In this document: positions 1 through 64,000 of the stretch, piece by piece | Position numbering within the stretch: the first letter of the stretch is position 1 | How the letters are laid out: every line of letters begins with the position of its first letter | Source: a bacterium | GTDB taxonomy: Bacteria > Patescibacteriota > Minisyncoccia > JAHIHE01 > JAGLIN01 | Direction of reading: 5' to 3' | Length of the DNA stretch: 64,000 bases | Assembly (NCBI GenBank): GCA_030638825.1 | Contig: DAOWDU010000011.1 | Location: 5,675-69,674 of the forward strand | Translations under genes and position numbers: made by a program | The notes under the pieces: generated by a model | Told to the model about the DNA's origin: nothing | The model's input: the letters and a program-made list of their open reading frames with translations, nothing else | Database searches by the model: none

Positions 1-1133
1 CTTTTTTCGTCTACATTTATTCCTGCGCATAAATCACAAATGCCGTTGTCTGTGATAATATTGTTTTTAATTTCCGCTGACGATTTTGCTGCATAAATCC
101 CAAAGGTTGGACCTAAATATGTTTTGTAATGGTTGTTGTAGCTTATTGTATTGTGATTAATTGTGGCTGAAGAATTATGCAAATCAATTCCAATTTTATT
201 ATCAATTATTAAATTGTCAGTTATGGTCGGCGAGAAAACAGAATCAAAGGTAACATTGGCTAATGTTTCCTTTGATTCTGTTTTCTCTTCCTCAAAATTA
301 TAAACCTGAATTCCTTTGTTATTAAAATTTATTGTATTCTTCTGTATTATTGGGGAAGAATCTTCTTTTATATATATTCCATATTCATTGTCTTTCAAAA
401 TATTGTCATTGATCAAAGGCGAAGAATTTTCAATTAAGATGCCGCTCAAATTTTCTCCCGAGTTTTTAATTGTAAATCCCGCCAGTTTTGTTTTATTTGT
501 AATGCCGTTTTTAAATTCTATAACATTGCCAGAATTATTCCCATTTAATATTGTTTCATTTGTAAGTATTTGCTCAGAAATGAAAGAAGAAACGGAACTT
601 GGTTTTGGGTACCCAGAACCAAGTTCCGTTTCTTCTTTCGTTTCTGCCATCTCATTAGACCCAACCAAACTAATTCCCTCTTTCATAACAATATTTCCCA
701 AGTATTCTCCGCTGGCGATTTTGATTGTGTCTCCAAAATTGGCGTTATCAATCGCTGTTTGTATCTCAGAATAATCTTCTGGAACATTTATAATTTTCGG
801 TTCTTTATAGTTTTTAAGCTCCACTAATTTATTCAACGGACAAAAAAAATCTTTCTTCTCAATTCCAAATAGTTCTTTTCCAATTTCTGCAATAAAATCT
901 ATTTTCTGTGCAATATCAGATTCCGAATCCTCAGAGGATTCGGAATCTTTCACTTTGTCCTTATTATCGCTCTGCGCGTTTCTAACTTTGCCATTCCCAA
1001 ATTCTTCTAATAAATTTTTATTGTTCATCTCCGAATAAACATTCTTCTGCGACGCCAAAACAACTCCGCAGATAATAACTATGGGGAGGACTGAAATCAA
1101 GATTGTTATTGTCTTTTTGTTGAGTTTAGTCAT
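1..1133 (-). CDS. Right-handed beta-helix repeat protein (NosD/pectin-lyase-fold like), partial. The 5' part is in the window and the gene continues past position 1. N-terminal membrane anchor.
   Basis: Manual reverse-strand translation from the ATG at 1131-1133 gives MTKLNKKTITILISVLPIVIICGVVLA..., followed by repeated NxxIxxN/G beta-helix-like units (IKNNIITDNGI, INHNTISYNN, IQKNTINFNN). It is absent from the ORF track because no stop lies in the window. Confidence 0.55.
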   Translation of the reverse strand, partial: MTKLNKKTITILISVLPIVIICGVVLASQKNVYSEMNNKNLLEEFGNGKVRNAQSDNKDKVKDSESSEDSESDIAQKIDFIAEIGKELFGIEKKDFFCPLNKLVELKNYKEPKIINVPEDYSEIQTAIDNANFGDTIKIASGEYLGNIVMKEGISLVGSNEMAETKEETELGSGYPKPSSVSSFISEQILTNETILNGNNSGNVIEFKNGITNKTKLAGFTIKNSGENLSGILIENSSPLINDNILKDNEYGIYIKEDSSPIIQKNTINFNNKGIQVYNFEEEKTESKETLANVTFDSVFSPTITDNLIIDNKIGIDLHNSSATINHNTISYNNHYKTYLGPTFGIYAAKSSAEIKNNIITDNGICDLCAGINVDEK

Positions 1134-1149
1134 AATAAAAATATCTTAT

Positions 1150-2493
1150 CTATTCCAGCAACCATTTCCAAAGAGGCTGAAAAATAATTTCCTTTTCTTT
1201 TATTATTTCTTCTCCTTCTTTCTCGTCAGTAATTATTAAGCCAGTTTCTAGTTCAAATTCGTTCATTGCTCTCAAGAGAGAATTAAGTTCCCTCTTTTTT
1301 GTTTTAGGATCATCTAAATTCCAGCAAACCTGAATTAACTGTTTTACTTTTAATTTTTCCTTAATAACAAAATCAACTTCTCGGTGTCGCTCGTCCTTCC
1401 AATAAAAAAGTTCTAGATATGGATTTATTATTTTCCTTCTTTTCAATTCCAAATAAACAAGATTCTCTGCCATTTTTCCTAAATTTTTGCTAAATCTAAA
1501 ACCAATTGTGTTTGCCAATCCTGTATCTATGGGATAAGCTTTGCGAGGACTTTTTTCTTGCTCTTTAACTTTAAAAGAAAATCTTTTCTGAAAAAATATA
1601 AGATAAGCGGTTTCAAAATAACCAGAAAATTTTTCCACTGTATCAGCTGAAATTTCCAAAGACTTTTCTAGAGAGTTAAAAGTTATTAAAGAGGAAGGAT
1701 TACTTAAATAAAATTTTATTAAACTTTTCAATTTTTCTGGTTTTCTTATGTTATAACGCTTGATCAGATCTCTATTTAAAGCATCATCAAAATAAGAAAG
1801 AAGAATTTTTTCTTTTTTCTCCTCTACAGCTACTCTTGGAAAAGAGCCGAATTCTAAATATTTTCTTAATAAACTTTTTATTTTAATTCTCTTGGCGATA
1901 AGATTTAATTTGTCATCTTTTTCTACATAAAGATTATTAAATTCTAAAAATTCTTTAAAAGAGAGCGGGAAAATAGTGATATCCAAATGTCTGCCAGTTA
2001 ACAAAGTTGCTAGCTCTTGACTTAAAAGTTTTGCGTTAGAGCCAGAAATAACAATTTTCGCTTTTCTTAATTCGTTCATCATTCTAACCCATTTTTCCCA
2101 TTCTCTAACTTCCTGAATTTCGTCAATAAAAATATAAATTTCTTCTTTTGGATTTATAGATTCTAAATAAACTTCATAAATTTGTTGGAGTAATTTTGTA
2201 TCCAACTCAACGAATCTTGGATCTTCAAAATTTATTATCAAGATTTGATTTTTATTTACTCCTTTTTCAATTAGCTCTTTTGCTAACTGTTTCATAATGA
2301 AAGATTTACCGCTTCTTCTTGCTCCAGTAATGACTATCACCTGTTCTGAGAGAATGAGTTTTTTCAGTTCGTCCAAATAAAAATTTCTCTTGATTCCCAC
2401 ATCAAGATCTTTTTTCCAAAAATTCCAGTCTTCTAATATTTTTAATATCTCGTTTTTGTCCATTAGTTTTGTCCTATTAGGTAAAATCTGCAT
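1150..2493 (-). CDS. AAA+ ATPase of the COG1373 type (AAA domain plus DUF4143-like C-terminus)
   Basis: Walker A ITGARRSGKS and Walker B IFIDEIQ. Length and architecture are typical of this widespread predicted ATPase. Confidence 0.7.
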   Translation of the reverse strand: MQILPNRTKLMDKNEILKILEDWNFWKKDLDVGIKRNFYLDELKKLILSEQVIVITGARRSGKSFIMKQLAKELIEKGVNKNQILIINFEDPRFVELDTKLLQQIYEVYLESINPKEEIYIFIDEIQEVREWEKWVRMMNELRKAKIVISGSNAKLLSQELATLLTGRHLDITIFPLSFKEFLEFNNLYVEKDDKLNLIAKRIKIKSLLRKYLEFGSFPRVAVEEKKEKILLSYFDDALNRDLIKRYNIRKPEKLKSLIKFYLSNPSSLITFNSLEKSLEISADTVEKFSGYFETAYLIFFQKRFSFKVKEQEKSPRKAYPIDTGLANTIGFRFSKNLGKMAENLVYLELKRRKIINPYLELFYWKDERHREVDFVIKEKLKVKQLIQVCWNLDDPKTKKRELNSLLRAMNEFELETGLIITDEKEGEEIIKEKEIIFQPLWKWLLE

Positions 2494-2562
2494 TTTTTGT
2501 CTAATACACTAATTATATTAGTCAAAATCGGAGAAAATGTCAAATTATTATTATCTCTTATT

Positions 2563-4713
2563 TTACGGCAACGAATTAACATCTTTTTTTTTGTCTTCGC
2601 GAGACGATCTTTTCTTTTTCTTTGCCATTTCTTCAAACGCTTTTTTGTCTACTTCAATTTCTGGTTTATGTCTCGGATCATATTGTGTTAGGATTTTTTT
2701 GAGTTCTTCTTGAAGGGCAAAACTTTTCAAAGCTTTTTGAATAGATTCAATCGCTAATTTTTCCATTCTCTTATAATAGTGTTCTTCGTCAACTGCGTTT
2801 AATTCTCCTCCAGAGTCATGCCAAGTAGAATCAATGAATGAAATAATTAAATTTTCATCTGAGTCAACTGTGACAAGCATATTCCATTCGTGATCCATTT
2901 CTACAGAATGAGTAGTTAATACAATAAATTTATCAAAATTTGGCACACCTTCTTTTTCTAAAACATGTTTAGCAAAAGCAAGGGTTTTAGAATAATCACC
3001 ACAAATATATCCTCCTTCTAAAGTAAGATTAGGATCTTGAAAACTCATATTTTTTTCTTTTCTTTTTTCATCTTTTTCTTCGTCATATTCTACACCTTTT
3101 CCAATTACTTCAGAAATTATTTTGATGACTTCCTCTGGATTATCTTCAGCAACTTCTTTTAATTTTTCCAGTGAATAGCCATTTTTTTCCAAAAGTTCTA
3201 AAAACAATTTTTTAAATTCATCATTATTTTCATGTTCATTAAAATTATTTTTTTCTAATTCCTGTAAATTTTTAAATTCTTCTGAGGATGTTCCCTCCTT
3301 TTTTTCAAATATTATTTTATACATCTCATAGGTGTTGCTAATATTATCTACATCTACGCCATTTACATTTTCGTGACCACTCTGTTTAAACCATTCTATG
3401 AATTCTGACAAACTTTCAGTACTTATTTCTGGAAGTGTTTTGAATTGTAAATTGTTATGCATAATTTCACGATATTTTTGTTCCAATGATTGATCCATTG
3501 AGAATGTTCCATTTTCATTTTTTTTAAATATTAGCTCATTAACATCGCTAATATTATCTACATCTACGCCATTTACATTTTCGTGACCACTCTGTTTAAA
3601 CCATTCTATGAATTCTGACAAGATTTTATTATCTATTTTAGTGGTATTAGAATTATCGTCGAAATTGTTATCTAAAATCTCATGCCATTTTTGATTTAAT
3701 GTTTGATTTATCTCATAGTTATCTGCGCCTCCTATCTTAAAATCATTTAATTCTACCACTGAAACTTTGGAAGTGTCGGGTGTAATTTGGTTATCAATAT
3801 ATTTTTTAACCTCATTTTCTGGAATATTAAAACTATCAGCAATGATTTTTGCGACTTGCTCTTTATTTTCTATAAAATATTCTAATGAACTGCTTATGGT
3901 TTCTATCTTTTCTCCTTCTGCTGTAGTTCTTGGCGCATTAAAATTTATTCCCATGCTTTCTAAATCATTTTTAAGTTTATTCAGTTTTTCTTCGGTAAGA
4001 ATATTATTAAATGAAAAAGAAACAGTTTTTTCTGCGCTATTATTTTCATCAATTTCAGTTTCAACAAGAATTGAAAATGAATCTGGGTTATCTTGATTGT
4101 TATTGAAATGGTCAAAACTCTGTGATGGATATTTTTCCAATATATCAATAGGAGAATTTTGACTGTTTATCCGATCTATTTCTGCCATCAATTCTGGATT
4201 TTTTTCTAAGTCTTTCAGAGAAATTTTGTGACCTTTAATTTCCACTTTAACATCATCATCCACCAAAATATTTAAAGCTGGTGCACCATAGGAAGAAGCG
4301 TAAAGCGCTAATTCCCCCAAACTCACCACCTTTTTATGTTTTTTCGCAAACTCAAATGCTTCGTTAATTGATCCCTCAAGCTTTGAAGTTGTACCCGTTA
4401 CTAATTTCCCAGTTTTCTCGCTTTTCCAAAATTCATTCAAAGCTTTATCAATGCTATCTTTTATAAATTCAAGACTACCGCGATTTAAATTTTCTAGATT
4501 TTCAGGATTAAGACTTTCCAAATCAAGTCTCGCAAGTTCAATTAATTTATCCTTTGAAATATTTAATTCTCCCGCTTTCTTCTCAATTTTTTCAACAATA
4601 TCTTCTCTAAGCCCAGATATATCTTTTTCGGAAACTGGCTGATCATATTTATTCACTTTTTCACTATTTAAATCCTCAGGATTTGTATTAACTGTTTCTG
4701 AAAAAAATTTCAT
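2563..4713 (-). CDS. Hypothetical acidic protein (716 aa) with an internal exact duplication
   Basis: Long ORF with no recognisable catalytic motif. The peptide SEFIEWFKQSGHENVNGVDVDNIS occurs twice. It is encoded by two identical ~75 bp DNA segments (about 3338-3412 and 3548-3622). Confidence 0.5.
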   Translation of the reverse strand: MKFFSETVNTNPEDLNSEKVNKYDQPVSEKDISGLREDIVEKIEKKAGELNISKDKLIELARLDLESLNPENLENLNRGSLEFIKDSIDKALNEFWKSEKTGKLVTGTTSKLEGSINEAFEFAKKHKKVVSLGELALYASSYGAPALNILVDDDVKVEIKGHKISLKDLEKNPELMAEIDRINSQNSPIDILEKYPSQSFDHFNNNQDNPDSFSILVETEIDENNSAEKTVSFSFNNILTEEKLNKLKNDLESMGINFNAPRTTAEGEKIETISSSLEYFIENKEQVAKIIADSFNIPENEVKKYIDNQITPDTSKVSVVELNDFKIGGADNYEINQTLNQKWHEILDNNFDDNSNTTKIDNKILSEFIEWFKQSGHENVNGVDVDNISDVNELIFKKNENGTFSMDQSLEQKYREIMHNNLQFKTLPEISTESLSEFIEWFKQSGHENVNGVDVDNISNTYEMYKIIFEKKEGTSSEEFKNLQELEKNNFNEHENNDEFKKLFLELLEKNGYSLEKLKEVAEDNPEEVIKIISEVIGKGVEYDEEKDEKRKEKNMSFQDPNLTLEGGYICGDYSKTLAFAKHVLEKEGVPNFDKFIVLTTHSVEMDHEWNMLVTVDSDENLIISFIDSTWHDSGGELNAVDEEHYYKRMEKLAIESIQKALKSFALQEELKKILTQYDPRHKPEIEVDKKAFEEMAKKKKRSSREDKKKDVNSLP

Positions 4714-4754
4714 AGTTGTGGTTTAAAAATTAAATTACAATAAATTTCTATAAA

Positions 4755-5609
4755 TTATCGTTTATTCAATCTCTTCAAAATCTCCAAATCTTCCTCAGCT
4801 TTCCCGCCTGGTGTTTCCAAAATAAAATCCAAATTCTTTAATCTTGGCTCATTAATAATCATCTCAAATCCTTCTATTCCAATTTTGCCTTTACCAATAT
4901 TTTCATGTCGATCAATATGCGAATTGAAATCAGATTTTGAATCGTTGCAGTGAATAAGTTTTAATCTTTCCAGTCCAATTATTTTATCAAAATCATCAAA
5001 GGTTTTCTGGACCGCTTTTTTATCGCGTAAATCATAACCTGAAGCGAAAGCGTGAGCGGTGTCAAAGCACACACCTAATTTAATATTTTTGTCATCCTGA
5101 GCTTGTCGAGGGACTTCCTTAATAAAATAGGCGATTTCTTCAAAACTGTCGCCCATAATATTTCCAGAGCCAGCGGTGATTTCCAGCAGTAGGGAACAGG
5201 CATGCCTGTTCCCTACTGCTACTAACCCTTTAATTAATTTCTCCCGCGCTTCTTTTTCGCCTAGTTCTTTCGCGCTTCCTAGGTGAGTAACAACCGCTTT
5301 TGCGCCGAGTAAATCCGCTGTTTCTAGTTCTTTCTTAATTGCTGAAATTGAACCGTAATAAATTCTATTATTCGCCGAAGCGAGATTTATATAATATGGC
5401 GTATGAATGTAATAATTTTCTAAATTATATTTCTGGCAATTTTTTTTAAAATTATTTATAGCGCTCTCTGTAATTTCTTTCGCTTTTCCTCCTTGCGGAG
5501 ATCTGGAAAACATCTGAAAACACTCACAGCCAATCTCGTGAGCTCTTTCGGGAGTTTTTTCAATTTCCCCCGCGATTGAAATGTGCGCGCCAAAGTTCAT
5601 TAGTGACAA
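4755..5609 (-). CDS. nfo: Endonuclease IV (AP endonuclease family 2)
   Basis: Conserved Nfo blocks are present (HAPY-like IHTPYYINLAS, TAGSG, CFDTAHAFASGYD, LIHCNDS). The gene also contains two in-frame repeat insertions, described in the findings. Confidence 0.85.
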   Translation of the reverse strand: MSLMNFGAHISIAGEIEKTPERAHEIGCECFQMFSRSPQGGKAKEITESAINNFKKNCQKYNLENYYIHTPYYINLASANNRIYYGSISAIKKELETADLLGAKAVVTHLGSAKELGEKEAREKLIKGLVAVGNRHACSLLLEITAGSGNIMGDSFEEIAYFIKEVPRQAQDDKNIKLGVCFDTAHAFASGYDLRDKKAVQKTFDDFDKIIGLERLKLIHCNDSKSDFNSHIDRHENIGKGKIGIEGFEMIINEPRLKNLDFILETPGGKAEEDLEILKRLNKR

Positions 5610-6139
5610 TTTATTTTGCTGTATTTTTTAACAAGTTGATGAGCCCTATTTCTGATTTCTGTTTTACCTTTTTCTTCATCAGAAATTTTCATAAGCTCTC
5701 TGAAAAATCGGTCTGATTTTGGATAATTCCCATTGTGATTTTTTATATATCTTAAATGGCTTCTATAGTAAGTGTTCACTCTTTTATAAGGAATTCCAGA
5801 AGGTTTTTCTTTATAATATAAACACAGCTTAAAAACCCAAAATTCAAAGATATAAGAATCAAGCAGACCTTTGCTAAAAAATAGAAATTCATTGGTCATC
5901 AAATTCCAATATCTAAAATACCAAGTGACCACTTTTTTAGGATTGTCACATTCTAACGCTTTAATCATAATTTCATCATACTCTTTTGTAAAGGAATTTA
6001 AAACATTAATTGTGTTTGCCTGTTTTCCTGTTTCAATTGATTTGGATATTTTGCGTATTTGAAAATAAGATAAAATAACGCCAAGCGTTATTGCGGTGCA
6101 TGTTGTTATTTCTACAAAATCTCTTAAAATTCCGTTCAT
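5600..6139 (-). CDS. Hypothetical protein with an N-terminal transmembrane segment
   Basis: ORF of 179 aa with a hydrophobic N-terminus and no recognisable domain. Confidence 0.4.
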   Translation of the reverse strand: MNGILRDFVEITTCTAITLGVILSYFQIRKISKSIETGKQANTINVLNSFTKEYDEIMIKALECDNPKKVVTWYFRYWNLMTNEFLFFSKGLLDSYIFEFWVFKLCLYYKEKPSGIPYKRVNTYYRSHLRYIKNHNGNYPKSDRFFRELMKISDEEKGKTEIRNRAHQLVKKYSKINCH

Positions 6140-6194
6140 AAAAAGTTTGGTTAGCTGATCTAAAATTAGCTAAATTTCCCATCCTTCGACAAGC

Positions 6195-7190
6195 TCAGGA
6201 TGACAGTGTTGTTGTATTTTTTAAAATCATCTCTCTAATTCTTCTTACGCTATTTTCTACATCTTCCCCTTCCATTTCAAACCCAGAGGCAAGTTTATGC
6301 CCTCCTCCGCCTAAGCTCCTTGCTATTTCAGACACATCAATTCCTTTATAATCCTCGCTTCTTAAACTTCCTTTTATTTTTTTGTTCTCGCTCTCTGTTA
6401 GAAGCAGGGAAAATTTTGCATCGCTAACTGTATTAATAATACTAATCAAGCCAGACGCGTCTTCTTCTTTCGCGCCGCATTCTTCTATATCATTTTTACT
6501 AATATAAGATATTGCCATTTTTGTATTTTTATCTGTTTGAATTCTACTAAGCGCTTTCCCCCACAGTTTTATCGCGGGTACATTTTTCCCATTGAAAATA
6601 TTTTTCGCGATTTTATCTATGCGGGATCCTTTTCTCATCAGTTCTGCCGCAGTTTCAAGAGATTGCGGATCTGTGTTACTGTGTTGAAAGCCTCCTGTGT
6701 CTGTAAAAATTCCTGTGAGCAGACAATCAGAAATGTTCTTTGTGATTTTTATTCTCATTTCTTTTAGAAGATTGTAAATCAAAATTGCTGCAGAAGAAGC
6801 TTTATCGTCTATGATTAATATACAATCTTGTTCTGTTTTATTTTTTGGATGATGGTCAATGATTAATAAATTATTATGAGAAGAGGCAATCTCTCTTATG
6901 TCGTCTACGCCAGTTCTTGAAAAAAAAGCGCAGTCCAATAATACAACAAGATCGTAATGCTTTGGATCTATTTGATTTTTAATCTTTGAGACGCCAGGCA
7001 AGAATTTAAACACTTCGGGAATTTCGCTTTTAGAAAAACATTCTACATTTTTATTATCCAAACAACTAAGCGCGTGAGCCAATCCTAAAACAGATCCTAC
7101 CGCATCTCCGTCTGGATTTTTGTGGGTGAGGATTAAAATATTATCGCTGGATTTTATTAAATTTATTGCTTGTTGCATGGTATTAATCAT
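6195..7190 (-). CDS. DHH-family phosphoesterase (NrnA-like oligoribonuclease / pAp phosphatase)
   Basis: DHH motifs DGDAVGS and DHHPKN, and the DHHA1 GGGGH motif. The last codons and the stop come from a GTCAT-type hairpin element (see finding). Confidence 0.8.
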   Translation of the reverse strand: MINTMQQAINLIKSSDNILILTHKNPDGDAVGSVLGLAHALSCLDNKNVECFSKSEIPEVFKFLPGVSKIKNQIDPKHYDLVVLLDCAFFSRTGVDDIREIASSHNNLLIIDHHPKNKTEQDCILIIDDKASSAAILIYNLLKEMRIKITKNISDCLLTGIFTDTGGFQHSNTDPQSLETAAELMRKGSRIDKIAKNIFNGKNVPAIKLWGKALSRIQTDKNTKMAISYISKNDIEECGAKEEDASGLISIINTVSDAKFSLLLTESENKKIKGSLRSEDYKGIDVSEIARSLGGGGHKLASGFEMEGEDVENSVRRIREMILKNTTTLSS

Positions 7191-7205
7191 ATTACTATTC
7201 TAATT

Positions 7206-7343
7206 GTCATTGCGAGGAGGCTGAATGAACGAAGTGAGAGAAAAGCCGACGAAGCAATCCCGTAACTATGCAAGATGAACTTAATCACGGGATTGCTTCG
7301 TCGCCTTCTCTTCGCTACGCTCAATCGGGCTTCTCGCAATGAC
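7206..7343. mobile_element. 138-bp MITE-like palindromic element with 11-bp terminal inverted repeats (gtcattgcgag ... ctcgcaatgac)
   Basis: Terminal inverted repeats at 7206-7216 and 7333-7343. Internal inverted repeat gacgaagcaatcccg (7248-7262) / cgggattgcttcgtc (7288-7302). The whole element is an imperfect palindrome. It is intergenic, between the rbfA stop and the nrnA-like start. Confidence 0.6.
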
Positions 7344-7351
7344 AGTTTACT

Positions 7352-7690
7352 TCACAATCTATTCTCTTCAATAATTCTACCAATTTTCTCCACATCCTCC
7401 CCGCTCCGATCAATCACAAATCTAATTCTCGGCAAGGGCTTCATAAATAATTTCCGATTAAGTTTCCCCTGAATAAAATAAATATTTTCTTTTAGTTCCT
7501 TCTCAATTTTAACGCTCATCTCATCTGGCAGAACGCTTATAAAAATATCCGCGTAACGGAGATCTGCGGATGTTTTCACTTTGGTTATTGTCAGAATAAT
7601 ATTTTTTGAAAAATCAACATCAGTCAGGATTATTTTTCCAAGCTCTTGCTTGATTAGCTTGTTTATTTTTAGGATTCTTTGGGTTGACAT
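7352..7690 (-). CDS. rbfA: Ribosome-binding factor A
   Basis: 112 aa. The N-terminal block KINKLIKQELGKIIL is RbfA-like, and the gene lies immediately downstream of infB (conserved infB-rbfA arrangement). Confidence 0.75.
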   Translation of the reverse strand: MSTQRILKINKLIKQELGKIILTDVDFSKNIILTITKVKTSADLRYADIFISVLPDEMSVKIEKELKENIYFIQGKLNRKLFMKPLPRIRFVIDRSGEDVEKIGRIIEENRL

Positions 7691-7693
7691 AGT

Positions 7694-9493
7694 TTAATTT
7701 ATTTTTCTAATTTTACTTTCTTCTTTATACGCATTAAGCACATCTCCTTCTTCAATAATCACGCTTCCTTCATAAGTTATCCCAGCGTTGTTTCCTGATT
7801 TTACTTCTTTTACTATTTTTTTATTATATTGAATTTCTTTGGCTGTGCCGCGGCCTATTTTTTCGCCATCTCTCAGTATTTCAAGCAAAGATGCTTTTTC
7901 TATTTTTCCGTTTTCAACTTTTGCGCCGACAATCATCTCAACCACTTTTGCCGATTTCTTTCCAGATTTAAAAATCGCGATTACTTTCAAAACTCCCAAA
8001 TCTGTTCGGATAATTTCCGGCTCAAGAATATCAGAAAGATCTTTTTTAATGTCGCTGATTAATTCATAAATAACTTTATACATTTTAATGTCAACTTTTT
8101 CTTTTTCGGAAAACTTTTTTACTGATAAGTCTATATTAACATTAAATCCGATTATTTTTGCTCCAGAAGAGTGAGCCATTTTAATGTCGGTTTCTGTTAT
8201 ATTTCCCACACCCATTTTTAAGATTTGAATAGCGACTTCGTCTGATTTTATTGATTCCAAAATTTGGATTATAGCTTCCAATGATCCTTTCACATCCGCT
8301 TTAAGAATAATATTAAATTTTTTCATCTGATGTGATTTGACTAGCGCTTTTATTCTGGCGGTGCTGAGTATTTTGCCCTCGGAAGATCTTTCGTTTTCAA
8401 TGTTGTTAAATTTAGCCGCTCTTTTTTCAGCCGTTAAGCGATTTGTTTCACCAATTAAAAAGGATCCTACTTTTGGAACATCATTTAATCCTATAATTGT
8501 GACGGGCATAGACGGGATTGCTTTGTTGATTTTTTTGCCAGTAAAATCTTCCATCCTTTTAATTCTTCCCCAGTCAGATCCCACGCTCACATAATCGCTG
8601 TTTAGCAAAGTTCCGTTTTGGATTAAGACTGTCGCTACTGGTCCAATTTTGGGGTCAAGGTGCGATTCAATCACAAATCCTTCCGCGGGGCAATTTGGAT
8701 TGGCTTTTATTTCTTCCATTTCTGAGGATAGAATTATCATTTCTAATAACGCATCAATTCCCTCTCCCGTTTTTGCGGAAACATTTACGCAAACCGTTTT
8801 TCCTCCCCAGTCTTCTGGAGTAAGATCAATTTCAGAAAGTTCTTTTTTAACTTTCTCAATATTTTTTTCTGGTTTATCAGTTTTATTAATCGCGACCAAA
8901 ATTGGAACACCAGCTTCTTTTGCAAATTGCACCGCTTCTTTTGTTTGCGGTTTAACGCCGTCGTCGGCAGCGATGACGATAACCGCTAAATCTGTAATAT
9001 ACGCTCCTCGTTCTCTCATAGAATGAAATGCTTCATGTCCTGGTGTGTCAAGAAAGGTAATCGTTTCTCCTTTTTTCTTTACTTGATAAGCGCTAAAATG
9101 CTGAGTAATTCCACCAGATTCTCCAGCGGTTACATTCGTTTTTAAAATTTTATCAAGTAAGGTAGTTTTTCCGTGGTCAACATGTCCCATTACAACAACA
9201 ACTGGAGGTCTTTTTTTTGCTCCTGGACCAAGATTTTTTTTAATCTGCTGTTTTCTTTTTTGCGCTTCTGACTTTACTTTTTTGAGTTCAAATCCAAAAT
9301 CATCCGCAACAATTTCGGCGGTCTCAAAATCTAAAACCTCGTTAATATTGGCGAATATCTTATTCTTAATAAGTTCCGCAATAAGATCGGTCGTTTTGAT
9401 TTCCATTTTCTCCGCTAACTCTTTGACAGTTATATTTTCTGGAACTTCAAGAACAGTCTTTTCTTCTTTTTTGTTTTTACTTTCTTCTGGCAT
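7694..9493 (-). CDS. infB: Translation initiation factor IF-2
   Basis: GTPase G1 motif VVVVMGHVDHGKTTLLD and DTPGHEAF, with IF-2 C-terminal beta-barrel domains. Confidence 0.95.
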   Translation of the reverse strand: MPEESKNKKEEKTVLEVPENITVKELAEKMEIKTTDLIAELIKNKIFANINEVLDFETAEIVADDFGFELKKVKSEAQKRKQQIKKNLGPGAKKRPPVVVVMGHVDHGKTTLLDKILKTNVTAGESGGITQHFSAYQVKKKGETITFLDTPGHEAFHSMRERGAYITDLAVIVIAADDGVKPQTKEAVQFAKEAGVPILVAINKTDKPEKNIEKVKKELSEIDLTPEDWGGKTVCVNVSAKTGEGIDALLEMIILSSEMEEIKANPNCPAEGFVIESHLDPKIGPVATVLIQNGTLLNSDYVSVGSDWGRIKRMEDFTGKKINKAIPSMPVTIIGLNDVPKVGSFLIGETNRLTAEKRAAKFNNIENERSSEGKILSTARIKALVKSHQMKKFNIILKADVKGSLEAIIQILESIKSDEVAIQILKMGVGNITETDIKMAHSSGAKIIGFNVNIDLSVKKFSEKEKVDIKMYKVIYELISDIKKDLSDILEPEIIRTDLGVLKVIAIFKSGKKSAKVVEMIVGAKVENGKIEKASLLEILRDGEKIGRGTAKEIQYNKKIVKEVKSGNNAGITYEGSVIIEEGDVLNAYKEESKIRKIN

Positions 9494-9578
9494 TGTTGTA
9501 GAATTATTATTTAATTTAAAAGAAAAAATATTAAATATTAAATATTAATTTCTTAATATTCAATATTTTTTAATATTT

Positions 9579-10076
9579 CTATTTCTCCTTCGCAATTCCT
9601 ATCGCTTCTTCCTCTTCTTTTCCCAACGCATATTCCGATTTACCTTCTTTGATTTCTTTGGAATAAACTCTTACTCCGTCTCTTGAATAAAGACTTTGTA
9701 TGATAACACCGCTTAGGGAATTGTCAAGAAGGGCGATTACAAAACTTTGATTTCCTCCCACATCGCCGAACGGATTAAATCTCACCACACCGACTTTTTG
9801 GACGCATCCTGACAAATTATTTTTGATTTTTTTATTATCTGCAATTATTTTCTTAATCGCGCTATCAGTTTCATTCGTCTTTTTTATTTGCTTATAAATT
9901 ATTTCTTCTAAATCTTTTGCTTCACTGTTCGCGAAAAAACTGCGCGTTCTTTTTTTGATTTTTGATAAATTATAACTGAGATAAATATTCCATATAAAAA
10001 AAACAAGCAAAACAATACCTGTTAAAATTAGAACTGTTTCTTGATTTTGATTTATAAAATTTATTACATCTATCAT
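9579..10076 (-). CDS. DUF4446-like membrane-anchored protein
   Basis: N-terminal transmembrane segment. The conserved block VVRFNPFGDVGGNQSFVIALLD is typical of this family. Confidence 0.5.
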   Translation of the reverse strand: MIDVINFINQNQETVLILTGIVLLVFFIWNIYLSYNLSKIKKRTRSFFANSEAKDLEEIIYKQIKKTNETDSAIKKIIADNKKIKNNLSGCVQKVGVVRFNPFGDVGGNQSFVIALLDNSLSGVIIQSLYSRDGVRVYSKEIKEGKSEYALGKEEEEAIGIAKEK

Positions 10077-10080
10077 TTTG

Positions 10081-10155
10081 GGAATTTATCCTTTAGGATT
10101 TCATTTAAATAGTTTAGATAAGCGATACTTCTTGAAATCCTAAAGGGTAGATTCC
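10081..10155. repeat. About 75-bp hairpin-forming intergenic element (ggaatttatcctttaggatttca ... tgaaatcctaaagggtagattcc), copy 1
   Basis: The arms are inverted repeats. A second copy lies at 11362-11441. This copy sits 5 nt upstream of the minus-strand start at 10076 and sequesters an AAGGA-like Shine-Dalgarno sequence. Confidence 0.6.
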
Positions 10156-10249
10156 AAGAAGGGGCAAGGAAGCTTTACCAACTATCTTTATAATAGCTTT
10201 TACGCTTAGATAAGTCAATGTATTTATTAGCGGCAAATTAACTTAAAAA

Positions 10250-10276
10250 CTCTGGAAAACCCAGAGTTTTTAATTT
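10250..10276 (-). terminator. Intrinsic terminator hairpin downstream of tRNA-Phe
   Basis: aaaactctgg aaaa cccagagtttt, followed by a T-run on the minus strand. Confidence 0.55.
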
Positions 10277-10277
10277 G

Positions 10278-10350
10278 TGCCGAGAGGCGGACTTGAACCG
10301 CCGACACAAGGATTTTCAGTCCTTTGCTCTACCAACTGAGCTACCTCGGC
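10278..10350 (-). tRNA. tRNA-Phe (anticodon GAA)
   Basis: Manual cloverleaf fold of the reverse complement gccgaggtagctcagttggtagagcaaaggactgaaaatccttgtgtcggcggttcaagtccgcctctcggca. Anticodon loop ctGAAaa and T-arm GGTTCAAGTCC. Confidence 0.9.
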
Positions 10351-10514
10351 GAGCGTCATGTAAACATTAAAACATATAAACATTTAAACAAGTTGCGTAA
10401 TAAAGAATTTAATTCAAGAATAAAGTTTAGTGGTTTCTTTTTTATTTTTTACTGAAATCTTTATTCTAAAATTTGTTTATTTGTTTATATGTTTTAATGT
10501 TTATATGAACCCTG

Positions 10515-10599
10515 TGCCGAGGGCGGGACTTGAACCCGCACGCCCAAATATGAGCACAGGCCCTCAACCTGCCGTGTATACCAATTCCACCACCCCGGC
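10515..10599 (-). tRNA. tRNA-Leu (anticodon GAG), long variable arm
   Basis: The reverse complement gccggggtggtggaattggtatacacggcaggttgagggcctgtgctcatatttgggcgtgcgggttcaagtcccgccctcggca folds with the anticodon GAG in a 7-nt loop and has a long extra arm. Confidence 0.8.
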
Positions 10600-10640
10600 T
10601 AGTTAACTTATAACAGATGACTTATAACGAAATAACAATT

Positions 10641-10666
10641 GTCATTCCCGCGGAGGCGGGAATCCA
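10641..10666. repeat. GTCATTCCCGCGGAGGCGGGAATCCA hairpin repeat (family F, copy 1)
   Basis: 8-bp stem attcccgc / gcgggaat. Copy 2 at 41865-41890 carries compensating stem changes. Confidence 0.7.
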
Positions 10667-10669
10667 TTA

Positions 10670-11236
10670 CTACGATTTAGTTTTACTATTTATTTTATCA
10701 CTGTCTTTTTTCTCTGTATCTTCTTTTACTGTTTTATTTTCTTTTTCTATAACTGTTTCTTCAACTTTTACTTTTTCAATTTCTTTTTTATCGTCTTTCT
10801 TTTCTTCGCTCTCCAAGTTTTCTTTTGCTTTAGTAGAAGGCTCTGGTTTGTTCTCTTCCTGCTTGATCATCTCGCCTTTTGGTTTTGTTGCTTTGCCGAC
10901 TCTGTCTCGCATATAATTAAGCTTGGCTCGTCTTGTTTTTGTTATCTTTATTAGTTCTATCTTTTCTATCGTCGGAGCATTTAATGGAAAAACTCTTTCC
11001 ACTCCTATTCCGCCGGAAATTTTGCGAACCGTGATCGTTGTGTTAATCCCCTTTCTTCCCTTTTTGCCAATCACCAAACCTTCAAAGATTTGAACTCTTT
11101 CTTTTGTTTCCTGTTTCTTGCCACAGCCTTTTATTTCTGTTATTTTCTGATAAACCTTTACAACATGCCCTGGCTTAACATCAGGCAAATCAGTCCTGAC
11201 ACGGCTATGATTAAATTCTTGTAGTGTTGTTGTCAT
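10670..11236 (-). CDS. rplS: 50S ribosomal protein L19 with a Lys/Glu-rich C-terminal extension
   Basis: L19 signature KPGHVVKVYQKI...RVQIFEGLVIGKKGRKGINTTITVRKISGGIGVERVFPL...RRAKLNYMRDR. Confidence 0.9.
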   Translation of the reverse strand: MTTTLQEFNHSRVRTDLPDVKPGHVVKVYQKITEIKGCGKKQETKERVQIFEGLVIGKKGRKGINTTITVRKISGGIGVERVFPLNAPTIEKIELIKITKTRRAKLNYMRDRVGKATKPKGEMIKQEENKPEPSTKAKENLESEEKKDDKKEIEKVKVEETVIEKENKTVKEDTEKKDSDKINSKTKS

Positions 11237-11361
11237 ATAATTTGGTTACTATTAATCTTTTAATTTAACTATTTTATACTACTTTATAAGAGAGGATTAG
11301 TCAAGGCGAGCGCATATAAATATATAAACATATAAACATTTAAACAAAGTTTATATCATTT

Positions 11362-11441
11362 GGAATTTACCCTTTAGGGTTTCAAGAGTGGGATTAAACG
11401 ATTTCTTGTAAAATCTTTTGAAATCCTAAAGGATAAATTCC
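11362..11441. repeat. About 80-bp hairpin-forming intergenic element, copy 2 of the element at 10081-10155
   Basis: ggaatttaccctttagggtttca ... tgaaatcctaaaggataaattcc. The left arm of copy 1 is the exact complement of the right arm of copy 2. Confidence 0.6.
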
Positions 11442-11522
11442 GTAGCTTTAAATCATTCATTTTGCGGGAACTGGTTTTTTTAACTGGTTCCCAACATTTC
11501 CCAAACAAATAATATTATTGCA

Positions 11523-11548
11523 TCTTCAAAACAAAAGGAACTATTTAC
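11523..11548 (-). terminator. Intrinsic terminator downstream of ligA
   Basis: Perfect hairpin ggaactatttt acaa aaatagttcc, followed by a T-rich tract on the minus strand. Confidence 0.55.
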
Positions 11549-11562
11549 AAAATAGTTCCCGC

Positions 11563-13659
<2,097 letters not shown>

Positions 13660-13700
13660 CTATCATAGCCTCTTTTCTACGGCCGTGAGAAAGAGGCTAT
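13660..13700 (-). terminator. GC-rich hairpin (catagcctcttttctacggccgtgagaaagaggctatg). An identical stem sequence is re-used at 14293-14333.
   Basis: Stem-loop followed by T-rich sequence on the minus strand, immediately after the stop of the 13703-14233 gene. It is a near-identical direct repeat of the hairpin at 14293-14333. Confidence 0.55.
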
Positions 13701-13702
13701 GG

Positions 13703-14233
13703 TTATATTTCTATTTCTTCTATTAAAAATAATTTTATATAAGAGTCAACGGAATACTTTCTTAAGATGAGTTCAGTTTCTTTTTGGACGCTATAGGGAC
13801 AAATCCAGATACTTTGCTGAAGCATTTTATATTCTAAGAGACGAAGTTTTTCTCGCAACAAATCTCGCAGGTGTCTTTTTTCTTCGGGAATGTCAAAAAT
13901 TATCATCTGCCATTTCCCGTCTGGTCTTTTTTGTTTATTTTTTATTTTAAGTTTTGCTTTTAAAACTTTTTCAGCTCCTTTTTTTGTTAGAATAATTCCT
14001 TCATTTTGCTCCAGATTTTTAATCTTAATATAACCATTCTTTTTCAGACGATAAATTAATTGTCTAAATTGTCCCTTTGTCTGTTTTCTTTTATATTGAT
14101 CTTTCAATTCACGGAGAGATGGATAGCAATATTCTTTCATTTTTCTATACGAAAAAATAGTAAAAGTTTTATCTAACTTTTCAGCGTGATTATAAACATC
14201 TAATAAAAATTTATCAGTAATTGGCAGTTTCAT
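13703..14233 (-). CDS. Winged-helix DNA-binding domain fused to a Cas2-like (VapD / PaaX C-terminal fold) domain. Orphan: no cas1 or CRISPR array nearby.
   Basis: The C-terminal block MIIFDIPEEKRHLRDLLREKLRLLEYKMLQQSIWICPY matches the Cas2 pattern (YDI..R.R..L...G.R.Q.SVFEC). The N-terminus has a wHTH pattern. Confidence 0.5.
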   Translation of the reverse strand: MKLPITDKFLLDVYNHAEKLDKTFTIFSYRKMKEYCYPSLRELKDQYKRKQTKGQFRQLIYRLKKNGYIKIKNLEQNEGIILTKKGAEKVLKAKLKIKNKQKRPDGKWQMIIFDIPEEKRHLRDLLREKLRLLEYKMLQQSIWICPYSVQKETELILRKYSVDSYIKLFLIEEIEI

Positions 14234-14292
14234 GGAGCTTATTGAGTTTTAATATTTATCTAATTTTATTATACACTAATTCACGATATAGT

Positions 14293-14333
14293 CATAGCCT
14301 CTTTTCTACGGCCGTAGAAAAGAGGCTATGATT
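14293..14333 (-). terminator. GC-rich hairpin, second copy of the 13660-13700 hairpin, downstream of pilD
   Basis: catagcctcttttctacggccgtagaaaagaggctatg. Confidence 0.5.
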
Positions 14334-14398
14334 ATATTGCTACAGCTACATTTATCGTTCTGTACTATTCTGTATTTAGATGTGGTAAGTATGACAAT

Positions 14399-15244
14399 TT
14401 AATTTATTAAATTCAAATACCACTTAATAATTTTCTCTCCCCAAAACAATCCCACAAAGGTTCCGATTATTAAAAATGGACCGAAGGGAATCATACTGCC
14501 CATTTTTTTCCTGCCAGCTAAAATTAGGAAAATGCCGATTACTGATCCGAGAATAAATGCTAAAAATAAAGCGATTAAAATTACTGGCCAGCCCAAAATC
14601 AGTCCCATTAAAAATGCCAATTTAACATCTCCTCCGCCCATTCCTTTGCCTTTGGTAATGATAATTATTGTGTAGAAAAATCCGCCTGCGAGAATAGCTG
14701 CGATAAACGGATTAAAAATAGTTGTTAAATTTCCAATTTCCAATTTCCAATTTCCAATCAATTCCCAATGATTAAATTTCAAAATTTCAAATAATTTATA
14801 AATGAAGGTTATAATAATCGCAGGATAAATTATTTTGTCTGGAATAATATAGTGTTTTAGGTCATAGACAAAAATAACAATAAAAGTGGAACTGACATAA
14901 AACAGAAATAATAGATAAAGAAATTGAAAATTGAAAATTGAAAATTCACTGAAAATTGAAAATTGAAAATTGAAAATTAGCACAAATAATATCCCTGTCA
15001 TAATTTCTACCAACGGATACTGAATAGAAATTTTATTGCTACAGTATCGGCACTTGCCTTTTAAAAATATAAAGCTAAAAACTGGAATTAAGTCTTGCCA
15101 ATTTAAGATGTGTTTGCAGGATAAGCATCTCGATCTGTCATTTACTATTTTTTCTCCGTTTTCTAATCTATAAATGACCACATTCAAAAAACTGCCGATA
15201 ATCAGGCCGAAGATGAAAATAATTATATTGTATAAAATAAGCAT
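14399..15244 (-). CDS. pilD: Prepilin peptidase (A24 family), carrying two internal heptamer tandem-repeat arrays
   Basis: Zn-binding cysteines CLSC...CRYC, peptidase motif GGGDVKL, and multi-TM topology. Confidence 0.9.
   Translation of the reverse strand: MLILYNIIIFIFGLIIGSFLNVVIYRLENGEKIVNDRSRCLSCKHILNWQDLIPVFSFIFLKGKCRYCSNKISIQYPLVEIMTGILFVLIFNFQFSIFSEFSIFNFQFLYLLFLFYVSSTFIVIFVYDLKHYIIPDKIIYPAIIITFIYKLFEILKFNHWELIGNWKLEIGNLTTIFNPFIAAILAGGFFYTIIIITKGKGMGGGDVKLAFLMGLILGWPVILIALFLAFILGSVIGIFLILAGRKKMGSMIPFGPFLIIGTFVGLFWGEKIIKWYLNLIN
14728..14769. repeat. Heptamer tandem repeat (ttccaat) x4-5 inside pilD
   Basis: Four perfect copies at 14731-14758 plus a degenerate copy. The unit length is not a multiple of 3. 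Confidence 0.85.
14920..14978. repeat. Heptamer tandem repeat (gaaaatt) x7-8 inside pilD, interrupted by cact
   Basis: Three copies at 14926-14946, then cact, then four copies at 14951-14978. Confidence 0.85.
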
Positions 15245-15278
15245 TTGGATTAAACCAGTTTTTAGTTATTCTTAAGTT

Positions 15279-15689
15279 TTATGGAAAAGTGCATCCGTTT
15301 TGAGTGCAATCGGCAGTGGCAGTGGTTGTGCCATCTGACGCTTTTGCTTCGTTAGTTGCGGTTATAGTATAATTGAATGTCCCGGCTCCACTTGTGCCAC
15401 AATTTTGATCTGGAGCTGCTGATAGACTTGTAAAAGTGATGTCATGATCATAAGTGGTTCCAGTAAAATCTTCTACAACGATATCTCGATCATCGCAAAT
15501 GCTTACTATTCCTGGCACTGTTCTGCTTGCTTCTGCTTTAAACGCCGCATCTTTAGCTTTTTGCCTTGTGTTGTTTAAAGTTGTCATCACGATACTTGCT
15601 AAAATACCAATAATTGCGATAACAACCAAAAGTTCAATTAGGGTAAAGCCCTTTGAGTTTCTCGGGGTGAGCTCTTGTTTAAATTCCAT
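15279..15689 (-). CDS. Type IV pilin / pseudopilin (N-terminal methylation motif)
   Basis: [22 protein letters not shown] prepilin leader plus hydrophobic helix. C-terminal Cys pair CTQNGC. Confidence 0.85.
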
Positions 15690-15762
15690 AAAGATATTTT
15701 AAAAAATTAAAGCACTATAAAATTATTATTATCCTGTAACTATTATAACAGATTATGAAAAT

Positions 15763-15796
15763 AAAAACAGATAGAATTTTTCTATCTGTTTTTTTG
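15763..15796. terminator. Bidirectional intrinsic terminator hairpin after pilin gene 2
   Basis: aaaaacagatagaa ttttt ctatctgttttttt. Confidence 0.55.
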
Positions 15797-15818
15797 AATT
15801 TTATAGATCTACAAAATT

Positions 15819-16211
15819 CTAATTAAAAGTGCATCCATTTTGAGTGCAGGAAGCAACAAGAGTAACTGCAGGTGTAGCTGAATTCAATGCGCCATTATCC
15901 GCAGTTACAGTATAACTAAACGTTCCAACTCCACTTGTGCCACAATCTTGAGTTATTGTGGCAAAAACAGTAGCATGAATATAAGTGGAACCAGTAAAAT
16001 CAGTTACAACGATAGGATCATCATCACAAATACTAACTAATCCTGGTACTGTTCCAGCTGCTTCTGCTTTAAATGCTACATTTTTAGCTTTTTGTCTCGC
16101 GCTGTTTAAACTTACCATTACAACTGAAGCTAAAATACCGATAATTGCGATAACAACCAATAACTCAATCAAAGTAAAACCTTTCTTATTTATTTTTAAC
16201 ATTCGTTTCAC
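15819..16211 (-). CDS. Type IV pilin paralog
   Basis: [24 protein letters not shown]-terminus. C-terminal CTQNGCTF, as in the neighbouring pilin. Confidence 0.85.
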
Positions 16212-16225
16212 CTCCTTTCCTAATT

Positions 16226-16510
16226 TTATTTAGTTACAATTTTTAAAAGTTCTTTAAAATGCGAAAGAGCGTTTGGCAATTGCTTGTAAATTCTTTCAGC
16301 ATCATCTTCATTATAAGTATGAACAGTTTCATTTCTCATATCCACAAACTCAATCCAGTCCTCAGTGTAATTTATAATGCTCTGCCGATAAGCTTCACGG
16401 AAACATTCTTTGGGAGAAGCGCAAACAACTCCTTTTTCTTCTTCAAGAAGAGCTTTCAACATTTTCCATGAAATATCCAAAGTAAATTCAAACCGCTGAA
16501 TCTCTGACAA
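16226..16510 (-). CDS. HEPN-domain protein of the nucleotidyltransferase substrate-binding (HI0074) family. The N-terminal part appears displaced into another frame (16511-16595).
   Basis: [19 protein letters not shown] and the R-x4-H HEPN motif RNETVH. An ATG at 16593-16595 overlaps the MNT stop (ATGA coupling) but reads a different frame. Confidence 0.65.
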
Positions 16511-16591
16511 TATCTGTTTCGGGCACAGCCAAAACTTCTTCTAAACGCCTTACCGCTTTTTCAAATTGCTTGATTGTAATTTCAGATTTTG

Positions 16592-16897
16592 TCATAGCGC
16601 TTCAATCTTTTGTTTAGCCAGATTATAAAAATCAGGAGATACTTTTTTAAAATCAACAACATCAATTTTGTAAAGAATTGGCAAATTTTCAAAATCCTCT
16701 TTAATTTTTGCCATCACTTGCCAAGAAATTTCTTTCTCTCCCTCAATTCCAAGATCAATATCAGATCGCTCATTTCCCTTTCCCATAACCCTTGAGCCGA
16801 AGAAGAAAATTTTGTTCTGGTCAAGATTTAAATAGTTGCCAATAATATCTTTGGTTTCCTTTTTAAATTTATCCAAAGAATAAAATTCAAGTCTCAT
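16592..16897 (-). CDS. Minimal nucleotidyltransferase (MNT), partner of the downstream HEPN protein
   Basis: Pol-beta-type NTase motif GSRVMGKGNERSDIDLGIEG. Confidence 0.8.
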   Translation of the reverse strand: MRLEFYSLDKFKKETKDIIGNYLNLDQNKIFFFGSRVMGKGNERSDIDLGIEGEKEISWQVMAKIKEDFENLPILYKIDVVDFKKVSPDFYNLAKQKIEAL

Positions 16898-16914
16898 ATG
16901 CTAATTTTATACAA

Positions 16915-16950
16915 CGATTATAACATTGCTTACTTCTTTGCGCAATGAAA
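16915..16950 (-). promoter_or_regulatory. Candidate sigma70 promoter (TTGCGC - 17 - TGTTATAAT) for the MNT-HEPN operon
   Basis: On the minus strand: cattgcgcaaagaagtaagcaatgttataat, about 25 nt upstream of the MNT start. Confidence 0.4.
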
Positions 16951-17041
16951 AGCATCAATACGAGAACATTAAAACATTCAAACAAAATTTTGAAATCGCA
17001 GTATGTTTAAATGTTAATATGTTTATATGTTAACATGACGC

Positions 17042-18118
17042 TTATCTTCTCATCAACATTTTCAAATCGCTCACATTAGTTGAATAAGTCTTGGCGTCTT
17101 CTAGCGTTATCTTATTTCTTTTCACGAGATCTGCGAGTGAGTTATTTAAAGAGACCATTCCTTCATCAGCGCTAGTGTTAATGACAAGATTAAGCTGGTG
17201 AGTTTTGTTTTCCCTAATCAAATTCTTGACCGCGGAGTTAGAGGTCATTATTTCCACGGCTGGAATTCTGCCTCCGTCTATATTTGGAATAAGCCGTTGC
17301 GATAAAATTCCGAGAAGATTTCCAGCTAATTGAGATCTAATCTGATTTTGCTGGCTGGCGGGAAAACTGTCAATAATTCTATCTATAGTTTGAGCAGTGC
17401 TGTTAGTGTGCAGAGTAGCAAATACAAGGTGCCCAGTTTCTGCCGCGGTAATGGCAGTGCTCATTGTTTCCCAATCTCTCATTTCTCCAACCAAGATAAT
17501 ATCAGCATCTTCTCTGAAAATAGAACGAAGAGCGTTGCTAAACGATTTTGTGTCAATGCCAACTTCTCTCTGATTGATGATACATCTATTTTGAGTGTAG
17601 ACATGTTCAATCGGATCCTCAATTGTCACTATATGCGCGTTTCGCTGACTGTTTATTCTGTCAATGAGCGCCGCTAAAGTGGTTGATTTTCCATGTCCAG
17701 AAGGACCAACGACGAGCACAAAACCTTGTGATGGTTTTGTGAAATCATAAACCATTTCTGGAATGCCAAGTTGTTCAAGGTTTCTTATTTTGGAGGGAAT
17801 AAGCCGAAAAGAAGCGCTCATAAAACCTCTTTGGAAAAAGACATTTATTCTAAATCTCGTTTTTTTTTCAAACTCATACGAAATATCAAGTTCCTTGTTT
17901 TCTATAAATTTTTCTTTTTGCTCGCTTGTCAAAAATGCGCTAACAAGCTCCTCTACTTTTCTTGGAGTTAGGAGCTCTTTATTAGTCAGCGGGACTAATC
18001 TTCCGTCAATTCTAAGCGTTGGATATCGTCCAACTGATAAATGCAAATCGGACGCATTTTCTTGCGTCGTGCTAATTAGCAAATCATCTAACTCTTGTTT
18101 AGCGTTGATACTAGTCAT
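17042..18118 (-). CDS. pilT: Type IV pilus retraction ATPase PilT
   Basis: Walker A VVGPSGHGKSTTLAA, a PIEHVY-like block and the His box. 358 aa. Confidence 0.9.
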   Translation of the reverse strand: MTSINAKQELDDLLISTTQENASDLHLSVGRYPTLRIDGRLVPLTNKELLTPRKVEELVSAFLTSEQKEKFIENKELDISYEFEKKTRFRINVFFQRGFMSASFRLIPSKIRNLEQLGIPEMVYDFTKPSQGFVLVVGPSGHGKSTTLAALIDRINSQRNAHIVTIEDPIEHVYTQNRCIINQREVGIDTKSFSNALRSIFREDADIILVGEMRDWETMSTAITAAETGHLVFATLHTNSTAQTIDRIIDSFPASQQNQIRSQLAGNLLGILSQRLIPNIDGGRIPAVEIMTSNSAVKNLIRENKTHQLNLVINTSADEGMVSLNNSLADLVKRNKITLEDAKTYSTNVSDLKMLMRR

Positions 18119-18136
18119 ATTGATTCATATTAATGT

Positions 18137-18523
18137 TTACATGCTTTTCTTTAATACTTCTCTGATTTTTTCAATAACTTCTGACGGTGTAAAATGAGCC
18201 TTGATTATATAACTGTCAGCCCCTAAATCAAATCCTTTTTCTACATTTTCTTTCTGCCCCAAATTTGTTAAAAGCACGACAGGGATTCCTTTTAGCTCTA
18301 TGTTTTTTTTAATTATTTTCAAAACATCAAAGCCGTCCATTTTTGGCATAACAACATCCAAAAGAATTATATCTGGTTTTTGTTTTTCTAGCATCTTAAT
18401 GCCTATTATTCCATCCTTTGCAGTCGCAACTTCAAAGTTTTCTGATTCTAGTTTAATCTTATACATGTCAGATATGTAAGAATCATCTTCTATTATTAAA
18501 ACCGATGTTTTGTCTTTGATCAT
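18137..18523 (-). CDS. Single-domain response regulator (CheY-like receiver)
   Basis: Receiver residues DD...D (IIEDDSY, LLDVVMP), T/S and K. Confidence 0.85.
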   Translation of the reverse strand: MIKDKTSVLIIEDDSYISDMYKIKLESENFEVATAKDGIIGIKMLEKQKPDIILLDVVMPKMDGFDVLKIIKKNIELKGIPVVLLTNLGQKENVEKGFDLGADSYIIKAHFTPSEVIEKIREVLKKSM

Positions 18524-18524
18524 A

Positions 18525-18599
18525 TTGTTAAATTGTTAAATTGTTAAATTGTTAAATTGTTATGCGTGGCATAGCAATATTTTTATGCCATGCATAACA
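18525..18599. repeat. Octamer tandem repeat (attgttaa) x about 5, then a 15-bp inverted repeat (gttatgcgtggcata / tatgccatgcataac). It lies directly upstream of the response-regulator ATG.
   Basis: The tandem array spans 18525-18563, and the inverted repeat spans 18559-18573 / 18585-18599. The 21-mer atgcataacaatttaacaat recurs at 45370-45395. Confidence 0.7.
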
Positions 18600-18623
18600 A
18601 TTTAACAATGTAGCAATTTAATT

Positions 18624-20384
18624 TTATTCTTCCGTAACTCTCAAGACTTCCTCTATGGTTGTTAGTCCAGATAGAACTTTCATTATTCCATCTTGCTTCA
18701 TTGTCACCATTCCCTGTCTTTCCGCTTCTTTTGATATTTCAGCGTCTGAAATATTAGAAGACATTATGGATTCCAATTCGGGAGTCATTAAAAGAACTTC
18801 ATAAACTCCTATTCTTCCAGAAAATCCAGACTGTTTACATTCTTTGCATCCTTCTCCGTGAAAGAGTTTGAGACCTTTTTTTATATTAAAATCACTTTTC
18901 TGATCGTCGGGAACATTTTCAAGCTCTTTTCTGATAATTTTTTCCATAGAAAGTGAAGCTGGCATTTCTTTTTTGCAGTGGGAGCATATTTTTTTAACTA
19001 AGCGTTGCGCTATTGCTATATTTAAGGAGGACGATATTAAAAACGGTTCAACTCCCATATCAATCAAACGCGGGATAACGCCAATCGCGTTATTAGTGTG
19101 CAGCGTTGATAAAACCAAGTGTCCTGTTAGGGCGGCATGGGTCGCTAATTCGGCTGTTTCTTTGTCTCTTATTTCTCCAACCATTATAATATCTGGATCT
19201 TGCCGCAATATTGATCTTAATCCCGAAGAGAAGGTGTATCCTATTTCTGATCGTATTTGACTTTGATTTATTCCAACCATAAAATATTCTACAGGATCCT
19301 CCAAGGTCACAACATTTACTCCTTCCTTATTTAGTATTTTCATCATCGCGTAGAGAGTTGTTGATTTTCCGGAGCCTGTTGGTCCCGTCACAAGAACAAT
19401 TCCGAATGGCTTGCTTATATTGTCGTTGATTATTCGCAATCCATTTTTCCAAATGCCTAAGTTTTCCAGGGTGCTAATATTTGAAGATGTGTCTAAGATT
19501 CTCATTACCACTTTTTCTCCGTTGACGGTTGGAAAAGTAGAAACACGCAAATCAACACTTTTGCCTAAATTGCCCTCCTTAGAAAGAGTGAAACGAAATC
19601 TTCCATCTTGCGGTTTTCTGGTTTCATCTATTTTTAAATTGGCAAGTATTTTTATTCGAGAAGTGATCGCGGGAGTAATTTTTTTGGGGAGAACTAAGCT
19701 GTTGTGTAAAGTTCCGTCTAATCTATATCTAACTCTCAGTTCATTTTCATTTGGCTCAATGTGGATGTCGCTTGCTCTTCCTTCTACAGCGTGAGTAAGG
19801 ACAATATTTACAATCTTGCTTACGGGAGCTTCTCCAGTAATTCTTTCTATTTTTCTGCTTCCTGTTTCCTTTTTTAGATTTTGCTCCTTGCTAATAATTT
19901 GCTGGTCAACATTTTTTAGAACATTTTCTAATTCATCGTCTACTTTTTTATACTGTTTTACAGCGTCATAAAAATCGCTCCTAGACACCAAATATATTTT
20001 TGTGTTAGTCTTGTGCCTTATGGAAATAAATTTTAAGGCATCTAACGCTTCTGTATTATTCGGATCAAGCATAGCGACATTAACTGTTCCGTCATTTTCT
20101 CCAAATGGTATAAATTTATAAAACAACGCTGCTTTTTCTGGAATCTTTTTTAAAATTTCACTATCAATAATTTCATCTTTCAGTTTGATATAAGGGACCC
20201 CCAAAAAAGCTGCTTTAACTTTCGTCAGCTCTCTTTCGTCAGCCGTTTTTTTATCAATCAAAATGTCAAAAATATCCAAATTATCCTTCTTTGATTTTTC
20301 AAGCGCGTCATCAATTGTATGCTTATCAACTACATTGCTGGAAAGCAAGTAGTCGTAAGCTCTCTCAAGGTTTTTACTATTCAT
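18624..20384 (-). CDS. pilB: Type IV pilus assembly ATPase PilB (GspE family)
   Basis: N-terminal GSPII_E_N domain, Walker A LVTGPTGSGKSTTLYA, and a C-terminal Zn motif CSHC...CKEC. Confidence 0.9.
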   Translation of the reverse strand: MNSKNLERAYDYLLSSNVVDKHTIDDALEKSKKDNLDIFDILIDKKTADERELTKVKAAFLGVPYIKLKDEIIDSEILKKIPEKAALFYKFIPFGENDGTVNVAMLDPNNTEALDALKFISIRHKTNTKIYLVSRSDFYDAVKQYKKVDDELENVLKNVDQQIISKEQNLKKETGSRKIERITGEAPVSKIVNIVLTHAVEGRASDIHIEPNENELRVRYRLDGTLHNSLVLPKKITPAITSRIKILANLKIDETRKPQDGRFRFTLSKEGNLGKSVDLRVSTFPTVNGEKVVMRILDTSSNISTLENLGIWKNGLRIINDNISKPFGIVLVTGPTGSGKSTTLYAMMKILNKEGVNVVTLEDPVEYFMVGINQSQIRSEIGYTFSSGLRSILRQDPDIIMVGEIRDKETAELATHAALTGHLVLSTLHTNNAIGVIPRLIDMGVEPFLISSSLNIAIAQRLVKKICSHCKKEMPASLSMEKIIRKELENVPDDQKSDFNIKKGLKLFHGEGCKECKQSGFSGRIGVYEVLLMTPELESIMSSNISDAEISKEAERQGMVTMKQDGIMKVLSGLTTIEEVLRVTEE

Positions 20385-20402
20385 GTGTCATACTAAAATA
20401 TT

Positions 20403-21506
20403 TTATTCTTCAAATCCTCTTAAAGCCAAGCCAACGGCGACGGAAAAACTTGTTGATATCTGGTTTAGCTTTTTGGACAATACTTTGTCGTAGGCAATAT
20501 TTTTCCAAGGGCTGGCGATTTCTACTGCAATAGAAAGTTCTTTGGAGAAATAACTAATTAATCCAGGCAGGCTCGCTGAGCTTCCTGATATAATTATTTT
20601 GTTGATATTTTTCTTATTTCTATTGAAATAAGAATCGTTTACTTTTTTAATTTCCGATGTAAGTATATTGACAATCGGCAGCGCGATTTCAGAGACCTTT
20701 TTTTGCGGGCCATCAAAAGTTAAACCGACATCTCTTTTTAAGGCTTCCGCTCTGTTAAAATCAATGTTAAATCCATGGCTTATCATTTTAGTTATCTCTT
20801 CTCCTCCAGCTCCTGGCGTGCTATGACTTTCTAAAACAGAGCCGTTTTTGACAACTATTATGCTCGTTGTTTTGTTTCCAATGTCAACAATCATAGAAGC
20901 TTCCTTATTGTTTCCAACCAACGATCTTGCTAACGAAAATGATTCAGTTTCCAAAGCAACTAACCTCAAGTCTGTTTGTTTGATAATGTCAGTATATTTC
21001 TTCGTTATTTCTCTTGGAATAGCAACGAGCAACACAGTTATTTTTTTATTTTGTTTTAAGCTGGTGTCTTGCTTGTCAAGATTTTCTTCTGCGGTTTCTT
21101 TGTTTACAATGCTCCAATCAAAAACAACTTCGTCTAATGGCAATGGTATATACTGTCTGGCTTCATAATTAACAGCTTCGCTAATCTCATTTTCCGGAAT
21201 GTCCGGCAATTCCATAATGGATGAAAAAGCAGAGGATATTGGGATTGAAATGGTTGTCTCTTTGGCTGTTATCCCCGCTTCGTTGATGATTTTTAGCAAG
21301 TCGTTTAATATTTCAGTATCTGACATTTTTACATCTGCCGCTCTTCTTCCGTTGCTTAAAATTTCCATATATTCCTTCGTTTCAGTGTAAGCGTAATTTT
21401 CCAATTTTATTTCTTTGCCATTTGATCCAAGCTGGACCATTCTTATTCCCGTGGTTCCTATATCAATTCCCAAAGAACTGCAGGGTTTCTTTTTAAATAA
21501 ATCCAT
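20403..21506 (-). CDS. pilM: Type IV pilus assembly protein PilM (actin-like ATPase)
   Basis: LGIDIGTTGIRMVQL N-terminal phosphate-1 motif, and length. Confidence 0.8.
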   Translation of the reverse strand: MDLFKKKPCSSLGIDIGTTGIRMVQLGSNGKEIKLENYAYTETKEYMEILSNGRRAADVKMSDTEILNDLLKIINEAGITAKETTISIPISSAFSSIMELPDIPENEISEAVNYEARQYIPLPLDEVVFDWSIVNKETAEENLDKQDTSLKQNKKITVLLVAIPREITKKYTDIIKQTDLRLVALETESFSLARSLVGNNKEASMIVDIGNKTTSIIVVKNGSVLESHSTPGAGGEEITKMISHGFNIDFNRAEALKRDVGLTFDGPQKKVSEIALPIVNILTSEIKKVNDSYFNRNKKNINKIIISGSSASLPGLISYFSKELSIAVEIASPWKNIAYDKVLSKKLNQISTSFSVAVGLALRGFEE

Positions 21507-21532
21507 AAATAAATTGTTACATTGTTAAATAT

Positions 21533-22078
21533 TTATTCTTCGTTTCTCACCTTAACTTTCATTGAAGCGTTCTTTTCTATTTTCGGAAGTTTAACCGTAA
21601 GAATGCCGTTTTTGATTGTCGCTTCAACTCCTTCTGTTTTAATATCGCTTGGCAAAATAATTGAACGCGAAAAATTCCCCCAAAAACATTCTTGATAATA
21701 ATAATCGTCAGCTACGACATTGTCAGGATTTTCTCTCTTTCCTTTGATAGTCACCATATCGCTCGTAACGGAAATATCTAAGTTTTCAGGTCGGACGCCG
21801 CCAATAATTGATTTTACAACAATGAGTTCTTTTGTTTTGTAAACATCTACTGTCAACTGGCCTTCTTCGTTAATATCATCTTCTTTTCCTGAAAGCCATT
21901 CCTTGTCAATTTTTTTGTTTTCAGAATTATTCTCGTCAGTGTCTCCGTTGTCCGCTTCATTCTCGTTTGTTGTTTCTGTTTCTTTTTCTTCATCAGAATC
22001 AGAACTAACAATTCTGTTTAAAAATGATTTTTTTTGTTTTGTCATATTATTCATATTAACATTTAAATATATAAACAT
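21533..22078 (-). CDS. Hsp20/alpha-crystallin small heat-shock protein with an acidic N-terminal extension
   Basis: Alpha-crystallin domain: LTVDVYKTKELIVVKSIIGGVRPENLDISV ... GILTVKLPK. Confidence 0.75.
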   Translation of the reverse strand: MFIYLNVNMNNMTKQKKSFLNRIVSSDSDEEKETETTNENEADNGDTDENNSENKKIDKEWLSGKEDDINEEGQLTVDVYKTKELIVVKSIIGGVRPENLDISVTSDMVTIKGKRENPDNVVADDYYYQECFWGNFSRSIILPSDIKTEGVEATIKNGILTVKLPKIEKNASMKVKVRNEE

Positions 22079-22164
22079 TTAAACACAAATTTTAAAATAT
22101 AAAAAGCGACTGCTTGTTTATATGTTTACATGTTTACACGATTACATTATACCATTTTTAAAAA

Positions 22165-25100
22165 TTACAACAAGGACTTTATTTTTTCTTTCAGTTTTTT
22201 TATTTTTTTTTCGCTTTCCATAAATTTTTCTCTTTCTTTTTCAACAATTTCCCGCGGAGCATTGCCGACAAAATCATCATTGCCAAGTTTTGTTTTTATC
22301 TGGAAAATATATTTTTCTATATTTTCTATTTTTTTTTCTAAATTCTTTTTTTCTTTTTCTTTGTCAATTATTCCCTCTAAATAAATTTCAATATCGCCAA
22401 CAACTAAATAAACCGCGTCTTTGATTTTATCGTCCTTTTCTTTTATTTCTAATTTATCAATTCCAGTTCTGAGATTTTTGATTAAATGCGCTTGTGATTT
22501 GATAAATTCTTTTTTATTTCCAGCGTAAATTACAGCTTCAATTTTTTTACCTGGCTCAACCTTATATTCCGCGCGCGCGTTGCGAATGGCTTTAATAATA
22601 TTTTGAATTATTTCAAAATCGCGGGCTGTTGTGATTGTAGGGAACGGGCATGCCTGTTCCCTACAATCACGGTCAGCCCACTTTTCCACCATCAGTAAAT
22701 TTTCACTGTCTAAATTCTTCCAAATTTCTTCTGTCACAAACGGAATAAAAGGGTGAAATAAAATTAAAACTTGTTTTAAAATATAATTTAAAATCTCATT
22801 TTTATTTTTTTCAATTTTAGAAATTTCAATATACCAGTCAGCGAAATCGTTCCAGGTAAATTCTTTTATTTTTTCGCCAGCTTGCGAAAATTTATAATTA
22901 TTCAAATCATCTGTGACTTCTTTAGTTAAATTGTTTAGATTATTTAAGATCCATTTATCTGCTAATGTGGCATCAGAAGCTGGGCTTCCAATTGGAAGCC
23001 CAGCTTCTTTAGTATTATCAATATTCATAATAATATACCGTGAAACATTCCACAACTTATTCACAAAATTCCGATACCCTTCAACTTTTTCTTCATACAT
23101 CTTAATGTCATTTCCTGGACTGGATCCGATAATCATACTCAATCTCAAAGCGTCCGTTCCGTATTTCTCGATCATCTCGATCGGATCAATCCCATTTCCA
23201 AGAGACTTGCTCATTTTCTTTCCCTGCTTATCTCGTACCATTCCATGCAAATAAACATTTTCAAACGGGACTTCGCCAAGCGTATAAGTCGTCATCAAAA
23301 TCATTCTTGCCACCCAAAAAAACAAAATATCATAACCCGTTTCCATCACGCTTGTTGGATGAAACTTTTTCAAATCTGGACTATTCGCAACCCAATCTTC
23401 AAAAGTTTTATATTTCTCGTGATCCTGATTTAATAAAGTTGAAAATGTCCAAAGACCTGAGGAGAACCAGGTGTCTAGAGTGTCGGTGTCCTGTGTCCAG
23501 TTTTTTCCTTCTGGTGGATTAGTCCCAATATATATTTCTTGATTTTTATATTTCTTACCTTTCGGTATCATAGTATATACTATGGAACTATTATCAAATT
23601 TATTATTTAATTCATATTTCCATCCCGCTTGCCACTCTTTTGTTTTTCTCCAATCTTCATTAATCGCTTGCTCCCAAGTTCTATTTTTTAAAATTACATC
23701 TAGCGCTAACTGTGGAGCTTTGTGCGCAACAATAGCAATTTTTTTACCTTGATATTTATCTATTAAATCATTAAGAAAATCCCTGATTCTTTTTTCAACA
23801 TCTTTATAGCTCTCGCCCTTTGGAAATGGTTTGTCTATTACATTTTTTTCTATCACCAAAATTTCAGACGCACCAGCTTGTGTTAAATCTCCATAATCAC
23901 ACTCACGCAATCTTTCATCCTGAATGATTTTTACACCTCTATCACTAAACGTTAGGCTTGCAGAATCAACTGCTCGTTTCAAATCTGAACAAAATACAAT
24001 ATCAAATTTCTCATTTTCAATTGTTTTCTTTAAATCTTTTGACTGCTGAATTCCTAATTTTGATAATTTTACATCATAATGACCAGACGCTTTATTCTTC
24101 TCATTATCAATCGTCGTCCCATGAACAAAATAAGTAATATCAATTCCTGATTCCTGATTCCTGATTCCTGATTCATTTTTATACCAAACCGGAATCCGAT
24201 GCCCAAACCATAACTGACGGGAAATACACCAATCATGCAAATTTTCCATCCAATTATGATATGTTTTTTCAAATCTTTCAGGAATGATTTCAATTTTCTT
24301 GTCATTTTTTTCATCAGCTTTATTCACCACTTCCAAAGCAATTTCCTTCAAGGACTTATTTTGAAAATATTTATTTCCTCCAATTGTAATTTTCTTGTCA
24401 ACGGCGACAAACCATTGTTTTGATGGCAAAGGTTCAATCGGGGTATCACAGCGGTAGCAAATGCTTAAACTTTGATCTACTTCTTCAACTTTTTCAATTA
24501 AATTATTTTTCTCAAAATACTGGACTATTTTTTCTCGCGCTTCTAAAACTGTTAGTCCTTCATAATCTTTTCCTGCGTTCTCATTCATCTTCCCGTCTTC
24601 GCCAATAATTTTTATTTTCTCCAAATCATTTTTCTCTGCCATTTCCCAGTCAGTCATACTGTGCGCGGGAGTTACTCCTAATGCCCCAGTTCCAAACTTT
24701 ATTTCAACTTCTCTATCTGAAATAATTTTAATTTTATGTTTGCCATTTCCTAAATTTATTTCAAAAACTTTGCCAATATACTTTTTATATCTCTCATCTT
24801 TTGGATTAACAGCAACCGCTGTATCGCCTAACTTTGTTTCTGGTCTTGTTGTCGCGATTGTGATTGGAAAGTCTTTGTCATATTTAAAATAATACAGTTT
24901 CCCTTTTTGCTCTTCGTGTTCAACTTCATCATCCGCTAAAGTTGATTCGCATCTTGGGCACCAGTTGACAATTCTGTCTCCTCTATATATTAATTTATCA
25001 TTGAACATTTTTGTAAATACTTCCCTCACTGCGCGTGATAATCCATCATCAAGTGTGTATCTTTCCCTTGACCAATCGCAAGAAGAACCCATTTTTCTGG

Positions 25101-25512
25101 TTTGATTTTTAATTGTACTTTTTGAATTTTCTACATATTCATTTACTCGCTCCAGAAATTTCTCTCTGCCTAAATCATATTTCGTCTTCCCCTCTTTTGC
25201 GATTATCTTTTCTACTTTCGTCTGTGTCGCGATTGAAGCGTGGTCTGTTCCAGGAAGCCATAAAGTATTTTTTCCTTTCATTCTATTATACCTAATCATC
25301 AAATCCTGATAAGCAAGCATTGAAGCATGTCCTAAATGCAAAACTCCCGTCGCATTCGGCGGCGGCATTGAGATTGAAAAGTTTTGTAGGGAACAGGTAT
25401 GCCTGTTCCCTACAAAACTATTCGGATTAAAAAAACCAGACTTTTCCCAAGTCTTATAAATTTTATCTTCCACCTCTTGAGGATCATATGCTTTTGGAAT
25501 TTCTTTTTTCAT
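22165..25512 (-). CDS. valS: Valyl-tRNA synthetase with inserted domains
   Basis: HIGH (PNATGVLHLGHA), KMSKS and the anticodon-binding/coiled-coil C-terminus. 1115 aa, longer than typical ValRS because of insertions. Confidence 0.95.
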   Translation of the reverse strand: MKKEIPKAYDPQEVEDKIYKTWEKSGFFNPNSFVGNRHTCSLQNFSISMPPPNATGVLHLGHASMLAYQDLMIRYNRMKGKNTLWLPGTDHASIATQTKVEKIIAKEGKTKYDLGREKFLERVNEYVENSKSTIKNQTRKMGSSCDWSRERYTLDDGLSRAVREVFTKMFNDKLIYRGDRIVNWCPRCESTLADDEVEHEEQKGKLYYFKYDKDFPITIATTRPETKLGDTAVAVNPKDERYKKYIGKVFEINLGNGKHKIKIISDREVEIKFGTGALGVTPAHSMTDWEMAEKNDLEKIKIIGEDGKMNENAGKDYEGLTVLEAREKIVQYFEKNNLIEKVEEVDQSLSICYRCDTPIEPLPSKQWFVAVDKKITIGGNKYFQNKSLKEIALEVVNKADEKNDKKIEIIPERFEKTYHNWMENLHDWCISRQLWFGHRIPVWYKNESGIRNQESGIDITYFVHGTTIDNEKNKASGHYDVKLSKLGIQQSKDLKKTIENEKFDIVFCSDLKRAVDSASLTFSDRGVKIIQDERLRECDYGDLTQAGASEILVIEKNVIDKPFPKGESYKDVEKRIRDFLNDLIDKYQGKKIAIVAHKAPQLALDVILKNRTWEQAINEDWRKTKEWQAGWKYELNNKFDNSSIVYTMIPKGKKYKNQEIYIGTNPPEGKNWTQDTDTLDTWFSSGLWTFSTLLNQDHEKYKTFEDWVANSPDLKKFHPTSVMETGYDILFFWVARMILMTTYTLGEVPFENVYLHGMVRDKQGKKMSKSLGNGIDPIEMIEKYGTDALRLSMIIGSSPGNDIKMYEEKVEGYRNFVNKLWNVSRYIIMNIDNTKEAGLPIGSPASDATLADKWILNNLNNLTKEVTDDLNNYKFSQAGEKIKEFTWNDFADWYIEISKIEKNKNEILNYILKQVLILFHPFIPFVTEEIWKNLDSENLLMVEKWADRDCREQACPFPTITTARDFEIIQNIIKAIRNARAEYKVEPGKKIEAVIYAGNKKEFIKSQAHLIKNLRTGIDKLEIKEKDDKIKDAVYLVVGDIEIYLEGIIDKEKEKKNLEKKIENIEKYIFQIKTKLGNDDFVGNAPREIVEKEREKFMESEKKIKKLKEKIKSLL
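22631..22670. repeat. Family-A palindrome (gtgattGTAGGGAACgGGCATGCCTGTTCCCTACaatcac), in frame in valS
   Basis: 40-bp palindrome with one central mismatch. It encodes ...ACPFPTITT... in valS. Confidence 0.8.
22975..23008. repeat. Family-B palindrome (aGAAGCTGGGCTTCCAATTGGAAGCCCAGCTTCt), in frame in valS
   Basis: Perfect 34-bp palindrome. It encodes EAGLPIGSPAS. Confidence 0.8.
24143..24175. repeat. Heptamer tandem repeat (attcctg) x4 inside valS
   Basis: Encodes ESGIRNQESGI at the start of the ValRS insertion. Confidence 0.8.
25380..25419. repeat. Family-A palindrome (agttttGTAGGGAACAGGtATGCCTGTTCCCTACaaaact), in frame near the valS N-terminus
   Basis: It encodes the VGNRHTCSLQ insertion between the conserved N-terminal segment and the HIGH region. 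Confidence 0.8.
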
Positions 25513-25585
25513 AAGAATAGTCTAACATAGATTTGAGAATAAATAAAACATATAAGCATTTAAATTTCGTTTGTGTGTTTGTGTG

Positions 25586-25597
25586 TTTTTATGCTAT
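25586..25597 (+). promoter_or_regulatory. Extended -10 element (TGCTATAAT) upstream of the VirB6-like gene
   Basis: tatgctataat lies 37 nt upstream of the ATG at 25634. It is preceded by gtttgtgtgtttgtgtgttt repeats. Confidence 0.4.
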
Positions 25598-25633
25598 AAT
25601 ATGTTTATTACAAAATCATTTTAAAACAAAAAT

Positions 25634-28030
25634 ATGAACTTGAAATCAAGAAGCGTTTTTAAAAATATTCCTGGTGTGTTTTTGTTGTTGTTTGTCGTTG
25701 TCGCTGTTTTTATTCCATTAGGAGAAGCAAAAGCATTAGATCTTATTTCTTTTGATATTTTTAGCAGTTTAACGGAATGGACTGCTAAATTGTTAAAAGG
25801 AGATAGCGCAGTTATGACGACTATTTATTGGTTTGCATATCGGGTAATAAGTCTGGGCTTGTATTTCACGACGGTGTTGGTCTATTTCGGTTCCTGGCTG
25901 GTTGATGTTTTTCTTGACGAAGATATTTACGCGAGTGTTCTTAATATGAACGATTCAACTTCAGCGGTCGCTATCGGCTGGAGAACTGTTCGAGATGCTT
26001 GCAACACCTTTTTTATTTTATTTCTTCTGGTAATCGCTTTTTCCACAATCTTGCGAATTCAAGCGTATAGCGCCAAAAGTTTGCTTCCTAAATTGATAAT
26101 CTCTCTCTTTTTAATAAACTTCAGCGCAGTTATCGCAATGATGGTTATTGATCTGGGACAGGTTTTTATGTTTGAAATAAAGACCTGGATGGGAGCGGGA
26201 GGTTTTTCTGCTCCTAGCGGCGCCGGCAGTCCGCTGACTACAATCGTGGACTATTTTCATAACGAATATGGCTTGCACGAACCGCCGCCTTCAGGGGCAT
26301 ATTTAATGTCAGATGTCGTTGGCGTTATGTTTGCGGTTGCTTATTCCGCTATTCTCGGTCTTCTCTATATTATGCTGGCGCTGTTCCTAATGGTTCGGAT
26401 TATAGTTTTCGTAATCCTGATCATAATTTCTCCGTTTGCTTTTTTCAGTATGATCTTGCCAGGAATGAGGACATACACTTCCCAATGGTGGCAGAGTTTG
26501 GTAAGCCACGCCATCTTCGGTCCCGTTTTTCTCTTCTTCATTTTTCTGGCTAGCAAAATGGCGCAATCAATGCAGACATTTAATTCTACTGTTCCTGAAC
26601 CTGCGGATATGGAGCCCTTGTCTTACATAATCGCAAAATTAATCCCCCATATAGTCGCAATGGGAATGCTCATGGCGGCAATTCCCGTCACCCAAAAATT
26701 AGGCGTAGCCGGCGCCAACAAATTCATCGGCGGCGCGGCAGGGATTGGGAAGATTGGAATTGGAGCGGTGGCAGGAGCTAAGTTGGCGGGTGGGTTTGGG
26801 AAGAAGGTTGGGGCTCCTATAACAAGAAGAAGTGGTGTGCCTGATAAGATGAGAAGGGGAACTGATAATATTAAAGGTAGTATCGCTGAAAATAAATGGG
26901 CGCAAAAGGCTGGTATAAGCAAGATTATCTTAAGGGGAGATTCCAATAAATTTAGCAGTCAAAGAGATCAGGTTGAAAAAGAGAAAAAAGGATGGATTAA
27001 CAGTGCACAAAAAGATAATCTTTATGGAGAACTTAAAAATTCTAAGGGGAAGTCTAGCGCTGAAATTGCGGCAATTATTGAAAGAATGTCTGAAAAGAAA
27101 ATGCTTAATGAAAAAGATCTTAAAAGTCACAAGATTGAAGGTCAAACTTTGTCTAATATACTTTCAAGAGCAAAACCTGCTTTGGATGCAGACAAGCTTA
27201 AGGAGTCTATGCCACAATGGGCAGCGATAGTTGAAGCGGGACCGGGAAAAGGAAAGGAAAATATAATAAAAGGAAGAACCAAAGAAATTACAACTGAAAT
27301 GGTTGAAGAAAATAAGTTGAGTTCTTTGAATAATGCCGCTCTTGAGAGCGCTGATGTTATGAAGACAATATTTGATCAACATGATGATCCTGATAAATGG
27401 CTTTCTTCACAAAGTACAGCAAGACAGGATTCAGCAAATATAGGTTTGGAAAACTTGCTTAAAAAATACCAGAAAGAGATACACAACGAAGGCGTTGGAG
27501 GTGTAGATTTTAACAATGTAAATAATGCTGCTATCGGACATGCAAACCCTATAGGAAATACGGGAATGGACGGAGATAAACTCAGAAAAGAAATTGATAG
27601 CATACAAAAATCATTAGCCAAGAATGATAAAAATGGACATGAGAAACTCAATAGACCGACGATTCTTGCTAATGGAGAAATAGATATTGACCTTACTACT
27701 GGAAGAATAGATTTTGCTGGAGCGCCCATTCCAGTAGCAGGAACGCCAGAACATACAGCATGGGAAAGTAGAAGAAAAGAAACTGCAGAAGGAATGAAAG
27801 GTGAAACCGGATTCAAATATAAGAGTAGAGAATTTTATGAGGATATGGGGCAATATTTAGCTAAGGCTCAACTTGACACATTAAGAAAATCTGGGAACAC
27901 TGAACAAATGAGAGCAGCGAAAGATTCTATTCTTTCGCGTGGGGCACGTGTTGGTCATGTGAGTACCGCTTCTCCCGAAATTCGTAGCTATGTTAGTGTT
28001 GGAGGTAATACTTACTATGAAAACTTGTAA
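25634..28030 (+). CDS. Large polytopic membrane protein, VirB6/ConG-like (T4SS channel component), with a Gly-rich linker and a hydrophilic C-terminal half
   Basis: Signal peptide, then an extracytoplasmic segment and 6-8 TM helices (W..VRDACNTFFILFLLVIAF pattern). Gly-rich GVAGANKFIGGAAGIGKIGIGAVAGAKLAGG. Confidence 0.45.
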   Translation: MNLKSRSVFKNIPGVFLLLFVVVAVFIPLGEAKALDLISFDIFSSLTEWTAKLLKGDSAVMTTIYWFAYRVISLGLYFTTVLVYFGSWLVDVFLDEDIYASVLNMNDSTSAVAIGWRTVRDACNTFFILFLLVIAFSTILRIQAYSAKSLLPKLIISLFLINFSAVIAMMVIDLGQVFMFEIKTWMGAGGFSAPSGAGSPLTTIVDYFHNEYGLHEPPPSGAYLMSDVVGVMFAVAYSAILGLLYIMLALFLMVRIIVFVILIIISPFAFFSMILPGMRTYTSQWWQSLVSHAIFGPVFLFFIFLASKMAQSMQTFNSTVPEPADMEPLSYIIAKLIPHIVAMGMLMAAIPVTQKLGVAGANKFIGGAAGIGKIGIGAVAGAKLAGGFGKKVGAPITRRSGVPDKMRRGTDNIKGSIAENKWAQKAGISKIILRGDSNKFSSQRDQVEKEKKGWINSAQKDNLYGELKNSKGKSSAEIAAIIERMSEKKMLNEKDLKSHKIEGQTLSNILSRAKPALDADKLKESMPQWAAIVEAGPGKGKENIIKGRTKEITTEMVEENKLSSLNNAALESADVMKTIFDQHDDPDKWLSSQSTARQDSANIGLENLLKKYQKEIHNEGVGGVDFNNVNNAAIGHANPIGNTGMDGDKLRKEIDSIQKSLAKNDKNGHEKLNRPTILANGEIDIDLTTGRIDFAGAPIPVAGTPEHTAWESRRKETAEGMKGETGFKYKSREFYEDMGQYLAKAQLDTLRKSGNTEQMRAAKDSILSRGARVGHVSTASPEIRSYVSVGGNTYYENL

Positions 28031-28051
28031 ATTTAGAAAATCTATAGCATT

Positions 28052-28825
28052 ATGAAAGAAATATATATAGAAAGAATTAAAAAATTACCAGATTTTGTTC
28101 AAGATTCACTTGGCGAAAGTGCTGATGTGGCCAATATTAAAATAAGGGAAAATTATATATTTGATGAAGAAAAATTACTTTCTCTTTCAGATATCAAAGC
28201 TGAGATAATATTAAAAGATATAAGTATAGAAGAAATAAATAATAGAATTCAAAAAGAACTAAACCTTGATAATGAAGCTTCTAACAAAATAACCCTTATC
28301 ATTCTCACCGAAATTTTTTATCCGATTAAAAGTTATTTCCCGGGGATAGAAGATGAAATCCTGAAACTGGGCGGGGAAGTTCCAAAAATAAAGCCGAAGA
28401 AAATAAGCGAGCAGTTTTTGAAAAGAGAAGAAGAAATGGGAAGGATGAAAGAGGAAGAAAAAAGGAGAGAAGAAGAGAGAATAAAAGACACAATTATTAA
28501 AAAGCCGATTAAAGATTTGATAAAAGAATTTGCGGAAGTTGGCGAACAGCAGATTGGAAGCCAGAAAGCGATTATTTTGAAAGAGATGCCTGTGCCGATG
28601 AAGCCGCTCGTGAAGTATTGGATGAAGGATTATTTAGAAAAAATGGGACATTATGAGCACTCCAATATTGACCGTGTTAAATATGTCTATCATGATAAAA
28701 ATACCCGCAAAATGAATGACGAAGAAAGACGGCAATTGAATTTGATTCTGAAATCGCTGGATGAAGGGATTTTGCTGGCTTATTCTACGCGACTTAAAAA
28801 AATAGATTTTAGTAAAATGGATTAA
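28052..28825 (+). CDS. Hypothetical protein (257 aa) within the T4SS-like cluster
   Basis: ORF with a charged coiled-coil central region and no known motif. Confidence 0.45.
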   Translation: MKEIYIERIKKLPDFVQDSLGESADVANIKIRENYIFDEEKLLSLSDIKAEIILKDISIEEINNRIQKELNLDNEASNKITLIILTEIFYPIKSYFPGIEDEILKLGGEVPKIKPKKISEQFLKREEEMGRMKEEEKRREEERIKDTIIKKPIKDLIKEFAEVGEQQIGSQKAIILKEMPVPMKPLVKYWMKDYLEKMGHYEHSNIDRVKYVYHDKNTRKMNDEERRQLNLILKSLDEGILLAYSTRLKKIDFSKMD

Positions 28826-28972
28826 GAAATAATTTCTAATTTTCAATTTCTAATTTCTATTAAATTTTCAAGGAATTAAGTTTCAAATAATATTTTGAAA
28901 ACAAGAATTTAGAACTTGAAGAATTTAGAACTTTAATAAAAATTAGAAATTAGAAATTGAAAATTTAAATTC

Positions 28973-29422
28973 ATGCAATACGGTGTTCCACAATTTATAA
29001 ATGTAGAGGATAAAATAGTTGGTCCTTTTACAGGGAAGCAAACGGTCTGCCTTATTGTCGGCGGCGGGATTTTGATGCTGTTCTTTTCAATTTTTGATTT
29101 TGTCTTTTTCGCGTTTGCGGCCATAATAATTATTCCTCTAACCCTGGCGTTTGCTTTTTGGAAACCAAAAGGGATTTCTGTTTTCAGGTTGATTTTAAAC
29201 AGAGTAAACTTTGGCGTTTCTAATCATCTTTATGTTTGGAGGAGAGAGCCTGATGACAGGATGTTTAAGGCAGCGCAAAAAGTAAAATCATCCAAAAAAA
29301 TAGCTGAAAAAAATGTTTCCAGAAATAGGATCAGAGAGCTAGCCTGGCTTCTTGATACAAGCACCTCTGTAAATCTTCCCTACGAAGTTAAGACAAGAGC
29401 GAGAGAAGGAATTAGAAAATAA
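28973..29422 (+). CDS. PrgI-family / VirB3-like small membrane protein
   Basis: VPQFINVEDKIVGPFTGKQTVCLIVGGGILMLFF matches the PrgI pattern (K..GPFT.RQ), followed by two TM helices. Confidence 0.55.
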   Translation: MQYGVPQFINVEDKIVGPFTGKQTVCLIVGGGILMLFFSIFDFVFFAFAAIIIIPLTLAFAFWKPKGISVFRLILNRVNFGVSNHLYVWRREPDDRMFKAAQKVKSSKKIAEKNVSRNRIRELAWLLDTSTSVNLPYEVKTRAREGIRK

Positions 29423-29490
29423 TGTGGAGTGCGTTGTCAGTATTGGTGTGTTGTTGTTTAGTGGAGCTCAAAGAATTGAAATAAGTTCTT

Positions 29491-29545
29491 AATTTCAAAA
29501 TCCAAATTATGTCAAATTATTCCAAATCAAATCCAAATTTAAAAA
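29491..29545. repeat. Left inverted repeat (ccaaat-rich) flanking the four-helix-bundle gene
   Basis: aatttcaaaatccaaattatgtcaaattattccaaatcaaatccaaattt. It is the reverse-complement partner of 29927-29995 and a homolog of 30751-30800. Confidence 0.7.
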
Positions 29546-29922
29546 CTCAAAAGATTTATGATCTAGAAGAAAGAACAGCTATATTTGGAGAAAATGTAGT
29601 AGAGTTCTGTAAATCTTTACCTCAAAATAATATAAGCATTCCATTGCTTAGGCAGGTAATCAGATCAGGAACAAGTGTAGGAGCAAATTATTGCGAAGCA
29701 GATGGAGCAGAATCAGGAAAAGATTTTAAGCATAAGATTGCCATTTGTAAAAAGGAATCAAAAGAAACAAAGCATTGGTTCCGAATGATTGCCAAAGCTC
29801 TTCCAGATAAAGCTAATGAATGTCGAAAACTATGGAAAGAAGCTCAAGAATTAACTTTAATTTTTTCTTCTATTTTAAATCCAAAAAAGAAAGACAAAGA
29901 CAAAATAAGCGATAAACAATGA
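29509..29922 (+). CDS. Four-helix-bundle protein of the 23S rRNA intervening-sequence protein family (the DGR Avd fold family)
   Basis: LEERT...GANYCEA...ICKKESKETKHWFRM matches the S23/IVS four-helix-bundle family signature (KE..ET.YWL). Confidence 0.7.
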   Translation: MSNYSKSNPNLKTQKIYDLEERTAIFGENVVEFCKSLPQNNISIPLLRQVIRSGTSVGANYCEADGAESGKDFKHKIAICKKESKETKHWFRMIAKALPDKANECRKLWKEAQELTLIFSSILNPKKKDKDKISDKQ

Positions 29923-29926
29923 GTAA

Positions 29927-29995
29927 TTTTAGCATTTGATATTTGAATTTGATTTGGAATAATTTGAGCTTTGGAATAATTTGGAATTTATAAAC
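29927..29995. repeat. Right inverted repeat (atttgg-rich) flanking the four-helix-bundle gene
   Basis: ttttagcatttgatatttgaatttgatttggaataatttgagctttggaataatttggaattt, about 90% identical to 30806-30875. Confidence 0.7.
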
Positions 29996-30064
29996 CTATT
30001 TTAGCAAAATAAATTATCATTCACTCTTTATAATTTTTTATTTTCAACCTCTAACCCTAACATC

Positions 30065-30739
30065 ATGTCTACTCCCCTCAAACAAAAAAAAATAGGTCTA
30101 AGTTCCCAAAAATATCTGGAGATCGCCGAGATAAAAGATGGCGTTGTTGTGATGAAAAATACAAGCCTGAAAGCTGTTTTGATGGTTTCTTCCATAAACT
30201 TTGCGTTGAAATCCATTGACGAGCAAGACGCTATCATTTATCATTTTCAGAGTTTTTTGAACTCCATTGATTTTTCGGTCCAAATAGTTATAAATTCCAG
30301 ACAATTAAATCTGGACAATTATTTGCGCGCGCTTAAAGATCAAGAGAAAAAACAAAGCAACGAGCTTTTACGAATGCAAACTTCCAGTTATATAGAATAT
30401 ATTCAGGGACTTATTAAGATGGCCAATATCGTAAGCAAAACATTTTATATCGTTATTCCTTTCGCGCCTTCGGAGTCCAGAGGCGACGGACTTATGTCAA
30501 AAATGAAAGCAGTGGCTAATCCAGCCAAACTTATGTCAGGCAGAGAATCGTTTGAAAAATATAAAGATCAACTGCTGCAAAGAGTTGACCATGTTATAGA
30601 AAATTTAAGTGGAGCAGGGTTGCGAATGACCATGCTCAATACACAGGAGCTGATAGAGCTTTATTACAATTTATACAATCCCGAAATTTCAGAAAAAAAA
30701 GGTTTAGCGGATGTGGAGGAATTGGATCTGGCTCGTTAA
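30065..30739 (+). CDS. VirB4 N-terminal-domain-like protein (possible detached N-terminal part of the T4SS ATPase)
   Basis: KYLEIAEIKDGVVVMKNTSLKAVLMVSSINF resembles the VirB4/TrbE N-terminal pattern (..tKdGsl.avl.v.g.d). No TM segment. Confidence 0.4.
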   Translation: MSTPLKQKKIGLSSQKYLEIAEIKDGVVVMKNTSLKAVLMVSSINFALKSIDEQDAIIYHFQSFLNSIDFSVQIVINSRQLNLDNYLRALKDQEKKQSNELLRMQTSSYIEYIQGLIKMANIVSKTFYIVIPFAPSESRGDGLMSKMKAVANPAKLMSGRESFEKYKDQLLQRVDHVIENLSGAGLRMTMLNTQELIELYYNLYNPEISEKKGLADVEELDLAR

Positions 30740-30750
30740 ATTAAAAATTA

Positions 30751-30875
30751 AAATTGTTCCAAATTACTCCAAATCAAATCTAAAATCCAAATCTTAAAAA
30801 TAAATTTTAGTATTTGAAATTTGGATTTGATTTGGAATAATTTGAGCTTTGGAACAATTTGGATTTTTATAGATT
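30751..30875. mobile_element. Solo copy of the ccaaat/atttgg inverted-repeat pair forming a ~120-bp hairpin (MITE-like), between the two VirB4-like ORFs
   Basis: L2 (30751-30800) and R2 (30806-30875) are adjacent. They are homologous to L1 and R1, which flank the gene at 29509-29922. Confidence 0.6.
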
Positions 30876-30897
30876 AAATTATTATAATAAAAAATAT

Positions 30898-32739
30898 ATG
30901 TCTTTACTGGATAAAATTCTACCAAACAAAACTCAATCCAAAACAACCATAGATCCTTCCCAAAAGTCCGCTCTTTTGGAGTCGGAAAAAATATATCAAA
31001 GAGGATTGGCGACGGTCAAAGATATTATCGCTCCCGCGGCTTTTAAAATTGAGTCGGATCATGTAATGATTAACAAAAAAATGGCCTCAACCTTTTTTGT
31101 TTACGCTTATCCGAGGTTTTTGCAAACAAACTGGTTTTCTCCGATTATAAACCTGGACACGACTTTTGATATTGCAATGTTTATTCATCCTCAAAGCACC
31201 GCTGAGATTTTAAGGAATTTGCGGAAGATTATAACCCAAATCCAATCGCAAATTTCTATTAACGAAGAAAAGGGGTTGGTAAGAGACCCAATTTTGGAAA
31301 CTGCTTTTCAGGATGTTGAGAATTTAAGAGATGATTTGCAGCAGGGAGTTGAGCATTTTTTTCAGTTCGGTCTTTATATCACAATATATGGAGATACAAA
31401 AGAAGAACTAAGAAAAATTGAGACTCAAATAGAAGCAATTTTAGAATCAAAACTTATTTATATCAAACCAGCCATTATGCAAATGGAGGCGGGATTTAAT
31501 TCAACGCTTCCGCTCGGATCTGATAAACTGATGATCGGAAATAATATGAACACCTCTCCCCTTTCCACTACTTTTCCTTTTGTATCCAGCGACTTAACTT
31601 CCAATCAGGGGATATTATATGGGATTAACAGGCACAATAACAGTTTGGTTCTGTTTGACAGATTTTCTATGGAAAATGCGAATATGGTTATTTTCGCCAA
31701 ATCTGGCGCTGGAAAAAGTTACGCTGTGAAACTTGAAATTTTACGAAGTTTAATGATGGACACTGAAGTTATTATTATTGATCCTGAAGATGAATATAAA
31801 CATCTTTGTGAAACTACAGGAGGAACTTTCTTGAGAATTTCTCTGTCGTCAAAACATCATATCAATCCGTTTGACTTGCCGACCGCTATGGAAGATGAAA
31901 CTCCAGCTGATGTTTTGCGAACCGCTATTTCAAATATTTCAGGACTTTTAAAAGTTATGCTTGGAAAAATCTCCACGGAAGAAGATTCAATTTTAGACAG
32001 AGCGATCGCGGAAACTTATGCTATTAAAGATATCACTCCCGAAGCTGATTTTACTAATTTAGAAATGCCGACAATGACAGACTTGCAGATGGTTTTAGAA
32101 AATATGAAGGGCGCGGAAAGTTTATCTATCAGAATTAAAAAATATACAGAAGGAACTTTCGCTGGGTTTTTAAATCACAAGACAAACATTAGTGTTGATA
32201 CAGGAATGATTGTTTTCAATATCAGAGATATGGAAGATGAATTAAGGCCAGTAGCGATGTATTTAATCCTGCATTTTATTTGGACATTGATTAGAACAAA
32301 AACGAAAAAAAGAATGATGGTTATTGACGAAGCCTGGTGGATGATGCAGCACGAGGATGCCGCTTCGTTTCTTTTTGGAATTGCGAAAAGATGCCGAAAG
32401 TATTATTTAGGTCTGACGACTATTACGCAGGATGTGACTGATTTTATGGGCTCTAGATTTGGCAAGCCGATTGTGACGAATTCCTCAATTCAGCTTTTGC
32501 TCAAACAGTCCCCCGCGGCGATTAAAGTTATCGTGGACACATTTTATCTGACAGACGAAGAAAAGTTTTTGCTCTTGGAAAGCAATGTCGGGGAAGGAAT
32601 TTTCTTCGCTGGCCCGAAGCGCGCGGCGATCAAAGTTGTCGCTTCTTATTCCGAAGATCAAATTATAACTTCTGACCCGGCGCAATTGTTGGAAATTGAG
32701 AGGGCGAAGAAGGAATTAAGAGAGATAGCGGGAGAGTAG
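30898..32739 (+). CDS. VirB4/TrbE/CagE-family T4SS ATPase (C-terminal ATPase part). The start is reassigned to the ATG at 30898.
   Basis: Walker A FAKSGAGKSYAVK, Walker B MMVIDEAWWMM and RK...TQ. The ORF-track start at 30859 is a TTG inside the repeat element, and a tataat lies 9 nt before the ATG at 30898. Confidence 0.7.
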   Translation: MSLLDKILPNKTQSKTTIDPSQKSALLESEKIYQRGLATVKDIIAPAAFKIESDHVMINKKMASTFFVYAYPRFLQTNWFSPIINLDTTFDIAMFIHPQSTAEILRNLRKIITQIQSQISINEEKGLVRDPILETAFQDVENLRDDLQQGVEHFFQFGLYITIYGDTKEELRKIETQIEAILESKLIYIKPAIMQMEAGFNSTLPLGSDKLMIGNNMNTSPLSTTFPFVSSDLTSNQGILYGINRHNNSLVLFDRFSMENANMVIFAKSGAGKSYAVKLEILRSLMMDTEVIIIDPEDEYKHLCETTGGTFLRISLSSKHHINPFDLPTAMEDETPADVLRTAISNISGLLKVMLGKISTEEDSILDRAIAETYAIKDITPEADFTNLEMPTMTDLQMVLENMKGAESLSIRIKKYTEGTFAGFLNHKTNISVDTGMIVFNIRDMEDELRPVAMYLILHFIWTLIRTKTKKRMMVIDEAWWMMQHEDAASFLFGIAKRCRKYYLGLTTITQDVTDFMGSRFGKPIVTNSSIQLLLKQSPAAIKVIVDTFYLTDEEKFLLLESNVGEGIFFAGPKRAAIKVVASYSEDQIITSDPAQLLEIERAKKELREIAGE

Positions 32740-32798
32740 AAATGAGGGTGCCATAGTCTCCGCAGAGCTGTGGCACCGTCCGTTAGAATGTCCGTTAT

Positions 32799-33725
32799 TT
32801 GTCCGTTAAAAATTATTTTATGGATAATATAAAAAATGATAAAACAGAAAAAGAGATAGAAGAAAAAGTTTCGGAGAAATTGAAGAAGGATATAAAAAAA
32901 TTGCTATCAGATAAAGAAGGAAGAACGCCATCGGAGAGTCTAGGAAAGGAGTGGAGAAGAATACTATCAGGAGGAACTGAAAAAAATGAAGCGTTTAAAA
33001 AACATAGTGAAAATTATAATGATAGACAAAGTAGTAGAAAACATAGAAGAGCTGGTAGTAAAAAAAGTCTCCCGCCCTTGAAAGATTTAAGAGAAAAAGA
33101 TAAAGAAGAAAAAAAAGCAAAAGAAAAGTTTCAAAATAAACTTAGTAAGATTAATCGACAATCTGTTAAGAATATTAAGAGAAATGTTAAGGAAAGATCA
33201 AGGAAAATTGCGGAAAGAAGAAAAGTAGCTTTTAAAAAAAAGCTTAAGGAGAAGATGAAGAAAAAACTTACGATGAATGCAAAACAAGGGAAAAGCATTC
33301 ATATGACTTGCCTGTTTGCATTTATGATGTTCCTTGCTTTTTTTAATGATGTCTTGTTGGATATACTTGTTGCGATGACTGTTGAAATTATTGCGTTGGC
33401 AATTTCGCTAACAGGAATAGGAGCCGCGGTAGGATTGCCTATTATCGCTTTTGTAGAATCTGCGGGAAATGTTATTGATGCTGCAACAGGCATAATCCTT
33501 ACAATTTTCTCATTATATATAGGAGGGCATACCAAGGCTGGTATGAAAAAAGGTTTAAGATCTTTGGCTAAATATGTAGGAGGTTTTATTATTGAGCTGA
33601 TTCCTATTTTAAATTTGTTTGTAAGTTGGATGGTGGTTGTTGCATCAGACTGGCTTGCAGTTAGGAAAAGAGCGGAAAAAGCGGAAGCAATGGATGAGGA
33701 AATTAATCAGATAAGCGGAAGATAA
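32799..33725 (+). CDS. Membrane protein with a Lys-rich N-terminal region and a C-terminal 4-TM domain
   Basis: The N-terminal 170 aa are highly basic and the C-terminus has 4 hydrophobic helices. Confidence 0.45.
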   Translation: MSVKNYFMDNIKNDKTEKEIEEKVSEKLKKDIKKLLSDKEGRTPSESLGKEWRRILSGGTEKNEAFKKHSENYNDRQSSRKHRRAGSKKSLPPLKDLREKDKEEKKAKEKFQNKLSKINRQSVKNIKRNVKERSRKIAERRKVAFKKKLKEKMKKKLTMNAKQGKSIHMTCLFAFMMFLAFFNDVLLDILVAMTVEIIALAISLTGIGAAVGLPIIAFVESAGNVIDAATGIILTIFSLYIGGHTKAGMKKGLRSLAKYVGGFIIELIPILNLFVSWMVVVASDWLAVRKRAEKAEAMDEEINQISGR

Positions 33726-33801
33726 AATTTTCAAAATTTGATAGTTTATTTCAAAAGTGCTATTATTGAGATAGTGAAGTTTAGATTTATAAATAAAAAA
33801 C

Positions 33802-34158
33802 ATGGAAACAAAAAAAGAAATAACAATAGATGAATTAGCGGGAATGATGCAACGGGGGTTTGTAGCGCTTGAAAATAAAATGGATAGCAAGTTTGATAAA
33901 TTAGATAGCAAGTTTGACAGGCTTGATAATAAAGTTAATGGATTAAAGAGCGAGATGGATAGAAAGTTTGACAGAGTTGATGAAAGGTTTGATCAAGTTT
34001 TAACTAATCAGGATCATATTTTGGGAAGATTGGAAAATTTAGAAACGGACAACACGGCAGGCGCAGAAGCTTCTCGGCGGCAGGAAGATAAATTAGAGGA
34101 TTACGAAAAAAGAATTATTGTTACAGAGAAAAAATTAGGAATTGGCGCGGCAATTTAA
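33802..34158 (+). CDS. Small coiled-coil protein, paralog of the gene at 50731-51018
   Basis: The shared N-terminal block TIDELAGMMQRGF aligns with TIDDLAIMIGKGF. Internal KFD(K/R)LD repeats. Confidence 0.5.
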   Translation: METKKEITIDELAGMMQRGFVALENKMDSKFDKLDSKFDRLDNKVNGLKSEMDRKFDRVDERFDQVLTNQDHILGRLENLETDNTAGAEASRRQEDKLEDYEKRIIVTEKKLGIGAAI

Positions 34159-34173
34159 ATAACCCTTAAACTT

Positions 34174-35391
34174 ATGCAAACAAAAAAAACTACTTTTATA
34201 ATAGCTTTTATCTCGGCGATATTTGTTAGCGTGAATTTTATGGTTGCCAAAGCGTATGTGCCGTTAGTCAGGCTTCCTGGATTGCCGACAGAGGGGGAGA
34301 TTAATTTATCGCAATACATTATTGGATTATATAATTTTTTATTAAGCATCGTGGGAATAGTCGCTGTAATGATGCTGATTATCGGGGGGATGAAATATAT
34401 AACCGCGGCTGGAAACGCTTCAATTATATCTGACGCTAAGGACACAATTTCAAACGCCTTATTCGGTTTATTGCTGGCGCTTTTGTCCTGGGTGATCGTG
34501 AGCACAATAAACCCTGATGTTTTATACATAAAAAATCCTGGCGCCGATTTTACAGAGGTACTTAAAGACGATCTCGGCGCATGCGGTTATTATGATCCTG
34601 ATCCTGCTATCATCGCTCCTGCTCCTAATTGTGTTTGTAAAGACAGCGCAGTTGCTTTTGCTAGTATAACTAGTCAAGAAGCATGTCAGGATATTTGCGT
34701 CAATGCTTGTGGAACGACAGAAGCTTCTCCTTGCATCGGAGGGACTTCAAATAATCCAATAAATGGCGTGTGTCATTGTGTTGATGGCAATAAAGAAGTA
34801 GATGTTGATTATGGAAATGCCCCAATAGACGCAAAATGTAATGAGGTTTGTAGCAATCCAAGTTTTGCTGAGGATGGGAAATATCATGGAGTAAAAACTG
34901 ATCTTGATATACTTAAATTAAATGATGACAATGAAATGATTCCTATTTCAAGAATAGATGAAGATACCTTTACTTTAAAAACGAATAAAGATTATTTTTT
35001 TGATTTTTCCGATTCCTATGATTGCAGAGGTGAAATAGTTAGTTTTGCGATTGAGTTTAACGGAGGGAAGCCAACTATTTTCGATGCTCCCGACAGATGG
35101 TGCTGTATGATAAATAATCCTGCTTGTCCATCAACTTGGGGAGAACTTTGTAATGCAGGACTTCTTTTTAAAACTATGTGTGACGATCCTACCTGTAGTA
35201 TTGATTTAAAACTATGTACTTGTTTTGAACCCAATGAAGATCGTTCAAATTATCCAATATACAAAGTAAGCTATAGTAGTGATGGGCTAAAAAAACTTTG
35301 GACAGGAATAACAAATAGAACTTCAGATGGAGGTATTGTTAGGTGTTACGAGGATGCTGAAAAGCTTTTTAGTGTAAGAGTTGAAAATTAA
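34174..35391 (+). CDS. Secreted/membrane protein with a VirB2/TrbC-like pilin N-terminus and a Cys-rich C-terminal extracellular domain
   Basis: Signal peptide, then two hydrophobic helices (IVGIVAVMMLIIGGMKYITAAG ... LFGLLLALLSWVIVSTINPD). The C-terminal 270 aa contain more than 20 Cys. Confidence 0.45.
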   Translation: MQTKKTTFIIAFISAIFVSVNFMVAKAYVPLVRLPGLPTEGEINLSQYIIGLYNFLLSIVGIVAVMMLIIGGMKYITAAGNASIISDAKDTISNALFGLLLALLSWVIVSTINPDVLYIKNPGADFTEVLKDDLGACGYYDPDPAIIAPAPNCVCKDSAVAFASITSQEACQDICVNACGTTEASPCIGGTSNNPINGVCHCVDGNKEVDVDYGNAPIDAKCNEVCSNPSFAEDGKYHGVKTDLDILKLNDDNEMIPISRIDEDTFTLKTNKDYFFDFSDSYDCRGEIVSFAIEFNGGKPTIFDAPDRWCCMINNPACPSTWGELCNAGLLFKTMCDDPTCSIDLKLCTCFEPNEDRSNYPIYKVSYSSDGLKKLWTGITNRTSDGGIVRCYEDAEKLFSVRVEN

Positions 35392-35400
35392 ATAAAAAAA

Positions 35401-35432
35401 ATGGCATAAAATGCCAAATTATTATTATTTAA
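35401..35432. terminator. Bidirectional intrinsic terminator between convergent genes
   Basis: aatggcat aaa atgccaaatt, flanked by A-runs and T-runs on both sides. Confidence 0.6.
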
Positions 35433-35434
35433 AT

Positions 35435-36073
35435 TCATTCGAGATAAAACCATATTTTTTTTATCTCACAGGAAGTTTCCTTTAGAGCGATAGAAGAAGG
35501 ATCTGCCGATTGGCGTTCTATTAAATAGAAATCTCCTTCAATATCCTGACTTTGTTTTCCGATATCGAAACAATCCAAACGATCGGAACGGTCAGACAAA
35601 AAAGAATATTCAATCTCCCTGTTCCATGGTTCTCCTCTGTAAGCTATTACTTTAACCCTATATCTTACGGAGTTATAGCGCACATTATTGAACCTTTCGT
35701 CGTCATTTTTAACAATAGAGAATTTCAATATATTATTCTCTATCCCTACATTGACCAAATTCATATCTGGTCTTTTTTCTGATGATATTTCCTGAGGGAG
35801 ATTTGAAACAGGATAATATATTCCTGTTTTTCCTATTTCCTCTGTTTCTGGCTCTTCGGTTCCTACTGGAACAGCATCTGTCTCAGTATCAGTACCACCT
35901 ATACCAGTATCGGTAGCAGTGATAATTTCGCTGATTCCTATTACTCCTGGTCCAAATACTGCTGCGGTTAGTGTTATCGCTAAGAAAGCGACAAACCATG
36001 GAGCGACTGGCCATTCTCTTTTTTCGTGCTTGTTTTCTCCCTGTACAGGAGTCGTCTTTTCTTTTTCATACAT
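35435..36073 (-). CDS. Hypothetical membrane-anchored protein
   Basis: TM helix PWFVAFLAITLTAAVF followed by a T/E-rich linker. Confidence 0.45.
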   Translation of the reverse strand: MYEKEKTTPVQGENKHEKREWPVAPWFVAFLAITLTAAVFGPGVIGISEIITATDTGIGGTDTETDAVPVGTEEPETEEIGKTGIYYPVSNLPQEISSEKRPDMNLVNVGIENNILKFSIVKNDDERFNNVRYNSVRYRVKVIAYRGEPWNREIEYSFLSDRSDRLDCFDIGKQSQDIEGDFYLIERQSADPSSIALKETSCEIKKIWFYLE

Positions 36074-36304
36074 ATCTATTCACCTCAACTGTTTCAGATC
36101 ACCTCCTAACATTATTTCTTTATAGATGATCATTTTTATTGGCTACTCTCAAAATATCCAACAAAAAAGACCATCCAAAGAAATCTATTTTATAAAGAAC
36201 AATTTTTTAAAATAAGCATATAGCCTATCCTCTCCTCTATTTGCATTATACATTACTATAACGAGCAAGTCTATCACAAAGAAAAAGTTTGTCAAGACCG
36301 TTTC

Positions 36305-37604
36305 CTACACCCTGTATGATTTTAAAATCTTCTCCAACGACAAAAACTTAAAATTATTTTTTATTAAAAAACTCTTTTTCTCTTCTGGCAATTCTTCAAC
36401 AGTAAAAATAAAATAAATCTTTTTGTAGTTTTTTAACTTATCAATAAATTCACTTTTTCTAATCAAGTCATTAATCAATTTTTGATCTATCTTCTTAGAT
36501 TTTAATTTACATTCGCCAATCAGCGCTATTTTGTTTTTTTTATCAACCGCTACGATATCTATCTCTTTATTGTCGTTAGTTGCGTTAGATCTTTTCCAAA
36601 AAGAGCCGATTTGTTCAAAATTAAAAACATTGTCTTTGTTATTATTTTGTTCTATTAAGTAGGTTTTGATTAAATTCTCAAACTTAAAACCTAAATAACT
36701 ATCTAAATCCTTAATAATATAATCAAACAAAGCAGTCCAATTTTTTATTTCAATCAGATGATTTTTTTATAAAGATAGCGAAACCAAAAAGATAAAAATT
36801 CATCTCTAATTTTATACAGGCTTAATTTGGAGCTTGATTTTTTTTCTAAAATGGGAGTTTTTCTTTCTATGATCTCATAAAAATCTTCCAAGGCTTTTAA
36901 AAAAACTCCCAGAGAATTTATATTTATACCAGTATAGTTATGAATTTCATTTCTGGTTGTTTTGCCCAGAGAGATAGCAGTCAGAATTGAAAAGTATTTT
37001 TCATAAGATTTGCCGAATTCTTCAATCAAAATGTTCTTTCCTTCTTTGATTAAAAAAGCGTCTTCCTGGCAAAATAATTTTTTAATAATTTGTTTAGCGT
37101 TTTTTTTCGCTAAATCATCGTCTTCCAACAATTCAAAATATTTGGGCATTCCATTGAAAAGCGAATAGAAAATCAAAAAATTTTTGGAAGATAATAATTT
37201 AAAATCCCTTAAAATAGCTTGCTGGGTTTTTAAATCAAAAGGTCTAAGCTCTATAATTTTGTTAGCTCGATTATACAAAGGCTCCTTAGAAGAAGTAAAG
37301 ATTTTTTTAATGAGAGTAAACATTGAGCCAACGCAAAATATAGCAATTTTACTTTTATCTTTATTTAAGTCCCAGAATTTTTGCAAATCCGAAAAGAAAG
37401 AAGGGTTAACTGATTTAAAATTTTTTCTGTTTTTTTGCTAACGAAAAAATAAAGAAAAGGCTGTTTTCTGAAAGTATAAAGGATTAGAGCTGTTTTTCCT
37501 ACTCTTCTTTTTCCCTGAAGAACAATTAGTTGTCCTTTCTTTTTGCTAGTTTGAACAATTTTGTTGATTGTTGTTATTTCTTTTTCTCTATCGTAGAACT
37601 TCAT
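36305..37604 (-). pseudogene. Degraded AAA+ ATPase of the DUF234/COG1672 type, split into three ORFs (37365-37604, 36754-37386, 36305-36730)
   Basis: Walker A GKRRVGKTAL in the first fragment, a middle region, and a DUF234-like PD-(D/E)xK C-terminus (EIDIVAVD...ALIGECK) in the last. The fragments overlap or are separated by frame changes and stops. Confidence 0.6.
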
Positions 37605-37731
37605 AAAATAGTTATGATTATAACGGTTATATTTACTACCGTAGTAACAGAAGAACTTATTTTTGTCAATGGCTCCATCTCATATTTTTATATAGATTCC
37701 GCTTTGCGCATTCAAATTATTAATAAATATC

Positions 37732-37821
37732 TGGCGGCGGGAGAGGGATTCGAACCCCCGATACCTTTTCAGATATAGCAGTTTTCGAAACTGCCCCGTT
37801 CAACCGCTCCGGCATCCCGCC
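37732..37821 (-). tRNA. tRNA-Ser (anticodon CGA), CCA encoded
   Basis: The reverse complement ggcgggatgccggagcggttgaacggggcagtttcgaaaactgctatatctgaaaaggtatcgggggttcgaatccctctcccgccgcca has anticodon stem gcagt/actgc, loop ttCGAaa and a long variable arm. Confidence 0.85.
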
Positions 37822-37928
37822 TGATTAACCTATAACTGAAAACAAATAACTTATAACTCGCGATGGCAAAAAAGAAAAGAGCGTTTCTATAATTTCTGTT
37901 CTTTGAATAGTGTTAATTTGAAATGCAT

Positions 37929-39620
37929 TTAATTTTCGTAGATGTCATAATCTTCGTAGTCGTAATAATCGTAATAATCGTAATCATAATTATAATCATA
38001 ATTCAAAATATCAATTATCCTGATGGTATTTTCCTTTGAAGTGGCTATTACTAGGATATTATTTTTGGCAAAATAATCAAAACTGATATCTTTAGTAGGC
38101 AAGTTTATATATCTAATATAAGTGTAGCCGTAATTCGTAAATTCAAAACGCTGGTCAAAGCGTTCTTCTATTTTGCTGTCCGTAAATAATGGCTCAAAGA
38201 CTTTGAACATTTTCTTTTTAGCAACGCTTTCTTGCTCCCAATCCCCCATCGTTTTCAGCAAAGAGACAAGATCGTTTGATTCTATCGCAATTGCAAATCT
38301 AAAAGCGTTTGTTCCTGTTTTTATGGCAAAAATATTATAGCTTTCAGTTGTTGTTTCCCAAAAACTGTCTGGGAAGTTCTTGGTTTCAATTCTGATATCT
38401 TCCAACGCTTCTTTCAGTGAGACTATATTGTTATCGTCTTTTATTACAATTCTCAATTCTTTAATATCGTCATCTCTCCCGAATTTTTCGTTAATAGCGC
38501 TTTCCTTAAATCCCATTTTGACGATGTCGTCTTTAGTAAATTCAATAGAGCTCTTAATTTGAGCGAACTCTTTTATTTCTGTTCCAATAATAACTACTGG
38601 AGGCTCGAACGGAGTCGGGGTGAGTTTTCTAACGAGAACATAATAAATCGCTCCGGATAGAATAATTAAAAGAAGCGCTATCGGAATAATTTTTTTCCAG
38701 GGCAGCGAAAACAGCTTTATATTGTATTTTTTTATTACCCTGCTTTTTAATTTCTTGTATTTTTCTTTCTCAGAAATAATTTTTTGCTTTTCTTTCATTT
38801 CGGCAGTGCTTTTCATATCTTCTATTTCATCTTTTTTTTCTTTTAGTTTAATCCTTTTAGAAACAGAGCTGTATTTTTTTTGTTTTCCGAAAATCAGTCT
38901 ATTCTCCGGCGATTGATAGCCGTCATCGTTATAGAAACTTTTTATTGCCTCCTTTTTCTTTTCTGGCTCTTTCTCTGTCTTAAGAGATTTTTCCTTTGTT
39001 AATACTCCAGAATTTTTATATTCTTTTTCCTTGTTTTCTTTCTCTATATTTTTTATATCTTCAACACGCTTTGTTATTTTGCGAGGTTCTGTGGGTTTAT
39101 CGTCCTTGAGTTTTTTTGAAATATTATTCCAAAATGATTGTTTGTCTTCCTCTGTTTTTTCTATTTCAGCCGCTCTTTTTTCCTCTAATTCATCGTCCGT
39201 CTTTTCTGTCTGGACTTCCTGATTTTCTTTCTTGTCAATTGTTTCTGAAATTTTATCAATAAGATCCTCCAATTCTTTTTTGTCATCGCTTTTCAAATCA
39301 ACTTGTTTTTCTTCTTGCTCTGTTGCCTTTTCTTCGCTTGCCGTATCTACTATAGCAGTTTCTTCCTCTGTATCTTTTTTCACTGATTCTTTTTCATCGT
39401 CATTTTTTGAAATTCTTTCTATAAGATTTTTTAGTTCGTCAATTTCTTCATCCTTTAATTTTCCGGAAGTTGTGTCGGGCGCCACGACAGAACCAGATAT
39501 TTCCGCAGTGGCAATATCTGGTTTCTTTTGACCTTGCTCCTCTTTTAATAATTTTCCGCTTTCATTATCAGAAGAAGCAAGATCATCTTTCATTGTTCTT
39601 ATTTTTATTTTTCCTTTCAT
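37929..39620 (-). CDS. Hypothetical acidic coiled-coil membrane protein with a C-terminal Tyr/Asp-rich tail
   Basis: One TM helix (IIPIALLLIILSGAIYYVLV), a long E/K-rich N-terminal half, and the tail YDYNYDYDYYDYYDYEDYDIYEN. Confidence 0.5.
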   Translation of the reverse strand: MKGKIKIRTMKDDLASSDNESGKLLKEEQGQKKPDIATAEISGSVVAPDTTSGKLKDEEIDELKNLIERISKNDDEKESVKKDTEEETAIVDTASEEKATEQEEKQVDLKSDDKKELEDLIDKISETIDKKENQEVQTEKTDDELEEKRAAEIEKTEEDKQSFWNNISKKLKDDKPTEPRKITKRVEDIKNIEKENKEKEYKNSGVLTKEKSLKTEKEPEKKKEAIKSFYNDDGYQSPENRLIFGKQKKYSSVSKRIKLKEKKDEIEDMKSTAEMKEKQKIISEKEKYKKLKSRVIKKYNIKLFSLPWKKIIPIALLLIILSGAIYYVLVRKLTPTPFEPPVVIIGTEIKEFAQIKSSIEFTKDDIVKMGFKESAINEKFGRDDDIKELRIVIKDDNNIVSLKEALEDIRIETKNFPDSFWETTTESYNIFAIKTGTNAFRFAIAIESNDLVSLLKTMGDWEQESVAKKKMFKVFEPLFTDSKIEERFDQRFEFTNYGYTYIRYINLPTKDISFDYFAKNNILVIATSKENTIRIIDILNYDYNYDYDYYDYYDYEDYDIYEN

Positions 39621-39634
39621 AATATATTTTTATT

Positions 39635-41725
39635 TTACACTCCCTTATGCGTCAAACTTATTCTTCCTTGATCGTCAATTTCTTTTACTTTCACGGCAAT
39701 AACATCGCCAAGATTAACAACATCTTCAACTTTCTCAACCCTATTGGGAGCAAGTTCTGAAATATGAACCAGTCCATCTTGTCCAGGGAGAACTTCCACA
39801 AAAGCGCCGAAAGTCATAATTCGCACAACCTTGCCTTGAAAAACTTCTCCGACAACAACTTCTCTTGTTAATTCTTTGATCCAGTCTTCCGCTTTCTTCG
39901 CTTCTGTCGCATCTTTGGAAGTAATCATTACTAAGCCATCATCTTCAATATCTATCGCTACGCCAGTTTCGGCAATAATTTCGTTAATCATTTTTCCACC
40001 AGGTCCGATGACATCTTTTATTTTTTCAGGGTTTATTTTCATTGTTGTAATTCGTGGCGCATATTGAGAAAGCTCTTTTCTTGATTCCGAAATCGCTTCA
40101 TTCATCGTCTCAATAATTTTCATCCTCGCTTCTCTTGCCTTAGTTAAAACTTCTTCAACTATTTCCAAAGTTATTCCCGCTACTTTCACATCCATTTGCA
40201 TCGCCGTAATTCCTTTTTCTGTTCCCGCTACCTTGAAATCCATATCGCCGTGATGATCTTCATAGCCCTGAATGTCAGTTAATATTTTATGATTCCCATT
40301 ATCATCAGAAATCAAACCCATCGCAATTCCCGCCGCTGGTCGTGGAATAAAAATCCCTGCGTCCATTAAAGCCAACGAACTTCCGCAAACACTTGCCATT
40401 GAAGATGAGCCATTAGATGATAAAATTTCCGAAACTAAACGAATTGTATATGGAAATTCTTCTTTGTCTTGAGGAATTAATGGTTGCAACGCTTTTTCTG
40501 CCAAAGCGCCGTGCCCGATTTCTCTTCGTCCCGGTCCGCGCATTGGTCCAGTTTCTCCAACTGAAAATGAAGGGAATGTATAGTGATGCATAAATCTTTT
40601 TTTGCCATCTTCTTCCATACTATCCATAGTTTGCTCATCTCCGGGAGAACCCAAAGTTGCTACAGTCAAAGCTTGCGTTTCTCCTCTGTTAAATAATCCC
40701 GAGCCATGCGTTCTTGGAAGCAATCCAACTTGCGCGCTGATTTTTCTAATTTCTTCCACGTTTCTTTTATCTGGCCGTTTATCTTCTTCCAAAATCGCTT
40801 TATGAACCAAAGCGTCTATTTCTTCATCTGTCACTAAGTCCGCGATATATTTTAAAGCCTTATCATCGCCAAATTTTTCTTCTATAAATTTGTGCAAATC
40901 TTCTCTGAGCTGTTTGCTCTCTTTGTTTTTTTCTTCTTTATTTTCCGCAAAAACAACCTTCTCTAATCTTTCTGCTAAGAACTTTCGCATCTCATTTTCT
41001 ACCTCTTTATCCGCTTGAATTAATTTCGCTTCTCTCTTCTCTTTTCCAACCTCTGAAATTATTTCTTTCTGGAAATTAATTATTTCTTTAACGCATTTTT
41101 GCGAGAATTTAATTTTCTCCAAAACCTCATCTTCCGCAACTTCGTTTCCCCCGCCTTCAATCATATTTATTTGATCATCTTTTCCGGCGATAATAACATC
41201 AAATGAACTTTCGTCTCTTTGTTCATAGGTTGGATTGACGATAAGTTCTCCGTCAACTTTTGCCACTCGCACGGCGCCAATCGGTCCATCCCAAGGAATA
41301 TCAGAAATCGCCAATGCCAAAGATGCTCCAATTAAAGAGCAAATGTCCGGATCGTTCGCCTGATCTACAGACAAAATCGTCAAAACAACTTGAATATCAT
41401 TTCTAATTCTGCTGTTAAATAACGGTCTAATTGTTCTGTCCACCATTCGTCCTGACAAAATCGCTTCATCCGTCGGACGACCTTCTCTCTTGATAAATCT
41501 GCTTCCTTTAATTTTTCCCGCCGCGTAAAGTCGCTCTTCGTAATCTACCATTAAGGGAAAATAATTAATCCCCTCCCTGATATTGTCGCTCATTACGGCT
41601 GTCGCCAAAACGACTGTATCGCCATACTGAACTGTCACTGACCCATTCGCCTGATTTGCCATCTTGCCAGTTTCCACAATTATTTCTTTCCCCGCAAGAC
41701 TTTTCTTAAATGTTTTCACTTCCAT
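39635..41725 (-). CDS. pnp: Polynucleotide phosphorylase
   Basis: Two RNase PH domains, and KH and S1 domains at the C-terminus. 696 aa. Confidence 0.95.
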   Translation of the reverse strand: MEVKTFKKSLAGKEIIVETGKMANQANGSVTVQYGDTVVLATAVMSDNIREGINYFPLMVDYEERLYAAGKIKGSRFIKREGRPTDEAILSGRMVDRTIRPLFNSRIRNDIQVVLTILSVDQANDPDICSLIGASLALAISDIPWDGPIGAVRVAKVDGELIVNPTYEQRDESSFDVIIAGKDDQINMIEGGGNEVAEDEVLEKIKFSQKCVKEIINFQKEIISEVGKEKREAKLIQADKEVENEMRKFLAERLEKVVFAENKEEKNKESKQLREDLHKFIEEKFGDDKALKYIADLVTDEEIDALVHKAILEEDKRPDKRNVEEIRKISAQVGLLPRTHGSGLFNRGETQALTVATLGSPGDEQTMDSMEEDGKKRFMHHYTFPSFSVGETGPMRGPGRREIGHGALAEKALQPLIPQDKEEFPYTIRLVSEILSSNGSSSMASVCGSSLALMDAGIFIPRPAAGIAMGLISDDNGNHKILTDIQGYEDHHGDMDFKVAGTEKGITAMQMDVKVAGITLEIVEEVLTKAREARMKIIETMNEAISESRKELSQYAPRITTMKINPEKIKDVIGPGGKMINEIIAETGVAIDIEDDGLVMITSKDATEAKKAEDWIKELTREVVVGEVFQGKVVRIMTFGAFVEVLPGQDGLVHISELAPNRVEKVEDVVNLGDVIAVKVKEIDDQGRISLTHKGV

Positions 41726-41864
41726 TTTTTTATACCTTTCTTTAATTACTGATCTGCAAACTCTAGACTAATATTATTTCTTAAAACAATATTTTAATCT
41801 AACTGTTTATAGATCAGTAAAATTTTAATTAGTTTATTATTTAAAGTTGGTTATTGGTTTATTT

Positions 41865-41890
41865 GTCATTCCCGTGAAGACGGGAATCCA
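41865..41890. repeat. GTCATTCCCGTGAAGACGGGAATCCA hairpin repeat (family F, copy 2)
   Basis: Stem attcccgt / acgggaat. Compared with copy 1 (attcccgc / gcgggaat) the stem change is compensated. Confidence 0.7.
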
Positions 41891-41991
41891 GTTTGTCTCA
41901 ATAAACAATATCTTTCGTAAAAATTTATTAAGTATAAAAAACTGAAACAGTCTATCTGTTTGGTGATTAGGGAGTTGATTAGTTAAATTAT

Positions 41992-42252
41992 TTATTTTTT
42001 AATCTTTCCTAAAATTAGTTCTATACAACCGCCATATTCACCCGTGTGTAAAATTGTGTAATGACCCGAAGATAACTTCTTCTTTAATTCATTGTTATTG
42101 TTAGATTTATCAATTTGGTTTTTACGAAAAAACAGTTTGCGTTCAATAGCGTAAACATTTCTGTGTCTCCACCAACCCTGCATAGCTACAGCGACCGAAA
42201 CTAACAAAGCTACAGTTGAAATGAATATTGATATTGTTTCTATATTTTCCAT
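41992..42252 (-). CDS. Small membrane protein (hypothetical)
   Basis: ORF of 86 aa with an N-terminal TM helix. Confidence 0.3.
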   Translation of the reverse strand: MENIETISIFISTVALLVSVAVAMQGWWRHRNVYAIERKLFFRKNQIDKSNNNNELKKKLSSGHYTILHTGEYGGCIELILGKIKK

Positions 42253-42267
42253 TCTGGTATTTTTACT

Positions 42268-42885
42268 TTAGCAATCTGGATAACCAGAGCATAATTGTTT
42301 ACCATTAAAACCATAAAATGGTTCTCTTTTAATTTCTGCTCCTGTATACATATTTTTATCTTGAATTGGCCAAAAAAATCTTATATAATAATTTTTAGCA
42401 TCTTTTGATAAATTACCAACAGTAAGTATTTTAGATGTTTCCTCTTGCTTAATCCATGTTTCCTCAAGAGGCATATCATATGTTCCTTTGGATAAAAATA
42501 TTTTTGTTACTTTATTACTATCAATATTGTAAGTTACACTAATAGCGTAACCATCTTTTTCAAATACTTTTACCCAAGTATCAACGTTTGTCTGAATTGC
42601 AACATCGGTGGGTTCTGGATTTTCATTTACAGGTTTACCAAAAGCTGAAGCAAAATACGAAATATTTTTATCTAAGAGTGCAGGAATGTCAAATATGACA
42701 TGAATTATTTCTGGTTCTTCTTGTCCAACTTTCTTAGCCTCTTGTTTTTGTAAGTTATCATTTTCTGATTGATTAGTTTTATCTTCGCCAGAAAATATTA
42801 TAACAATCACTATTCCAAAAAAAATAGCTAAGATAATTTTCCAATATTTTTCATACCAAGGTTTTGATATTTTTTGTTCTGTCAT
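42268..42885 (-). CDS. Hypothetical membrane-anchored protein
   Basis: ORF of 205 aa with an N-terminal TM helix. Confidence 0.4.
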   Translation of the reverse strand: MTEQKISKPWYEKYWKIILAIFFGIVIVIIFSGEDKTNQSENDNLQKQEAKKVGQEEPEIIHVIFDIPALLDKNISYFASAFGKPVNENPEPTDVAIQTNVDTWVKVFEKDGYAISVTYNIDSNKVTKIFLSKGTYDMPLEETWIKQEETSKILTVGNLSKDAKNYYIRFFWPIQDKNMYTGAEIKREPFYGFNGKQLCSGYPDC

Positions 42886-42928
42886 AATAATTATTTTAAA
42901 AAATTAATAAAATTACATTCTTATTTAT

Positions 42929-43261
42929 TTACACCTTAATCTCCACCCCCGTTTCTCTAATCTCATTCGCCAAAGAATCATATTTATCATTAAAATCCTT
43001 CAGCGTAAAACCAACAGGTTCAATCGTATAATTCAAATTAAAAATCTTTCGTTTCTTCCATAAATATTGCGATGCCTCAAAAGAATCTTTAAACTTAGAA
43101 GAAACAACACACAAATCAATATCACTCCATTCGCGCTGAGAACCACGAGCAAAAGAACCAAAAAGAATGACTTTTTTAATAGGCAGTCTGTCTTCCTTTA
43201 AAATGTCCAAATATTTCCCTATTTCTTTTTCTACTTTTTTCGGTATTCTTTTTCTAACCAT
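42929..43261 (-). CDS. Minimal nucleotidyltransferase (MNT, antitoxin-like)
   Basis: ILFGSFARGSQREWSDIDLCVVS pol-beta NTase motif. Confidence 0.75.
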   Translation of the reverse strand: MVRKRIPKKVEKEIGKYLDILKEDRLPIKKVILFGSFARGSQREWSDIDLCVVSSKFKDSFEASQYLWKKRKIFNLNYTIEPVGFTLKDFNDKYDSLANEIRETGVEIKV

Positions 43262-43272
43262 AAAAATAATTC

Positions 43273-43791
43273 TTATAGTCGCTCTTTCCTATATCTATCA
43301 TAATCATCCCTAATAATCCAAGAAGCGACAGTAAAAATCATTTCCAAAGTAATCTTCATTGGATGACTAACAACATATTCCTTAAGAGGATCAATTAAAG
43401 GATCGTTTTCTAACTCTTTCAAAGCAGTTTTAGCTTCTGTTTCATAATCATAGAGAGTTCTTAACTTCCAAGTGTCCATCAGTTTAAAAATCTTTTCTTG
43501 TAATTCTGGATAAATTCTATAGAATCCGCAGTCAATTAAAAGTTCTTTGCCCTCTTTATTGATAATCATAGGACTACCTGGATTACCAAAAAAAGATGAT
43601 CTTTTCAAAAGACCAATGTCCTTATCATGATCATGAACACATTCCCAAATCTTTTTACAATCACTCTTAATCTCAACAATATCATCTCTTGTTATTTTAA
43701 CAGTTTCATCGGTTCTAATTATTATTTCTTTAGTTTCACCCAATAATAAATTAGATAAAATATTCCCAATTTTTTTTATTTTTTCAATCAT
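43273..43791 (-). CDS. Hypothetical protein, tandem paralog of the gene at 43817-44383 (shared C-terminal block)
   Basis: The C-terminus ENDPLIDPLKEYVV...IFTVASWIIRDDYDRY aligns with EDDPIFLPIKDYAF...IIAVYFRDFVLEE in the upstream gene. Confidence 0.45.
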   Translation of the reverse strand: MIEKIKKIGNILSNLLLGETKEIIIRTDETVKITRDDIVEIKSDCKKIWECVHDHDKDIGLLKRSSFFGNPGSPMIINKEGKELLIDCGFYRIYPELQEKIFKLMDTWKLRTLYDYETEAKTALKELENDPLIDPLKEYVVSHPMKITLEMIFTVASWIIRDDYDRYRKERL

Positions 43792-43816
43792 ATAATTTAA
43801 ATTATATTTTTATTTT

Positions 43817-44383
43817 TTATTTCCCATCACAATCCTCAATCTTAAATCCCAATTCTTCCAAAACAAAATCCCGGAAATAAACGGCGATGATACCGAGAAT
43901 AGCAAAAAGATTTATTCCTTTTTTGAAAGCATAATCTTTAATCGGAAGAAATATTGGATCGTCTTCCATGTCTTCAACAACTTTTCGCGTTTTTTCTTGG
44001 GCGTCATAAGCATTCGTCGGTTTTGGATCAGCCAAAATTTTATCAAGAATTTTTTGTTTATTCGCATCAACAATTTCTTTTGCTTTGCTTTCAATTAAAA
44101 CATTCGTTCCCCTTTCAGTAAGAACAGTCGGAGAAGCGGACTTTGTATAGTTTATTTTTAAACTGCCTTCTATGTAGGAAACGCGATTACCAATAAAAGA
44201 AACTTTTTTATCAAGCTTTTTAAAATCTCCGTCTAAATTTTCAATGTCTTTTTCTAAATCTCCTATTTGATTTCGCAGACTTTTATAAAGAAACCAGCCG
44301 CCGAATCCCACAAAAACAGCTGGTCCTATTTTGTCAGCGGTAAGCCCATAATATTTTAAAATGTCAAAAACATATTCAATCAT
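43817..44383 (-). CDS. Hypothetical membrane protein, first gene of a three-gene operon with its paralog and an MNT
   Basis: N-terminal and C-terminal hydrophobic helices, with a coiled-coil middle. Confidence 0.45.
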   Translation of the reverse strand: MIEYVFDILKYYGLTADKIGPAVFVGFGGWFLYKSLRNQIGDLEKDIENLDGDFKKLDKKVSFIGNRVSYIEGSLKINYTKSASPTVLTERGTNVLIESKAKEIVDANKQKILDKILADPKPTNAYDAQEKTRKVVEDMEDDPIFLPIKDYAFKKGINLFAILGIIAVYFRDFVLEELGFKIEDCDGK

Positions 44384-44623
44384 AGATTTTTAAAAATTAA
44401 AATATTTTTATTTCTTCTCTTCCACCTCATACTCCACATCTTCTAAATATTCTTTCTTCTTCCCTAATTTCTTTCTACCCACAACTTTATCATAAAGATA
44501 AGAAGCAACCGCCAAAAAAGCCGCTTTTTTTATTTTTCTTTTTTTGAGATTTATTTTTTCTTTTAGTTTTTTAAACATAAAAATATATTGCTAAATTTCT
44601 TGGAGTACAAATTAGCTAAATTT

Positions 44624-44693
44624 GTCATAGTGAGCTTGTCGAACTATGATAAATTTAGCGAGTCTACCCATCCTTCGACAAGCTCAGGATGAC
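44624..44693. repeat. Pair of GTCAT-type hairpin elements in opposite orientation (gtcatagtgagcttgtcgaactatgat ... catccttcgacaagctcaggatgac)
   Basis: Same family as 5091-5116 and 6180-6204. The 27-mer cccatccttcgacaagctcaggatgac is shared with 6178-6204. Confidence 0.7.
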
Positions 44694-44717
44694 GATTTAA
44701 TTTAGCAATAGAACAAT

Positions 44718-45233
44718 TTACTTAATCAAAAACTTCCTCTTATTCTGGCTTAAATCTATAAAATCATCCACTACCCCTAACAATTTCCCTGAGGCGGTTT
44801 CGCCGAAAGCTACTGCTTCTACGCGGCAGCCTTTGTTGATTTTTAAATATTCCACCAATGGCTCATAATCGCCATCGCCGGATACGATTACAACCACATC
44901 AAGTTTATCAGCTAATTTGATTGTGTCAACCGCTAGTCCGACATCCCAGTCGGCCTTTTTCGCTCCGCCTGCGAAAATTTGCAGATCTTTTTCTTTTATT
45001 TCAAAGCCGAGTTTTTCCATCGCTTCAAAAAATGATTTTTCCTCTCCGCTTTCTGTTTTAATAACATAAGTAATCGCTCTGATTAAAGTTCTTCCCGCAA
45101 CCGCGACTGACAAAACTTCTTTGAAATTTACTCTGGCTTTATATAAATTTCTCGCGCTATGATACATATTTTGCGCGTCAACAAAGACCCCAATCCGCTG
45201 GTCTTTGTGTTTGATTGTTTTAGATGTTGGCAT
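44718..45233 (-). CDS. NYN-domain protein (LabA-like RNase fold)
   Basis: IGVFVDAQNMYHSARNL ... VVIVSGDGDYEPLVEYL, with NYN catalytic aspartates. Confidence 0.75.
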   Translation of the reverse strand: MPTSKTIKHKDQRIGVFVDAQNMYHSARNLYKARVNFKEVLSVAVAGRTLIRAITYVIKTESGEEKSFFEAMEKLGFEIKEKDLQIFAGGAKKADWDVGLAVDTIKLADKLDVVVIVSGDGDYEPLVEYLKINKGCRVEAVAFGETASGKLLGVVDDFIDLSQNKRKFLIK

Positions 45234-45339
45234 AATTTTAAATTGTTAAATAATTATTTAGAAATTAATTGAAACTCGTAGAAATTTGTTGAAATTAGTT
45301 GTTGCTCGCAAAACACAATTGAATTTCTATTAATTTCAA

Positions 45340-45395
45340 TTAGTTTCTATAAATTTCTGTATTATAATGCTATGCATAACAATTTAACAATATTT
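45340..45395 (-). promoter_or_regulatory. Candidate promoter/operator (TTGTTA-18-TATAAT) containing the atgcataacaatttaacaat box shared with the response-regulator upstream region
   Basis: On the minus strand: tattgttaaattgttatgcatagcattataat. It lies upstream of the NYN gene. Confidence 0.4.
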
Positions 45396-45674
45396 TTATT
45401 TTTTCTTTCCCGCTTTCAATTTCAGCGATTTTGTTATTTTGCTAAACCTTTCCTCACTATTATTCTGAATGTCTTTCAAAAGTTTTTTTCTTTTGGCAAC
45501 CATTTGCAAAAGTCCTCTGCGGGAATGATTGTCTTTTTTGTTTACCTTTAAATGCTCCGTTAATTCTTTAATTCTTTCCGTTAAAACAGCCACCTGAACT
45601 TCGGAAGATCCCGTGTCTTCTTTATGAGTTTTGAACTTGTCTATAATTTTTTTCTTCTTGTCTTTTTTGATCAT
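45396..45674 (-). CDS. rpsO: 30S ribosomal protein S15
   Basis: DTGSSEVQVAVLTERIKELTEHLK...HSRRGLL S15 signature. Confidence 0.9.
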   Translation of the reverse strand: MIKKDKKKKIIDKFKTHKEDTGSSEVQVAVLTERIKELTEHLKVNKKDNHSRRGLLQMVAKRKKLLKDIQNNSEERFSKITKSLKLKAGKKK

Positions 45675-45785
45675 TTTTATTATTTCATTAATTAAATCAA
45701 AAACGCTTGCTTTCTAAAATTCAAGCATTTTACTGCTATTATAATAACATAAAGATAGAGATTAGACAAATTTTAATTGCTAATT

Positions 45786-47195
45786 TTAACAGGCCGATTT
45801 GTCGCCTTTGATAATCGTCAAAAATGTTTTGAATAAAATAATTAAATCTAACAGTAACGACCAGTTTTCAATATAATAAATATCAAGCTTTGCTTCTTTC
45901 TCAAAATCAAGATTAGAACTGCCGCTTACTTGCGCCATGCCAGTCATCCCAGATTTTATCGTAAGAAGTTTTTTGTGATGTTTTTTGTATTGCGCGACTT
46001 CTTCTGGTTCATGAGGGCGCGGTCCGACCAAGCTAATATCTCCCTTTAAAACATTAATCAATTGCGGGAATTCATCAAGACGGGTTTTTCTGATAAATTT
46101 TCCGACTTTGGTTATGCGCGGATCATCTTTCATTTTGAAAAGCGGGCCTTCTTCTCTTTCGTTATATTTTGCAAATTCAGGATTGAGATTTCCTTCTTTG
46201 TCATATTTCATCTCGTGAGCATTTTCTATCATAGAACGAAATTTATAAAGTCTAAACTTTTTTCCTCTGGAGATTCTTTCAAGTCTTGCAAAAACTGGTC
46301 CAGCGCTGTCTGATTTTATAATAAGAGCCATGACAGCAAAAAATGGTGATAAAATAATAAGACCAATAAAAGACGCAACGATGTCAAAAATTCTTTTAAT
46401 AACTGTTCCCCAGCCGTCAAGGGGGGTTCTTTTAACTTCAATAAAGGTAATATCTGAAATAGTCTGCATTTCAAAAAGAGCTGCTTGCGCCTGAAACATA
46501 TCGGGGACGAATTTAAAATCAATATTTTTTTCCTGGCAAAAATCAAGCAAATCGTGAATTCTTTCCCTTTCTACTTTTGTGGAGCAGAGAATTATTTCGT
46601 CAATTCCAGGATCTTTAAAAATTTTTTCCAAGTCTTCTATTCTAAAATCTCTTAATTTGCGAACCACTTTGTAGCCAAGAATTTTATTTTTCTTAATTTC
46701 CCGATGAACTGTTTTGACAATTCCGTTGTCGCCTAATAAAACTAACCTATGAAAACCAAGCTTGTATTTATGAGCCAGCCAACTTTGAATAATTCTGATC
46801 ATCACGCGGCCAGAAACGACGGTCGTAATCGCGAAAAACCAGGCTGCAAAAAATATAAAACGGGAAGAAAACATTTCCCGCTGCATAAAAGCGATAAAAA
46901 TTATAACCATAAAACTGGCTGAGACTCCGATCATAATTTGGAATATTTCTTTCCACAACTTGCGGACATTGCTTAAGCTGTATAAGCCAATTAGAGCGAA
47001 CGAAATAATAAAAACAGGAGACACGGCAAATGTTATCTCCATAAAACGGCTAAGTGGCAAATCAAAAACAATCGGTCTTAACTGTGATAGCTCTCCGCTA
47101 AATCTTAAAGAATATGCCAGTATTCCCGCCAGCATTATCATTAAAAAATCTATTGGAACCAAGAGGACATTAAAAATAAGTTCTGATCGTTTCAT
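45786..47195 (-). CDS. Polyprenyl-phosphate sugar phosphotransferase (bacterial sugar transferase, WbaP/PglC-like, with an N-terminal membrane and CoA-binding region)
   Basis: The C-terminal catalytic block RLYKFRSM ... LDEFPQLINVLKGDISLVGPRP. Confidence 0.85.
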   Translation of the reverse strand: MKRSELIFNVLLVPIDFLMIMLAGILAYSLRFSGELSQLRPIVFDLPLSRFMEITFAVSPVFIISFALIGLYSLSNVRKLWKEIFQIMIGVSASFMVIIFIAFMQREMFSSRFIFFAAWFFAITTVVSGRVMIRIIQSWLAHKYKLGFHRLVLLGDNGIVKTVHREIKKNKILGYKVVRKLRDFRIEDLEKIFKDPGIDEIILCSTKVERERIHDLLDFCQEKNIDFKFVPDMFQAQAALFEMQTISDITFIEVKRTPLDGWGTVIKRIFDIVASFIGLIILSPFFAVMALIIKSDSAGPVFARLERISRGKKFRLYKFRSMIENAHEMKYDKEGNLNPEFAKYNEREEGPLFKMKDDPRITKVGKFIRKTRLDEFPQLINVLKGDISLVGPRPHEPEEVAQYKKHHKKLLTIKSGMTGMAQVSGSSNLDFEKEAKLDIYYIENWSLLLDLIILFKTFLTIIKGDKSAC

Positions 47196-47339
47196 AATTC
47201 ATTTCTTACGCCGCTTAAAACAAATAAATAATAAGCCGAATTTTGTTTTCTGATATAAAATCAAAATGATAATCATCTATCTAGCCATACTATTGCTAGT
47301 ATGATCAAGCGAGCTACTTTTTTCCCAACTAACTTACAA

Positions 47340-47693
47340 CTTACAACTTACAATTTTAATATTGTTATTTGTTATGAGTTATAGGTTATAAGTTAGTCAG
47401 GATTTGCTCTTGCACCAGGCAGGGTTTACCATCATTTGCTGTCACCAGCAAGGAAAGAGCGTAGATTTAAATTTATAAAAATTCAAATCATCGCCCAACT
47501 TTTCACCTTTTATCATGTATAACATGATTAGTATAGTCTCTGTGGCACTTTCCCTATCCTAAAAAAATTAGAACGGTTGCCGTTAGCAACTGCCTGCTTC
47601 CAGGTTATTTTAAAGTAATCTGGGGTGTTCGGACTTTCCTCTCCTATTCTTTAAAAGAACAAAAGCGATTATCTAATTTACCATTTTAAGCTC
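47340..47693 (-). ncRNA. rnpB: RNase P RNA (bacterial type), ends approximate
   Basis: The non-coding region is GC-richer than its surroundings. The minus strand carries GAGGAAAGUCCGAAC (P4 5' strand), GGGAAAGUGCCACAGAGA, AAGGUGAAAAG, GGUAAACCCUGCCUGG and GCAAGAGCAAAU in canonical order. An extended -10 TGTATAAT lies at 47700-47707 (minus strand). Confidence 0.6.
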
Positions 47694-47751
47694 TTTCATT
47701 ATACAAAAAACAATCACTTTGTCAATCTAAATTTTGTGCTATAATACTCTT

Positions 47752-49809
47752 ATGGAAAATATTTTAGAAAGTTTAAATAAGAGACAGCAAAAGGCCGTTA
47801 CCGCGACGGACGGGCCGGTTTTGATAATTGCGGGACCGGGATCCGGGAAGACGAAAGTTTTAACGCATCGCATCGCTTATATTATAAAAAATAAGGCGGT
47901 CAGTCCGACTAATATTCTTGCGGTAACTTTTACGAATAAAGCTGCCCAGGAAATGAAAAGCAGGGTAGGCGTGTTGCTTGAGAAGATGGTTTATGCAAAT
48001 AATTCTAACTTTTATAAAAAATCATTTGACGATGACGCCCCTCACCCCAACCCTCTCCCGCGGGGAGAGGGAGTTTCCAGTTTCCAGTTTCCTGTCATTG
48101 GCACTTTTCATAGCATTTGTGTGAGAATTTTGCGGCAGGAGGCGGAGTTGATCGGCTATAAAAAAGGATTTACTATTTATGATGACAGTGACCAGCAAGC
48201 AATAATTAAAAAGATTATGAATAATTTACAGATAAGTCCAGAGCAGTTTAATCCGCGGGCGGTCTTGTCTCATATTTCTAACGCTAAAAATGAATTGAAA
48301 AGTCCGAAAGATTTTAGTGATATCGCCGACGGTTATTTTCAGGAACAGGTTAGTATTGTTTATAATGCGTATCAGAAAAAATTAAAAGATAATAATTCTT
48401 TGGATTTTGACGATTTAATTATGCAGACAATTTTATTGTTTTTAGACAAGCCGGAGATTTTGCGAAAATACCAAGATAAATTCCGTTATGTGATGGTTGA
48501 TGAATATCAAGACACGAATTACGCGCAATACAAACTGGTTGATTTATTAAGCAAAACTCATCGGAATTTATGCGTTGTTGGCGATGACTGGCAGAGTATT
48601 TACAAATGGCGCGGCGCGGACATTAGAAATATTTTGGATTTTGAGAAAAATTATTCTGAAGCGGAAGTTATTTTGCTAGAACAAAATTATCGATCAACGC
48701 AAACAATTTTAGACGCCTCATATCAAATAATTTCCCGCAATGTCAATCGCAAGGAGAAAAAGCTTTGGAGTGAAAAAGAGGCGGGCGAGCCGATCGTTAT
48801 TTACGAAGCGGCTGACGAAAAAGGAGAAGCAGAATTTGTTATTTCGGAAATTGCCAGATTAACAAATAATAAAATAAATTTAAAAGACATTGCGATTTTA
48901 TATCGCACAAACGCTCAATCAAGATCAATAGAGGAAGCATTTTTGCAATATGGCGTTCCCTATAAAATCGTCGGCGGTATAAAATTTTATCTGCGAAAAG
49001 AGGTAAAAGACATTATCGCCTATCTGCGGCTTATTCAAAATCCAAATGACACAGCGAGTCTGGAAAGAATTATCAATATTCCTAAAAGAGATATTGGACA
49101 GGTGACTTTCAGAAAGATAATGGCAGAAATGGAAAAGAGTGGAAACGATGTTATTGAAGCATTGTTTAATTGTAATTGTGAAAATATTCCAGAAGGCAAG
49201 ATTAAGAAAATAAAAAGCTTTGCGGAAATTATTCTAAAGTGCCAAGATAAAATTGACAAAATTAAAATTTCTGAATTGCTTACTTATCTTTTGAAAAGCA
49301 TTAATTATGAAAAGCATATCAAAGATGGAACTGATGATGGAGAAAAAAAATGGGAAAATGTGAAAGAGCTTTTTAGCGCTGTGGAAAAATACGATAATCT
49401 GCCGGCGAAAGAAAATTTGAAAATATTTTTAGAAGAAATCGCGCTGGCGACGGATTTAGATAAGATAGACGATTCGCAGGATGCCGTAACTTTAATGACG
49501 CTCCATTCTGCTAAGGGCCTTGAGTTCAGCGCTGTTTTTATAATTGGGATGGAAGAAGGATTGCTTCCTCATTCCAGAAGCATTCAGGATCCTTCTGAGA
49601 TGGAAGAGGAAAGAAGATTGTGTTATGTCGGAATTACAAGAGCGAAAAAGAAAGCGTATCTTATCTTCGCGAGAACCAGAAAAATTTACGGCTCAACGCA
49701 AGCAAATATGCCCTCCCGTTTCATTTCCGACATCCCAGAAGAGTTAGCGGAATTTAAGAGGCAGGAGTATAGTTATTTGGGAGAGGATGAAGTTGTTGAA
49801 GTTGATTAA
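47752..49809 (+). CDS. pcrA: ATP-dependent DNA helicase PcrA/UvrD. The start is reassigned to the ATG at 47752.
   Basis: LNKRQQKAV...GPVLIIAGPGSGKTKVLTHRIAYII (motif I), motifs II-VI, and the 2B domain. The ORF-track start at 47734 overlaps the TGCTATAAT -10 box. Confidence 0.9.
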   Translation: MENILESLNKRQQKAVTATDGPVLIIAGPGSGKTKVLTHRIAYIIKNKAVSPTNILAVTFTNKAAQEMKSRVGVLLEKMVYANNSNFYKKSFDDDAPHPNPLPRGEGVSSFQFPVIGTFHSICVRILRQEAELIGYKKGFTIYDDSDQQAIIKKIMNNLQISPEQFNPRAVLSHISNAKNELKSPKDFSDIADGYFQEQVSIVYNAYQKKLKDNNSLDFDDLIMQTILLFLDKPEILRKYQDKFRYVMVDEYQDTNYAQYKLVDLLSKTHRNLCVVGDDWQSIYKWRGADIRNILDFEKNYSEAEVILLEQNYRSTQTILDASYQIISRNVNRKEKKLWSEKEAGEPIVIYEAADEKGEAEFVISEIARLTNNKINLKDIAILYRTNAQSRSIEEAFLQYGVPYKIVGGIKFYLRKEVKDIIAYLRLIQNPNDTASLERIINIPKRDIGQVTFRKIMAEMEKSGNDVIEALFNCNCENIPEGKIKKIKSFAEIILKCQDKIDKIKISELLTYLLKSINYEKHIKDGTDDGEKKWENVKELFSAVEKYDNLPAKENLKIFLEEIALATDLDKIDDSQDAVTLMTLHSAKGLEFSAVFIIGMEEGLLPHSRSIQDPSEMEEERRLCYVGITRAKKKAYLIFARTRKIYGSTQANMPSRFISDIPEELAEFKRQEYSYLGEDEVVEVD
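48037..48092. repeat. In-frame palindromic element (gcccctcaccccaaCCCTCTCCCGCGGGGAGAGGGag) plus a 3x heptamer repeat (agtttcc), inside pcrA
   Basis: Perfect 21-bp palindrome at 48051-48071. The region encodes PHPNPLPRGEGVSSFQFPV, inserted between helicase motifs. Confidence 0.75.
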
Positions 49810-49827
49810 ACTGTCATTAATACCATT

Positions 49828-50688
49828 ATGTTTTCTAAAACCGAAATTAAAAAATTACTTGAAGAAAAAGATTTGAAAGTTCTGAAAAGGTTAGGACAGA
49901 ATTTTTTGATTGATGAAAAAGTTTTAAATGAAATAATTAGAGCGTCGGAACTTAATAAAGATGATTTTATTTTGGAAATTGGTCCAGGTTTGGGAACGCT
50001 TACCGATGAACTTGTTAAAAAATGTGGAACAGTTGTGGCGATAGAGAAAGATAAAAAAATGGCAGAGTTGATTTTTAAAGAAGCTGAGCTTCCTATAGGA
50101 AGCTCAGCTTCTCGCGCTTTTTTAAAAATCATCAACGATGATATTTTAAAAATAAATTTAAACAAGCTTATTGAAGAATATTCTAAAAACAAAAAATATA
50201 AATTGATTTCTAATATTCCATATTACATCACTTCGCCTGTGATAAAATTATTTTTAGAAAATAGCATCCAGCCGGAGCTGATTGTTTTGCTTGTTCAAAA
50301 AGAAGTAGCGGAAAGGATCTGCGCGAAGCCGGGAAAATTAAGTATTTTAGCTTTGAGCGTCCAAATATACGGCGAGCCGGAGATTGTTAGCTATGTTGAT
50401 AAAGCCGCGTTTTATCCCGAGCCAAAAGTTGATTCGGCGATTTTAAAAATCAAAAACATTAAAAAAGAATTCTCTGAAGAGTATTACAAAAAACTTTTCA
50501 AAATTATAAAAATCGGGTTTTCGTCTAAAAGAAAAAAGCTGGCAAATAATTTATCAGCTGGATTGTATCTTACCAAAAAAGAAAGTGAAGATATTTTGCA
50601 ACAATCAAACATAAATCTAAACACTCGCGCGCAGGAATTGAGTTTGGAGGAGTGGGATAAATTAGTAAAATTGACGCTGTTGAAATAA
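49828..50688 (+). CDS. rsmA: 16S rRNA (adenine1518/1519-N6)-dimethyltransferase
   Basis: LGQNFLIDEKVLNEII and LEIGPGLGTLT SAM-binding motifs. Confidence 0.9.
   Translation: MFSKTEIKKLLEEKDLKVLKRLGQNFLIDEKVLNEIIRASELNKDDFILEIGPGLGTLTDELVKKCGTVVAIEKDKKMAELIFKEAELPIGSSASRAFLKIINDDILKINLNKLIEEYSKNKKYKLISNIPYYITSPVIKLFLENSIQPELIVLLVQKEVAERICAKPGKLSILALSVQIYGEPEIVSYVDKAAFYPEPKVDSAILKIKNIKKEFSEEYYKKLFKIIKIGFSSKRKKLANNLSAGLYLTKKESEDILQQSNINLNTRAQELSLEEWDKLVKLTLLK
50079..50112. repeat. Family-B palindrome (aGAAGCTGAGCTTCCTATAGGAAGCTCAGCTTCt), in frame in rsmA
   Basis: Perfect 34-bp palindrome. It encodes EAELPIGSSAS. It differs from the valS copy by compensated changes (G to A paired with C to T, AATT versus TATA centre). 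Confidence 0.8.
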
Positions 50689-50730
50689 TTTGGTAAAATA
50701 AAAATAGTTAAAAAAGATAATAAAAATATT

Positions 50731-51018
50731 ATGGTCTTGAAAAAGAATTTGAAAAAGAAAAAGCAAGCTAAAATCAAAGAAACAACTATTGATGATTTGG
50801 CGATAATGATTGGAAAGGGATTTAAACATGTAGAAGGACGGATAAATTCTCTTGAACGAGAACAGGAAAAAACAAAAGAAGAAATAAAAGAATTTAGAAG
50901 AGAAAATTATTTAGAGCATGAAGAAATGAAAATACGCTTTGATAATGTCGCTCATCGTTTTGAATTGGTAGAATTGCAAAAAAGAGTTGGGGTTTTAGAA
51001 GGACGAGCGATGGTTTAG
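50731..51018 (+). CDS. Small coiled-coil protein, paralog of the gene at 33802-34158
   Basis: Shared N-terminal block TIDDLAIMIGKGF. Confidence 0.45.
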   Translation: MVLKKNLKKKKQAKIKETTIDDLAIMIGKGFKHVEGRINSLEREQEKTKEEIKEFRRENYLEHEEMKIRFDNVAHRFELVELQKRVGVLEGRAMV

Positions 51019-51037
51019 GGTTTTTTGAAGGAAAATT

Positions 51038-51084
51038 TGAAACAGGATTTGTCCCTTGACAAACCCTGTTTTTTGTTATACGAT
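51038..51084 (+). promoter_or_regulatory. Near-consensus sigma70 promoter (TTGACA-17-TACGAT) with a palindromic operator-like inverted repeat centred on the -35
   Basis: gaaacaggatttgtccc TTGACA aaccctgtttt. Inverted-repeat arms: aaacagg/cctgttt and tttgtc/gacaaa. Confidence 0.45.
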
Positions 51085-51203
51085 GACTTGTTCTGATGAT
51101 GGAGGATTATGTCTGAAAAAGACTTATATCTTTAGCTCATCAGGTCCCGCTGGATTTATTTGGCGGGAAGTGGAATGAAGATTGACAATTTAAAAGGAGT
51201 TGA

Positions 51204-52547
51204 ATGATTATGAATGATAGGAAAAGCGGTCGTGATTGGTCGGGGGTGGGTTTTACTCCACATAAAGAGATAAAGAAAAGAAACAAAAATACGGTAGCAA
51301 ATAAAGGAAGCGGGAAATCGTCTTCTCTTGTAAAATTTTTGCTTTCGCTTGTTGTGGCGGTTGTTTTGATTGCAATTGTTGTCGGCGTTTTTAGGCTGAT
51401 AGATTTTGCGGCAATAGGAGTGGCAATGCTTATAATATTTATAATGATTGTCCTTTTACTTGCGGTAATTGTTGCTGGAATATTTTCAGTGTATACCTTT
51501 TTTGCCCCAAGAGATTGGTTTTGGGGAGGAAAACCTGAAGAAGGAACGGCGTGTACAATCGTGGCTGGAACAAAAAACAAAAAAGGAAGTTTTGTTAAAG
51601 CCGAAATAAGTTATGTAGGACACAAACTTGCCGAAAATTGGGATGTTGTTCCTGATGAAGATTTTCAAGCAGGAAAGAAAAGTTTTCTTGAACGAATTGG
51701 TTTAGGGGGAATTTTTTGGATTGGATTTCCCAGTATTCGCAGAAGATATAAGGATTTTTTTAGCTGGACAACAGTACTTAATAATGGGGAATTTGAAGAC
51801 CATAATGGGGAATTTGATCATGTGCCTCTAACAGAAGATACTTATGTGATTTTAATTCCCAAGGCTGAGACAACAGAATCCATGGTTCCTATGGACATTA
51901 CGATGCTAATGACAGCACAAATTATAAATCCCATGAAAGCAAGACATAAAGTTGAGCATTGGTTACAAAATATTGCTGCCTTGATTAAAGCTCCAGCCGT
52001 AAAACTTATTGCTCAAATGGATAATCCAAGGGATTTAATTGGAAACGAAGAATTAACAAAAGTATTTTATAATAAGCTTGAAAAATCTGGAGATATAAAA
52101 TACTTTAGAGATGTCTATGGCGTTAAGGTGTCAAGAGTTGAAGTTATTGCAATAGACCTTGATAAGGAAGCGGAAGAGGCTGCAAAGAAAAAATGGAAGA
52201 ATGAACAAGTAGCAGCAGCATTTATTGTTGAGGAGGAAGGAAAAGGAAAAGGATATAGTAAGAGAATAGGGATACAGACAGAGGCTGATGTGAAGCGGAT
52301 TGAAGATATAAATAGTAAAGTCCAAGAATTCGGAGATTTAGGATTAACTATAGAATATCTTAAAGCTGCAGAAAAGTCAGGCAAAATAGTTCTTCCTCCG
52401 CCAACAATGATTGGAGATGCTATAAAGCAAGCTCTTGGAGGAGATGAGTCATCCAATAAGCTCGCCAAGTTGCTTGAAGAAGCAAATATAACTAAGGAGG
52501 ACATAAGAGATTTTATCAAAGCTAAAGCGAAAGGCAAGGAGGAATAG
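51204..52547 (+). CDS. SPFH/band-7 (flotillin/stomatin-like) membrane protein
   Basis: Two N-terminal TM helices. SPFH-like core (YGVKVSRVEVIAIDL), followed by an Ala/Glu/Lys-rich coiled coil (EAEEAAKKKWKNEQVAAAFIVEEEGKG). Confidence 0.55.
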   Translation: MIMNDRKSGRDWSGVGFTPHKEIKKRNKNTVANKGSGKSSSLVKFLLSLVVAVVLIAIVVGVFRLIDFAAIGVAMLIIFIMIVLLLAVIVAGIFSVYTFFAPRDWFWGGKPEEGTACTIVAGTKNKKGSFVKAEISYVGHKLAENWDVVPDEDFQAGKKSFLERIGLGGIFWIGFPSIRRRYKDFFSWTTVLNNGEFEDHNGEFDHVPLTEDTYVILIPKAETTESMVPMDITMLMTAQIINPMKARHKVEHWLQNIAALIKAPAVKLIAQMDNPRDLIGNEELTKVFYNKLEKSGDIKYFRDVYGVKVSRVEVIAIDLDKEAEEAAKKKWKNEQVAAAFIVEEEGKGKGYSKRIGIQTEADVKRIEDINSKVQEFGDLGLTIEYLKAAEKSGKIVLPPPTMIGDAIKQALGGDESSNKLAKLLEEANITKEDIRDFIKAKAKGKEE

Positions 52548-52550
52548 GAA

Positions 52551-53300
52551 ATGAGTTTTGCAATTGTTGCAATAATGATCTTTCTTGTACTTCTTTTTCT
52601 ATTTTTTGTAGTTCTAATAATAATAGGACTTACGACAAATAGAAGTGGCGAAAGATCGGAAACGGGAAGACCTTCAGTTTTCTCTTCCCTAACCTCCAAA
52701 CTCCCATCCGCCGGAACCATTCTCGTGATTCTAGTTGTCGCTGTGATATCATTAGCGACAATAATTTGGGCATTGCAATTTCTGTTTGGTTTTTTTACAT
52801 TTGCTGAGAGCCAAACTCCAGAATGCTTCAACAACGAAACCAACAAAGATTACGGGTATAGCCGTATCAATGATGGAAAATTTGTGATTGAAGACGGAAA
52901 ATTGTCAGTGTTCAAATCAATCAGGATAACAAGCACAAACATAATCTGGGAATATCCAGAGTTTGGTTTCTCTATTGGGGGAATTGAAGGAAGGAAAGGA
53001 GAGAGAGTAACGGTAGATGTTCTGTTAGAAAGCAGAACAGGGAGCTGTTCGTTCAACTTTACCGTAGGTCCTTCTGCTGGTGTAAAAAAAGTAAAGTTCA
53101 GCATCAGCGAAAACGATCAGGTTTTGGTGAGAGTTGACAACTCTCCAATACCTATTGGAGAGAAACGATTTAATTCCAGTGGGAGTTATGACCTCACTGT
53201 AGATATAACTTCCAATAAACTGGATGAAACTGCAGAAACTCGCAAGAGCTGCAGTTTGTTCATCCCATCTTTCTATTTAACCGAAGCAACTTTCGGTTAG
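52551..53300 (+). CDS. Hypothetical membrane protein (downstream of the SPFH gene)
   Basis: Two TM helices in the N-terminal 90 aa, then a beta-rich soluble domain. Confidence 0.45.
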   Translation: MSFAIVAIMIFLVLLFLFFVVLIIIGLTTNRSGERSETGRPSVFSSLTSKLPSAGTILVILVVAVISLATIIWALQFLFGFFTFAESQTPECFNNETNKDYGYSRINDGKFVIEDGKLSVFKSIRITSTNIIWEYPEFGFSIGGIEGRKGERVTVDVLLESRTGSCSFNFTVGPSAGVKKVKFSISENDQVLVRVDNSPIPIGEKRFNSSGSYDLTVDITSNKLDETAETRKSCSLFIPSFYLTEATFG

Positions 53301-53319
53301 ATAAAATTAACAATAATTT

Positions 53320-53386
53320 ATAGAGAATGTTTTTCTGACGCTAAGTATCAGATTAAAACATTCTCTTATTTTTTTGCCAAACAACG
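53320..53386 (+). terminator. Intrinsic terminator (long stem agagaatgtttt ... aaaacattctct, then a T-run)
   Basis: Hairpin with a nested ctga...tcag inner stem, followed by tatttttttg. Confidence 0.5.
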
Positions 53387-53432
53387 CAAGTTATGTTAGA
53401 ATGTTAGCATGTTAAAATGTTAAAATGAAATT

Positions 53433-54083
53433 ATGAATATTGTTTGGTACGGGCAAAGCTGTTTCAAGATTCAAAGCAAAGATATAATTTTAATCACCGA
53501 TCCCTTTGATAAAAAAATTGGGCTAAGACCGCCTTTTGGATCAGCCGATATTGTGACCATTAGCCATAATCATTATGATCACAATAACTTTCAAGTCATC
53601 AAGAACGATCCCTTTATTGTTGATAGTGTTGGAGAATATGAAATAAAAAAAGTGACAATTAAGGGAATAGACTCTTGCCATGATAATCAGGGAGGGAAAG
53701 AGAAGGGACAAAATACGATTTATAAAATAGAAATGGAAGGAATAAAAATCTGCCATTTGGGAGATTTTGGGCAAAGTACCCTTGTCAATGGACAGCTGGA
53801 AAAAATAGGCCAGATTGATATTTTGTTTATTCCCATCGGCGGAGTTTTCACGATTGATTGGAAATCAGCAAGCGCCATCATCAGCCAAATTGAACCGAGA
53901 ATAATAATTCCGATGCACTATAAAATTCCAGGAGTGAAAGGAGATTTATTGAAGTTAGATACCGTTGATCAATTCTGCAAAGAACGCGGTGTGTCATCCA
54001 AAGACGCTGTTAATAAGTTTAGTATTAAAAAGAAAGATTTGCCTCAAGAAGGATCGGAAACGGTGATTATGAAAGTCGCATAA
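53433..54083 (+). CDS. Metal-dependent hydrolase of the MBL fold (UPF0173 family)
   Basis: ISHNHYDHNN (HxHxDH) and downstream His/Asp ligands. 216 aa. Confidence 0.8.
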   Translation: MNIVWYGQSCFKIQSKDIILITDPFDKKIGLRPPFGSADIVTISHNHYDHNNFQVIKNDPFIVDSVGEYEIKKVTIKGIDSCHDNQGGKEKGQNTIYKIEMEGIKICHLGDFGQSTLVNGQLEKIGQIDILFIPIGGVFTIDWKSASAIISQIEPRIIIPMHYKIPGVKGDLLKLDTVDQFCKERGVSSKDAVNKFSIKKKDLPQEGSETVIMKVA

Positions 54084-54093
54084 TAATTTTATT

Positions 54094-54372
54094 TTGAAAA
54101 AAATTATTAAAAAAATTCAAAATAAGCCAGAAAAAGAAAAGGTTATGATAATGTGGATCCTGGTTATTTTTTGTATGCTGATTATGATTGGCATTTGGAA
54201 AATAAATCTTGCTTTAAATAAACCAACAGAAATAAATTCTAATAATTATAGCAATTTAAATTTACCGCCTTTTCCAGAATTAGAAGAATTGAATGAAGAA
54301 ATTGGTAGTTTAGAAAAATTAAACGAAGAAGTAATTGAAAAAGATAAAATAGAGAAAAAATTAGAAAATTAA
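54094..54372 (+). CDS. Small membrane protein (hypothetical)
   Basis: ORF of 92 aa with one TM helix and a coiled-coil C-terminus. Confidence 0.35.
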   Translation: MKKIIKKIQNKPEKEKVMIMWILVIFCMLIMIGIWKINLALNKPTEINSNNYSNLNLPPFPELEELNEEIGSLEKLNEEVIEKDKIEKKLEN

Positions 54373-54376
54373 AAAT

Positions 54377-54913
54377 TTGAATAATATGAAAATTAAACAA
54401 GAAAATAACCTGGCTTTCGTAGATGGGCAGAACTTATATTTAGGAACGATAACGGGGAAAAATAAATGGGTTGTTGATTTGGAGAAATTTAGAATCTATT
54501 TAAGCAGAAAATATAAAGTTAAGAAGGCTTATTATTTTTTGGGATATATAAATGGAAGTTATCAGGGTTTGTATGACGAGATACAAGAAGCTGGTTTTAT
54601 TTTAAAATTTAGGGAGCATAATACTATTATGATTGGCGAGAAAAAAGGAAATGTTGATACAGATATTATTTTTTCTATTATGGAAAAAATGTACAGAAGA
54701 GAAAAATTCGATAAAGTTATTTTAGTTTCAGGCGACGGCGATTACAAACAATTAGTTGATTTTTTGATTAAGGAAAATAAGTTTGAAAAAATTCTTTTCC
54801 CAAATAAAAAATTTGCCTCATCGTTATATAGGCAAATTACAAGAGTTTACTATGATTATTTAGAAAATATAAGATACAAAGTGGGCAAAAATCAAAAAGG
54901 GGACCTTAGGTAG
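54377..54913 (+). CDS. NYN-domain protein (second, divergent paralog)
   Basis: NLAFVDGQNLY ... VILVSGDGDYKQLVDFL. Confidence 0.7.
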   Translation: MNNMKIKQENNLAFVDGQNLYLGTITGKNKWVVDLEKFRIYLSRKYKVKKAYYFLGYINGSYQGLYDEIQEAGFILKFREHNTIMIGEKKGNVDTDIIFSIMEKMYRREKFDKVILVSGDGDYKQLVDFLIKENKFEKILFPNKKFASSLYRQITRVYYDYLENIRYKVGKNQKGDLR

Positions 54914-55099
54914 TTAGCCGTTCGGGATCCCTTTTCGTATTAATACCTACATAATAGCAGATTTGAAAACCCTGTCAAGAGCAAATTCTTAGAGCAAATT
55001 CTTAATAAAGTTATTAAAAATAGAAAAATCGGAAAATTAGAAATAATCAATTTTACAGGTTAAAATCTAAGTTCCAGTAAATAATAAAATATTTTAAAT

Positions 55100-57571
55100 A
55101 TGAAAAAAGAAGAAATTAAAAAAGCTGAACCGCAAAATAATATCGGCAAAATTGAAGACAAGCCGATTACTGATGAGATGCAGGAATGCTATCTTGACTA
55201 CGCGATGAGCGTGATTGTTTCTCGCGCGCTGCCGGATGTTCGTGATGGGTTGAAGCCAGTTCACAGAAGAATTTTATACGCGATGCATGACATTGGGCTG
55301 AAACCGCAAGCGAAATTTAAAAAATCTGCTACTGTTGTCGGAGAAGTTTTGGGAAAATATCATCCGCATGGAGACGCCGCTGTTTATGAATCAATGGTCA
55401 GAATGGCGCAGGATTTTTCAATGCGCTATCCGTTAGTAAACGGACAAGGAAATTTCGGCTCAATGGATGGCGATTCAGCGGCGGCAATGAGATACACCGA
55501 AGTTAAAATGGCATCTATCGCGGAAGAAATGCTTTATGATATAGATAAAGACACTGTTAATTTTGCGGATAATTATGACAAGAGCCGAAAAGAACCGACT
55601 GTGATGCCCGCTAAACTTCCGCAGCTTTTGTTAAATGGGACGATCGGAATTGCGGTCGGAATGGCGACAAATATTCCGCCGCATAATTTAAACGAGATTG
55701 TTGACGCGACTATTTATTTAATAGACAATGACGATGCGACGATAGAAGATTTATTGAAATTTGTAAAAGGTCCGGATTTTCCGACAGGCGGATTAATTTA
55801 TGGACAGAAAGATATTTTGCAAGCGTATTCAACTGGAAAAGGGAGATTGGATATGCGCGCTAAAGCTGAGATTGTGGAAAATAAAAAAGGACGATTTCAG
55901 ATTATAGTTTCCGAAATGATTTATCAAGTTAACAAATCCACTCTCATTGAAAGAATAGCGGAACTAGTAAAAACAAAAAAGATTGAAGGAATCAAAGATT
56001 TGCGCGACGAATCAGACAGAGATGGCGTGAGAATCGCGATTGATCTTAAAAATGACGCCTATCCGAAGAAGATTTTGAACAGACTCTATAAGCTCACCGA
56101 TTTGCAAAAAGCGTTTCATTATAATATGCTCGCTCTTGTTGACGGATTGCAGCCAAGAATTCTGAATTTAAAAATGATCCTTGAATATTATATTATCCAT
56201 CGCGAAGAGGTTGTCCGCAGAAGAACGCAGTTTGAATTAAATAAAGCAAAAGAACGAGCGCATATTTTAGAAGGCTTGACTATTGCTTTAGATCAAATTA
56301 GCGAAGTTATTAAAACAATTAGAAAAGCGCCGACGAAAGAAAAAGCGCACAGCGACTTAATGAAAAAATTTAAATTAAGCGAACGGCAAGCGACAGCTAT
56401 TTTAGAAATGAGATTGCAAACGCTGGCGGGATTAGAAAGGCAGAAAATAAAAGATGAGTTGGAAGAAAAATTAAAACTGATTAAAAAATTAGAAGCGATT
56501 TTAAAAAGCAAAATTAAAATTAAAGAAATTATAAAAAACGAATTAGAAGAAGTTAAAAACAAATTTGGCGACGAAAGAAGAACCAGAATATACAAAGGCG
56601 GGCTTGATGAATTCTCGCAAGAAGATTTAATTCCGAAAGAAGATGTCATTATAACTTTAACCAGAGAAGGCTATATTAAAAGAATGGATTCCCAGACTTA
56701 TCACGTTCAGCATCGTGGCGGCAAAGGAGTTATCGGCGCGGCGATGAAAGAGGAAGATGTGATTGATCATTTTTTCCTGACTAATACGCATAATAACTTA
56801 TTATTCTTTACAAATTATGGCCGAGTATTTCAAACAAAAGCGCACGAAATTCCAGCAAGCGCCAGAACAGCAAAGGGACATTCAATTGTAAACTTCTTAC
56901 AGCTTTCTCCTGAAGAGACAATTACAGCTGTTGTTTCTTTGGAAAAAGAAAAAAATATCAGTTTCCTTGTAATGGCGACAAAAAATGGTATAATAAAGAA
57001 AACGAGTATAGACGAATTTTCCAATGTCAGGAGATCTGGGCTGATCGCAATTAAATTAAAAAAAGGCGATGAATTGAAATGGGTGAAATCAAGCAATGGC
57101 GAAGATACAGTTTTCATAGTTGCTTCCACGGGACAGTCAATCAGATTTAAAGAGAAAGATATTCGTTCAATGGGCAGGACCGCTTCTGGCGTCAAAGCAA
57201 TCAAACTAAAAGCGTCAAGCGAGGTTATCAGTATGAATGTAATTACTGATTCTCAAAAAGACAAGAATTATATTTTCACTGTTTCGGAAAATGGCTTTGG
57301 AAAACTGAGCGATCTGAAATTTTATAAAATTCAAAACAGAGGAGGAAGCGGAATAAAAACAGCCATCACTAATTCAAAAACAGGGACGCTGGTCAATTCA
57401 AAAATAATAAACGAAACGCAGTTTGATAATGATTTAATAATTATTTCTCAAAAAGGACAAGTAATCAGAACGCCGCTCGCAAAGATCGCAAAATCTGGTC
57501 GCGCGACTCAGGGCGTTAGAATAATGAGATTGAAAAGCGATGATAAAATTTCGTCAGTAGCGGTAGTGTGA
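55100..57571 (+). CDS. gyrA: DNA gyrase subunit A
   Basis: Active-site region [14 protein letters not shown], and a C-terminal beta-pinwheel with GyrA box QHRGGKG. Confidence 0.93.
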
Positions 57572-57595
57572 ATGTTTATATGTTAAAATGTTTAT

Positions 57596-58156
57596 ATGAC
57601 AATAGATATTAATAAAATTGGCAGTGGGGGGTTTATGAATCCAGATAAAATTGTGGAAGAACTCAATATTAAAAACGGGATGTTCGTTGCTGATTTTGGC
57701 TGTGGCGCTGGATATTTTACAATCCCAATCGCTAAAATAATAAAAAACAGCGGCAAAATTTACGCAATAGATGTTTTAAATGAATCGTTAGAAAATGTTT
57801 TAAGCAAAGCAAAATTATATGATTTGCTTAATATTAAAACTGTTCGGGCTAATATAGAAATAATTGGCGGATCAAAAATAGAAAGCGGTTCCGTTGATTT
57901 GGTAATTCTCGCCAATATACTTTTTCAATGCAATGATCATAGTTCGGTTTTGAACGAAGCTAAGAGAATCTTGAAGAATAATGGCAGTGTTGTTGTTGTA
58001 GATTGGATTCCCAAAAAAGTTCCTTTAGGACCAAAATATGAGCATTGCCTCAGCGAGGAAACTATAAAAAAACTTGCTATAAAGAATGGACTGAAAGTTG
58101 TCAGAAAAATAGACGCTGGAAATCAGCATTATGGGATGGTGTTGAAAAACATATAA
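57596..58156 (+). CDS. Class I SAM-dependent methyltransferase
   Basis: Motif I VADFGCGAGYFTIPIA. Confidence 0.8.
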   Translation: MTIDINKIGSGGFMNPDKIVEELNIKNGMFVADFGCGAGYFTIPIAKIIKNSGKIYAIDVLNESLENVLSKAKLYDLLNIKTVRANIEIIGGSKIESGSVDLVILANILFQCNDHSSVLNEAKRILKNNGSVVVVDWIPKKVPLGPKYEHCLSEETIKKLAIKNGLKVVRKIDAGNQHYGMVLKNI

Positions 58157-58216
58157 ACATATAAACATATAAACATATAAACATATAAACATATAAACAT
58201 ATAAACATATAAACAT
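58151..58216. repeat. Octamer tandem repeat (atataaac) x8.25, overlapping the methyltransferase stop codon
   Basis: Perfect copies from 58151. The unit is the core of the recurrent intergenic ACATATAAACA motif. Confidence 0.9.
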
Positions 58217-58263
58217 GGGGGCTTCAAAGGTTTGTTTAAATGTTTACATGCTTATATGTTTAA

Positions 58264-59646
58264 ATGATCTTTATGACTAAGCAAAAAATATTTTTAATTG
58301 GTTTTATACTTTCCGTCTTATCAATAATCGCCTGGTATATAGTTGGCTGTCCTTTGGCGGAGAAATGTCCGTTTGTGAGATTTGAAAAAGAAGAAGCTCC
58401 AAAGGTAATTCTGACATTTGTCGGTCCTACGGACAATGCCAGCGACTGGAACGCAATTTTTTCTAAGTTTAACGCTTATAAAAAAAGACCGGAAAATGGT
58501 TTTTTGGATGTGATTATAAAATACGAAAGGGTGTGCAATCCAATCTGCGATCAGGATGATTACGAAGATATGGTAAGAGAAAGGCAATATGAAGACGAGG
58601 GACCGAATATCTTTATGGCTTATAGCTCCTGGATTCCAAGACACAAGGATAAGCTTTTGCCTGCGCCAAAAGGAATGATGAATCTGGCGGAATTTGAGAA
58701 CACTTTTGCGCAAGTGACAAAAAATGACTTAACCGATGAAAAGGGAAATATTTACGCGCTTCCGTTTTATGTGGATACTTTGGCCTTGTATTATGATAAC
58801 GATGCTTTTTTAAATGAGAATTTAATAAAGCCTCCTATAAATTGGGATGAATTTGAGGAGTATGTGGAAAAATTAACTATTGTTGATGAAGATGGAAATT
58901 TTATAAGAGCTGGAGCTGCTTTTGGAGGCGGAAGCAATATAAATAGAGGCCAAGATATTTTAATGCTTCTAATAATGCAGAATAATATCAGCAGTAAGAC
59001 AGTAGGAAATTTGGTTTCATTTAATAATAAAGGTAGTCCTGCAGCGATAAATTTTTATACTGACTTTACCAATCCTAAAAAGAGATTTTATACCTGGAAT
59101 GAAAATCAAATGTATTCCATAGACGCTTTTACTCAGAAGAAAGCTGCGATGATGATTAATTATTCTCATCATATTGATAATGTAATTGAGAAAACGAGTA
59201 ATAATTTGAATTTTAAAATTGCTCCAATTCCTCAATTGGATAGAAATAGTAAAGTTAATTATGCTAGTTACTGGGTTCCTGTTGTTCCCAAAAAAGCTCC
59301 TTGCGGAAAAGAAGCAAAAACGAACGCGAATTGCTACAGTTTAGCTTGGGAATTTTTAGATTTTGCGGCTAAAAAACAAAATGCCAAATTATATTTAGAT
59401 TCCACAAAAAAACCTGCTGCTAATTTAGAACTTGCGAAAGAGCAATTTACAGATTTTAATGATCAGCGAAGCGTGTTTGCCGGACAGGTGTTTACGGCTA
59501 AAAGTTGGGAACATCCAGATAGCTCATTGAGCGATAAAATTTTAGTGAAAATGATAGATTCTATAATAACAACTAATCAAGAATTCAAAAAAAGTATTTT
59601 CGAAGCAATGGCTGTGGCTGCTAGATATGTTGATAGTTTGAATTAG
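58264..59646 (+). CDS. Extracellular solute-binding protein (family 1, sugar-type ABC substrate-binding protein). Orphan: no permease genes adjacent.
   Basis: N-terminal TM/lipobox-like anchor (IVGC), LPFYVDTLALYYDNDAF and PPINWDEF family-1 SBP blocks. Confidence 0.55.
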   Translation: MIFMTKQKIFLIGFILSVLSIIAWYIVGCPLAEKCPFVRFEKEEAPKVILTFVGPTDNASDWNAIFSKFNAYKKRPENGFLDVIIKYERVCNPICDQDDYEDMVRERQYEDEGPNIFMAYSSWIPRHKDKLLPAPKGMMNLAEFENTFAQVTKNDLTDEKGNIYALPFYVDTLALYYDNDAFLNENLIKPPINWDEFEEYVEKLTIVDEDGNFIRAGAAFGGGSNINRGQDILMLLIMQNNISSKTVGNLVSFNNKGSPAAINFYTDFTNPKKRFYTWNENQMYSIDAFTQKKAAMMINYSHHIDNVIEKTSNNLNFKIAPIPQLDRNSKVNYASYWVPVVPKKAPCGKEAKTNANCYSLAWEFLDFAAKKQNAKLYLDSTKKPAANLELAKEQFTDFNDQRSVFAGQVFTAKSWEHPDSSLSDKILVKMIDSIITTNQEFKKSIFEAMAVAARYVDSLN

Positions 59647-59667
59647 AGATAAATAATTTAAATTAAA

Positions 59668-59699
59668 AACCGCCATTATGATTATAGCGGTTTTTTGGT
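59668..59699 (+). terminator. Intrinsic terminator after the SBP gene
   Basis: aaaaaccgc cattatgattata gcggttttttgg. Confidence 0.65.
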
Positions 59700-59780
59700 T
59701 TATAATTTGAAAACATAACGAATAAGAAACAAGGACACAAGAAATAAGAAATTTGTTTGGGATTTGTATCTTGATTAATA

Positions 59781-59857
59781 TGGTGGGCCATCCTGGACTC
59801 GAACCAGGGACTTCGACCTTATAAGGATCGCGCTCTAACCAACTGAGCTAATGGCCC
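59781..59857 (-). tRNA. tRNA-Ile with anticodon UAU (reads AUA), CCA encoded
   Basis: The reverse complement gggccattagctcagttggttagagcgcgatccttataaggtcgaagtccctggttcgagtccaggatggcccacca has anticodon stem cgatc/ggtcg, loop ctTATaa, A37 and the GGTTCGAGTCC T-arm. Confidence 0.8.
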
Positions 59858-60011
59858 AAAGTCATATAAACATTTAAGCATATAAGCATTTAAATATGTT
59901 GAGACTTCAGCTTTTTGTTTATATGTTTAGGTGTTTACATGTTTACATGATGTTATTCTAATAAAAAAATGTTAATTCGTCAATTCCAATATTCAAAATA
60001 TTCAATTATTT

Positions 60012-61016
60012 TTACTTTTTACTGTGAAACTTCTTGTGAATATTTTTCAAATGCTTGTCTGTGATGTGCGTGTAAATTTGAGTTGTCGTGATACTGGAAT
60101 GGCCGAGCATTGACTGGACGCTTCTAATGTCAGCGCCGTTCATTAGTAAATCTGTCGCAAAACTGTGCCGCAAAGTATGGGGCGTCACTTTTTTTACGAT
60201 GCCCGCTTTGACGGCATATTTTTCTACTATTCTTTGAATAGTTCTTACTGTCAGTCGTAAAGATTGATTTGCTTTTGCTTTATTTTTCTTACTGTTTTTT
60301 TTGCTTTTATTTTCATTATTGCAATAGCCACCGCCTTTTTTTCTAAAATTTATAAATAACGCAGGGTCAATATCTTTCCTTTTTTTAAGATAATCTATTA
60401 TGGCATCTTTTGCTGAGTCGGAAATAAAAACAAGACGGATTTTTCCTCCCTTTCCCCTTATAGAAAACTCGCCGCTTTTGAGATTTATGTTTTCCCTGTT
60501 TAAATTAGCAAGTTCCGAGACGCGAAGTCCAGTGGAAAATAGCAATTCTAAAATCGCTTTATCGCGCAGGCGATGGAAATATTGAAGGCGACATTCCGGA
60601 ATGTCGCCTTCAATATTTCCATCGCCTGTTTTCACAGATTCTAATAATCTTTTTATCTCATCCGCTTCTAAAAATTCTACTTCTCGCTCTTGCGTTTTTC
60701 CAAGCTCCACTTTTTCACTTGCCAATGTTTCAATATCTTGTTTTGCTAAATATTTCAAAAAACCGCGCAAGGCGATTATATAATAATCCTGTGTTGCTTT
60801 TTTTAAATTTTTTTCTTTACGATCTTTATATCTATTGAGATATAACCTGAATTTCTTTACCAATTCACCTGTAATATCCTCTGGATTTCTGATCATTGCC
60901 CAATCTAAAAACCGATTTAAATAATGATCGTAGTTTCTAATTGTCAGCTGTGATCTATTTTTCTCAATCTCCAAATATTCAAGAAATTCAATTTTTAATT
61001 CTTTTATTTTTTCCAT
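60012..61016 (-). CDS. Tyrosine recombinase (XerC/XerD / phage-integrase family) with a Lys/Asn-rich insertion
   Basis: The C-terminal catalytic block HTLRHSFATDLLMNGADIRSVQSMLGHSSITTTQIYTH (R...HxxR...Y). XerD-like N-terminal core-binding domain. Confidence 0.8.
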   Translation of the reverse strand: MEKIKELKIEFLEYLEIEKNRSQLTIRNYDHYLNRFLDWAMIRNPEDITGELVKKFRLYLNRYKDRKEKNLKKATQDYYIIALRGFLKYLAKQDIETLASEKVELGKTQEREVEFLEADEIKRLLESVKTGDGNIEGDIPECRLQYFHRLRDKAILELLFSTGLRVSELANLNRENINLKSGEFSIRGKGGKIRLVFISDSAKDAIIDYLKKRKDIDPALFINFRKKGGGYCNNENKSKKNSKKNKAKANQSLRLTVRTIQRIVEKYAVKAGIVKKVTPHTLRHSFATDLLMNGADIRSVQSMLGHSSITTTQIYTHITDKHLKNIHKKFHSKK

Positions 61017-61117
61017 AATTTTATTTTACGACATAAAACTGAATTTGTCTATTTTCTTTATGTCTATTTTCTTTATTTGCAAAAATATAAAATTATGTTA
61101 TTCTTTTTAAGTAGTTT

Positions 61118-61190
61118 GCGGATGTAGTTCAGTGGCTAGAACATCTCCTTGCCAAGGAGAAGGTCGCCGGTTCGACTCCGGTCATCCGCT
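61118..61190 (+). tRNA. tRNA-Gly (anticodon GCC)
   Basis: gcggatgtagttcagtggctagaacatctccttGCCaaggagaaggtcgccggttcgactccggtcatccgct. Acceptor stem gcggatg/catccgc. Confidence 0.85.
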
Positions 61191-61234
61191 CAAATTTAGT
61201 ATTTAGTATACAGTATTTAGTATTAAGCCAAAAA

Positions 61235-62434
61235 ATGATAAATAAAATAATTTTAACAATTGCGATATTATTTACAACACTCGCAACTCCCATTTTTGCG
61301 CAAAGTAATATTTCAAGTTCTGATGATAAAGTTGACCTTTATTTTTTTTGGGCGAATGGTTGTCCGCATTGCTCAAATGAAAAGGAATTTTTAAAAGAGC
61401 TGGAACAAGAATATTTAACTTTAGAAATTCATTATTTGGAAGTAACTCGCGATAAAGAAAGTATTGAATTGTTAAAAAAAGTCGGCAAAGAGCTAGATGT
61501 TAATATTTCCGGAGTACCTTTTACGGTAGTCGGCGAACACTATTTTATTGGTTATAATGAGCAAACTGGAGTGGCCATTAAAGAGGCGGTACAATGCGCT
61601 TTGCAAAATGGCTGTTATGACACAATTGGAAGTTTAATTACTTCCGCCACTCCTTTTCCTGAGCCGCAAAAAATAAAAACTATTCCAGAAAAAATAGACT
61701 TGCCATTTATTGGAGAAATGGAAACAAAAAATATTTCTTTGCCAATGTTAACAATAATTATCGGCGCGCTTGACGGGTTCAATCCCTGCGCGATGTGGGT
61801 ATTGGTATTTTTAATCGGCCTGCTTCTCGGAATGAAGGACAGAAAAAGAATGTGGATTTTGGGATCAATTTTCATTGTTACCTCCGCGTTTGTTTATTTT
61901 CTATTTATGTCTGCCTGGCTAAACCTTATTATATTCTTAGGTTTTATTGTTTGGATAAGAATTGTTATAGGACTGGTGGCTTTAGCTGGAGGCGGGTATA
62001 GTTTGAAGGAATATTTTATGAATAAAGAGGCGGTATGCAAAATTACTAATAATGATAAAAGACAAAAAACATTTAGCAAGCTAAAAGATATCACTCAACA
62101 AAAAAAAATGTGGTTGGCTATCGCTGGGATTATACTTTTGGCATTCGCTGTTAATTTGGTGGAATTGATTTGTTCCGCGGGACTGCCAGCGGTATATGTT
62201 CAGATTTTAACTTTGACGGAACTTCCAACTTGGCAATATTACGCGTATTTAGTTCTTTATATTTTCGTTTTTATGCTTGACGATCTATTTATCTTTTTTG
62301 TCGCTATGAAAACATTACAGATAACTGGAGTAACTACCAAATACATTCGCGCGTCGCGTCTAATTGGCGGAATAGTAATGATTGCTGTTGGCGTTCTCCT
62401 AATTTTCAAACCAGAGTTGTTGATGTTTGGATAG
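61235..62434 (+). CDS. Thiol:disulfide oxidoreductase: signal peptide plus thioredoxin-like CxxC domain, fused to a CcdA/DsbD-like transmembrane domain
   Basis: WANGCPHCSNEKEF (CxxC). TM domain with Cys in two helices (DGFNPCAMWVL, LICSAGLPAVY). Confidence 0.55.
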   Translation: MINKIILTIAILFTTLATPIFAQSNISSSDDKVDLYFFWANGCPHCSNEKEFLKELEQEYLTLEIHYLEVTRDKESIELLKKVGKELDVNISGVPFTVVGEHYFIGYNEQTGVAIKEAVQCALQNGCYDTIGSLITSATPFPEPQKIKTIPEKIDLPFIGEMETKNISLPMLTIIIGALDGFNPCAMWVLVFLIGLLLGMKDRKRMWILGSIFIVTSAFVYFLFMSAWLNLIIFLGFIVWIRIVIGLVALAGGGYSLKEYFMNKEAVCKITNNDKRQKTFSKLKDITQQKKMWLAIAGIILLAFAVNLVELICSAGLPAVYVQILTLTELPTWQYYAYLVLYIFVFMLDDLFIFFVAMKTLQITGVTTKYIRASRLIGGIVMIAVGVLLIFKPELLMFG

Positions 62435-62452
62435 ATTCTGTAAATAAACTAA

Positions 62453-64000
62453 ATGATCAAAAAACTAATCAACGGAAAAACTGGGTCTATCACGACTGCC
62501 GCTTTTATTTTGGGAGCGGCATCTTTGGCAAGCAAAACGCTGGGGCTGCTTAGAGAAAATATTTTAGCGAGAGAATTTGGCGCTGGCCGTGAGATGGATA
62601 TTTATTTAGCCGCTTTTAGAATTCCTGATTTCATTTTTAACATCGTCGTGATCGGCGCTTTGTCTGCCGGTTTCATTCCCGTCTTTACAAAACTTATTTC
62701 CGAAAAAAAAGAACAGCGCGCTTTTCGAACTGCGAACGCTGTTTTAAATTTGCTTTTTGTAATTCTAATTTTTTTATGCGTCTTAGCAATTATTTTCGCG
62801 CCGAGTTTAATCAATCTTTTAACGCCTGGATTTGATAGCGCTAAAAAAGAAGCGACGGTTGAACTTACCCGCATTATGTTTTTAAGTCCGATCTTTTTAC
62901 TTCTCAGCAGTGTCATTGGCGGCATTCTTCAATCTTATCAAAGATTTTTTATTTATTCGCTCTCTCCCATTTTATACAATCTTGGCATTATCGCGGGAGC
63001 GCTTTATTTCACAGAATTGTGGGGATTGAAAGGATTGGCGTGGGGAGTTGTTCTCGGATCGTTTTTGCATTTTGTAGTCCAAATTCCTGTTGTTAGAAAA
63101 TTGGGATTTAGCTATCAGTGGATTATAGACCTAAAAGACAGCGGAGTTAGAAAAATTATCAAGATGATGATTCCTCGCACTCTTACGCTTTTCATAGTCC
63201 AGTTTAATCTTGTGATAATTACTATTATTGCTTCTACTTTGGATGAAGGAAGTTTGGCAGTTTTTAATTTTGCTAATAATTTGCAAAGTTTTCCTTTGGG
63301 ACTTTTTGCTATTTCATTTGCGATCGCTTCATTTCCAGTGTTGTCAGCTTTGAGCGGTGAAGAAAAAAGAAATGAGTTTGCGAAAAATTTAAACATTATT
63401 ACGAAACAAATATTATTTTTTATAATTCCAGCGAGCGTTTTGCTTATTATCTTGCGCGCGCAAATTGTCAGAGTGATTTTAGGATGGGGAAAATTTGACT
63501 GGCAGGATACTATTTTAACTTTGAACGCTTTGCAGATTTTTGCGTTAAGTTTATTTGCGCAAGCGTTAATCCCTCTTTTTTCACGCGCTTTTTGGGCATT
63601 GCATAATGCTAAAACACCATTTTTGACAGCTCTAATAAGCGCTGTCATAAATTTAATTTTGGCTATTACTCTAAGCGAACAATTTGGAATTTCTGGACTG
63701 GTCGGCGCTTTTTCTATTTCCGCGATTATTAACGCTTTACTCTTGTATTATTTTATAAATAAAAAACTGGACTTTGCTTGTCACCGTAAAATTTACAAAC
63801 CGCTTTTAAAAATAATTTTCGCTTCTGTAATCGCTGGATTATTTTCCTACGCAACTTTATATGCTATTGAACCTTTTCTAAACACGCGAACTGTCATCGG
63901 AATTTTTACGCAAGGATTATCAGCGGGACTTGTTGGAATTGCCGTTTATTGTTTTCTTGCCTGGAAACTTTCTATTGAAGAATTTATGATTTTCAAAAAT
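62453..64000 (+). CDS. murJ: Lipid II flippase MurJ (MviN), partial. The 3' end is beyond the window.
   Basis: Manual translation from the ATG at 62453 gives MIKKLINGKTGSITTAAFILGAASLASKTLGLLRENILAREFGAGREMDIYLAAFRIPDFIFN..., which is the MurJ N-terminal consensus. More than 12 TM helices follow with no stop to 64000. Confidence 0.85.
   Translation, partial: MIKKLINGKTGSITTAAFILGAASLASKTLGLLRENILAREFGAGREMDIYLAAFRIPDFIFNIVVIGALSAGFIPVFTKLISEKKEQRAFRTANAVLNLLFVILIFLCVLAIIFAPSLINLLTPGFDSAKKEATVELTRIMFLSPIFLLLSSVIGGILQSYQRFFIYSLSPILYNLGIIAGALYFTELWGLKGLAWGVVLGSFLHFVVQIPVVRKLGFSYQWIIDLKDSGVRKIIKMMIPRTLTLFIVQFNLVIITIIASTLDEGSLAVFNFANNLQSFPLGLFAISFAIASFPVLSALSGEEKRNEFAKNLNIITKQILFFIIPASVLLIILRAQIVRVILGWGKFDWQDTILTLNALQIFALSLFAQALIPLFSRAFWALHNAKTPFLTALISAVINLILAITLSEQFGISGLVGAFSISAIINALLLYYFINKKLDFACHRKIYKPLLKIIFASVIAGLFSYATLYAIEPFLNTRTVIGIFTQGLSAGLVGIAVYCFLAWKLSIEEFMIFKN

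Follow-up and report, generated by a model that had tools for sequence, protein, structure and literature searches.

A short hairpin repeat of Patescibacteria carried in frame within genes, with its base pairing preserved

The 64,000-nucleotide stretch of DNA analysed here (the window) comes from a tiny-genome bacterium of the Patescibacteria (CPR), in which valS and rsmA, both described as essential genes, each contain a perfect palindrome that is translated with the rest of the gene. The two palindromes are not identical, and each is symmetric in its own right. This raises the question of whether evolution preserves the symmetry of the nucleic acid itself, or whether the palindromes are simply coding sequence, and what process would keep a hairpin intact within a gene.

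Two palindromes in the window and a decayed third copy

The features concerned, with the genes that carry them, are as follows.

11563-13635, minus strand: host gene ligA (NAD-dependent DNA ligase), carrying the decayed copy
12864-12895, no strand assigned: decayed third copy inside ligA, GAAACTGAGCGTCC-CGTT-GGACACTCAGCTTT
22165-25512, minus strand: host gene valS, 1115 aa, carrying the palindrome at 22975-23008
22975-23008, no strand assigned: family-B palindrome inside valS, GG:CC variant, centre AATT, with a 15-bp stem in the predicted fold
49828-50688, plus strand: host gene rsmA/ksgA, 286 aa, carrying the palindrome at 50079-50112
50079-50112, no strand assigned: family-B palindrome inside rsmA, GA:TC variant, centre TATA

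The sequence and a palindrome scan bear out the two perfect 34-bp palindromes reported in the first-pass annotation. The valS copy reads AGAAGCTGGGCTTCC-AATT-GGAAGCCCAGCTTCT and the rsmA copy AGAAGCTGAGCTTCC-TATA-GGAAGCTCAGCTTCT, each with 17-nt arms and no spacer. The coordinates given in that annotation span all 34 nt, whereas the strings it spelled out are the inner 32 nt and lack one outer A:T pair. Translation of the open reading frames returned both of the peptides it had named: read on the minus strand, the valS copy (KEAGLPIGSPASD) encodes E-A-G-L-P-I-G-S-P-A-S, and read on the plus strand, the rsmA copy (KEAELPIGSSASR) encodes E-A-E-L-P-I-G-S-S-A-S, with the reading frame in the same register on each palindrome. 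A single compensated pair distinguishes the stems, G:C in valS and A:T in rsmA, so that the G/A difference in one arm is indeed matched by C/T in the other, and the centres AATT and TATA are both palindromic.

The copy in ligA is decayed, retaining 11 Watson-Crick pairs and one G.T of 14, and is translated on the minus strand in the other frame (K-L-S). The ligA gene of another locus (L022) also carries a copy; the two occupy different sites and are thus not orthologous.

The valS and rsmA palindromes are beyond chance. Their 14-mer arm occurs eight times with at most two mismatches, against 0.36 occurrences expected, and the 64-kb window holds nine perfect palindromes with arms of at least 11 nt, against none or one in shuffled sequences. 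Strong hairpins are predicted at both sites, with folding energies (in kcal/mol) of -27 to -30 for the RNA, at z-scores of about -6 to -7.6, and of -17 to -18 for the DNA.

Unrelated, unique perfect palindromes also lie within genes of the window, for example one of 62 bp at 60567-60628. These had no match in a small sample of ~1.5 Mb of related and unrelated loci, and comparison of the window's other palindrome families with the fetched loci matched nothing informative.

The first-pass annotation took the compensated difference between valS and rsmA as direct evidence that symmetry is maintained independently in each copy. Two copies alone are not proof of this, because they are paralogous insertions and not in-place descendants of each other. 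Their difference may be inherited from two source variants that were already symmetric; the GA variant was found again in nine copies elsewhere. The conclusion itself nevertheless holds, on the evidence of the wider family and of orthologous copies described below.

A dispersed family, mostly within reading frames

A single scan of 185,579 species genomes, using a pattern that left two stem positions free, recovered 77 copies of this repeat (family B) in Patescibacteria-type MAGs. By MAG label, the lineages include Giovannoni-, Moran-, Falkow-, Uhr-, Zambryski-, Niyogi- and Paceibacterota, with some MAGs labelled otherwise. One MAG has at least nine full copies on eight contigs and several others have three to five, while the window alone contains three. 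Genomes hold several variants each, and one genome has the same variant at two loci (L062). Each arm is itself a small palindrome, GGAAGC-NNN-GCTTCC, and the 38-nt consensus of the whole is nnAGAAGCTAAGCTTCCAATTGGAAGCTTAGCTTCTnA. Doublets dominate among the copies, and single units are found in one MAG, as singletons and in nested arrays. Between the arms lie 2-6 nt, and on the outside the palindrome runs on into the flanks for 1-2 bp.

When metagenomes were scanned with the core alone (GCTTCCAATTGGAAGC), four of 120 matches were family B, the remainder being mostly unrelated terminator-like hairpins flanked by A-runs and T-runs, together with chance matches. Viral contigs gave no sign of a phage vector, returning two chance-like single-strand matches with 6-nt gaps. 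In Rfam, no family reached its gathering score at either window site, and generic hairpin matches fell far below threshold. The searched literature neither describes the element nor reports REPIN/RAYT systems for CPR/Patescibacteria, and the exact sequence matched two apparently unrelated papers, one in virology and one on a fluorescent protein; a short family spread across many Patescibacteria lineages appears to be undescribed there.

Most copies (67 of 77, 87%) lie within open reading frames of at least 100 aa, and those among them with a 4-nt loop use one frame in 48 of 51 cases. Variants in which this main frame would contain TAG or TGA are confined to other frames or to positions outside reading frames. 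By derivation, the preferred frame is the sole frame that pairs third codon positions with third positions, which 57 of the 67 copies obey, and it minimises the conflict between coding and pairing. Intergenic copies lie 17-80 nt after stop codons.

The host proteins, including ValRS, RsmA, TsaD, LigA, UvrB, UvrC, ArgRS, LeuRS and FtsK, keep their full domain architecture. In RsmA relatives at about 80% identity, this site is either empty or the corresponding loop holds another palindrome. Because empty sites occur in close relatives, the copy in rsmA is an insertion, which adds about 12 codons compared with them. No target-site duplication is visible in rsmA, for which the empty-site relatives are too diverged to define exact boundaries. 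The closest ValRS relative is also without the element. A K-E pair precedes the element in both RsmA and ValRS, and is native in RsmA.

Within RsmA the element forms residues 85-95, which comprise the end of helix 76-87 and the loop before strand 99-103. The AF2 model has a mean pLDDT of 89, with residues 89-93 below 50, and places the rsmA copy in a disordered surface loop. In ValRS the element lies immediately ahead of the LADKW motif, in a hypervariable loop with which the anticodon-binding domain begins. When the proteins are aligned to solved structures of KsgA and ValRS, gaps appear at both element sites.

Three further accounts of these copies were considered and rejected. An assembly artefact is contradicted by independent assemblies, in-frame placement and conserved sites, and a spliced mini-intron by the avoidance of the main frame among stop-creating variants. 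A DNA-uptake sequence would require a higher density than was found and would leave the covariation of the arms unexplained.

Covariation and persistence of pairing

It is base pairing within the hairpin that evolution preserves, and not the peptide read from it. The two stem positions left free by the search pattern are complementary in 75 of 77 copies, among which eight dinucleotide types are represented. Covariation extends to the flanking pair, on which the pattern placed no constraint (A:T in 31, G:C in 19 and G.T in two of 57 copies). Double changes are found at 10 pairs, and the observed level of covariation was reached by none of 500 shuffles. Moreover, six of seven copies that lay outside the pattern selection are perfectly paired sequence variants, and codons 2 and 10 of the element are complementary in all 23 element-bearing proteins found, in three types. 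At pairs 4 and 10, the same C-to-T change is seen at four symmetry-equivalent GC*TTC sites, where a context-dependent mutation hotspot could mimic apparent compensation. Across the additional copies as a whole, uncompensated mismatches do not occur at the neutral rate. The claim that the hairpin, and not merely coding sequence, is preserved is therefore supported, whether the agent is selection or hairpin-templated regeneration.

Orthologous copies in TsaD carry the argument further. The TsaD proteins are 68% identical, with only 39% identity at third codon positions outside the element, whereas across the element and the next three codons the same base stands at 13 of 14 third positions, and CG:CG has been replaced by AA:TT. 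In the copy at L228, five pairs have changed, all of them compensated, and pairing is 15 of 15. The left arm of the element coincides with native E-A-K-L codons in this protein. These paired orthologues point to selection or correction in place, since in a purely selfish repeat nothing evident would keep any single old copy paired.

The ValRS site was also considered as proof of compensation in place, and was set aside. In a neighbour-joining tree the element-bearing ValRS proteins are scattered over four clades, a pattern that recurrent insertion at a hot loop would fit, and for this reason the in-place argument rests on TsaD. Within ValRS, the sister pair L100/L102 differs by one pair made, one pair broken and one wobble, which is drift-like.

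Explanations, significance and known systems

We consider it somewhat probable, at roughly 0.55, that family B is a REP/REPIN-like dispersed hairpin repeat of Patescibacteria (CPR) whose pairing is maintained and which is tolerated in frame in protein loops. Its unit would be a mini-palindrome of 13-15 nt, (G)GAAGC-NNN-GCTTC(C), and its usual form two inverted units around a 4-nt centre, giving a stem of 15-17 bp and a total of 32-36 bp. Copies would arise by insertion, some just downstream of genes and most, unusually, inside them. Those surviving within genes would keep the frame, sit in permissive surface loops and be translated as [E/D]-A-x-L-P-x-G-S-x-A-S. The conserved property would be base pairing of the nucleic acid between the arms. 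We infer that the hairpin, in single-stranded DNA or RNA, is the functional form, recognised by a conserved trans-acting factor that copies or maintains the repeat, with asymmetric variants then being lost or re-symmetrised. No RAYT/Y1 gene appears among the Pfam domains annotated in a portion of the window, which is itself a small share of a single genome. Also counting against this reading are the missing REP tag, the lack of a visible target-site duplication, the continued pairing of old TsaD copies, the excess of palindromic centres described below and the possible mutation hotspot at pairs 4 and 10.

More tentatively, family B might constitute a class of ultra-short, stem-only Patescibacteria elements that enter by microhomology or template switching, not by cut-and-paste, and that are actively kept symmetric in essential genes over long spans of evolution by a conserved hairpin- or cruciform-recognising factor or by self-templating repair. 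If true, CPR coding sequences would hold such elements as a lasting structural component and not as decaying junk.

An unlikely explanation is a cis-acting hairpin that benefits the host and that ordinary purifying selection maintains gene by gene, whether in the mRNA (ribosome slowing, stability or processing) or as a structure-specific site in DNA. The TsaD orthologues stay paired with third positions far more conserved than surrounding synonymous sites, stem evolution is slower than at neutral sites, and the preferred frame sets third positions against third positions, all of which count in its favour. Yet in all three genes compared, valS and rsmA included, there are close relatives that lack the element, and the same loops hold different, unrelated palindromes in other lineages. 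The orientation of the loop (ACTT versus AAGT) is unbiased with respect to the coding strand, and the rare mismatches are A.C on the sense strand as frequently as G.U. A lenient scan for terminator-like patterns does flag both window copies, on the plus strand and mid-gene, but a T-run is not a feature of the family: that at rsmA begins 6 nt past the stem, and the flanks of other copies have no consistent T-run. Some intergenic copies could act as intrinsic terminators.

It is rather improbable that symmetry is regenerated mechanically without any selection, through repair of an extruded hairpin from its other arm or through a template switch, such that a mutation is either reverted or doubled. 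Template switching that corrects quasipalindromes is well established as a source of mutations, and copies of family B are almost always perfect, diverged ones included, as are the unique palindromes inside genes of the window such as that of 62 bp. Palindromic 4-nt centres are also in excess (28 of 62, or 45%, against 8.5% expected); hairpin stability cannot be the cause of this, and copying through the axis fits it better. Such a mechanism should, however, let pairs change at about the neutral rate, yet only two of 15 differ between TsaD copies with saturated synonymous sites. It also leaves unexplained the same consensus across distant lineages, and decayed copies with one to three uncorrected mismatches exist.

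We regard it as very unlikely that a dimeric or tetrameric protein binds the double-stranded element through GAAGC/GCTTC half-sites, a role for which the nearest analogy would be parS, a palindrome located inside genes and conserved across phyla. The element does contain four such half-sites in alternating orientation, all four of which changed together in L101 and in L228; its consensus is conserved across lineages of differing GC content and its centre is often palindromic. However, eight central dinucleotides that are always complementary reflect a demand of pairing and not of a sequence-reading protein, arms that are not self-complementary (L062, L229) are still complementary to each other, and copies are gained and lost among close relatives.

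Selection on the peptide [E/D]AxLPxGSxAS as a protein motif, with the DNA symmetry incidental, is effectively refuted by the codon-level data: although many proteins contain it and LPxGS bears a loose likeness to sorting motifs, the hosts are cytoplasmic enzymes, the third positions of its codons stay fixed between genomes with GC contents of about 33-54%, other frames also translate this DNA (as GSxAS..EAxLP and KLSF), which is found outside reading frames too, and the two variable residues change only as complementary codon pairs (K/L, E/S, R/R, G/P and W/Q).

Whatever acts on the hairpin, family B has wider consequences. Patescibacteria represent a large share of bacterial diversity and their proteins are known for odd insertions, part of which can now be traced to in-frame hairpin repeats in surface loops. 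The strong covariation of a 32-36-bp element across lineages implies a conserved process or factor acting on DNA or RNA hairpins, and phylogenetic profiling could find that factor. The TsaD and ValRS series provide a natural experiment on the co-evolution of nucleic-acid structure and coding frame, with wobble positions paired with wobble positions. Furthermore, the repeats create spurious peptide motifs (EAKLPIGSLAS and similar), inflate apparent protein divergence, and can cause errors when CPR marker genes are aligned, annotated or placed in phylogenies.

The reading that we prefer, a REP/REPIN-like repeat tolerated in loops, invites comparison with known systems. Repetitive extragenic palindromes (REPs) and their inverted doublets (REPINs) are linked to RAYT tyrosine transposases. 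Family B resembles them in being short (32-36 bp, within their 20-40 bp), hairpin-forming, multi-copy and dispersed, in having a unit whose inverted doublet folds into a longer hairpin, and in its gene-end copies, which lie close behind stop codons as REPs do. Unlike REPs, its arms are perfect and not imperfect, 87% of its copies lie in reading frames where only a small minority of REPs do, and one consensus spans many lineages where REPs are specific to a species or genus. The GTAG/CGTC tag of the REP super-families is missing from its 38-nt consensus. A different palindrome family of the same window, TGTAGGGAACAGGCA/TGCCTGTTCCCTACA, has GTAG. Occasional intragenic, in-frame REPs occur in repair genes and aminoacyl-tRNA synthetases (PMC3733652), and the host genes of family B are of the same kinds.

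The coding palindromes of Nematomorpha mitochondrial genes are likewise perfect inverted repeats that are translated and stay symmetric despite coding (PMC6649704). They differ in reaching up to 284 bp, in having both arms reportedly encode conserved regions of the amino-acid sequence and not forming a short loop insert, and in belonging to a different genetic system (PMC6649704).

Miniature elements of the MITE type are also short, non-autonomous and composed of inverted repeats. In contrast to these, family B has no internal segment, with 2-6 nt between its arms, and neither a target-site duplication nor direct-repeat flanks. Its covariation implies pairing of the arms, and not a transposase that binds two independent ends.

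A further parallel is offered by the Rickettsia palindromic elements (RPE), reportedly described by Ogata et al. in 2000 and cited in PMC3733652. These too are palindromic repeats carried in frame in functional, often essential genes of a reduced-genome, host-dependent bacterium, and translated at tolerated positions. RPE-1 is longer (about 100-150 bp against 32-36 bp), the taxon differs, the host of family B being a Pacebacteria MAG, and the sequence probably differs as well. RPEs are reported to decay after insertion, whereas orthologous family-B copies stay paired through compensated changes. In-frame palindromic repeats are thus already known as a kind, from the RPEs and from intragenic REPs.

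Palindromes of the window and the family they belong to

The window sequence bore out the first-pass annotation, which had described two perfect palindromes that differ by one compensated pair and carry palindromic centres. They are copies of a dispersed in-frame hairpin repeat (family B), of which a sequence-only covariance model found a decayed third copy:

22975-23008, minus strand, within the 1115-aa valyl-tRNA synthetase (valS): AGAAGCTGGGCTTCC-AATT-GGAAGCCCAGCTTCT, translated KEAGLPIGSPASD
50079-50112, plus strand, within RsmA/KsgA (rsmA): AGAAGCTGAGCTTCC-TATA-GGAAGCTCAGCTTCT, translated KEAELPIGSSASR
12864-12895, inside ligA in a different reading frame: decayed copy with 11 Watson-Crick pairs and one G.T of 14

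The valS and rsmA copies are perfectly palindromic, with 17-nt arms and a spacer of 0. A single stem pair differs (G:C in valS versus A:T in rsmA), and their centres are unlike each other and both self-palindromic. The window belongs to a MAG of Candidatus Pacebacteria, and the same RsmA is present on GCA_023138945.1. Fold prediction, proposed with the original observation, gave hairpins with RNA energies of about -30 and -27 kcal/mol and DNA energies of about -18 and -17. A chance origin is excluded by the fold z-scores (-6 to -7.6), by the eight occurrences of the family-B arm in the window at up to two mismatches (0.36 expected) and by the nine perfect palindromes with arms of at least 11 (0-1 in shuffles).

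One genome per species was scanned with a pattern in which most arm positions were fixed, the exceptions being two stem positions per arm (N7N8) and, in one arm, its four outermost bases. Roughly 20 of the 96 loci returned were one-strand chance matches in unrelated bacteria. Among them, five orthologous sequences of Lachnospiraceae type (four labelled Lachnospiraceae, one Acetatifactor) vary uncompensated at the free positions and serve as a natural negative control. The remaining 77 are two-armed family-B copies, in MAGs labelled Giovannoni-, Moran-, Falkow-, Uhr-, Zambryski-, Yanofsky-, Niyogi- and Nealsonbacteria, Paceibacterota, Parcubacteria, ‘Saccharibacteria’ and Patescibacteria, with a few recorded as Gammaproteobacteria, Bdellovibrionales or Nanoarchaeota.

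Stems are 15-17 bp long and usually run 1-2 bp further into the flanks, and loops are of four nt (62 copies), five nt (11) or other sizes (four). Among the 62 four-nt centres, 28 are self-palindromic, against 8.5% expected. The arms, too, are mini-palindromes (GGAAGC-NNN-GCTTCC), which makes the element two inverted copies of a unit of 13-15 nt. Lone units and nested arrays of them also turn up within ORFs of one MAG, encoding EAKLP or (G)SLAS.

Pairing across copies and at orthologous sites

N7N8 takes eight forms (AA, CG, GA, TA, TC, CA, TG and GG) and is complementary between the arms in 75 of the 77 copies. When the 57 distinct copies with a four-nt loop were aligned, ten pairs were found changed on both sides, with a covariation score of 0.233 as against 0.096 when shuffled (0 of 500 shuffles as high) and at most 0.084 with slid partners. 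The flanking pair, free of pattern constraint, is A:T in 31 of these copies, G:C in 19, G.T in two and unpaired in five. One locus (L062) carries three variants outside the pattern that alter pairs 3, 5 and 6, with pairing perfect; of seven bystander copies not picked by the pattern, six are perfect and one has a single mismatch.

In ValRS, the element stands at the window's site in six among the 120 homologues listed. The DNA of four of these bearers holds both compensated pairs and uncompensated intermediates. Since the four of the six that the tree includes, with the window's own ValRS, are spread over four clades, insertion at this site may have been recurrent. TsaD is the cleaner orthologous case: 16 among the 120 homologues listed bear the element at a single junction (…LKEA|xLPxGSxAS|KLD…), with six codon-pair states, complementary throughout save one K/F. 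Between two TsaD loci (L088 and L089) the proteins are 68% identical and third positions outside the element 39%; across the element and the next three codons third positions agree at 13 of 14, and N7N8 differs, being CG:CG at one locus and AA:TT at the other. Another TsaD copy (L228, GACGTCCGACGTCC-ACTT-GGACGTCGGACGTC) has five altered pairs, every one compensated, and is paired at 15 of 15 positions. In a further copy (L230) the left arm has decayed, and the right unit with its flanks forms a perfect 14-bp hairpin.

Every change at pairs 4 and 10 is a C-to-T, falling on the four GC*TTC sites that the symmetry makes equivalent. GGAAGC to GGAAAC, or C-to-T in GCTTCC when read from the opposite strand, appears as the same single change in four independent copies (L099, L102, L072 1743-1778 and window 12864-12895). 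This suggests a mutation hotspot within the element, possibly a methylated cytosine. Because one same change recurs, a context hotspot could mimic compensation at pairs 4 and 10. Transversion-type changes, whether at N7N8 or in L228, escape this caveat.

The covariation and the TsaD orthologues support the first-pass conclusion that hairpin pairing is preserved beyond the demands of coding sequence. These data demand that complementarity between the arms matters, and compensated persistence in TsaD means that individual copies are also held paired in place. Selection could do this, as slow pair turnover favours; so could arm-to-arm correction, the annotation's second alternative, a templated process favoured by the palindromic centres and by other perfect palindromes in the window that are unique. 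The peptide as selected motif fails on the positions that are free yet complementary, and is further excluded by codons that stay fixed, by copies read in alternative frames and by copies outside coding sequence. A sequence-reading protein likewise fails to account for the free but complementary positions.

Insertion sites, reading frame and host genes

In relatives of about 80% identity, the RsmA site is either empty (…LIKEK-NLKIIN…) or holds another palindrome (…PKATFANVAFG…) in the same loop, against which the window copy amounts to about 12 extra codons. The other palindrome, AAACCAAAGGCGACATT-AGCC-AATGTCGCCTTTGGTTT with arms of 17-23 bp, is unrelated and occurs in many close relatives, and more distant ones carry other inserted peptides there, VETQHCCVST or PPDKGGLGGV (loop compared in L105 3289-3338 and proteins P0122-P0147). 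Our guess is that these peptides, too, derive from palindromes. Insertions have a hotspot in this loop. The nearest ValRS relative (75% identity) is without the family-B element, and the host loop is hypervariable, with different palindrome-derived peptides in other lineages.

Structure mapping, also proposed earlier, placed the RsmA insert at the end of helix 76-87 and in a loop of pLDDT <50 before strand 99-103 (AlphaFold model, mean pLDDT 89), and solved KsgA and ValRS structures are gapped at both insert sites in the alignment. In TsaD, native E-A-K-L codons coincide with the element's left arm; in RsmA and ValRS the element directly follows a K-E pair, native in RsmA according to empty-site relatives. 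These overlaps hint at possible microhomology at the insertion junction.

Within ORFs of at least 100 aa lie 67 of the 77 copies; intergenic copies are 17-80 nt downstream of stop codons. The frame GAA-GCT-NNG-CTT-CCN-NNN-GGA-AGC-NNA-GCT-TC is used by 48 of the 51 four-nt-loop copies in such ORFs. The TA and CA variants, which give TAG and TGA in this frame, are confined to other frames or non-ORF positions, so the element is translated through and not removed. By our own derivation from the frames, the frame preferred at each loop length is the sole one that pairs third codon positions with third positions, a rule satisfied by 57 of the 67 copies. Most host genes encode large housekeeping enzymes (UvrB, UvrC, AddA-like helicases, LigA, FtsK, ArgRS, LeuRS, NadE, a Mur ligase, LepA, ComEC and TsaD), and some encode surface proteins.

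The catalytic domain of the window's ValRS also has an insertion that makes up a complete histidine-phosphatase domain (PF00300; residues 464-601, window 23710-24123); related CPR ValRS either have different insertions (a PF06821 serine hydrolase or a PF02567 PhzF domain) or lack one. An RNase P RNA (class A) match at 47216-47684 takes up 469 nt where the model has 367 positions, which makes insertions in the gene probable.

Other palindromes and known systems

A second in-frame family, (T)GTAGGGAACAGGCA|TGCCTGTTCCCTAC(A), has the GTAG tag of classical REPs and lies at 5185-5220, 22631-22670 and 25376-25423; one copy is in a gene of the AP-endonuclease-2 family (VAVGNRHACSLLL) and two are in valS (RDCREQACPFPTIT, FVGNRHTCSLQNF). 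Homologues are without these insertions. A 62-bp perfect palindrome with spacer 0 (60567-60628, peptide TGDGNIEGDIPECRLQYFHRL) lies within a tyrosine recombinase (phage-integrase family) gene and had no relative among the loci compared. A minus-strand beta-helix surface protein running past the window start holds three in-frame palindromes (232-287, 575-646 and 918-948; arms 26-36 nt, 94-100% complementary). Two intergenic copies of ATAGCCTCTTTTCTACGG|CCGTAGAAAAGAGGCTAT, with GTAG adjoining the axis, flank the ORF at 13703-14233 (13655-13710 and 14286-14337), with complementarity of 96% in one of them and 75% in the other. At 18519-18622, immediately upstream of the gene for a type II/IV secretion ATPase (minus strand, 18624-20384), intergenic TTAAATTG tandem repeats form a 43-nt inverted repeat, 88% complementary.

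Many low-GC metagenome contigs (L108, L110, L135, L139, L166, L172, L183, L197, L208, L223 and others) carry the core GCTTCC-AATT-GGAAGC between A-runs and T-runs (AAAAAAG…CTTTTTT), which look like bidirectional terminators. Four long perfect palindromes of other sequence (46-74 bp; 438-502, 2577-2622, 6140-6213 and 7469-7530) within an 8-kb stretch of a ‘Saccharibacteria’-labelled MAG (L026) show that some CPR genomes can hold palindromes of this kind at high density.

Family B itself is real, and no description of it was found in the literature searched, most subscription journals being outside its coverage. It resembles REP/REPIN (short palindromic repeats and their inverted doublets) in its unit and doublet structure, in having several variants in a genome, with identical ones at two loci in one genome, in being gained and lost between close relatives, and in its gene-end copies; in-frame REPs have been reported in repair genes and aminoacyl-tRNA synthetases (PMC3733652). 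The defining GTAG/CGTC tag is absent and the copies are mostly intragenic, unlike the defining REP/REPIN location. We therefore call family B REP/REPIN-like in its working, but not a member. Compared with the nearest known kinds, namely REP/REPIN, the Rickettsia palindromic elements and the mitochondrial coding palindromes of Nematomorpha, it is very short, perfect, stem only and mostly intragenic, a single consensus is common to many Patescibacteria lineages, and its pairing survives compensated change at orthologous sites.

Follow-up and report, generated by a model that had tools for sequence, protein, structure and literature searches.

A histidine phosphatase domain in the CP3 loop of a valyl-tRNA synthetase

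Few known proteins are as conserved as the class Ia aminoacyl-tRNA synthetases, and their CP3 is usually seen as a small structural appendage. The valyl-tRNA synthetase (ValRS) encoded in the window, i.e., the whole 64,000-nucleotide stretch of DNA analysed, which comes from an uncultured, ultra-small Patescibacteria (CPR) bacterium, carries a long additional segment at this place, which an earlier note on the same DNA had taken for a domain with a histidine phosphatase fold. The locus thus raises the question of whether the segment is a genuine enzyme domain, how it came to stand within a synthetase, and what it does there.

Window ORF 22165-25512 on the minus strand encoded a complete ValRS of 1115 aa (valS), with both class I signatures:

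22165..25512, minus strand: valS ORF, complete class Ia ValRS and host of the insert (Pfam, NCBIfam, Foldseek)
25327..25338, minus strand: HIGH signature (HLGH, aa 59-62), motif present
23203..23217, minus strand: KMSKS signature (aa 766-770), motif present

The ValRS matched Pfam tRNA-synt_1 (1e-123), Anticodon_1 and Val_tRNA-synt_C, and passed the NCBIfam valS equivalogs NF004349 (1011.5 bits; cutoff 704) and TIGR00422 (946.4 bits; cutoff 612.1). The editing-domain profile PF13603 taken alone fell slightly short with this ORF (24.1 vs. a cutoff of 25). The best Foldseek match of the full-length model was Thermus thermophilus ValRS (1GAX; E = 9.8e-59; TM 0.82, target-normalised), and Pfam and Foldseek together delineated the Rossmann fold, CP1 editing domain, anticodon-binding domain and C-terminal coiled coil of a class Ia ValRS. 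Identity of 85% between the N-terminal 40% of the protein and insert-free relatives suggests that this ValRS is a working enzyme.

The spacing from HRIPVWY to DTLDTWFSS was 232 aa, vs. 21-29 aa in basal relatives. The segment and its surroundings were delimited as follows:

24181..24201, minus strand: HRIPVWY strand (aa 438-444), N-terminal anchor of the CP3 variable segment (motif)
23485..24180, minus strand: whole CP3 variable segment (aa 445-676, 232 aa; comparison with relatives)
23539..23604, minus strand: C-terminal tether (aa 637-658, NNKFDNSSIVYTMIPKGKKYKN), predicted disordered
23485..23538, minus strand: native CP3 beta-hairpin, kept (aa 659-676, EIYIGTNPPEGKNWTQDT; model strands and homology)
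23458..23484, minus strand: DTLDTWFSS helix (aa 677-685), C-terminal anchor, beginning the second half of the Rossmann fold (motif)

The HRIPVWY motif was conserved throughout the 120 ValRS relatives, and was equated with the CP2-3 linker and CP3 start of IleRS via PMC7955072 and PMC7191050. The CP3 of class Ia synthetases is a small element, sometimes Zn-binding and variable in topology (PMC7191050); in IleRS, the CP2-3 linker lines the pocket of the tRNA CCA end (PMC7955072). The overall fold was that of 1GAX, with the insert at the class Ia CP3 position; unlike in 1GAX, CP3 bore a 182-aa enzyme on linkers, and in relatives up to four enzymes in a loop of at most 713 aa. Canonical ValRS was short at this site, as had been stated earlier: relatives carried either 21-29 aa or a 29-aa CxxC...CxxC knuckle, and many CPR relatives retained the knuckle. 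The native hairpin, with strands at aa 659-662 and 672-674 in the AlphaFold model, was homologous to the 21-aa basal loop 'EIYVGxExPxGxGWxQD'. The insert, at the tip of CP3, was joined to it at Q658/E659 and to the N-terminal side at K445/N446. The tethers of the guest domain spanned about 12 residues on the N-terminal side and about 22 on the C-terminal side, and AlphaFold predicted both to be disordered (pLDDT <50 over aa 448-454 and 641-657, respectively). The SSIVYTMIPK motif of the C-terminal tether was also present in two other ValRS (P0225 and P0235). The initial sizes of about 270 aa for the linker and 210 aa for the domain were reduced to 232 and approximately 182 aa, the long insert itself being upheld; two linkers and the native hairpin made up the remainder of the 232-aa segment.

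A chimeric assembly, or a sequencing frameshift joining two genes, could be suspected from the source, a metagenome-assembled genome, and from a perfect heptamer microsatellite at one junction. This explanation was effectively refuted: two other assemblies, obtained from different samples, encoded a protein identical at 1114 of 1115 positions, with valS-hsp20-pilM synteny preserved; the architecture recurred in over 40 diverged homologues; and the ValRS reading frame was maintained before and after the insert, with its native hairpin kept. The insertion is therefore genuine and in frame, as had been supposed.

The insert was wholly accounted for by a His_Phos domain and linkers. An intein or other self-splicing element was rejected, with no Hint or intein Pfam match and no splice-junction residues. 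The domain and its catalytic positions were located as follows:

23605..24150, minus strand: branch 1 histidine phosphatase guest (aa 455-636), type i 'ITYFVHGTTxDNE' subfamily (Pfam, HMM, AlphaFold)
24121..24126, minus strand: V463-H464, RHG-motif position, catalytic His kept, Arg replaced by Val (PhoE alignment)
23974..23976, minus strand: R513 (in LKRA), phosphate-binding Arg (PhoE alignment, family conservation)
23902..23904, minus strand: E537 (in RECDYGD), putative proton donor (PhoE alignment, family conservation)
23722..23724, minus strand: H597 (in VAHKAP), second catalytic His (PhoE alignment, family conservation)

Pfam His_Phos_1 (PF00300) matched aa 464-601 (E = 1.9e-30; 106.4 bits vs. 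a gathering score of 21.7), and an HMM built on free-standing relatives gave the bounds aa 455-636 (approximately 182 aa; 303.9 bits). In the AlphaFold model the guest was a separate, confident domain of alternating strands and helices (pLDDT 94-98 over aa 457-636). The profile search proposed in the earlier note bore out its assignment of the insert to the branch 1 histidine phosphatases, within the 23540-24190 range given there. A full-length Foldseek search with ValRS and guest together returned synthetases as the sole matches. Alignment to PhoE (1EBB/1H2E) equated V463-H464-G465 with RHG, R513 with Arg59, E537 with Glu83 and H597 with His151, and aligned N470, a residue absent from the earlier note, with a conserved Asn; all motifs quoted earlier were present in the roles proposed for them.

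H464, N470, R513, E537 and H597 were invariant in the embedded (24/24) and free-standing (120/120) members of the family. The canonical RHG Arg was absent from the guest (V463) and from the whole subfamily: none of the 144 members, embedded or free-standing, had R before the catalytic His, where the residue was V, P, A, T or I. The missing Arg could mean altered or weak chemistry. As far as sequence can tell, the guest is apparently a complete, active phosphatase domain; the invariance of the five catalytic residues and the family-wide absence of the Arg make the earlier suggestion of a pseudo-enzyme scaffold unlikely. The guest was 62-68% identical to 180-aa free-standing proteins of CPR bacteria and DPANN archaea. 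No named equivalog (CobC, PspA, dPGM, GpmB) reached its NCBIfam cutoff; the closest was TIGR03162 cobC (89.3 bits vs. a cutoff of 162.9), the others scoring far lower. The guest resembled the PhoE / CobC / PspA branch 1 phosphatases (e.g., Bacillus stearothermophilus PhoE, 1EBB/1H2E) in PF00300 membership and catalytic residues, and the PhoE-type enzymes in size (about 180-200 aa). Unlike the PhoE type, its subfamily has Val for the RHG Arg and a C-terminal 'DWRxxKxWxxGWxY' segment, and the guest is nested inside another enzyme.

Within the window, tblastn found no second His_Phos gene; the sole other match (E = 0.36) lay in an AP_endonuc_2 TIM-barrel protein. Large proteins encoded elsewhere in the window (IF-2, LigA, PilB, PNPase, UvrD, GyrA, TraG-like) showed no guest insertions. 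An anti-phage defence component was rejected (PADLOC, 0 families at E ≤ 0.01).

A histidine phosphatase occupied the CP3 site in 40 of the 120 best ValRS matches, from at least three subfamilies; both surveys were ranked by the phosphatase-containing query, so that guest frequencies are biased upward. The architecture, which the earlier note had considered new, was therefore not unique to this protein; the literature search, with subscription journals outside its coverage, found neither a ValRS with a histidine phosphatase nor CPR CP3 domain cassettes described. Other guests in the CP3 loop of ValRS relatives were Ser_hydrolase, ASCH and PhzF. Loop length ranged from 21 to 713 aa, with tandem arrays of up to four enzymes in one loop. 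The type ii guest was 63% identical to a free-standing protein and 36% to the type i guest of this locus, and was therefore captured separately. Local BLAST placed embedded copies nearest to the guest (P0122, 77%; P0136, 68%). A result by which all nearest relatives were free-standing was discarded as candidate-selection bias, the query's own protein having been missing from the candidate list. Guest and host were similarly conserved: the phosphatase was 80.7% identical and the ValRS 79% against locus L007, and 77% and 75%, respectively, against P0122. A neighbour-joining tree of type i guests had internal branches too short for gain events to be counted, and only the separation of subfamilies was robust.

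Insertion states were scattered over the ValRS tree, and CP3 content varied between genomes otherwise 99-100% identical in DNA. The syntenic loci L090 and L091 (99-100% DNA identity) differed by a replaced valS segment of approximately 1.1 kb, with and without the phosphatase. Loci L088 and L089 differed by a clean 396-bp guest indel between a heptamer array and a palindrome-bearing linker, and the right-hand edge of this indel was the same stretch of approximately 30 nt that holds the palindrome in the present valS. The type i domain was also found in FtsY (seven cluster representatives) and IleRS, and in fusions with HD, dCTP-deaminase-like and alpha/beta hydrolase domains. Free-standing phosphatases of the guest's family, of approximately 180 aa, were common in CPR bacteria and DPANN archaea. 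Nothing was conserved among three of their gene neighbourhoods (beside an archaeal-type LeuRS, between trx and trxB, and beside an ABC transporter and EF-2).

The preferred reading, to which a probability of about 0.55 is given, is that a working ValRS carries an independent phosphatase on tethers, at a hot spot where domains are gained and lost. The guest would derive from the free-standing family of approximately 180 aa and, tethered but working independently, would act on some small phosphorylated substrate, probably taking no part in aminoacylation or editing, with ValRS mainly a constitutively expressed carrier. Guests may turn over in two ways, with the CP3 region of one allele homologously replaced by that of another, or with short-homology deletion beside heptamer arrays. 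A nucleotide or nucleoside phosphate in salvage or 'house-cleaning' is our guess for the substrate, made because of the fusion partners (HD, dCTP deaminase-like, ASCH). The earlier proposal of an editing or regulatory module was not favoured, considering the disordered tethers, the unrelated guests in sister ValRS, the guest-free near-identical genomes and the FtsY and IleRS carriers.

A phosphatase job tied to ValRS or its tRNA is nevertheless conceivable, and we regard it as quite unlikely. It could consist of removing a 3'-phosphate or 2',3'-cyclic phosphate from damaged tRNA before charging, hydrolysing by-products of adenylate chemistry, or undoing the action of a toxin kinase that phosphorylates the synthetase. 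Such a job would agree with the strict conservation of the catalytic residues, with ASCH, an RNA-associated fold, among the co-guests, and with a LeuRS bearing a NUDIX insert found nearby. The separate capture of at least three phosphatase subfamilies by one loop, sometimes two or three per protein, also hints at a ValRS-specific benefit, against a mere carrier role. The tethers begin approximately 10 residues from the CP2-3 linker (CCA pocket in IleRS, PMC7955072); the base of CP3 adjoins this linker, which makes a tRNA role geometrically possible. However, near-identical genomes hold ValRS with or without the guest, which is therefore dispensable for ValRS function; FtsY and IleRS bear the same domain at unrelated positions, and free-standing copies of it are abundant; PhzF and Ser_hydrolase share the loop without an obvious tRNA link; and the tethers, modelled as disordered, would impose no fixed geometry.

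The junctions bear two kinds of repeat:

24143..24174, minus strand: heptanucleotide array (TCAGGAA) x4.6, encoding the N-terminal tether NESGIRNQESGI (TRF)
23569..23584, no strand assigned: perfect 16-bp palindrome CATAGTATATACTATG within the C-terminal tether, single-copy in the window

The array, already reported on the N-terminal side, was confirmed by TRF (period 7, 4.6 copies, 100% matches; coding strand (TCAGGAA)n). Heptamer arrays of this window were also present in PilD, UvrD and even within the RNase P RNA. The palindrome occurred once in the window and at 2 of the 91 loci examined, and a 24-mer searched in a metagenome collection gave one match only, located in another valS. Single-copy in the window and nearly absent elsewhere, the palindrome was rejected as the end of a multicopy mobile element or as an RPE-like element. 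Rickettsia palindromic elements are in-frame selfish repeats of 100-150 bp, multicopy in coding genes. They likewise place repeat or palindrome DNA in surface loops of essential genes; unlike them, the repeats of this locus are short microsatellites, the palindrome is single-copy, and the principal insert is an entire gene for an enzyme.

These repeats bear on the possibility of a neutral or selfish passenger in a permissive CP3 surface loop, captured as an in-frame ORF by repeat-mediated recombination, with no selected role and eventually decaying or deleted. Heptamer microsatellites and a palindrome at the junctions, strain-level differences in presence with clean guest deletions, scattered insertion states, a mixed guest repertoire and one degenerate embedded copy without the RHG motif (P0204) are all consistent with a passenger. 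Yet the five catalytic residues were invariant in 24 embedded copies only approximately 55-77% identical overall, the guest was conserved at least as well as its host, dozens of lineages had neither stop codons nor frameshifts, and the palindrome was no multicopy element; we consider a passenger unlikely.

A broader and speculative proposal, which we also hold to be improbable as a whole, is that CP3 of Patescibacteria ValRS is a cassette platform, in which complete enzyme ORFs are inserted in frame, stacked, exchanged from strain to strain and deleted, and that the guests form a tethered toolkit for nucleotide or RNA salvage or for tRNA repair. Heptamer microsatellites and the palindromes in the linkers would be the recombination sites that favour all these events. 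The toolkit would include several histidine phosphatase subfamilies, ASCH, Ser_hydrolase and, in LeuRS, NUDIX; in other lineages, FtsY and IleRS carry this phosphatase and hydrolase too. In ultra-small symbionts, it would be physically attached to the machinery of translation and targeting.

The preferred reading of a tethered phosphatase at a hot spot has partial parallels. NCBIfam NF040702 (isoleucine--tRNA ligase, N-acetyltransferase domain-containing) also joins a class Ia synthetase to an unrelated enzyme domain and is a curator-recognised exception model, but its guest fold and host differ from the ValRS case. The RNase H / acid phosphatase (NF005567, PRK07238) joins His_Phos to a nucleic-acid enzyme; the ValRS ORF matched it weakly, at 61 bits, far under its 326-bit cutoff, and it is an end-to-end fusion, not a nested one. 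The polymorphic, multi-guest CP3 site of ValRS is one for which no counterpart was found.

In a large radiation of uncultured bacteria, the CP3 appendage thus takes whole enzymes, up to four in tandem, and FtsY and IleRS, likewise essential carriers, host members of the same guest families. Active guests would make ValRS a multi-enzyme scaffold in these organisms and a new way for reduced genomes to package accessory chemistry, as well as a natural experiment in domain-insertion tolerance of use to protein engineering. If they act on tRNA or nucleotides, aminoacylation would be linked to repair or salvage in organisms unable to make nucleotides. Where valS is used in phylogenies or in marker-gene pipelines, the variable ValRS loops can be misleading. 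At NCBI, the insert-bearing ValRS relatives were named 'class I tRNA ligase family protein'.

A single valS open reading frame contained the whole region under study. Its product, a complete valyl-tRNA synthetase (ValRS), carried a complete histidine phosphatase, its catalytic residues conserved, which was flexibly tethered within CP3, the class Ia subdomain with a variable loop between HRIPVWY and DTLDTWFSS.

Features of the window's valS gene
22165-25512, minus strand: valS open reading frame, 1115 aa
aa 59-62, minus strand: HIGH signature (HLGH), read in the ORF
aa 438-444, minus strand: HRIPVWY, N-side border of the variable segment
aa 455-636 (window 23605-24150), minus strand: phosphatase guest domain, delimited with an HMM from free-standing relatives
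23569-23584: perfect 16-bp palindrome in a ~30-nt stretch of the C-terminal tether, read in the sequence
aa 677-685, minus strand: DTLDTWFSS, C-side border of the variable segment
aa 766-770, minus strand: KMSKS signature, read in the ORF

The Pfam set for ValRS was complete (tRNA-synt_1, 1e-123; Anticodon_1; Val_tRNA-synt_C), and NCBIfam valS equivalog cutoffs were exceeded (1011.5 bits vs. 704; 946 vs. 612). The motif DW-x-SRQ-x-WFG, just upstream of the insert, is the counterpart of the yeast IleRS 'CP2-3 linker' (PMC7955072), and CP3 (PMC7955072; PMC7191050) extends from that linker to the point where the Rossmann fold resumes with its second half. The variable topology of CP3, with zinc binding in some enzymes, is already known (PMC7191050). 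The earlier note had described a phosphatase domain of about 210 residues within a segment of about 270; the domain, its coordinates and its motifs were borne out by the HMM delimitation, but both sizes were somewhat too high, the spacing between HRIPVWY and DTLDTWFSS being 232 residues. Misassembly, which the earlier note had named as a ground for refutation, was excluded for practical purposes: the window's exact protein (P0121) was present in NCBI-derived data, a copy identical at 1114/1115 residues (P0510) occurred on contigs of two further metagenome assemblies from different samples, both with the window's valS-hsp20-pilM neighbourhood, and the architecture was common to dozens of diverged homologues. 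The observation of an embedded phosphatase is solid.

The guest, as a whole domain carried in a host loop is termed here, matched His_Phos_1 (PF00300; aa 464-601; E=1.9e-30; 106 bits vs. cutoff 21.7). In alignment with the branch-1 phosphatase PhoE (1EBB/1H2E), H464 was the nucleophilic His and N470 the conserved Asn, R513, E537 and H597 corresponded to Arg59, Glu83 and His151, and V463 replaced the RHG Arg. H464, N470, R513, E537 and H597 were invariant across 24 ValRS-embedded and 120 free-standing subfamily members, which is hard to square with a purely neutral passenger. Before the catalytic His, no member of this set had R; the residue there was V, P, A, T or I, so that absence of the RHG Arg is a subfamily trait and not decay after insertion. 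By sequence identity, the guest was no less conserved than its host in comparisons with locus L007 (80.7% vs. 79% for ValRS) and proteins P0122 (77% vs. 75%) and P0136 (68% vs. 62%). None of the NCBIfam equivalogs (CobC, PspA, dPGM, others) was reached, and the guest substrate was therefore not assignable by homology.

An AlphaFold2 model (64-sequence alignment; mean pLDDT 86.9) superposed on T. thermophilus ValRS (1GAX) with a TM score of 0.82, normalised to the target. The phosphatase was its highest-confidence part (aa 457-636; pLDDT 94-98), flanked by stretches with pLDDT below 50 (aa 448-454, heptamer-encoded, and aa 641-657), after which the native two-strand hairpin EIYIGTNPPEGKNWTQDT picked up again. 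The model and the CP3 placement thus predicted a guest nested within CP3 on flexible tethers of ~12 and ~22 residues. The heptamer repeat reported in the earlier note proved to be a perfect array (24143-24174; 4.6 copies; TCAGGAA on the coding strand) coding for the peptide NESGIRNQESGI directly ahead of the phosphatase. The palindrome of the C-terminal tether occurred once in the window and in 2/91 loci, with one metagenome match, in another valS; because of this rarity its stretch is read as a shared linker remnant rather than as part of a multicopy mobile element.

The guest was 62-68% identical to a large free-standing family of ~180 aa ('ITYFVHGTTxDNE ... PGWEY'; here type i) from Patescibacteria, Peregrinibacteria, Woesearchaeota and Diapherotrites, and retained the full free-standing ORF except for the start codon region. 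The initial list of relatives left out long proteins, the window's own ValRS included, and ranking was taken from local BLAST, by which the closest relatives were embedded in other ValRS (P0122, 77%; P0136 and P0168, 68-69%), followed by free-standing proteins. Three free-standing copies had no gene neighbourhood in common, and PADLOC models gave zero matches.

CP3 was a polymorphic hot spot at which whole domains are gained, stacked, replaced and lost. Across the 120 best ValRS matches its segment ranged from 21 to 713 aa; in the basal state it was either a CxxC...CxxC knuckle (29 aa) or a hairpin (21-46 aa; 'EIYVGxExPxGxGWxQD'). Histidine phosphatase guests were found in 40/120 of these matches, and 8/70 parsed loci (GTDB species representatives) had identifiable enzyme guests, with unassigned inserts of 81-105 aa in ~5 more; both surveys were ranked by a phosphatase-containing query, and these frequencies are therefore biased upward. 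Further guests were Ser_hydrolase (PF06821), PhzF (PF02567) and ASCH (PF04266; two confirmed, the 'IETRAG' type weaker), and several inserts of 81-108 aa had no family match. The loop phosphatases formed at least three clusters, and guests were also stacked.

Phosphatase clusters and guest stacks in CP3 loops
Cluster 1: type i and a related 'IRHGESQGN' form
Cluster 2: type ii, classical 'RHGQTDWN'
Cluster 3: located within the Zn knuckle, between its halves (loci L003, L005)
L007 (ValRS 79% identical to the window's): type-i phosphatase, then Ser_hydrolase
P0168: phosphatase, then ASCH-like domain
P0150: type-i phosphatase, ASCH-like domain, type-ii phosphatase
P0156: the three of P0150, then native strand, then Ser_hydrolase at the hairpin tip

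The type-ii guest was only 36% identical to the window's guest but 63% to a free-standing protein, and the phosphatase subfamilies were therefore captured separately. P0156 was a ValRS of 1750 aa with four guests in a 713-aa loop, and an additional His_Phos domain (aa 1167-1347), downstream of DTLDTWFSS, indicated a second insertion site.

Insertion states were dispersed over a neighbour-joining tree of the ValRS body (loop removed), and two pairs of loci were compared at the DNA level. L090 had an 'IRHG'-type phosphatase and L091 a plain 41-aa loop; they were syntenic and 99-100% identical over most of 9 kb, but ~1.1 kb of valS around CP3 fell to 63-73% identity and differed by 516 nt, a pattern characteristic of recombination that swaps one allele for another. 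Next to valS, this pair had another recombination or variable tract (L090 1913-3039; 44-82% identity), in which a Fib_succ_major surface-protein gene was diverged over its 3' part, together with the spacer that follows. L088 had an ASCH-like guest and L089 none; they were 98-100% identical downstream of the loop and differed by a single clean 396-bp indel, with its left edge within an (AAATTCA)n heptamer array and its right edge adjoining AGTTCCATAGTATATACTATGATACC. The ~30-nt stretch and palindrome of this right edge recurred in the window's C-terminal tether, the window's ValRS being only about 60-65% identical to those of L088 and L089. Perfect arrays of at least three heptamers occurred in loop DNA of 8/70 loci and in the window's valS, far above chance, and may plausibly promote slippage and short-homology deletion. 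In L092 and L089 (P0235-type ValRS) a second heptamer-encoded peptide, SSKFKVQSSKFKG, followed 'QWFVSV' in another loop of ValRS, and in-frame insertions derived from repeats were thus not restricted to CP3.

The guest family was promiscuous over large essential carriers. When 1.84 billion cluster representatives were searched exhaustively by HMMER, the guest domain had 66 matches at E<=1e-30, the best of which included full-length and fragmentary ValRS. Also among the best were seven FtsY proteins (P0246-P0248, P0250, P0254, P0259, P0265) with a type-i phosphatase in the N-terminal charged region, in P0250 in the order Ser_hydrolase, phosphatase, FtsY, and the IleRS P0258, with a Ser_hydrolase-like insert and a phosphatase at two other positions. 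In other top matches the domain was fused to HD, dCTP-deaminase-like and alpha/beta hydrolase domains. A NUDIX-bearing LeuRS, another class Ia synthetase with a hydrolase guest, was met by chance beside a free-standing phosphatase homologue (L082 8497-10549, also L083 and L084; bacterial-type, 959 aa; PF00293 between the editing region and RDWVFSRQRYWGEPIP).

The phosphatase would act as an independent module, with ValRS functioning normally. The HD, dCTP-deaminase-like and ASCH partners and the nearby NUDIX made us lean towards chemistry directed at nucleotides or nucleosides, the weakest step of the interpretation, which if true would suit salvage-dependent organisms. The main rival, a role directed at tRNA or at ValRS itself, stays in play because one and the same loop has repeatedly taken up different phosphatase subfamilies and because the CP3 base is near the CCA-end pocket (PMC7955072), although the guest is dispensable at strain level and carriers other than ValRS exist. 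PF00300, ValRS and synthetases with appended enzymes are known, NCBIfam 'ileS_w_GNAT' being a recognised example of the last, and public databases already list the window's protein, generically named. The nested phosphatase, the multi-guest and strain-variable nature of the loop, and the finding that FtsY and IleRS carry the same guests are apparently undescribed in the literature searched.

In this genome, heptamer microsatellites seem to be present throughout. The prepilin peptidase gene pilD (A24_N and Peptidase_A24; 14399-15244, minus strand) had two in-frame arrays (14728-14758, AATTTCC x4.4; 14921-14978, AAATTGA x8.7) coding for 'GNWKLEIGN' and FNFQFSIFSEFSIFNFQF, and the peptide 'FNFQFSIFN' was common to PilD and the ValRS loop of L050, from another organism. 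RNase P RNA (RF00010; 131 bits; 47216-47684, minus strand; 469 nt for a 367-position model) held two arrays (47331-47353, 47371-47395), so that a structured RNA gene, too, contains such microsatellites. Further period-7 arrays (48072-48092, 9526-9567, 28830-28969, 37826-37858, 59721-59752, 61194-61224) lay in a UvrD-like helicase ORF and in tRNA-adjacent intergenic DNA; tRNA-Ile (anticodon UAU; ARAGORN) was at 59781-59857. Period-8 arrays (58147-58216, 22053-22147, 10357-10507, 11313-11346, 17002-17037, 18524-18621, 53393-53427, 59863-59949; units AAACATAT x8.8, CATATAAA, TGTTTAAA, TGTTTACA and ATTGTTAA) recurred in intergenic regions, often as opposite-orientation pairs around genes; one such site is the space that separates hsp20 from the valS 3' end. 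Three large ORFs had no Pfam match at E<=1e-5 (2563-4713, minus strand, 716 aa; 37929-39620, minus strand, 563 aa; 25634-28030, plus strand, 798 aa); the last, a divergent neighbour of valS upstream of a TraG-like P-loop protein (30859-32739), resembled a multi-pass membrane protein.

Follow-up and report, generated by a model that had tools for sequence, protein, structure and literature searches.

The region at 25634-35391 on the plus strand likely encodes a vertically inherited chromosomal T4SS of the Patescibacteria clade. This system is akin to the machines used by monoderm bacteria for conjugation (MPF-FATA) and would serve in host contact rather than in conjugation. The genome is low in GC and of the Paceibacteria type, and the region contains nine ORFs in one direction, all lying where the initial annotation had placed them. 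Its reading there as a T4SS-like cluster, with a VirB6-like protein, a PrgI/VirB3 protein, a VirB4 in two ORFs and a VirB2-like pilin, agrees with profile, fold and synteny tests; PrgI (PF12666), VirB4 (NF045971) and the T4SS pilin (PF18895) all score above curated cut-offs. The ORFs are all real, but one of the nine, the gene for a four-helix-bundle protein of 137 aa, belongs to an inserted cassette rather than to the T4SS. The cluster matches the Patescibacteria T4SS published in 2023 and 2025 (PMC10633639, PMC12102498), from which the position of TrsD beside VirB4, the VirB2-like pilins and the absence of a relaxase are already known.

Genomic setting

The flanking genes are housekeeping genes (ValRS, PNPase, KsgA, GyrA, LigA and IF-2), and the downstream synteny with PNPase is conserved in relatives; together, these neighbors point to a chromosomal core locus. 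Neither a coupling protein (T4CP/VirD4) nor a relaxase occurs among the approximately 50 ORFs scanned in the window, by which we mean the whole 64-kb stretch of DNA that was analyzed, in keeping with what had been noted for the cluster at the outset. A plausible P-loop NTPase layout is likewise absent from the unannotated ORFs of the window, and no VirB8-like or VirB1-like component was recognized within the cluster. A gene for a T4CP may nevertheless be present in another part of the genome.

Relatives of the locus were confirmed in 166 cases among species-representative genomes, and 80 were kept. Nearly all of these carry labels of Patescibacteria lineages, the exceptions being some automatically labeled Gammaproteobacteria, Verrucomicrobiia and generic "bacterium" MAGs, which are probably mislabeled. 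The gene order PrgI, N-domain, VirB4 is maintained among the relatives across the phylum.

Membrane components and accessory genes

The first gene of the cluster (25634..28030, plus strand) encodes an extended, polytopic VirB6/TrbL-like membrane protein of 798 aa, in which a signal-peptide-like N-terminus is followed by ~400 aa of helical membrane domain, whereas the C-terminal half (~400 aa) is hydrophilic. The protein itself has no direct match in Pfam or NCBIfam, whereas two homologs, P0140 (44% identical) and P0176, exceed the threshold for TrbL/VirB6 (PF04610). When an AF2 model of residues 1-420 (pLDDT 80) was compared with the PDB using Foldseek, the three best matches were to TrwI/VirB6 of R388 (E ~0.02, probability 0.99-1.0, TM 0.38-0.53), with the next at E 0.29. 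The VirB6-like assignment is supported by these weak fold scores together with the transitive Pfam matches. In most loci whose sequence reaches that far, a VirB6-like homolog lies upstream of PrgI.

The VirB3-like call rests on a direct match, as the two-TM, 149-aa PrgI/VirB3-like protein (28973..29422, plus strand) scores 29.3 bits against PF12666, for which the cut-off is 27. In ~70 related loci, its gene directly precedes the one for the VirB4 N-domain. Between VirB6 and PrgI is a gene for a soluble 257-aa protein (28052..28825, plus strand) that is confined to the close clade, with counterparts 46-63% identical at the same position in L002-L016; it has no family match in Pfam or NCBIfam, no TM segment and no P-loop.

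Two further genes are located between VirB4 and the pilin gene. A 308-aa protein (32799..33725, plus strand) is rich in Lys and Glu throughout its N-terminal half, and four TM segments are predicted for its C-terminal half; profile searches gave it no significant family match, and its conservation is patchy, with counterparts only in L001, L009 and L013. The 118-aa coiled-coil protein (33802..34158, plus strand), which has only sub-threshold profile matches of the coiled-coil type, has a counterpart in L001 only.

A long pilin with a cysteine-rich ectodomain

At the 3′ end of the cluster (34174..35391, plus strand) is the gene for a long, Sec-dependent T4SS pilin of 405 aa, which scores 33 bits against PF18895 (cut-off 26.6) and matches NF045849, the Mbov_0395 pilin-like family, weakly (E 4e-4). 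A signal peptide (residues 1-27, AKA/Y) precedes a VirB2-like helical hairpin (45-112), a flexible linker, a Cys-rich segment (134-235) and a PKD-like beta-sandwich (236-405). The description of this protein as a pilin of the VirB2 type whose ectodomain is rich in Cys is borne out by the PF18895 score and by its 21 Cys, all of which occur after residue 130 (residues 130-405); 14 Cys are invariant among 39 homologs.

The ectodomain is predicted to consist of a cysteine-rich stalk and a divergent PKD-like beta-sandwich. Its best PDB folds are the PKD domains of ColG/ColH (E ~1e-3), and residues 256-299 match PKD-array proteins, although the PKD models of Pfam do not match the pilin directly. The ectodomain evolves much faster than the pilin core: mean identity between pairs of homologs is 76% for the core, compared with 36% and 29% for the two regions of the ectodomain. 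It is typical of this clade and rare overall, being found in 31 clusters among 1.84 billion representatives, and we found no description of it in the literature.

It is possible, if somewhat doubtful, that the 405-aa protein does not polymerize, and that its VirB2-like hairpin merely anchors a PKD-like surface adhesin in the membrane without forming a pilus. This is the only ORF with a pilin domain that was found in the window and in close relatives, such that each subunit would bear a bulky domain of ~30 kDa, and the T4SSs of Gram-positive bacteria are normally without pili. However, the conservation of the core, with its many invariant Gly, Pro and Asn residues, including the N-terminal PLVRxPGLP motif, exceeds what a simple anchor would need. 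In addition, a linker of ~20 residues, modeled by AF2 at low confidence, sets the ectodomain apart from the core, and in F-type pili the termini of the pilin face outward.

Proposed role in host contact and possible DNA import

The best reading of the locus is an apparatus for host contact that would bear an adhesin-type pilin. PrgI would tether the complex of TrsD and the VirB4 ATPase to the membrane, and VirB6 would serve as an assembly platform or channel. VirB4 would pull the processed pilin out of the membrane and then polymerize it, a putative step for a subunit with ~280 extra residues. The disulfide-rich stalk and the PKD-like domain are expected to be extracellular, because they are C-terminal to the second helix of the pilin, and any filament would display them on its outside, in a position to bind the surface of a host cell. 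Such an apparatus may support host contact and macromolecule exchange rather than conjugation, as has been proposed for Saccharibacteria, in which epibiotic growth depends on the homologous genes; in S. epibionticum, those for the T4SS and the pilins are essential.

A functional machine could conceivably import DNA, as a Ced-like, competence-type system, instead of serving adhesion or export. Nucleotide synthesis is beyond these organisms, a type IV pilus cluster is located 4 kb upstream of the T4SS cluster, and T4SS loci of the class ABY1 co-occur with comF, recG and radA. This proposal seems unlikely, as the similarity to CedB (E 3.6e-12) and CedD (E 2.9e-6) is weak, with scores far under the cut-off (45.7 versus 700 bits), and CedA-like genes were not recognized. 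For S. epibionticum, a review reports that acquiring nucleotides does not require natural transformation, and that interaction with ComEC cannot account for why the T4P and the T4SS are essential.

Comparison with known systems

The closest known counterparts of the cluster are found in the Patescibacteria T4SS (Quinonero-Coronel et al., 2025, PMC12102498), including SEML1_0006-0019 of S. epibionticum ML1 (Wang et al., 2023, PMC10633639). A TrsD-like protein beside a VirB4 of the MPF-FATA type, PrgI/VirB3, VirB6 and a VirB2-like pilin of PF18895 are common to both, as are a chromosomal location, the lack of a relaxase and of a nearby T4CP, and KsgA and other housekeeping genes as neighbors. 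In Patescibacteria, PF18895 pilins occur near virB4, a relaxase is lacking and KsgA is often found close by (PMC12102498). The published systems have an array of short, divergent pilins, whereas the present cluster has one long pilin with its Cys-rich stalk and PKD-like ectodomain, as well as two IVS-like hairpin elements between genes. The same survey detected no adhesins and found VirB1 linked to virB4 in Paceibacteria (PMC12102498); here, the pilin ectodomain may act as an adhesin and no VirB1-like hydrolase was recognized.

The trsC-trsD-trsE genes of the staphylococcal plasmids pGO1/pSK41 (MPF-FATA subclass) display the same two-gene arrangement, in which a VirB3-like protein is accompanied by TrsD, a small homolog of the N-terminal part of VirB4, and by a VirB4 that is itself shortened. 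Unlike the cluster described here, those systems are plasmid-borne, conjugate with a relaxase and T4CP, and lack a VirB2 pilin and a recognizable VirB6. Similarity extends to the T4SS of Mycoplasma ICEs (Mbov_0397 VirB4, Mbov_0395 pilin-like), as both VirB4 parts match NF045975 strongly (47 and 280 bits), although all NF045975 and NF045849 scores are below the equivalog cut-offs; these ICEs differ in being mobile, with integration and transfer functions of their own. With the VirB systems of R388 and Agrobacterium (TrwI/VirB6, TrwK/VirB4, VirB2), the cluster shares the VirB6 fold, the VirB4 ATPase domain and a pilin built from a signal peptide and two hydrophobic helices, but it lacks the outer-membrane core (VirB7, 9, 10), VirB5, VirB8, VirB11 and VirD4, its VirB4 is split, and its pilin is ~280 residues longer.

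It is very improbable that the cluster is what remains of an integrated conjugative element in decay, its split VirB4 and missing T4CP and relaxase being the result of pseudogenization. Every ORF is intact, TrsD and VirB4 are 72-82% and 77-94% identical, respectively, in the closest relatives (L001-L017), and the phylum-wide gene order and the housekeeping flanks in conserved synteny also argue against decay, as does the essentiality of the S. epibionticum homologs. There is no adjacent integrase. In favor of decay are the absence of relaxase, T4CP, VirB8 and VirB1, the selfish-looking cassettes between genes, and the slightly higher GC across the VirB6 gene (0.41 versus ~0.33).

A two-part VirB4 and insertions between genes

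The ORF at 30065..30739 (plus strand) encodes a TrsD-like, free-standing VirB4 N-terminal domain of 224 aa, which matches NF045975 at positions 106-233 (E 7e-13), CD1110 at positions 11-118, and the TrsD model NF041427 (E 2.5e-6; 27.5 bits, where the cut-off is 200). Downstream, at 30898..32739 (plus strand), is the gene for a VirB4 ATPase of the CD1110/MPF-FATA type (613 aa from ATG 30898; NF045971, 357.5 bits versus a cut-off of 325). Its PDB matches include the 4ag5 VirB4 C-domain (E 5e-45) and TrwK residues 300-735, its translation displays Walker A (AKSGAGKS), Walker B (MMVIDEA) and RK..TQ, and alignments with relatives start at the first residue of the form that begins at ATG 30898. When joined, the two proteins give one collinear alignment to TIGR00929 VirB4_CagE (residues 23-783 versus model positions 18-724 of 792), which, with the profile matches, upholds the suggested resemblance of the 224-aa ORF to the VirB4 N-terminal domain.

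The N-domain and the ATPase are separate ORFs in 77/77 related loci and fused in none (0/77), and comparison of these loci shows the two-ORF VirB4 to be the ancestral state throughout the clade. TrsD is the commonest T4SS component of Patescibacteria, is found beside virB4, and is a separate protein in >2,000 assemblies (PMC12102498). In distant relatives the two genes abut or overlap, with a stop-start gap of -4 to ~30 nt; gaps of this size are typical of coupled translation. The suggestion that one original VirB4 gene was split by the hairpin at 30742-30869, which does lie exactly between the two ORFs, is almost certainly wrong and is refuted by the separate ORFs in all 77 loci (including Doudnabacteria, Falkowbacteria and Saccharibacteria-labeled genomes), most of them without an insert, by the published occurrence of TrsD as its own protein, and by the lack of the hairpin in the close relatives L002, L007 and L010-L012.

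The solo hairpin between the VirB4 parts (30742..30869; repeats D20, D8 and I17) is itself real, with an MFE of -44.2 kcal/mol and z = -7.7 versus shuffles. It joins, without an ORF, both arms of the four-helix-bundle cassette at 29489..30013 (plus strand), its left and right arms being 78% and 82% identical to those of the cassette, and the same spacer spans 18-75 nt in L002, L007, L010, L011, L012 and L015. It is a recent insertion into a pre-existing spacer and represents the ORF-less form of the cassette. In the cassette, inverted-repeat arms (29489-29552 and 29925-30013; repeats D8, D20 and I18), which pair in both MFE and centroid folds (z = -4.3), bracket the ORF at 29509-29922, whose 137-aa product belongs to the four-helix-bundle/23S_rRNA_IVP family (PF05635, 47.9 bits; TIGR02436, 70.6 bits). 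The cassette is missing from its spacer in L002, the next-closest relative with upstream sequence, and four more family members, in L008, L018, L023 and L034, are bracketed in the same manner. These comparisons show both cassette and solo hairpin to be later insertions into intergenic spacers. A further AT-rich intergenic hairpin, composed of 7-nt periodic units, is present at 28829..28974 (inverted repeat I14; MFE -34.8 kcal/mol, z = -5.9).

An ORF of this protein family (PF05635; S23p/four-helix-bundle) is likewise flanked by long-stem inverted repeats in some 23S rRNA IVS elements, such as that of Coxiella burnetii, and these elements are regarded as selfish (PMC4990558). Unlike those elements, the cassettes described here are situated in mRNA intergenic spacers of the T4SS operon rather than in rRNA.

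Gene content and conservation of the T4SS locus

The window has a low GC content (approximately 0.29-0.41) and carries housekeeping genes encoding IF-2, NAD-ligase, L19, ValRS, PNPase, UvrD, KsgA, and GyrA, in addition to RNase P RNA and tRNAs. Nine plus-strand ORFs at 25634-35391, all present as listed in the initial annotation, form an island flanked by minus-strand genes, with ValRS on the upstream side and a 212-aa ORF on the downstream side. Scanning a single genome for each species identified 166 relatives of the VirB4 protein encoded here, ranging in identity from 94% to 55%, and 80 of these were kept together with their loci. Nearly all of the kept relatives bear Patescibacteria labels (Paceibacteria, Moranbacteria, Doudnabacteria, Falkowbacteria, Saccharibacteria-labelled, and others), and the few automated labels that name Gammaproteobacteria, Verrucomicrobiia, or a generic “bacterium” are probably wrong. 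An exact-sequence look-up of the VirB4 protein, in both its ATG and TTG forms, returned no record.

When all nine proteins are compared with the 80 loci by tblastn, the order PrgI, VirB4 N-terminal domain (N-domain), VirB4 is found in essentially all of them, and a VirB6-like gene resides upstream in most of those with sequence extending that far. On the downstream side, the synteny of PNPase and the 563-aa gene is kept in close relatives. The T4SS cluster is a vertically inherited core locus rather than a recent mobile element.

Five features that characterize Patescibacteria-clade T4SSs are found at this locus, namely a FATA-type VirB4, an adjacent TrsD-like gene, PrgI, a VirB6-like protein (assigned indirectly), and a PF18895 pilin. 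The labels and identity range of the VirB4 relatives lend indirect support to a sixth, a probable placement of this VirB4 within the monophyletic Patescibacteria clade. The initial identification is correct, and the system belongs to an already described kind, such that the locus offers nothing new at the system level. A conjugative T4SS has a relaxase and a coupling protein (T4CP) at its locus, and neither occurs within the 64-kb window. Pfam and NCBIfam searches of approximately 50 window ORFs, including all those of at least 200 aa, revealed no T4CP, relaxase, VirB8, VirB1, or reverse transcriptase, in keeping with the earlier statement that VirD4 and a relaxase are absent, and none of the unannotated window ORFs has a P-loop NTPase layout. 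Scores against the archaeal Ced models are far below their thresholds (CedB, 45.7 bits versus 700; CedD, 26.2 versus 600), and there is no CedA-like match.

Two candidate components were rejected. A 447-aa ORF containing the motif ANKGSGKS was considered as a T4CP, but the motif is N-terminal to the transmembrane segments, in a low-complexity stretch, and the protein does not display the T4CP layout. Likewise, the bitopic 212-aa ORF (35435-36073, minus strand), considered as a VirB8 analog, has no family match, and its position beside the pilin gene is not conserved in relatives.

The 798-aa protein encoded at 25634-28030 has no direct family match, although two of its homologs (P0140 and P0176) score above the threshold of the Pfam TrbL/VirB6 family PF04610. 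A fold search was needed because comparison of the family profile with PDB sequences gave only low-complexity coiled-coil noise. With an AlphaFold2 (AF2) model of residues 1-420 (pLDDT 80), the best three of 350,542 PDB chains are all R388 TrwI/VirB6 (probability 0.99-1.0, E ~0.02), the next match having an E value of 0.29. On this indirect evidence, the VirB6-like call is accepted, and the protein is predicted to be an extended VirB6-like protein, a known class, with a hydrophilic C-terminal half of ~400 aa. The PrgI protein (28973-29422) has a PF12666 score of 29.3 bits (cut-off 27) and a conserved position near virB4.

VirB4 is encoded by two genes

The VirB4 ATPase is of the monoderm (FATA/CD1110-like) type. 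The 613-aa ORF at 30898-32739 scores 357.5 bits against NF045971 (cut-off 325), covers positions 175-729 of the CD1110 model, and contains an ATPase part that matches solved structures (4ag5, E 5e-45; TrwK residues 300-735), all of which agrees with its earlier placement in the VirB4 family. The 224-aa protein encoded upstream (30065-30739) aligns with VirB4 models over their N-terminal part only (NF045975 positions 106-233, E 7e-13; CD1110 positions 11-118) and also matches TrsD (E 2.5e-6), with no match among PDB sequences by phmmer. Joined together, the two proteins yield one collinear alignment with TIGR00929 (VirB4_CagE), in which residues 23-783 span model positions 18-724 of 792. The resemblance of the smaller ORF to a VirB4 N-terminal domain is thus borne out.

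Such an arrangement has precedent. In Patescibacteria, the T4SS component found most often is TrsD, a remote homolog of the N-terminal part of VirB4, with 2,272 homologs, most of them adjoining virB4, and in S. epibionticum it is among the genes listed as essential (PMC12102498, PMC10633639). The separate TrsD-like gene next to virB4 is a feature that the window locus shares with Patescibacteria-clade T4SSs. In addition, both parts of the VirB4 of the window match the VirB4 model of Mycoplasma ICEs.

The initial annotation had proposed that the VirB4 coding region may have been split by the solo hairpin residing between the two ORFs (30742-30869), and this proposal proves to be wrong. When the reading frames around the N-domain and ATPase matches are located locus by locus, the two are found as distinct ORFs in 77 of 77 loci, with no fused form. 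In distant relatives, the stop codon of the N-domain ORF and the next ATG overlap or are at most ~30 nt apart, which is the pattern expected for coupled translation. Long spacers between the TrsD-like and VirB4 ORFs (200-540 nt) are limited to close relatives of the window, and in other close relatives (L002, L007, L010, L011, L012, and L015) the spacer is 18-75 nt long and lacks the hairpin. Taken together, these comparisons indicate that the split is ancestral and that the hairpin was inserted into a pre-existing spacer. The two-gene VirB4 represents the conserved native state and not a disruption, correcting what is a tempting misreading.

Inverted-repeat cassettes in intergenic spacers

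A cassette at 29489-30013 contains a 137-aa ORF (29509-29922) of the four-helix-bundle/23S-rRNA-IVS-protein family (PF05635 and TIGR02436, above cut-off). On either side of the ORF are the arms that enclose it (29489-29552 and 29925-30013), and these are paired in both MFE and centroid folds (z = -4.3). The solo hairpin consists of the two arms of this cassette (78% and 82% identical) joined directly (z = -7.7) and is its ORF-less form.

Four-helix-bundle genes also occur in related loci (L008:4325-4780, L018:828-1261, L023:7838-8302, and L034:6668-7121), bracketed by 38-45-nt inverted repeats that are 344-380 nt apart. The sequences of the arms vary by locus, and every PF05635 gene seen is situated inside inverted repeats. 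The copy in L008 (PF05635, 122 bits) lies in the TrsD-VirB4 spacer, the same site that is occupied by the solo hairpin of the window. This spacer also harbors unrelated long structured inserts in other close relatives (L003:585-905, L005:9645-9940, L013:9608-10000, L004:9608-10000, and L009:9458-10000), examples being hairpins containing “TTGTCATTGCGAG...GCAATGACAA”. The spacer is an insertion hot spot. The closest known analog of the cassette is the 23S rRNA intervening sequence (IVS), in which an S23p ORF lies within a stem (PMC4990558), and the four-helix-bundle gene within inverted repeats looks like an IVS-type cassette that lives in mRNA spacers.

The right arm of both cassette copies includes a promoter-like sequence, TTGAtA-16-AATAAT with an upstream TG, on the plus strand. 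The one at 29936-29963 faces the TrsD-like gene and the one at 30814-30841 faces VirB4; both are no more than matches to the consensus within AT-rich sequence. A terminator and promoter scan gave counts near the shuffled expectation.

A pilin fused to a cysteine-rich ectodomain

A pilin-core profile identifies a single pilin ORF in the window (34174-35391), whose 405-aa product matches KAQ87_01955 of a Candidatus Pacebacteria MAG at 100% identity. The earlier VirB2-like designation holds by way of PF18895 (T4SS_pilin; 33 bits, cut-off 26.6), which is the sole match, but not by way of PF04956 (TrbC/VirB2), the profile originally suggested, which gave no match at E <= 0.1. There is also a weak match, below cut-off, to the Mycoplasma ICE “Mbov_0395 pilin-like” family NF045849 (E 4e-4). 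Together with the alignment of both VirB4 parts to the Mycoplasma ICE model, this sequence similarity is a hint that the pilin could have arrived with the monoderm-type system rather than from diderm T4SSs.

The AF2 model of the pilin (mean pLDDT 74.7 for the whole model, with 80-94 across most of the beta domain) displays a signal peptide with its boundary between AKA and Y, a helical hairpin (helices 45-77 and 82-112), a low-confidence linker, a Cys-rich region (134-235), and a beta-sandwich (240-405). The count of more than 20 cysteines in the C-terminal part is correct, as there are 21, all after residue 130, and 14 of them are invariant among 39 homologs. The best PDB folds for the beta domain are PKD domains of the clostridial collagenases ColG and ColH, although the matches are weak (E ~1e-3, TM 0.66 on target). 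The Pfam PKD models PF00801 and PF18911 do not match the pilin itself at E <= 0.1, and so the domain is referred to as PKD-like. An exhaustive phmmer search with residues 130-405 against 1.84 billion cluster representatives returned only 31 matches, most of which are ~400-aa pilins matched from about residue 130 on. The others are large proteins matched repeatedly by pilin residues 256-299, and the three that were scanned are PKD arrays.

Mean pairwise identity is 76% in the pilin core, 36% in the Cys-rich region, and 29% in the PKD-like region. With the core profile, long pilins (364-542 aa) are found downstream of virB4 in every close relative with sequence reaching there, the L004 copy being cut by a contig end, and short pilins (141-179 aa) are found in several more distant relatives. 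A survey of Patescibacteria T4SSs treated PF18895 proteins simply as VirB2-like and detected no adhesins (PMC12102498). No description of a pilin-ectodomain fusion was found in literature searches for PF18895. The fusion and the IVS-like cassettes are the less ordinary features of the locus, as had been anticipated. The four-helix-bundle protein was also considered as a DGR accessory protein (Avd) that diversifies the pilin, and this was rejected because no reverse-transcriptase match exists in the scanned ORFs, nor does the pilin gene contain a template/variable repeat pair.

Proposed function

From what is known of VirB systems, PrgI would anchor TrsD-VirB4, VirB6 would form the platform, and VirB4 would dislocate and polymerize the pilin. 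Because the ectodomain follows the second helix, it should share the extracellular location of the processed N-terminus, and its large number of conserved cysteines is in line with a disulfide-bonded domain outside the cell. Epibiotic growth of S. epibionticum requires the homologous T4SS and its pilins, and the roles proposed for this T4SS are protein export or uptake from the host. Based on the gene set, the topology, the conserved cysteines, this essentiality, and the lack of a relaxase or coupling protein, we favor an apparatus for host contact and exchange, in which the pilin bears its own variable adhesin. A serious alternative is that the protein acts as a membrane-anchored adhesin that does not polymerize. 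Conjugation is argued against by the lack of both a relaxase and a coupling protein.

We also advance a broader proposal tentatively, as it is rather unlikely to hold. The sole T4SS pilin of this Paceibacteria lineage would be covalently fused to a rapidly diversifying, disulfide-locked stalk and PKD-like domain. Its polymerization, should it occur, would yield a “bottle-brush” T4SS pilus in a monoderm, with an adhesin on every subunit and with host specificity set by the ectodomain rather than by a separate adhesin or pilin array. A second part of the proposal concerns the four-helix-bundle ORF-in-hairpin cassettes, which may be selfish elements of the IVS type that colonize mRNA spacers as well as rRNA.

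Few functions have been shown to be essential to Patescibacteria living as epibionts, and the T4SS genes belong to them. In one large clade, the pilin itself bears a variable, adhesin-like surface domain, which provides a concrete candidate for host recognition.

Other features of the window

Approximately 4 kb upstream of the T4SS is a type IV pilus (T4P) cluster (14399-21506, minus strand) comprising a prepilin peptidase, two N-methyl pilins, a PilT-like ATPase, a response regulator, PilB, and PilM. The two N-methyl pilins are paralogous and account for a 211-nt repeat with 77% identity. In Saccharibacteria, T4P and T4SS are both essential. The ValRS encoded at 22165-25512 (minus strand, 1115 aa) has a histidine-phosphatase domain (PF00300, E 1.9e-30) inserted in its catalytic domain at residues 464-601, and in translation this domain contains VHG in place of the usual RHG motif.

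The T4SS genes are oriented opposite to their neighbors. Gene orientation and GC skew switch sign at ~47200-47700, beside the RNase P RNA gene (47216-47684), which may mark the origin or the terminus of replication, although no dnaA turned up in the window. A tyrosine recombinase gene (60012-61016, minus strand; Phage_integrase, E 6.5e-41), ~100 nt from a tRNA gene (61118-61190), may encode XerC/D or lie at the border of an integrated element.

Long AT-rich hairpins built of 7-8-nt periodic units (CATATAAA, TTGTTAAA, AATTGAAA) make up many of the intergenic regions, at 10356-10508, 16977-17045, 18536-18621, 22027-22160, 28829-28974, 53391-53443, 58145-58274, and 59863-59957, and several families of these hairpins recur across the window. 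A 32-nt perfect-palindrome family, D15 (TTGTAGGGAACAGGCATGCCTGTTCCCTACAA), has three copies (5187-5218, 22635-22666, and 25384-25415), each within a coding sequence; the ORF at 4755-5609 holds one copy and the ValRS ORF the other two.
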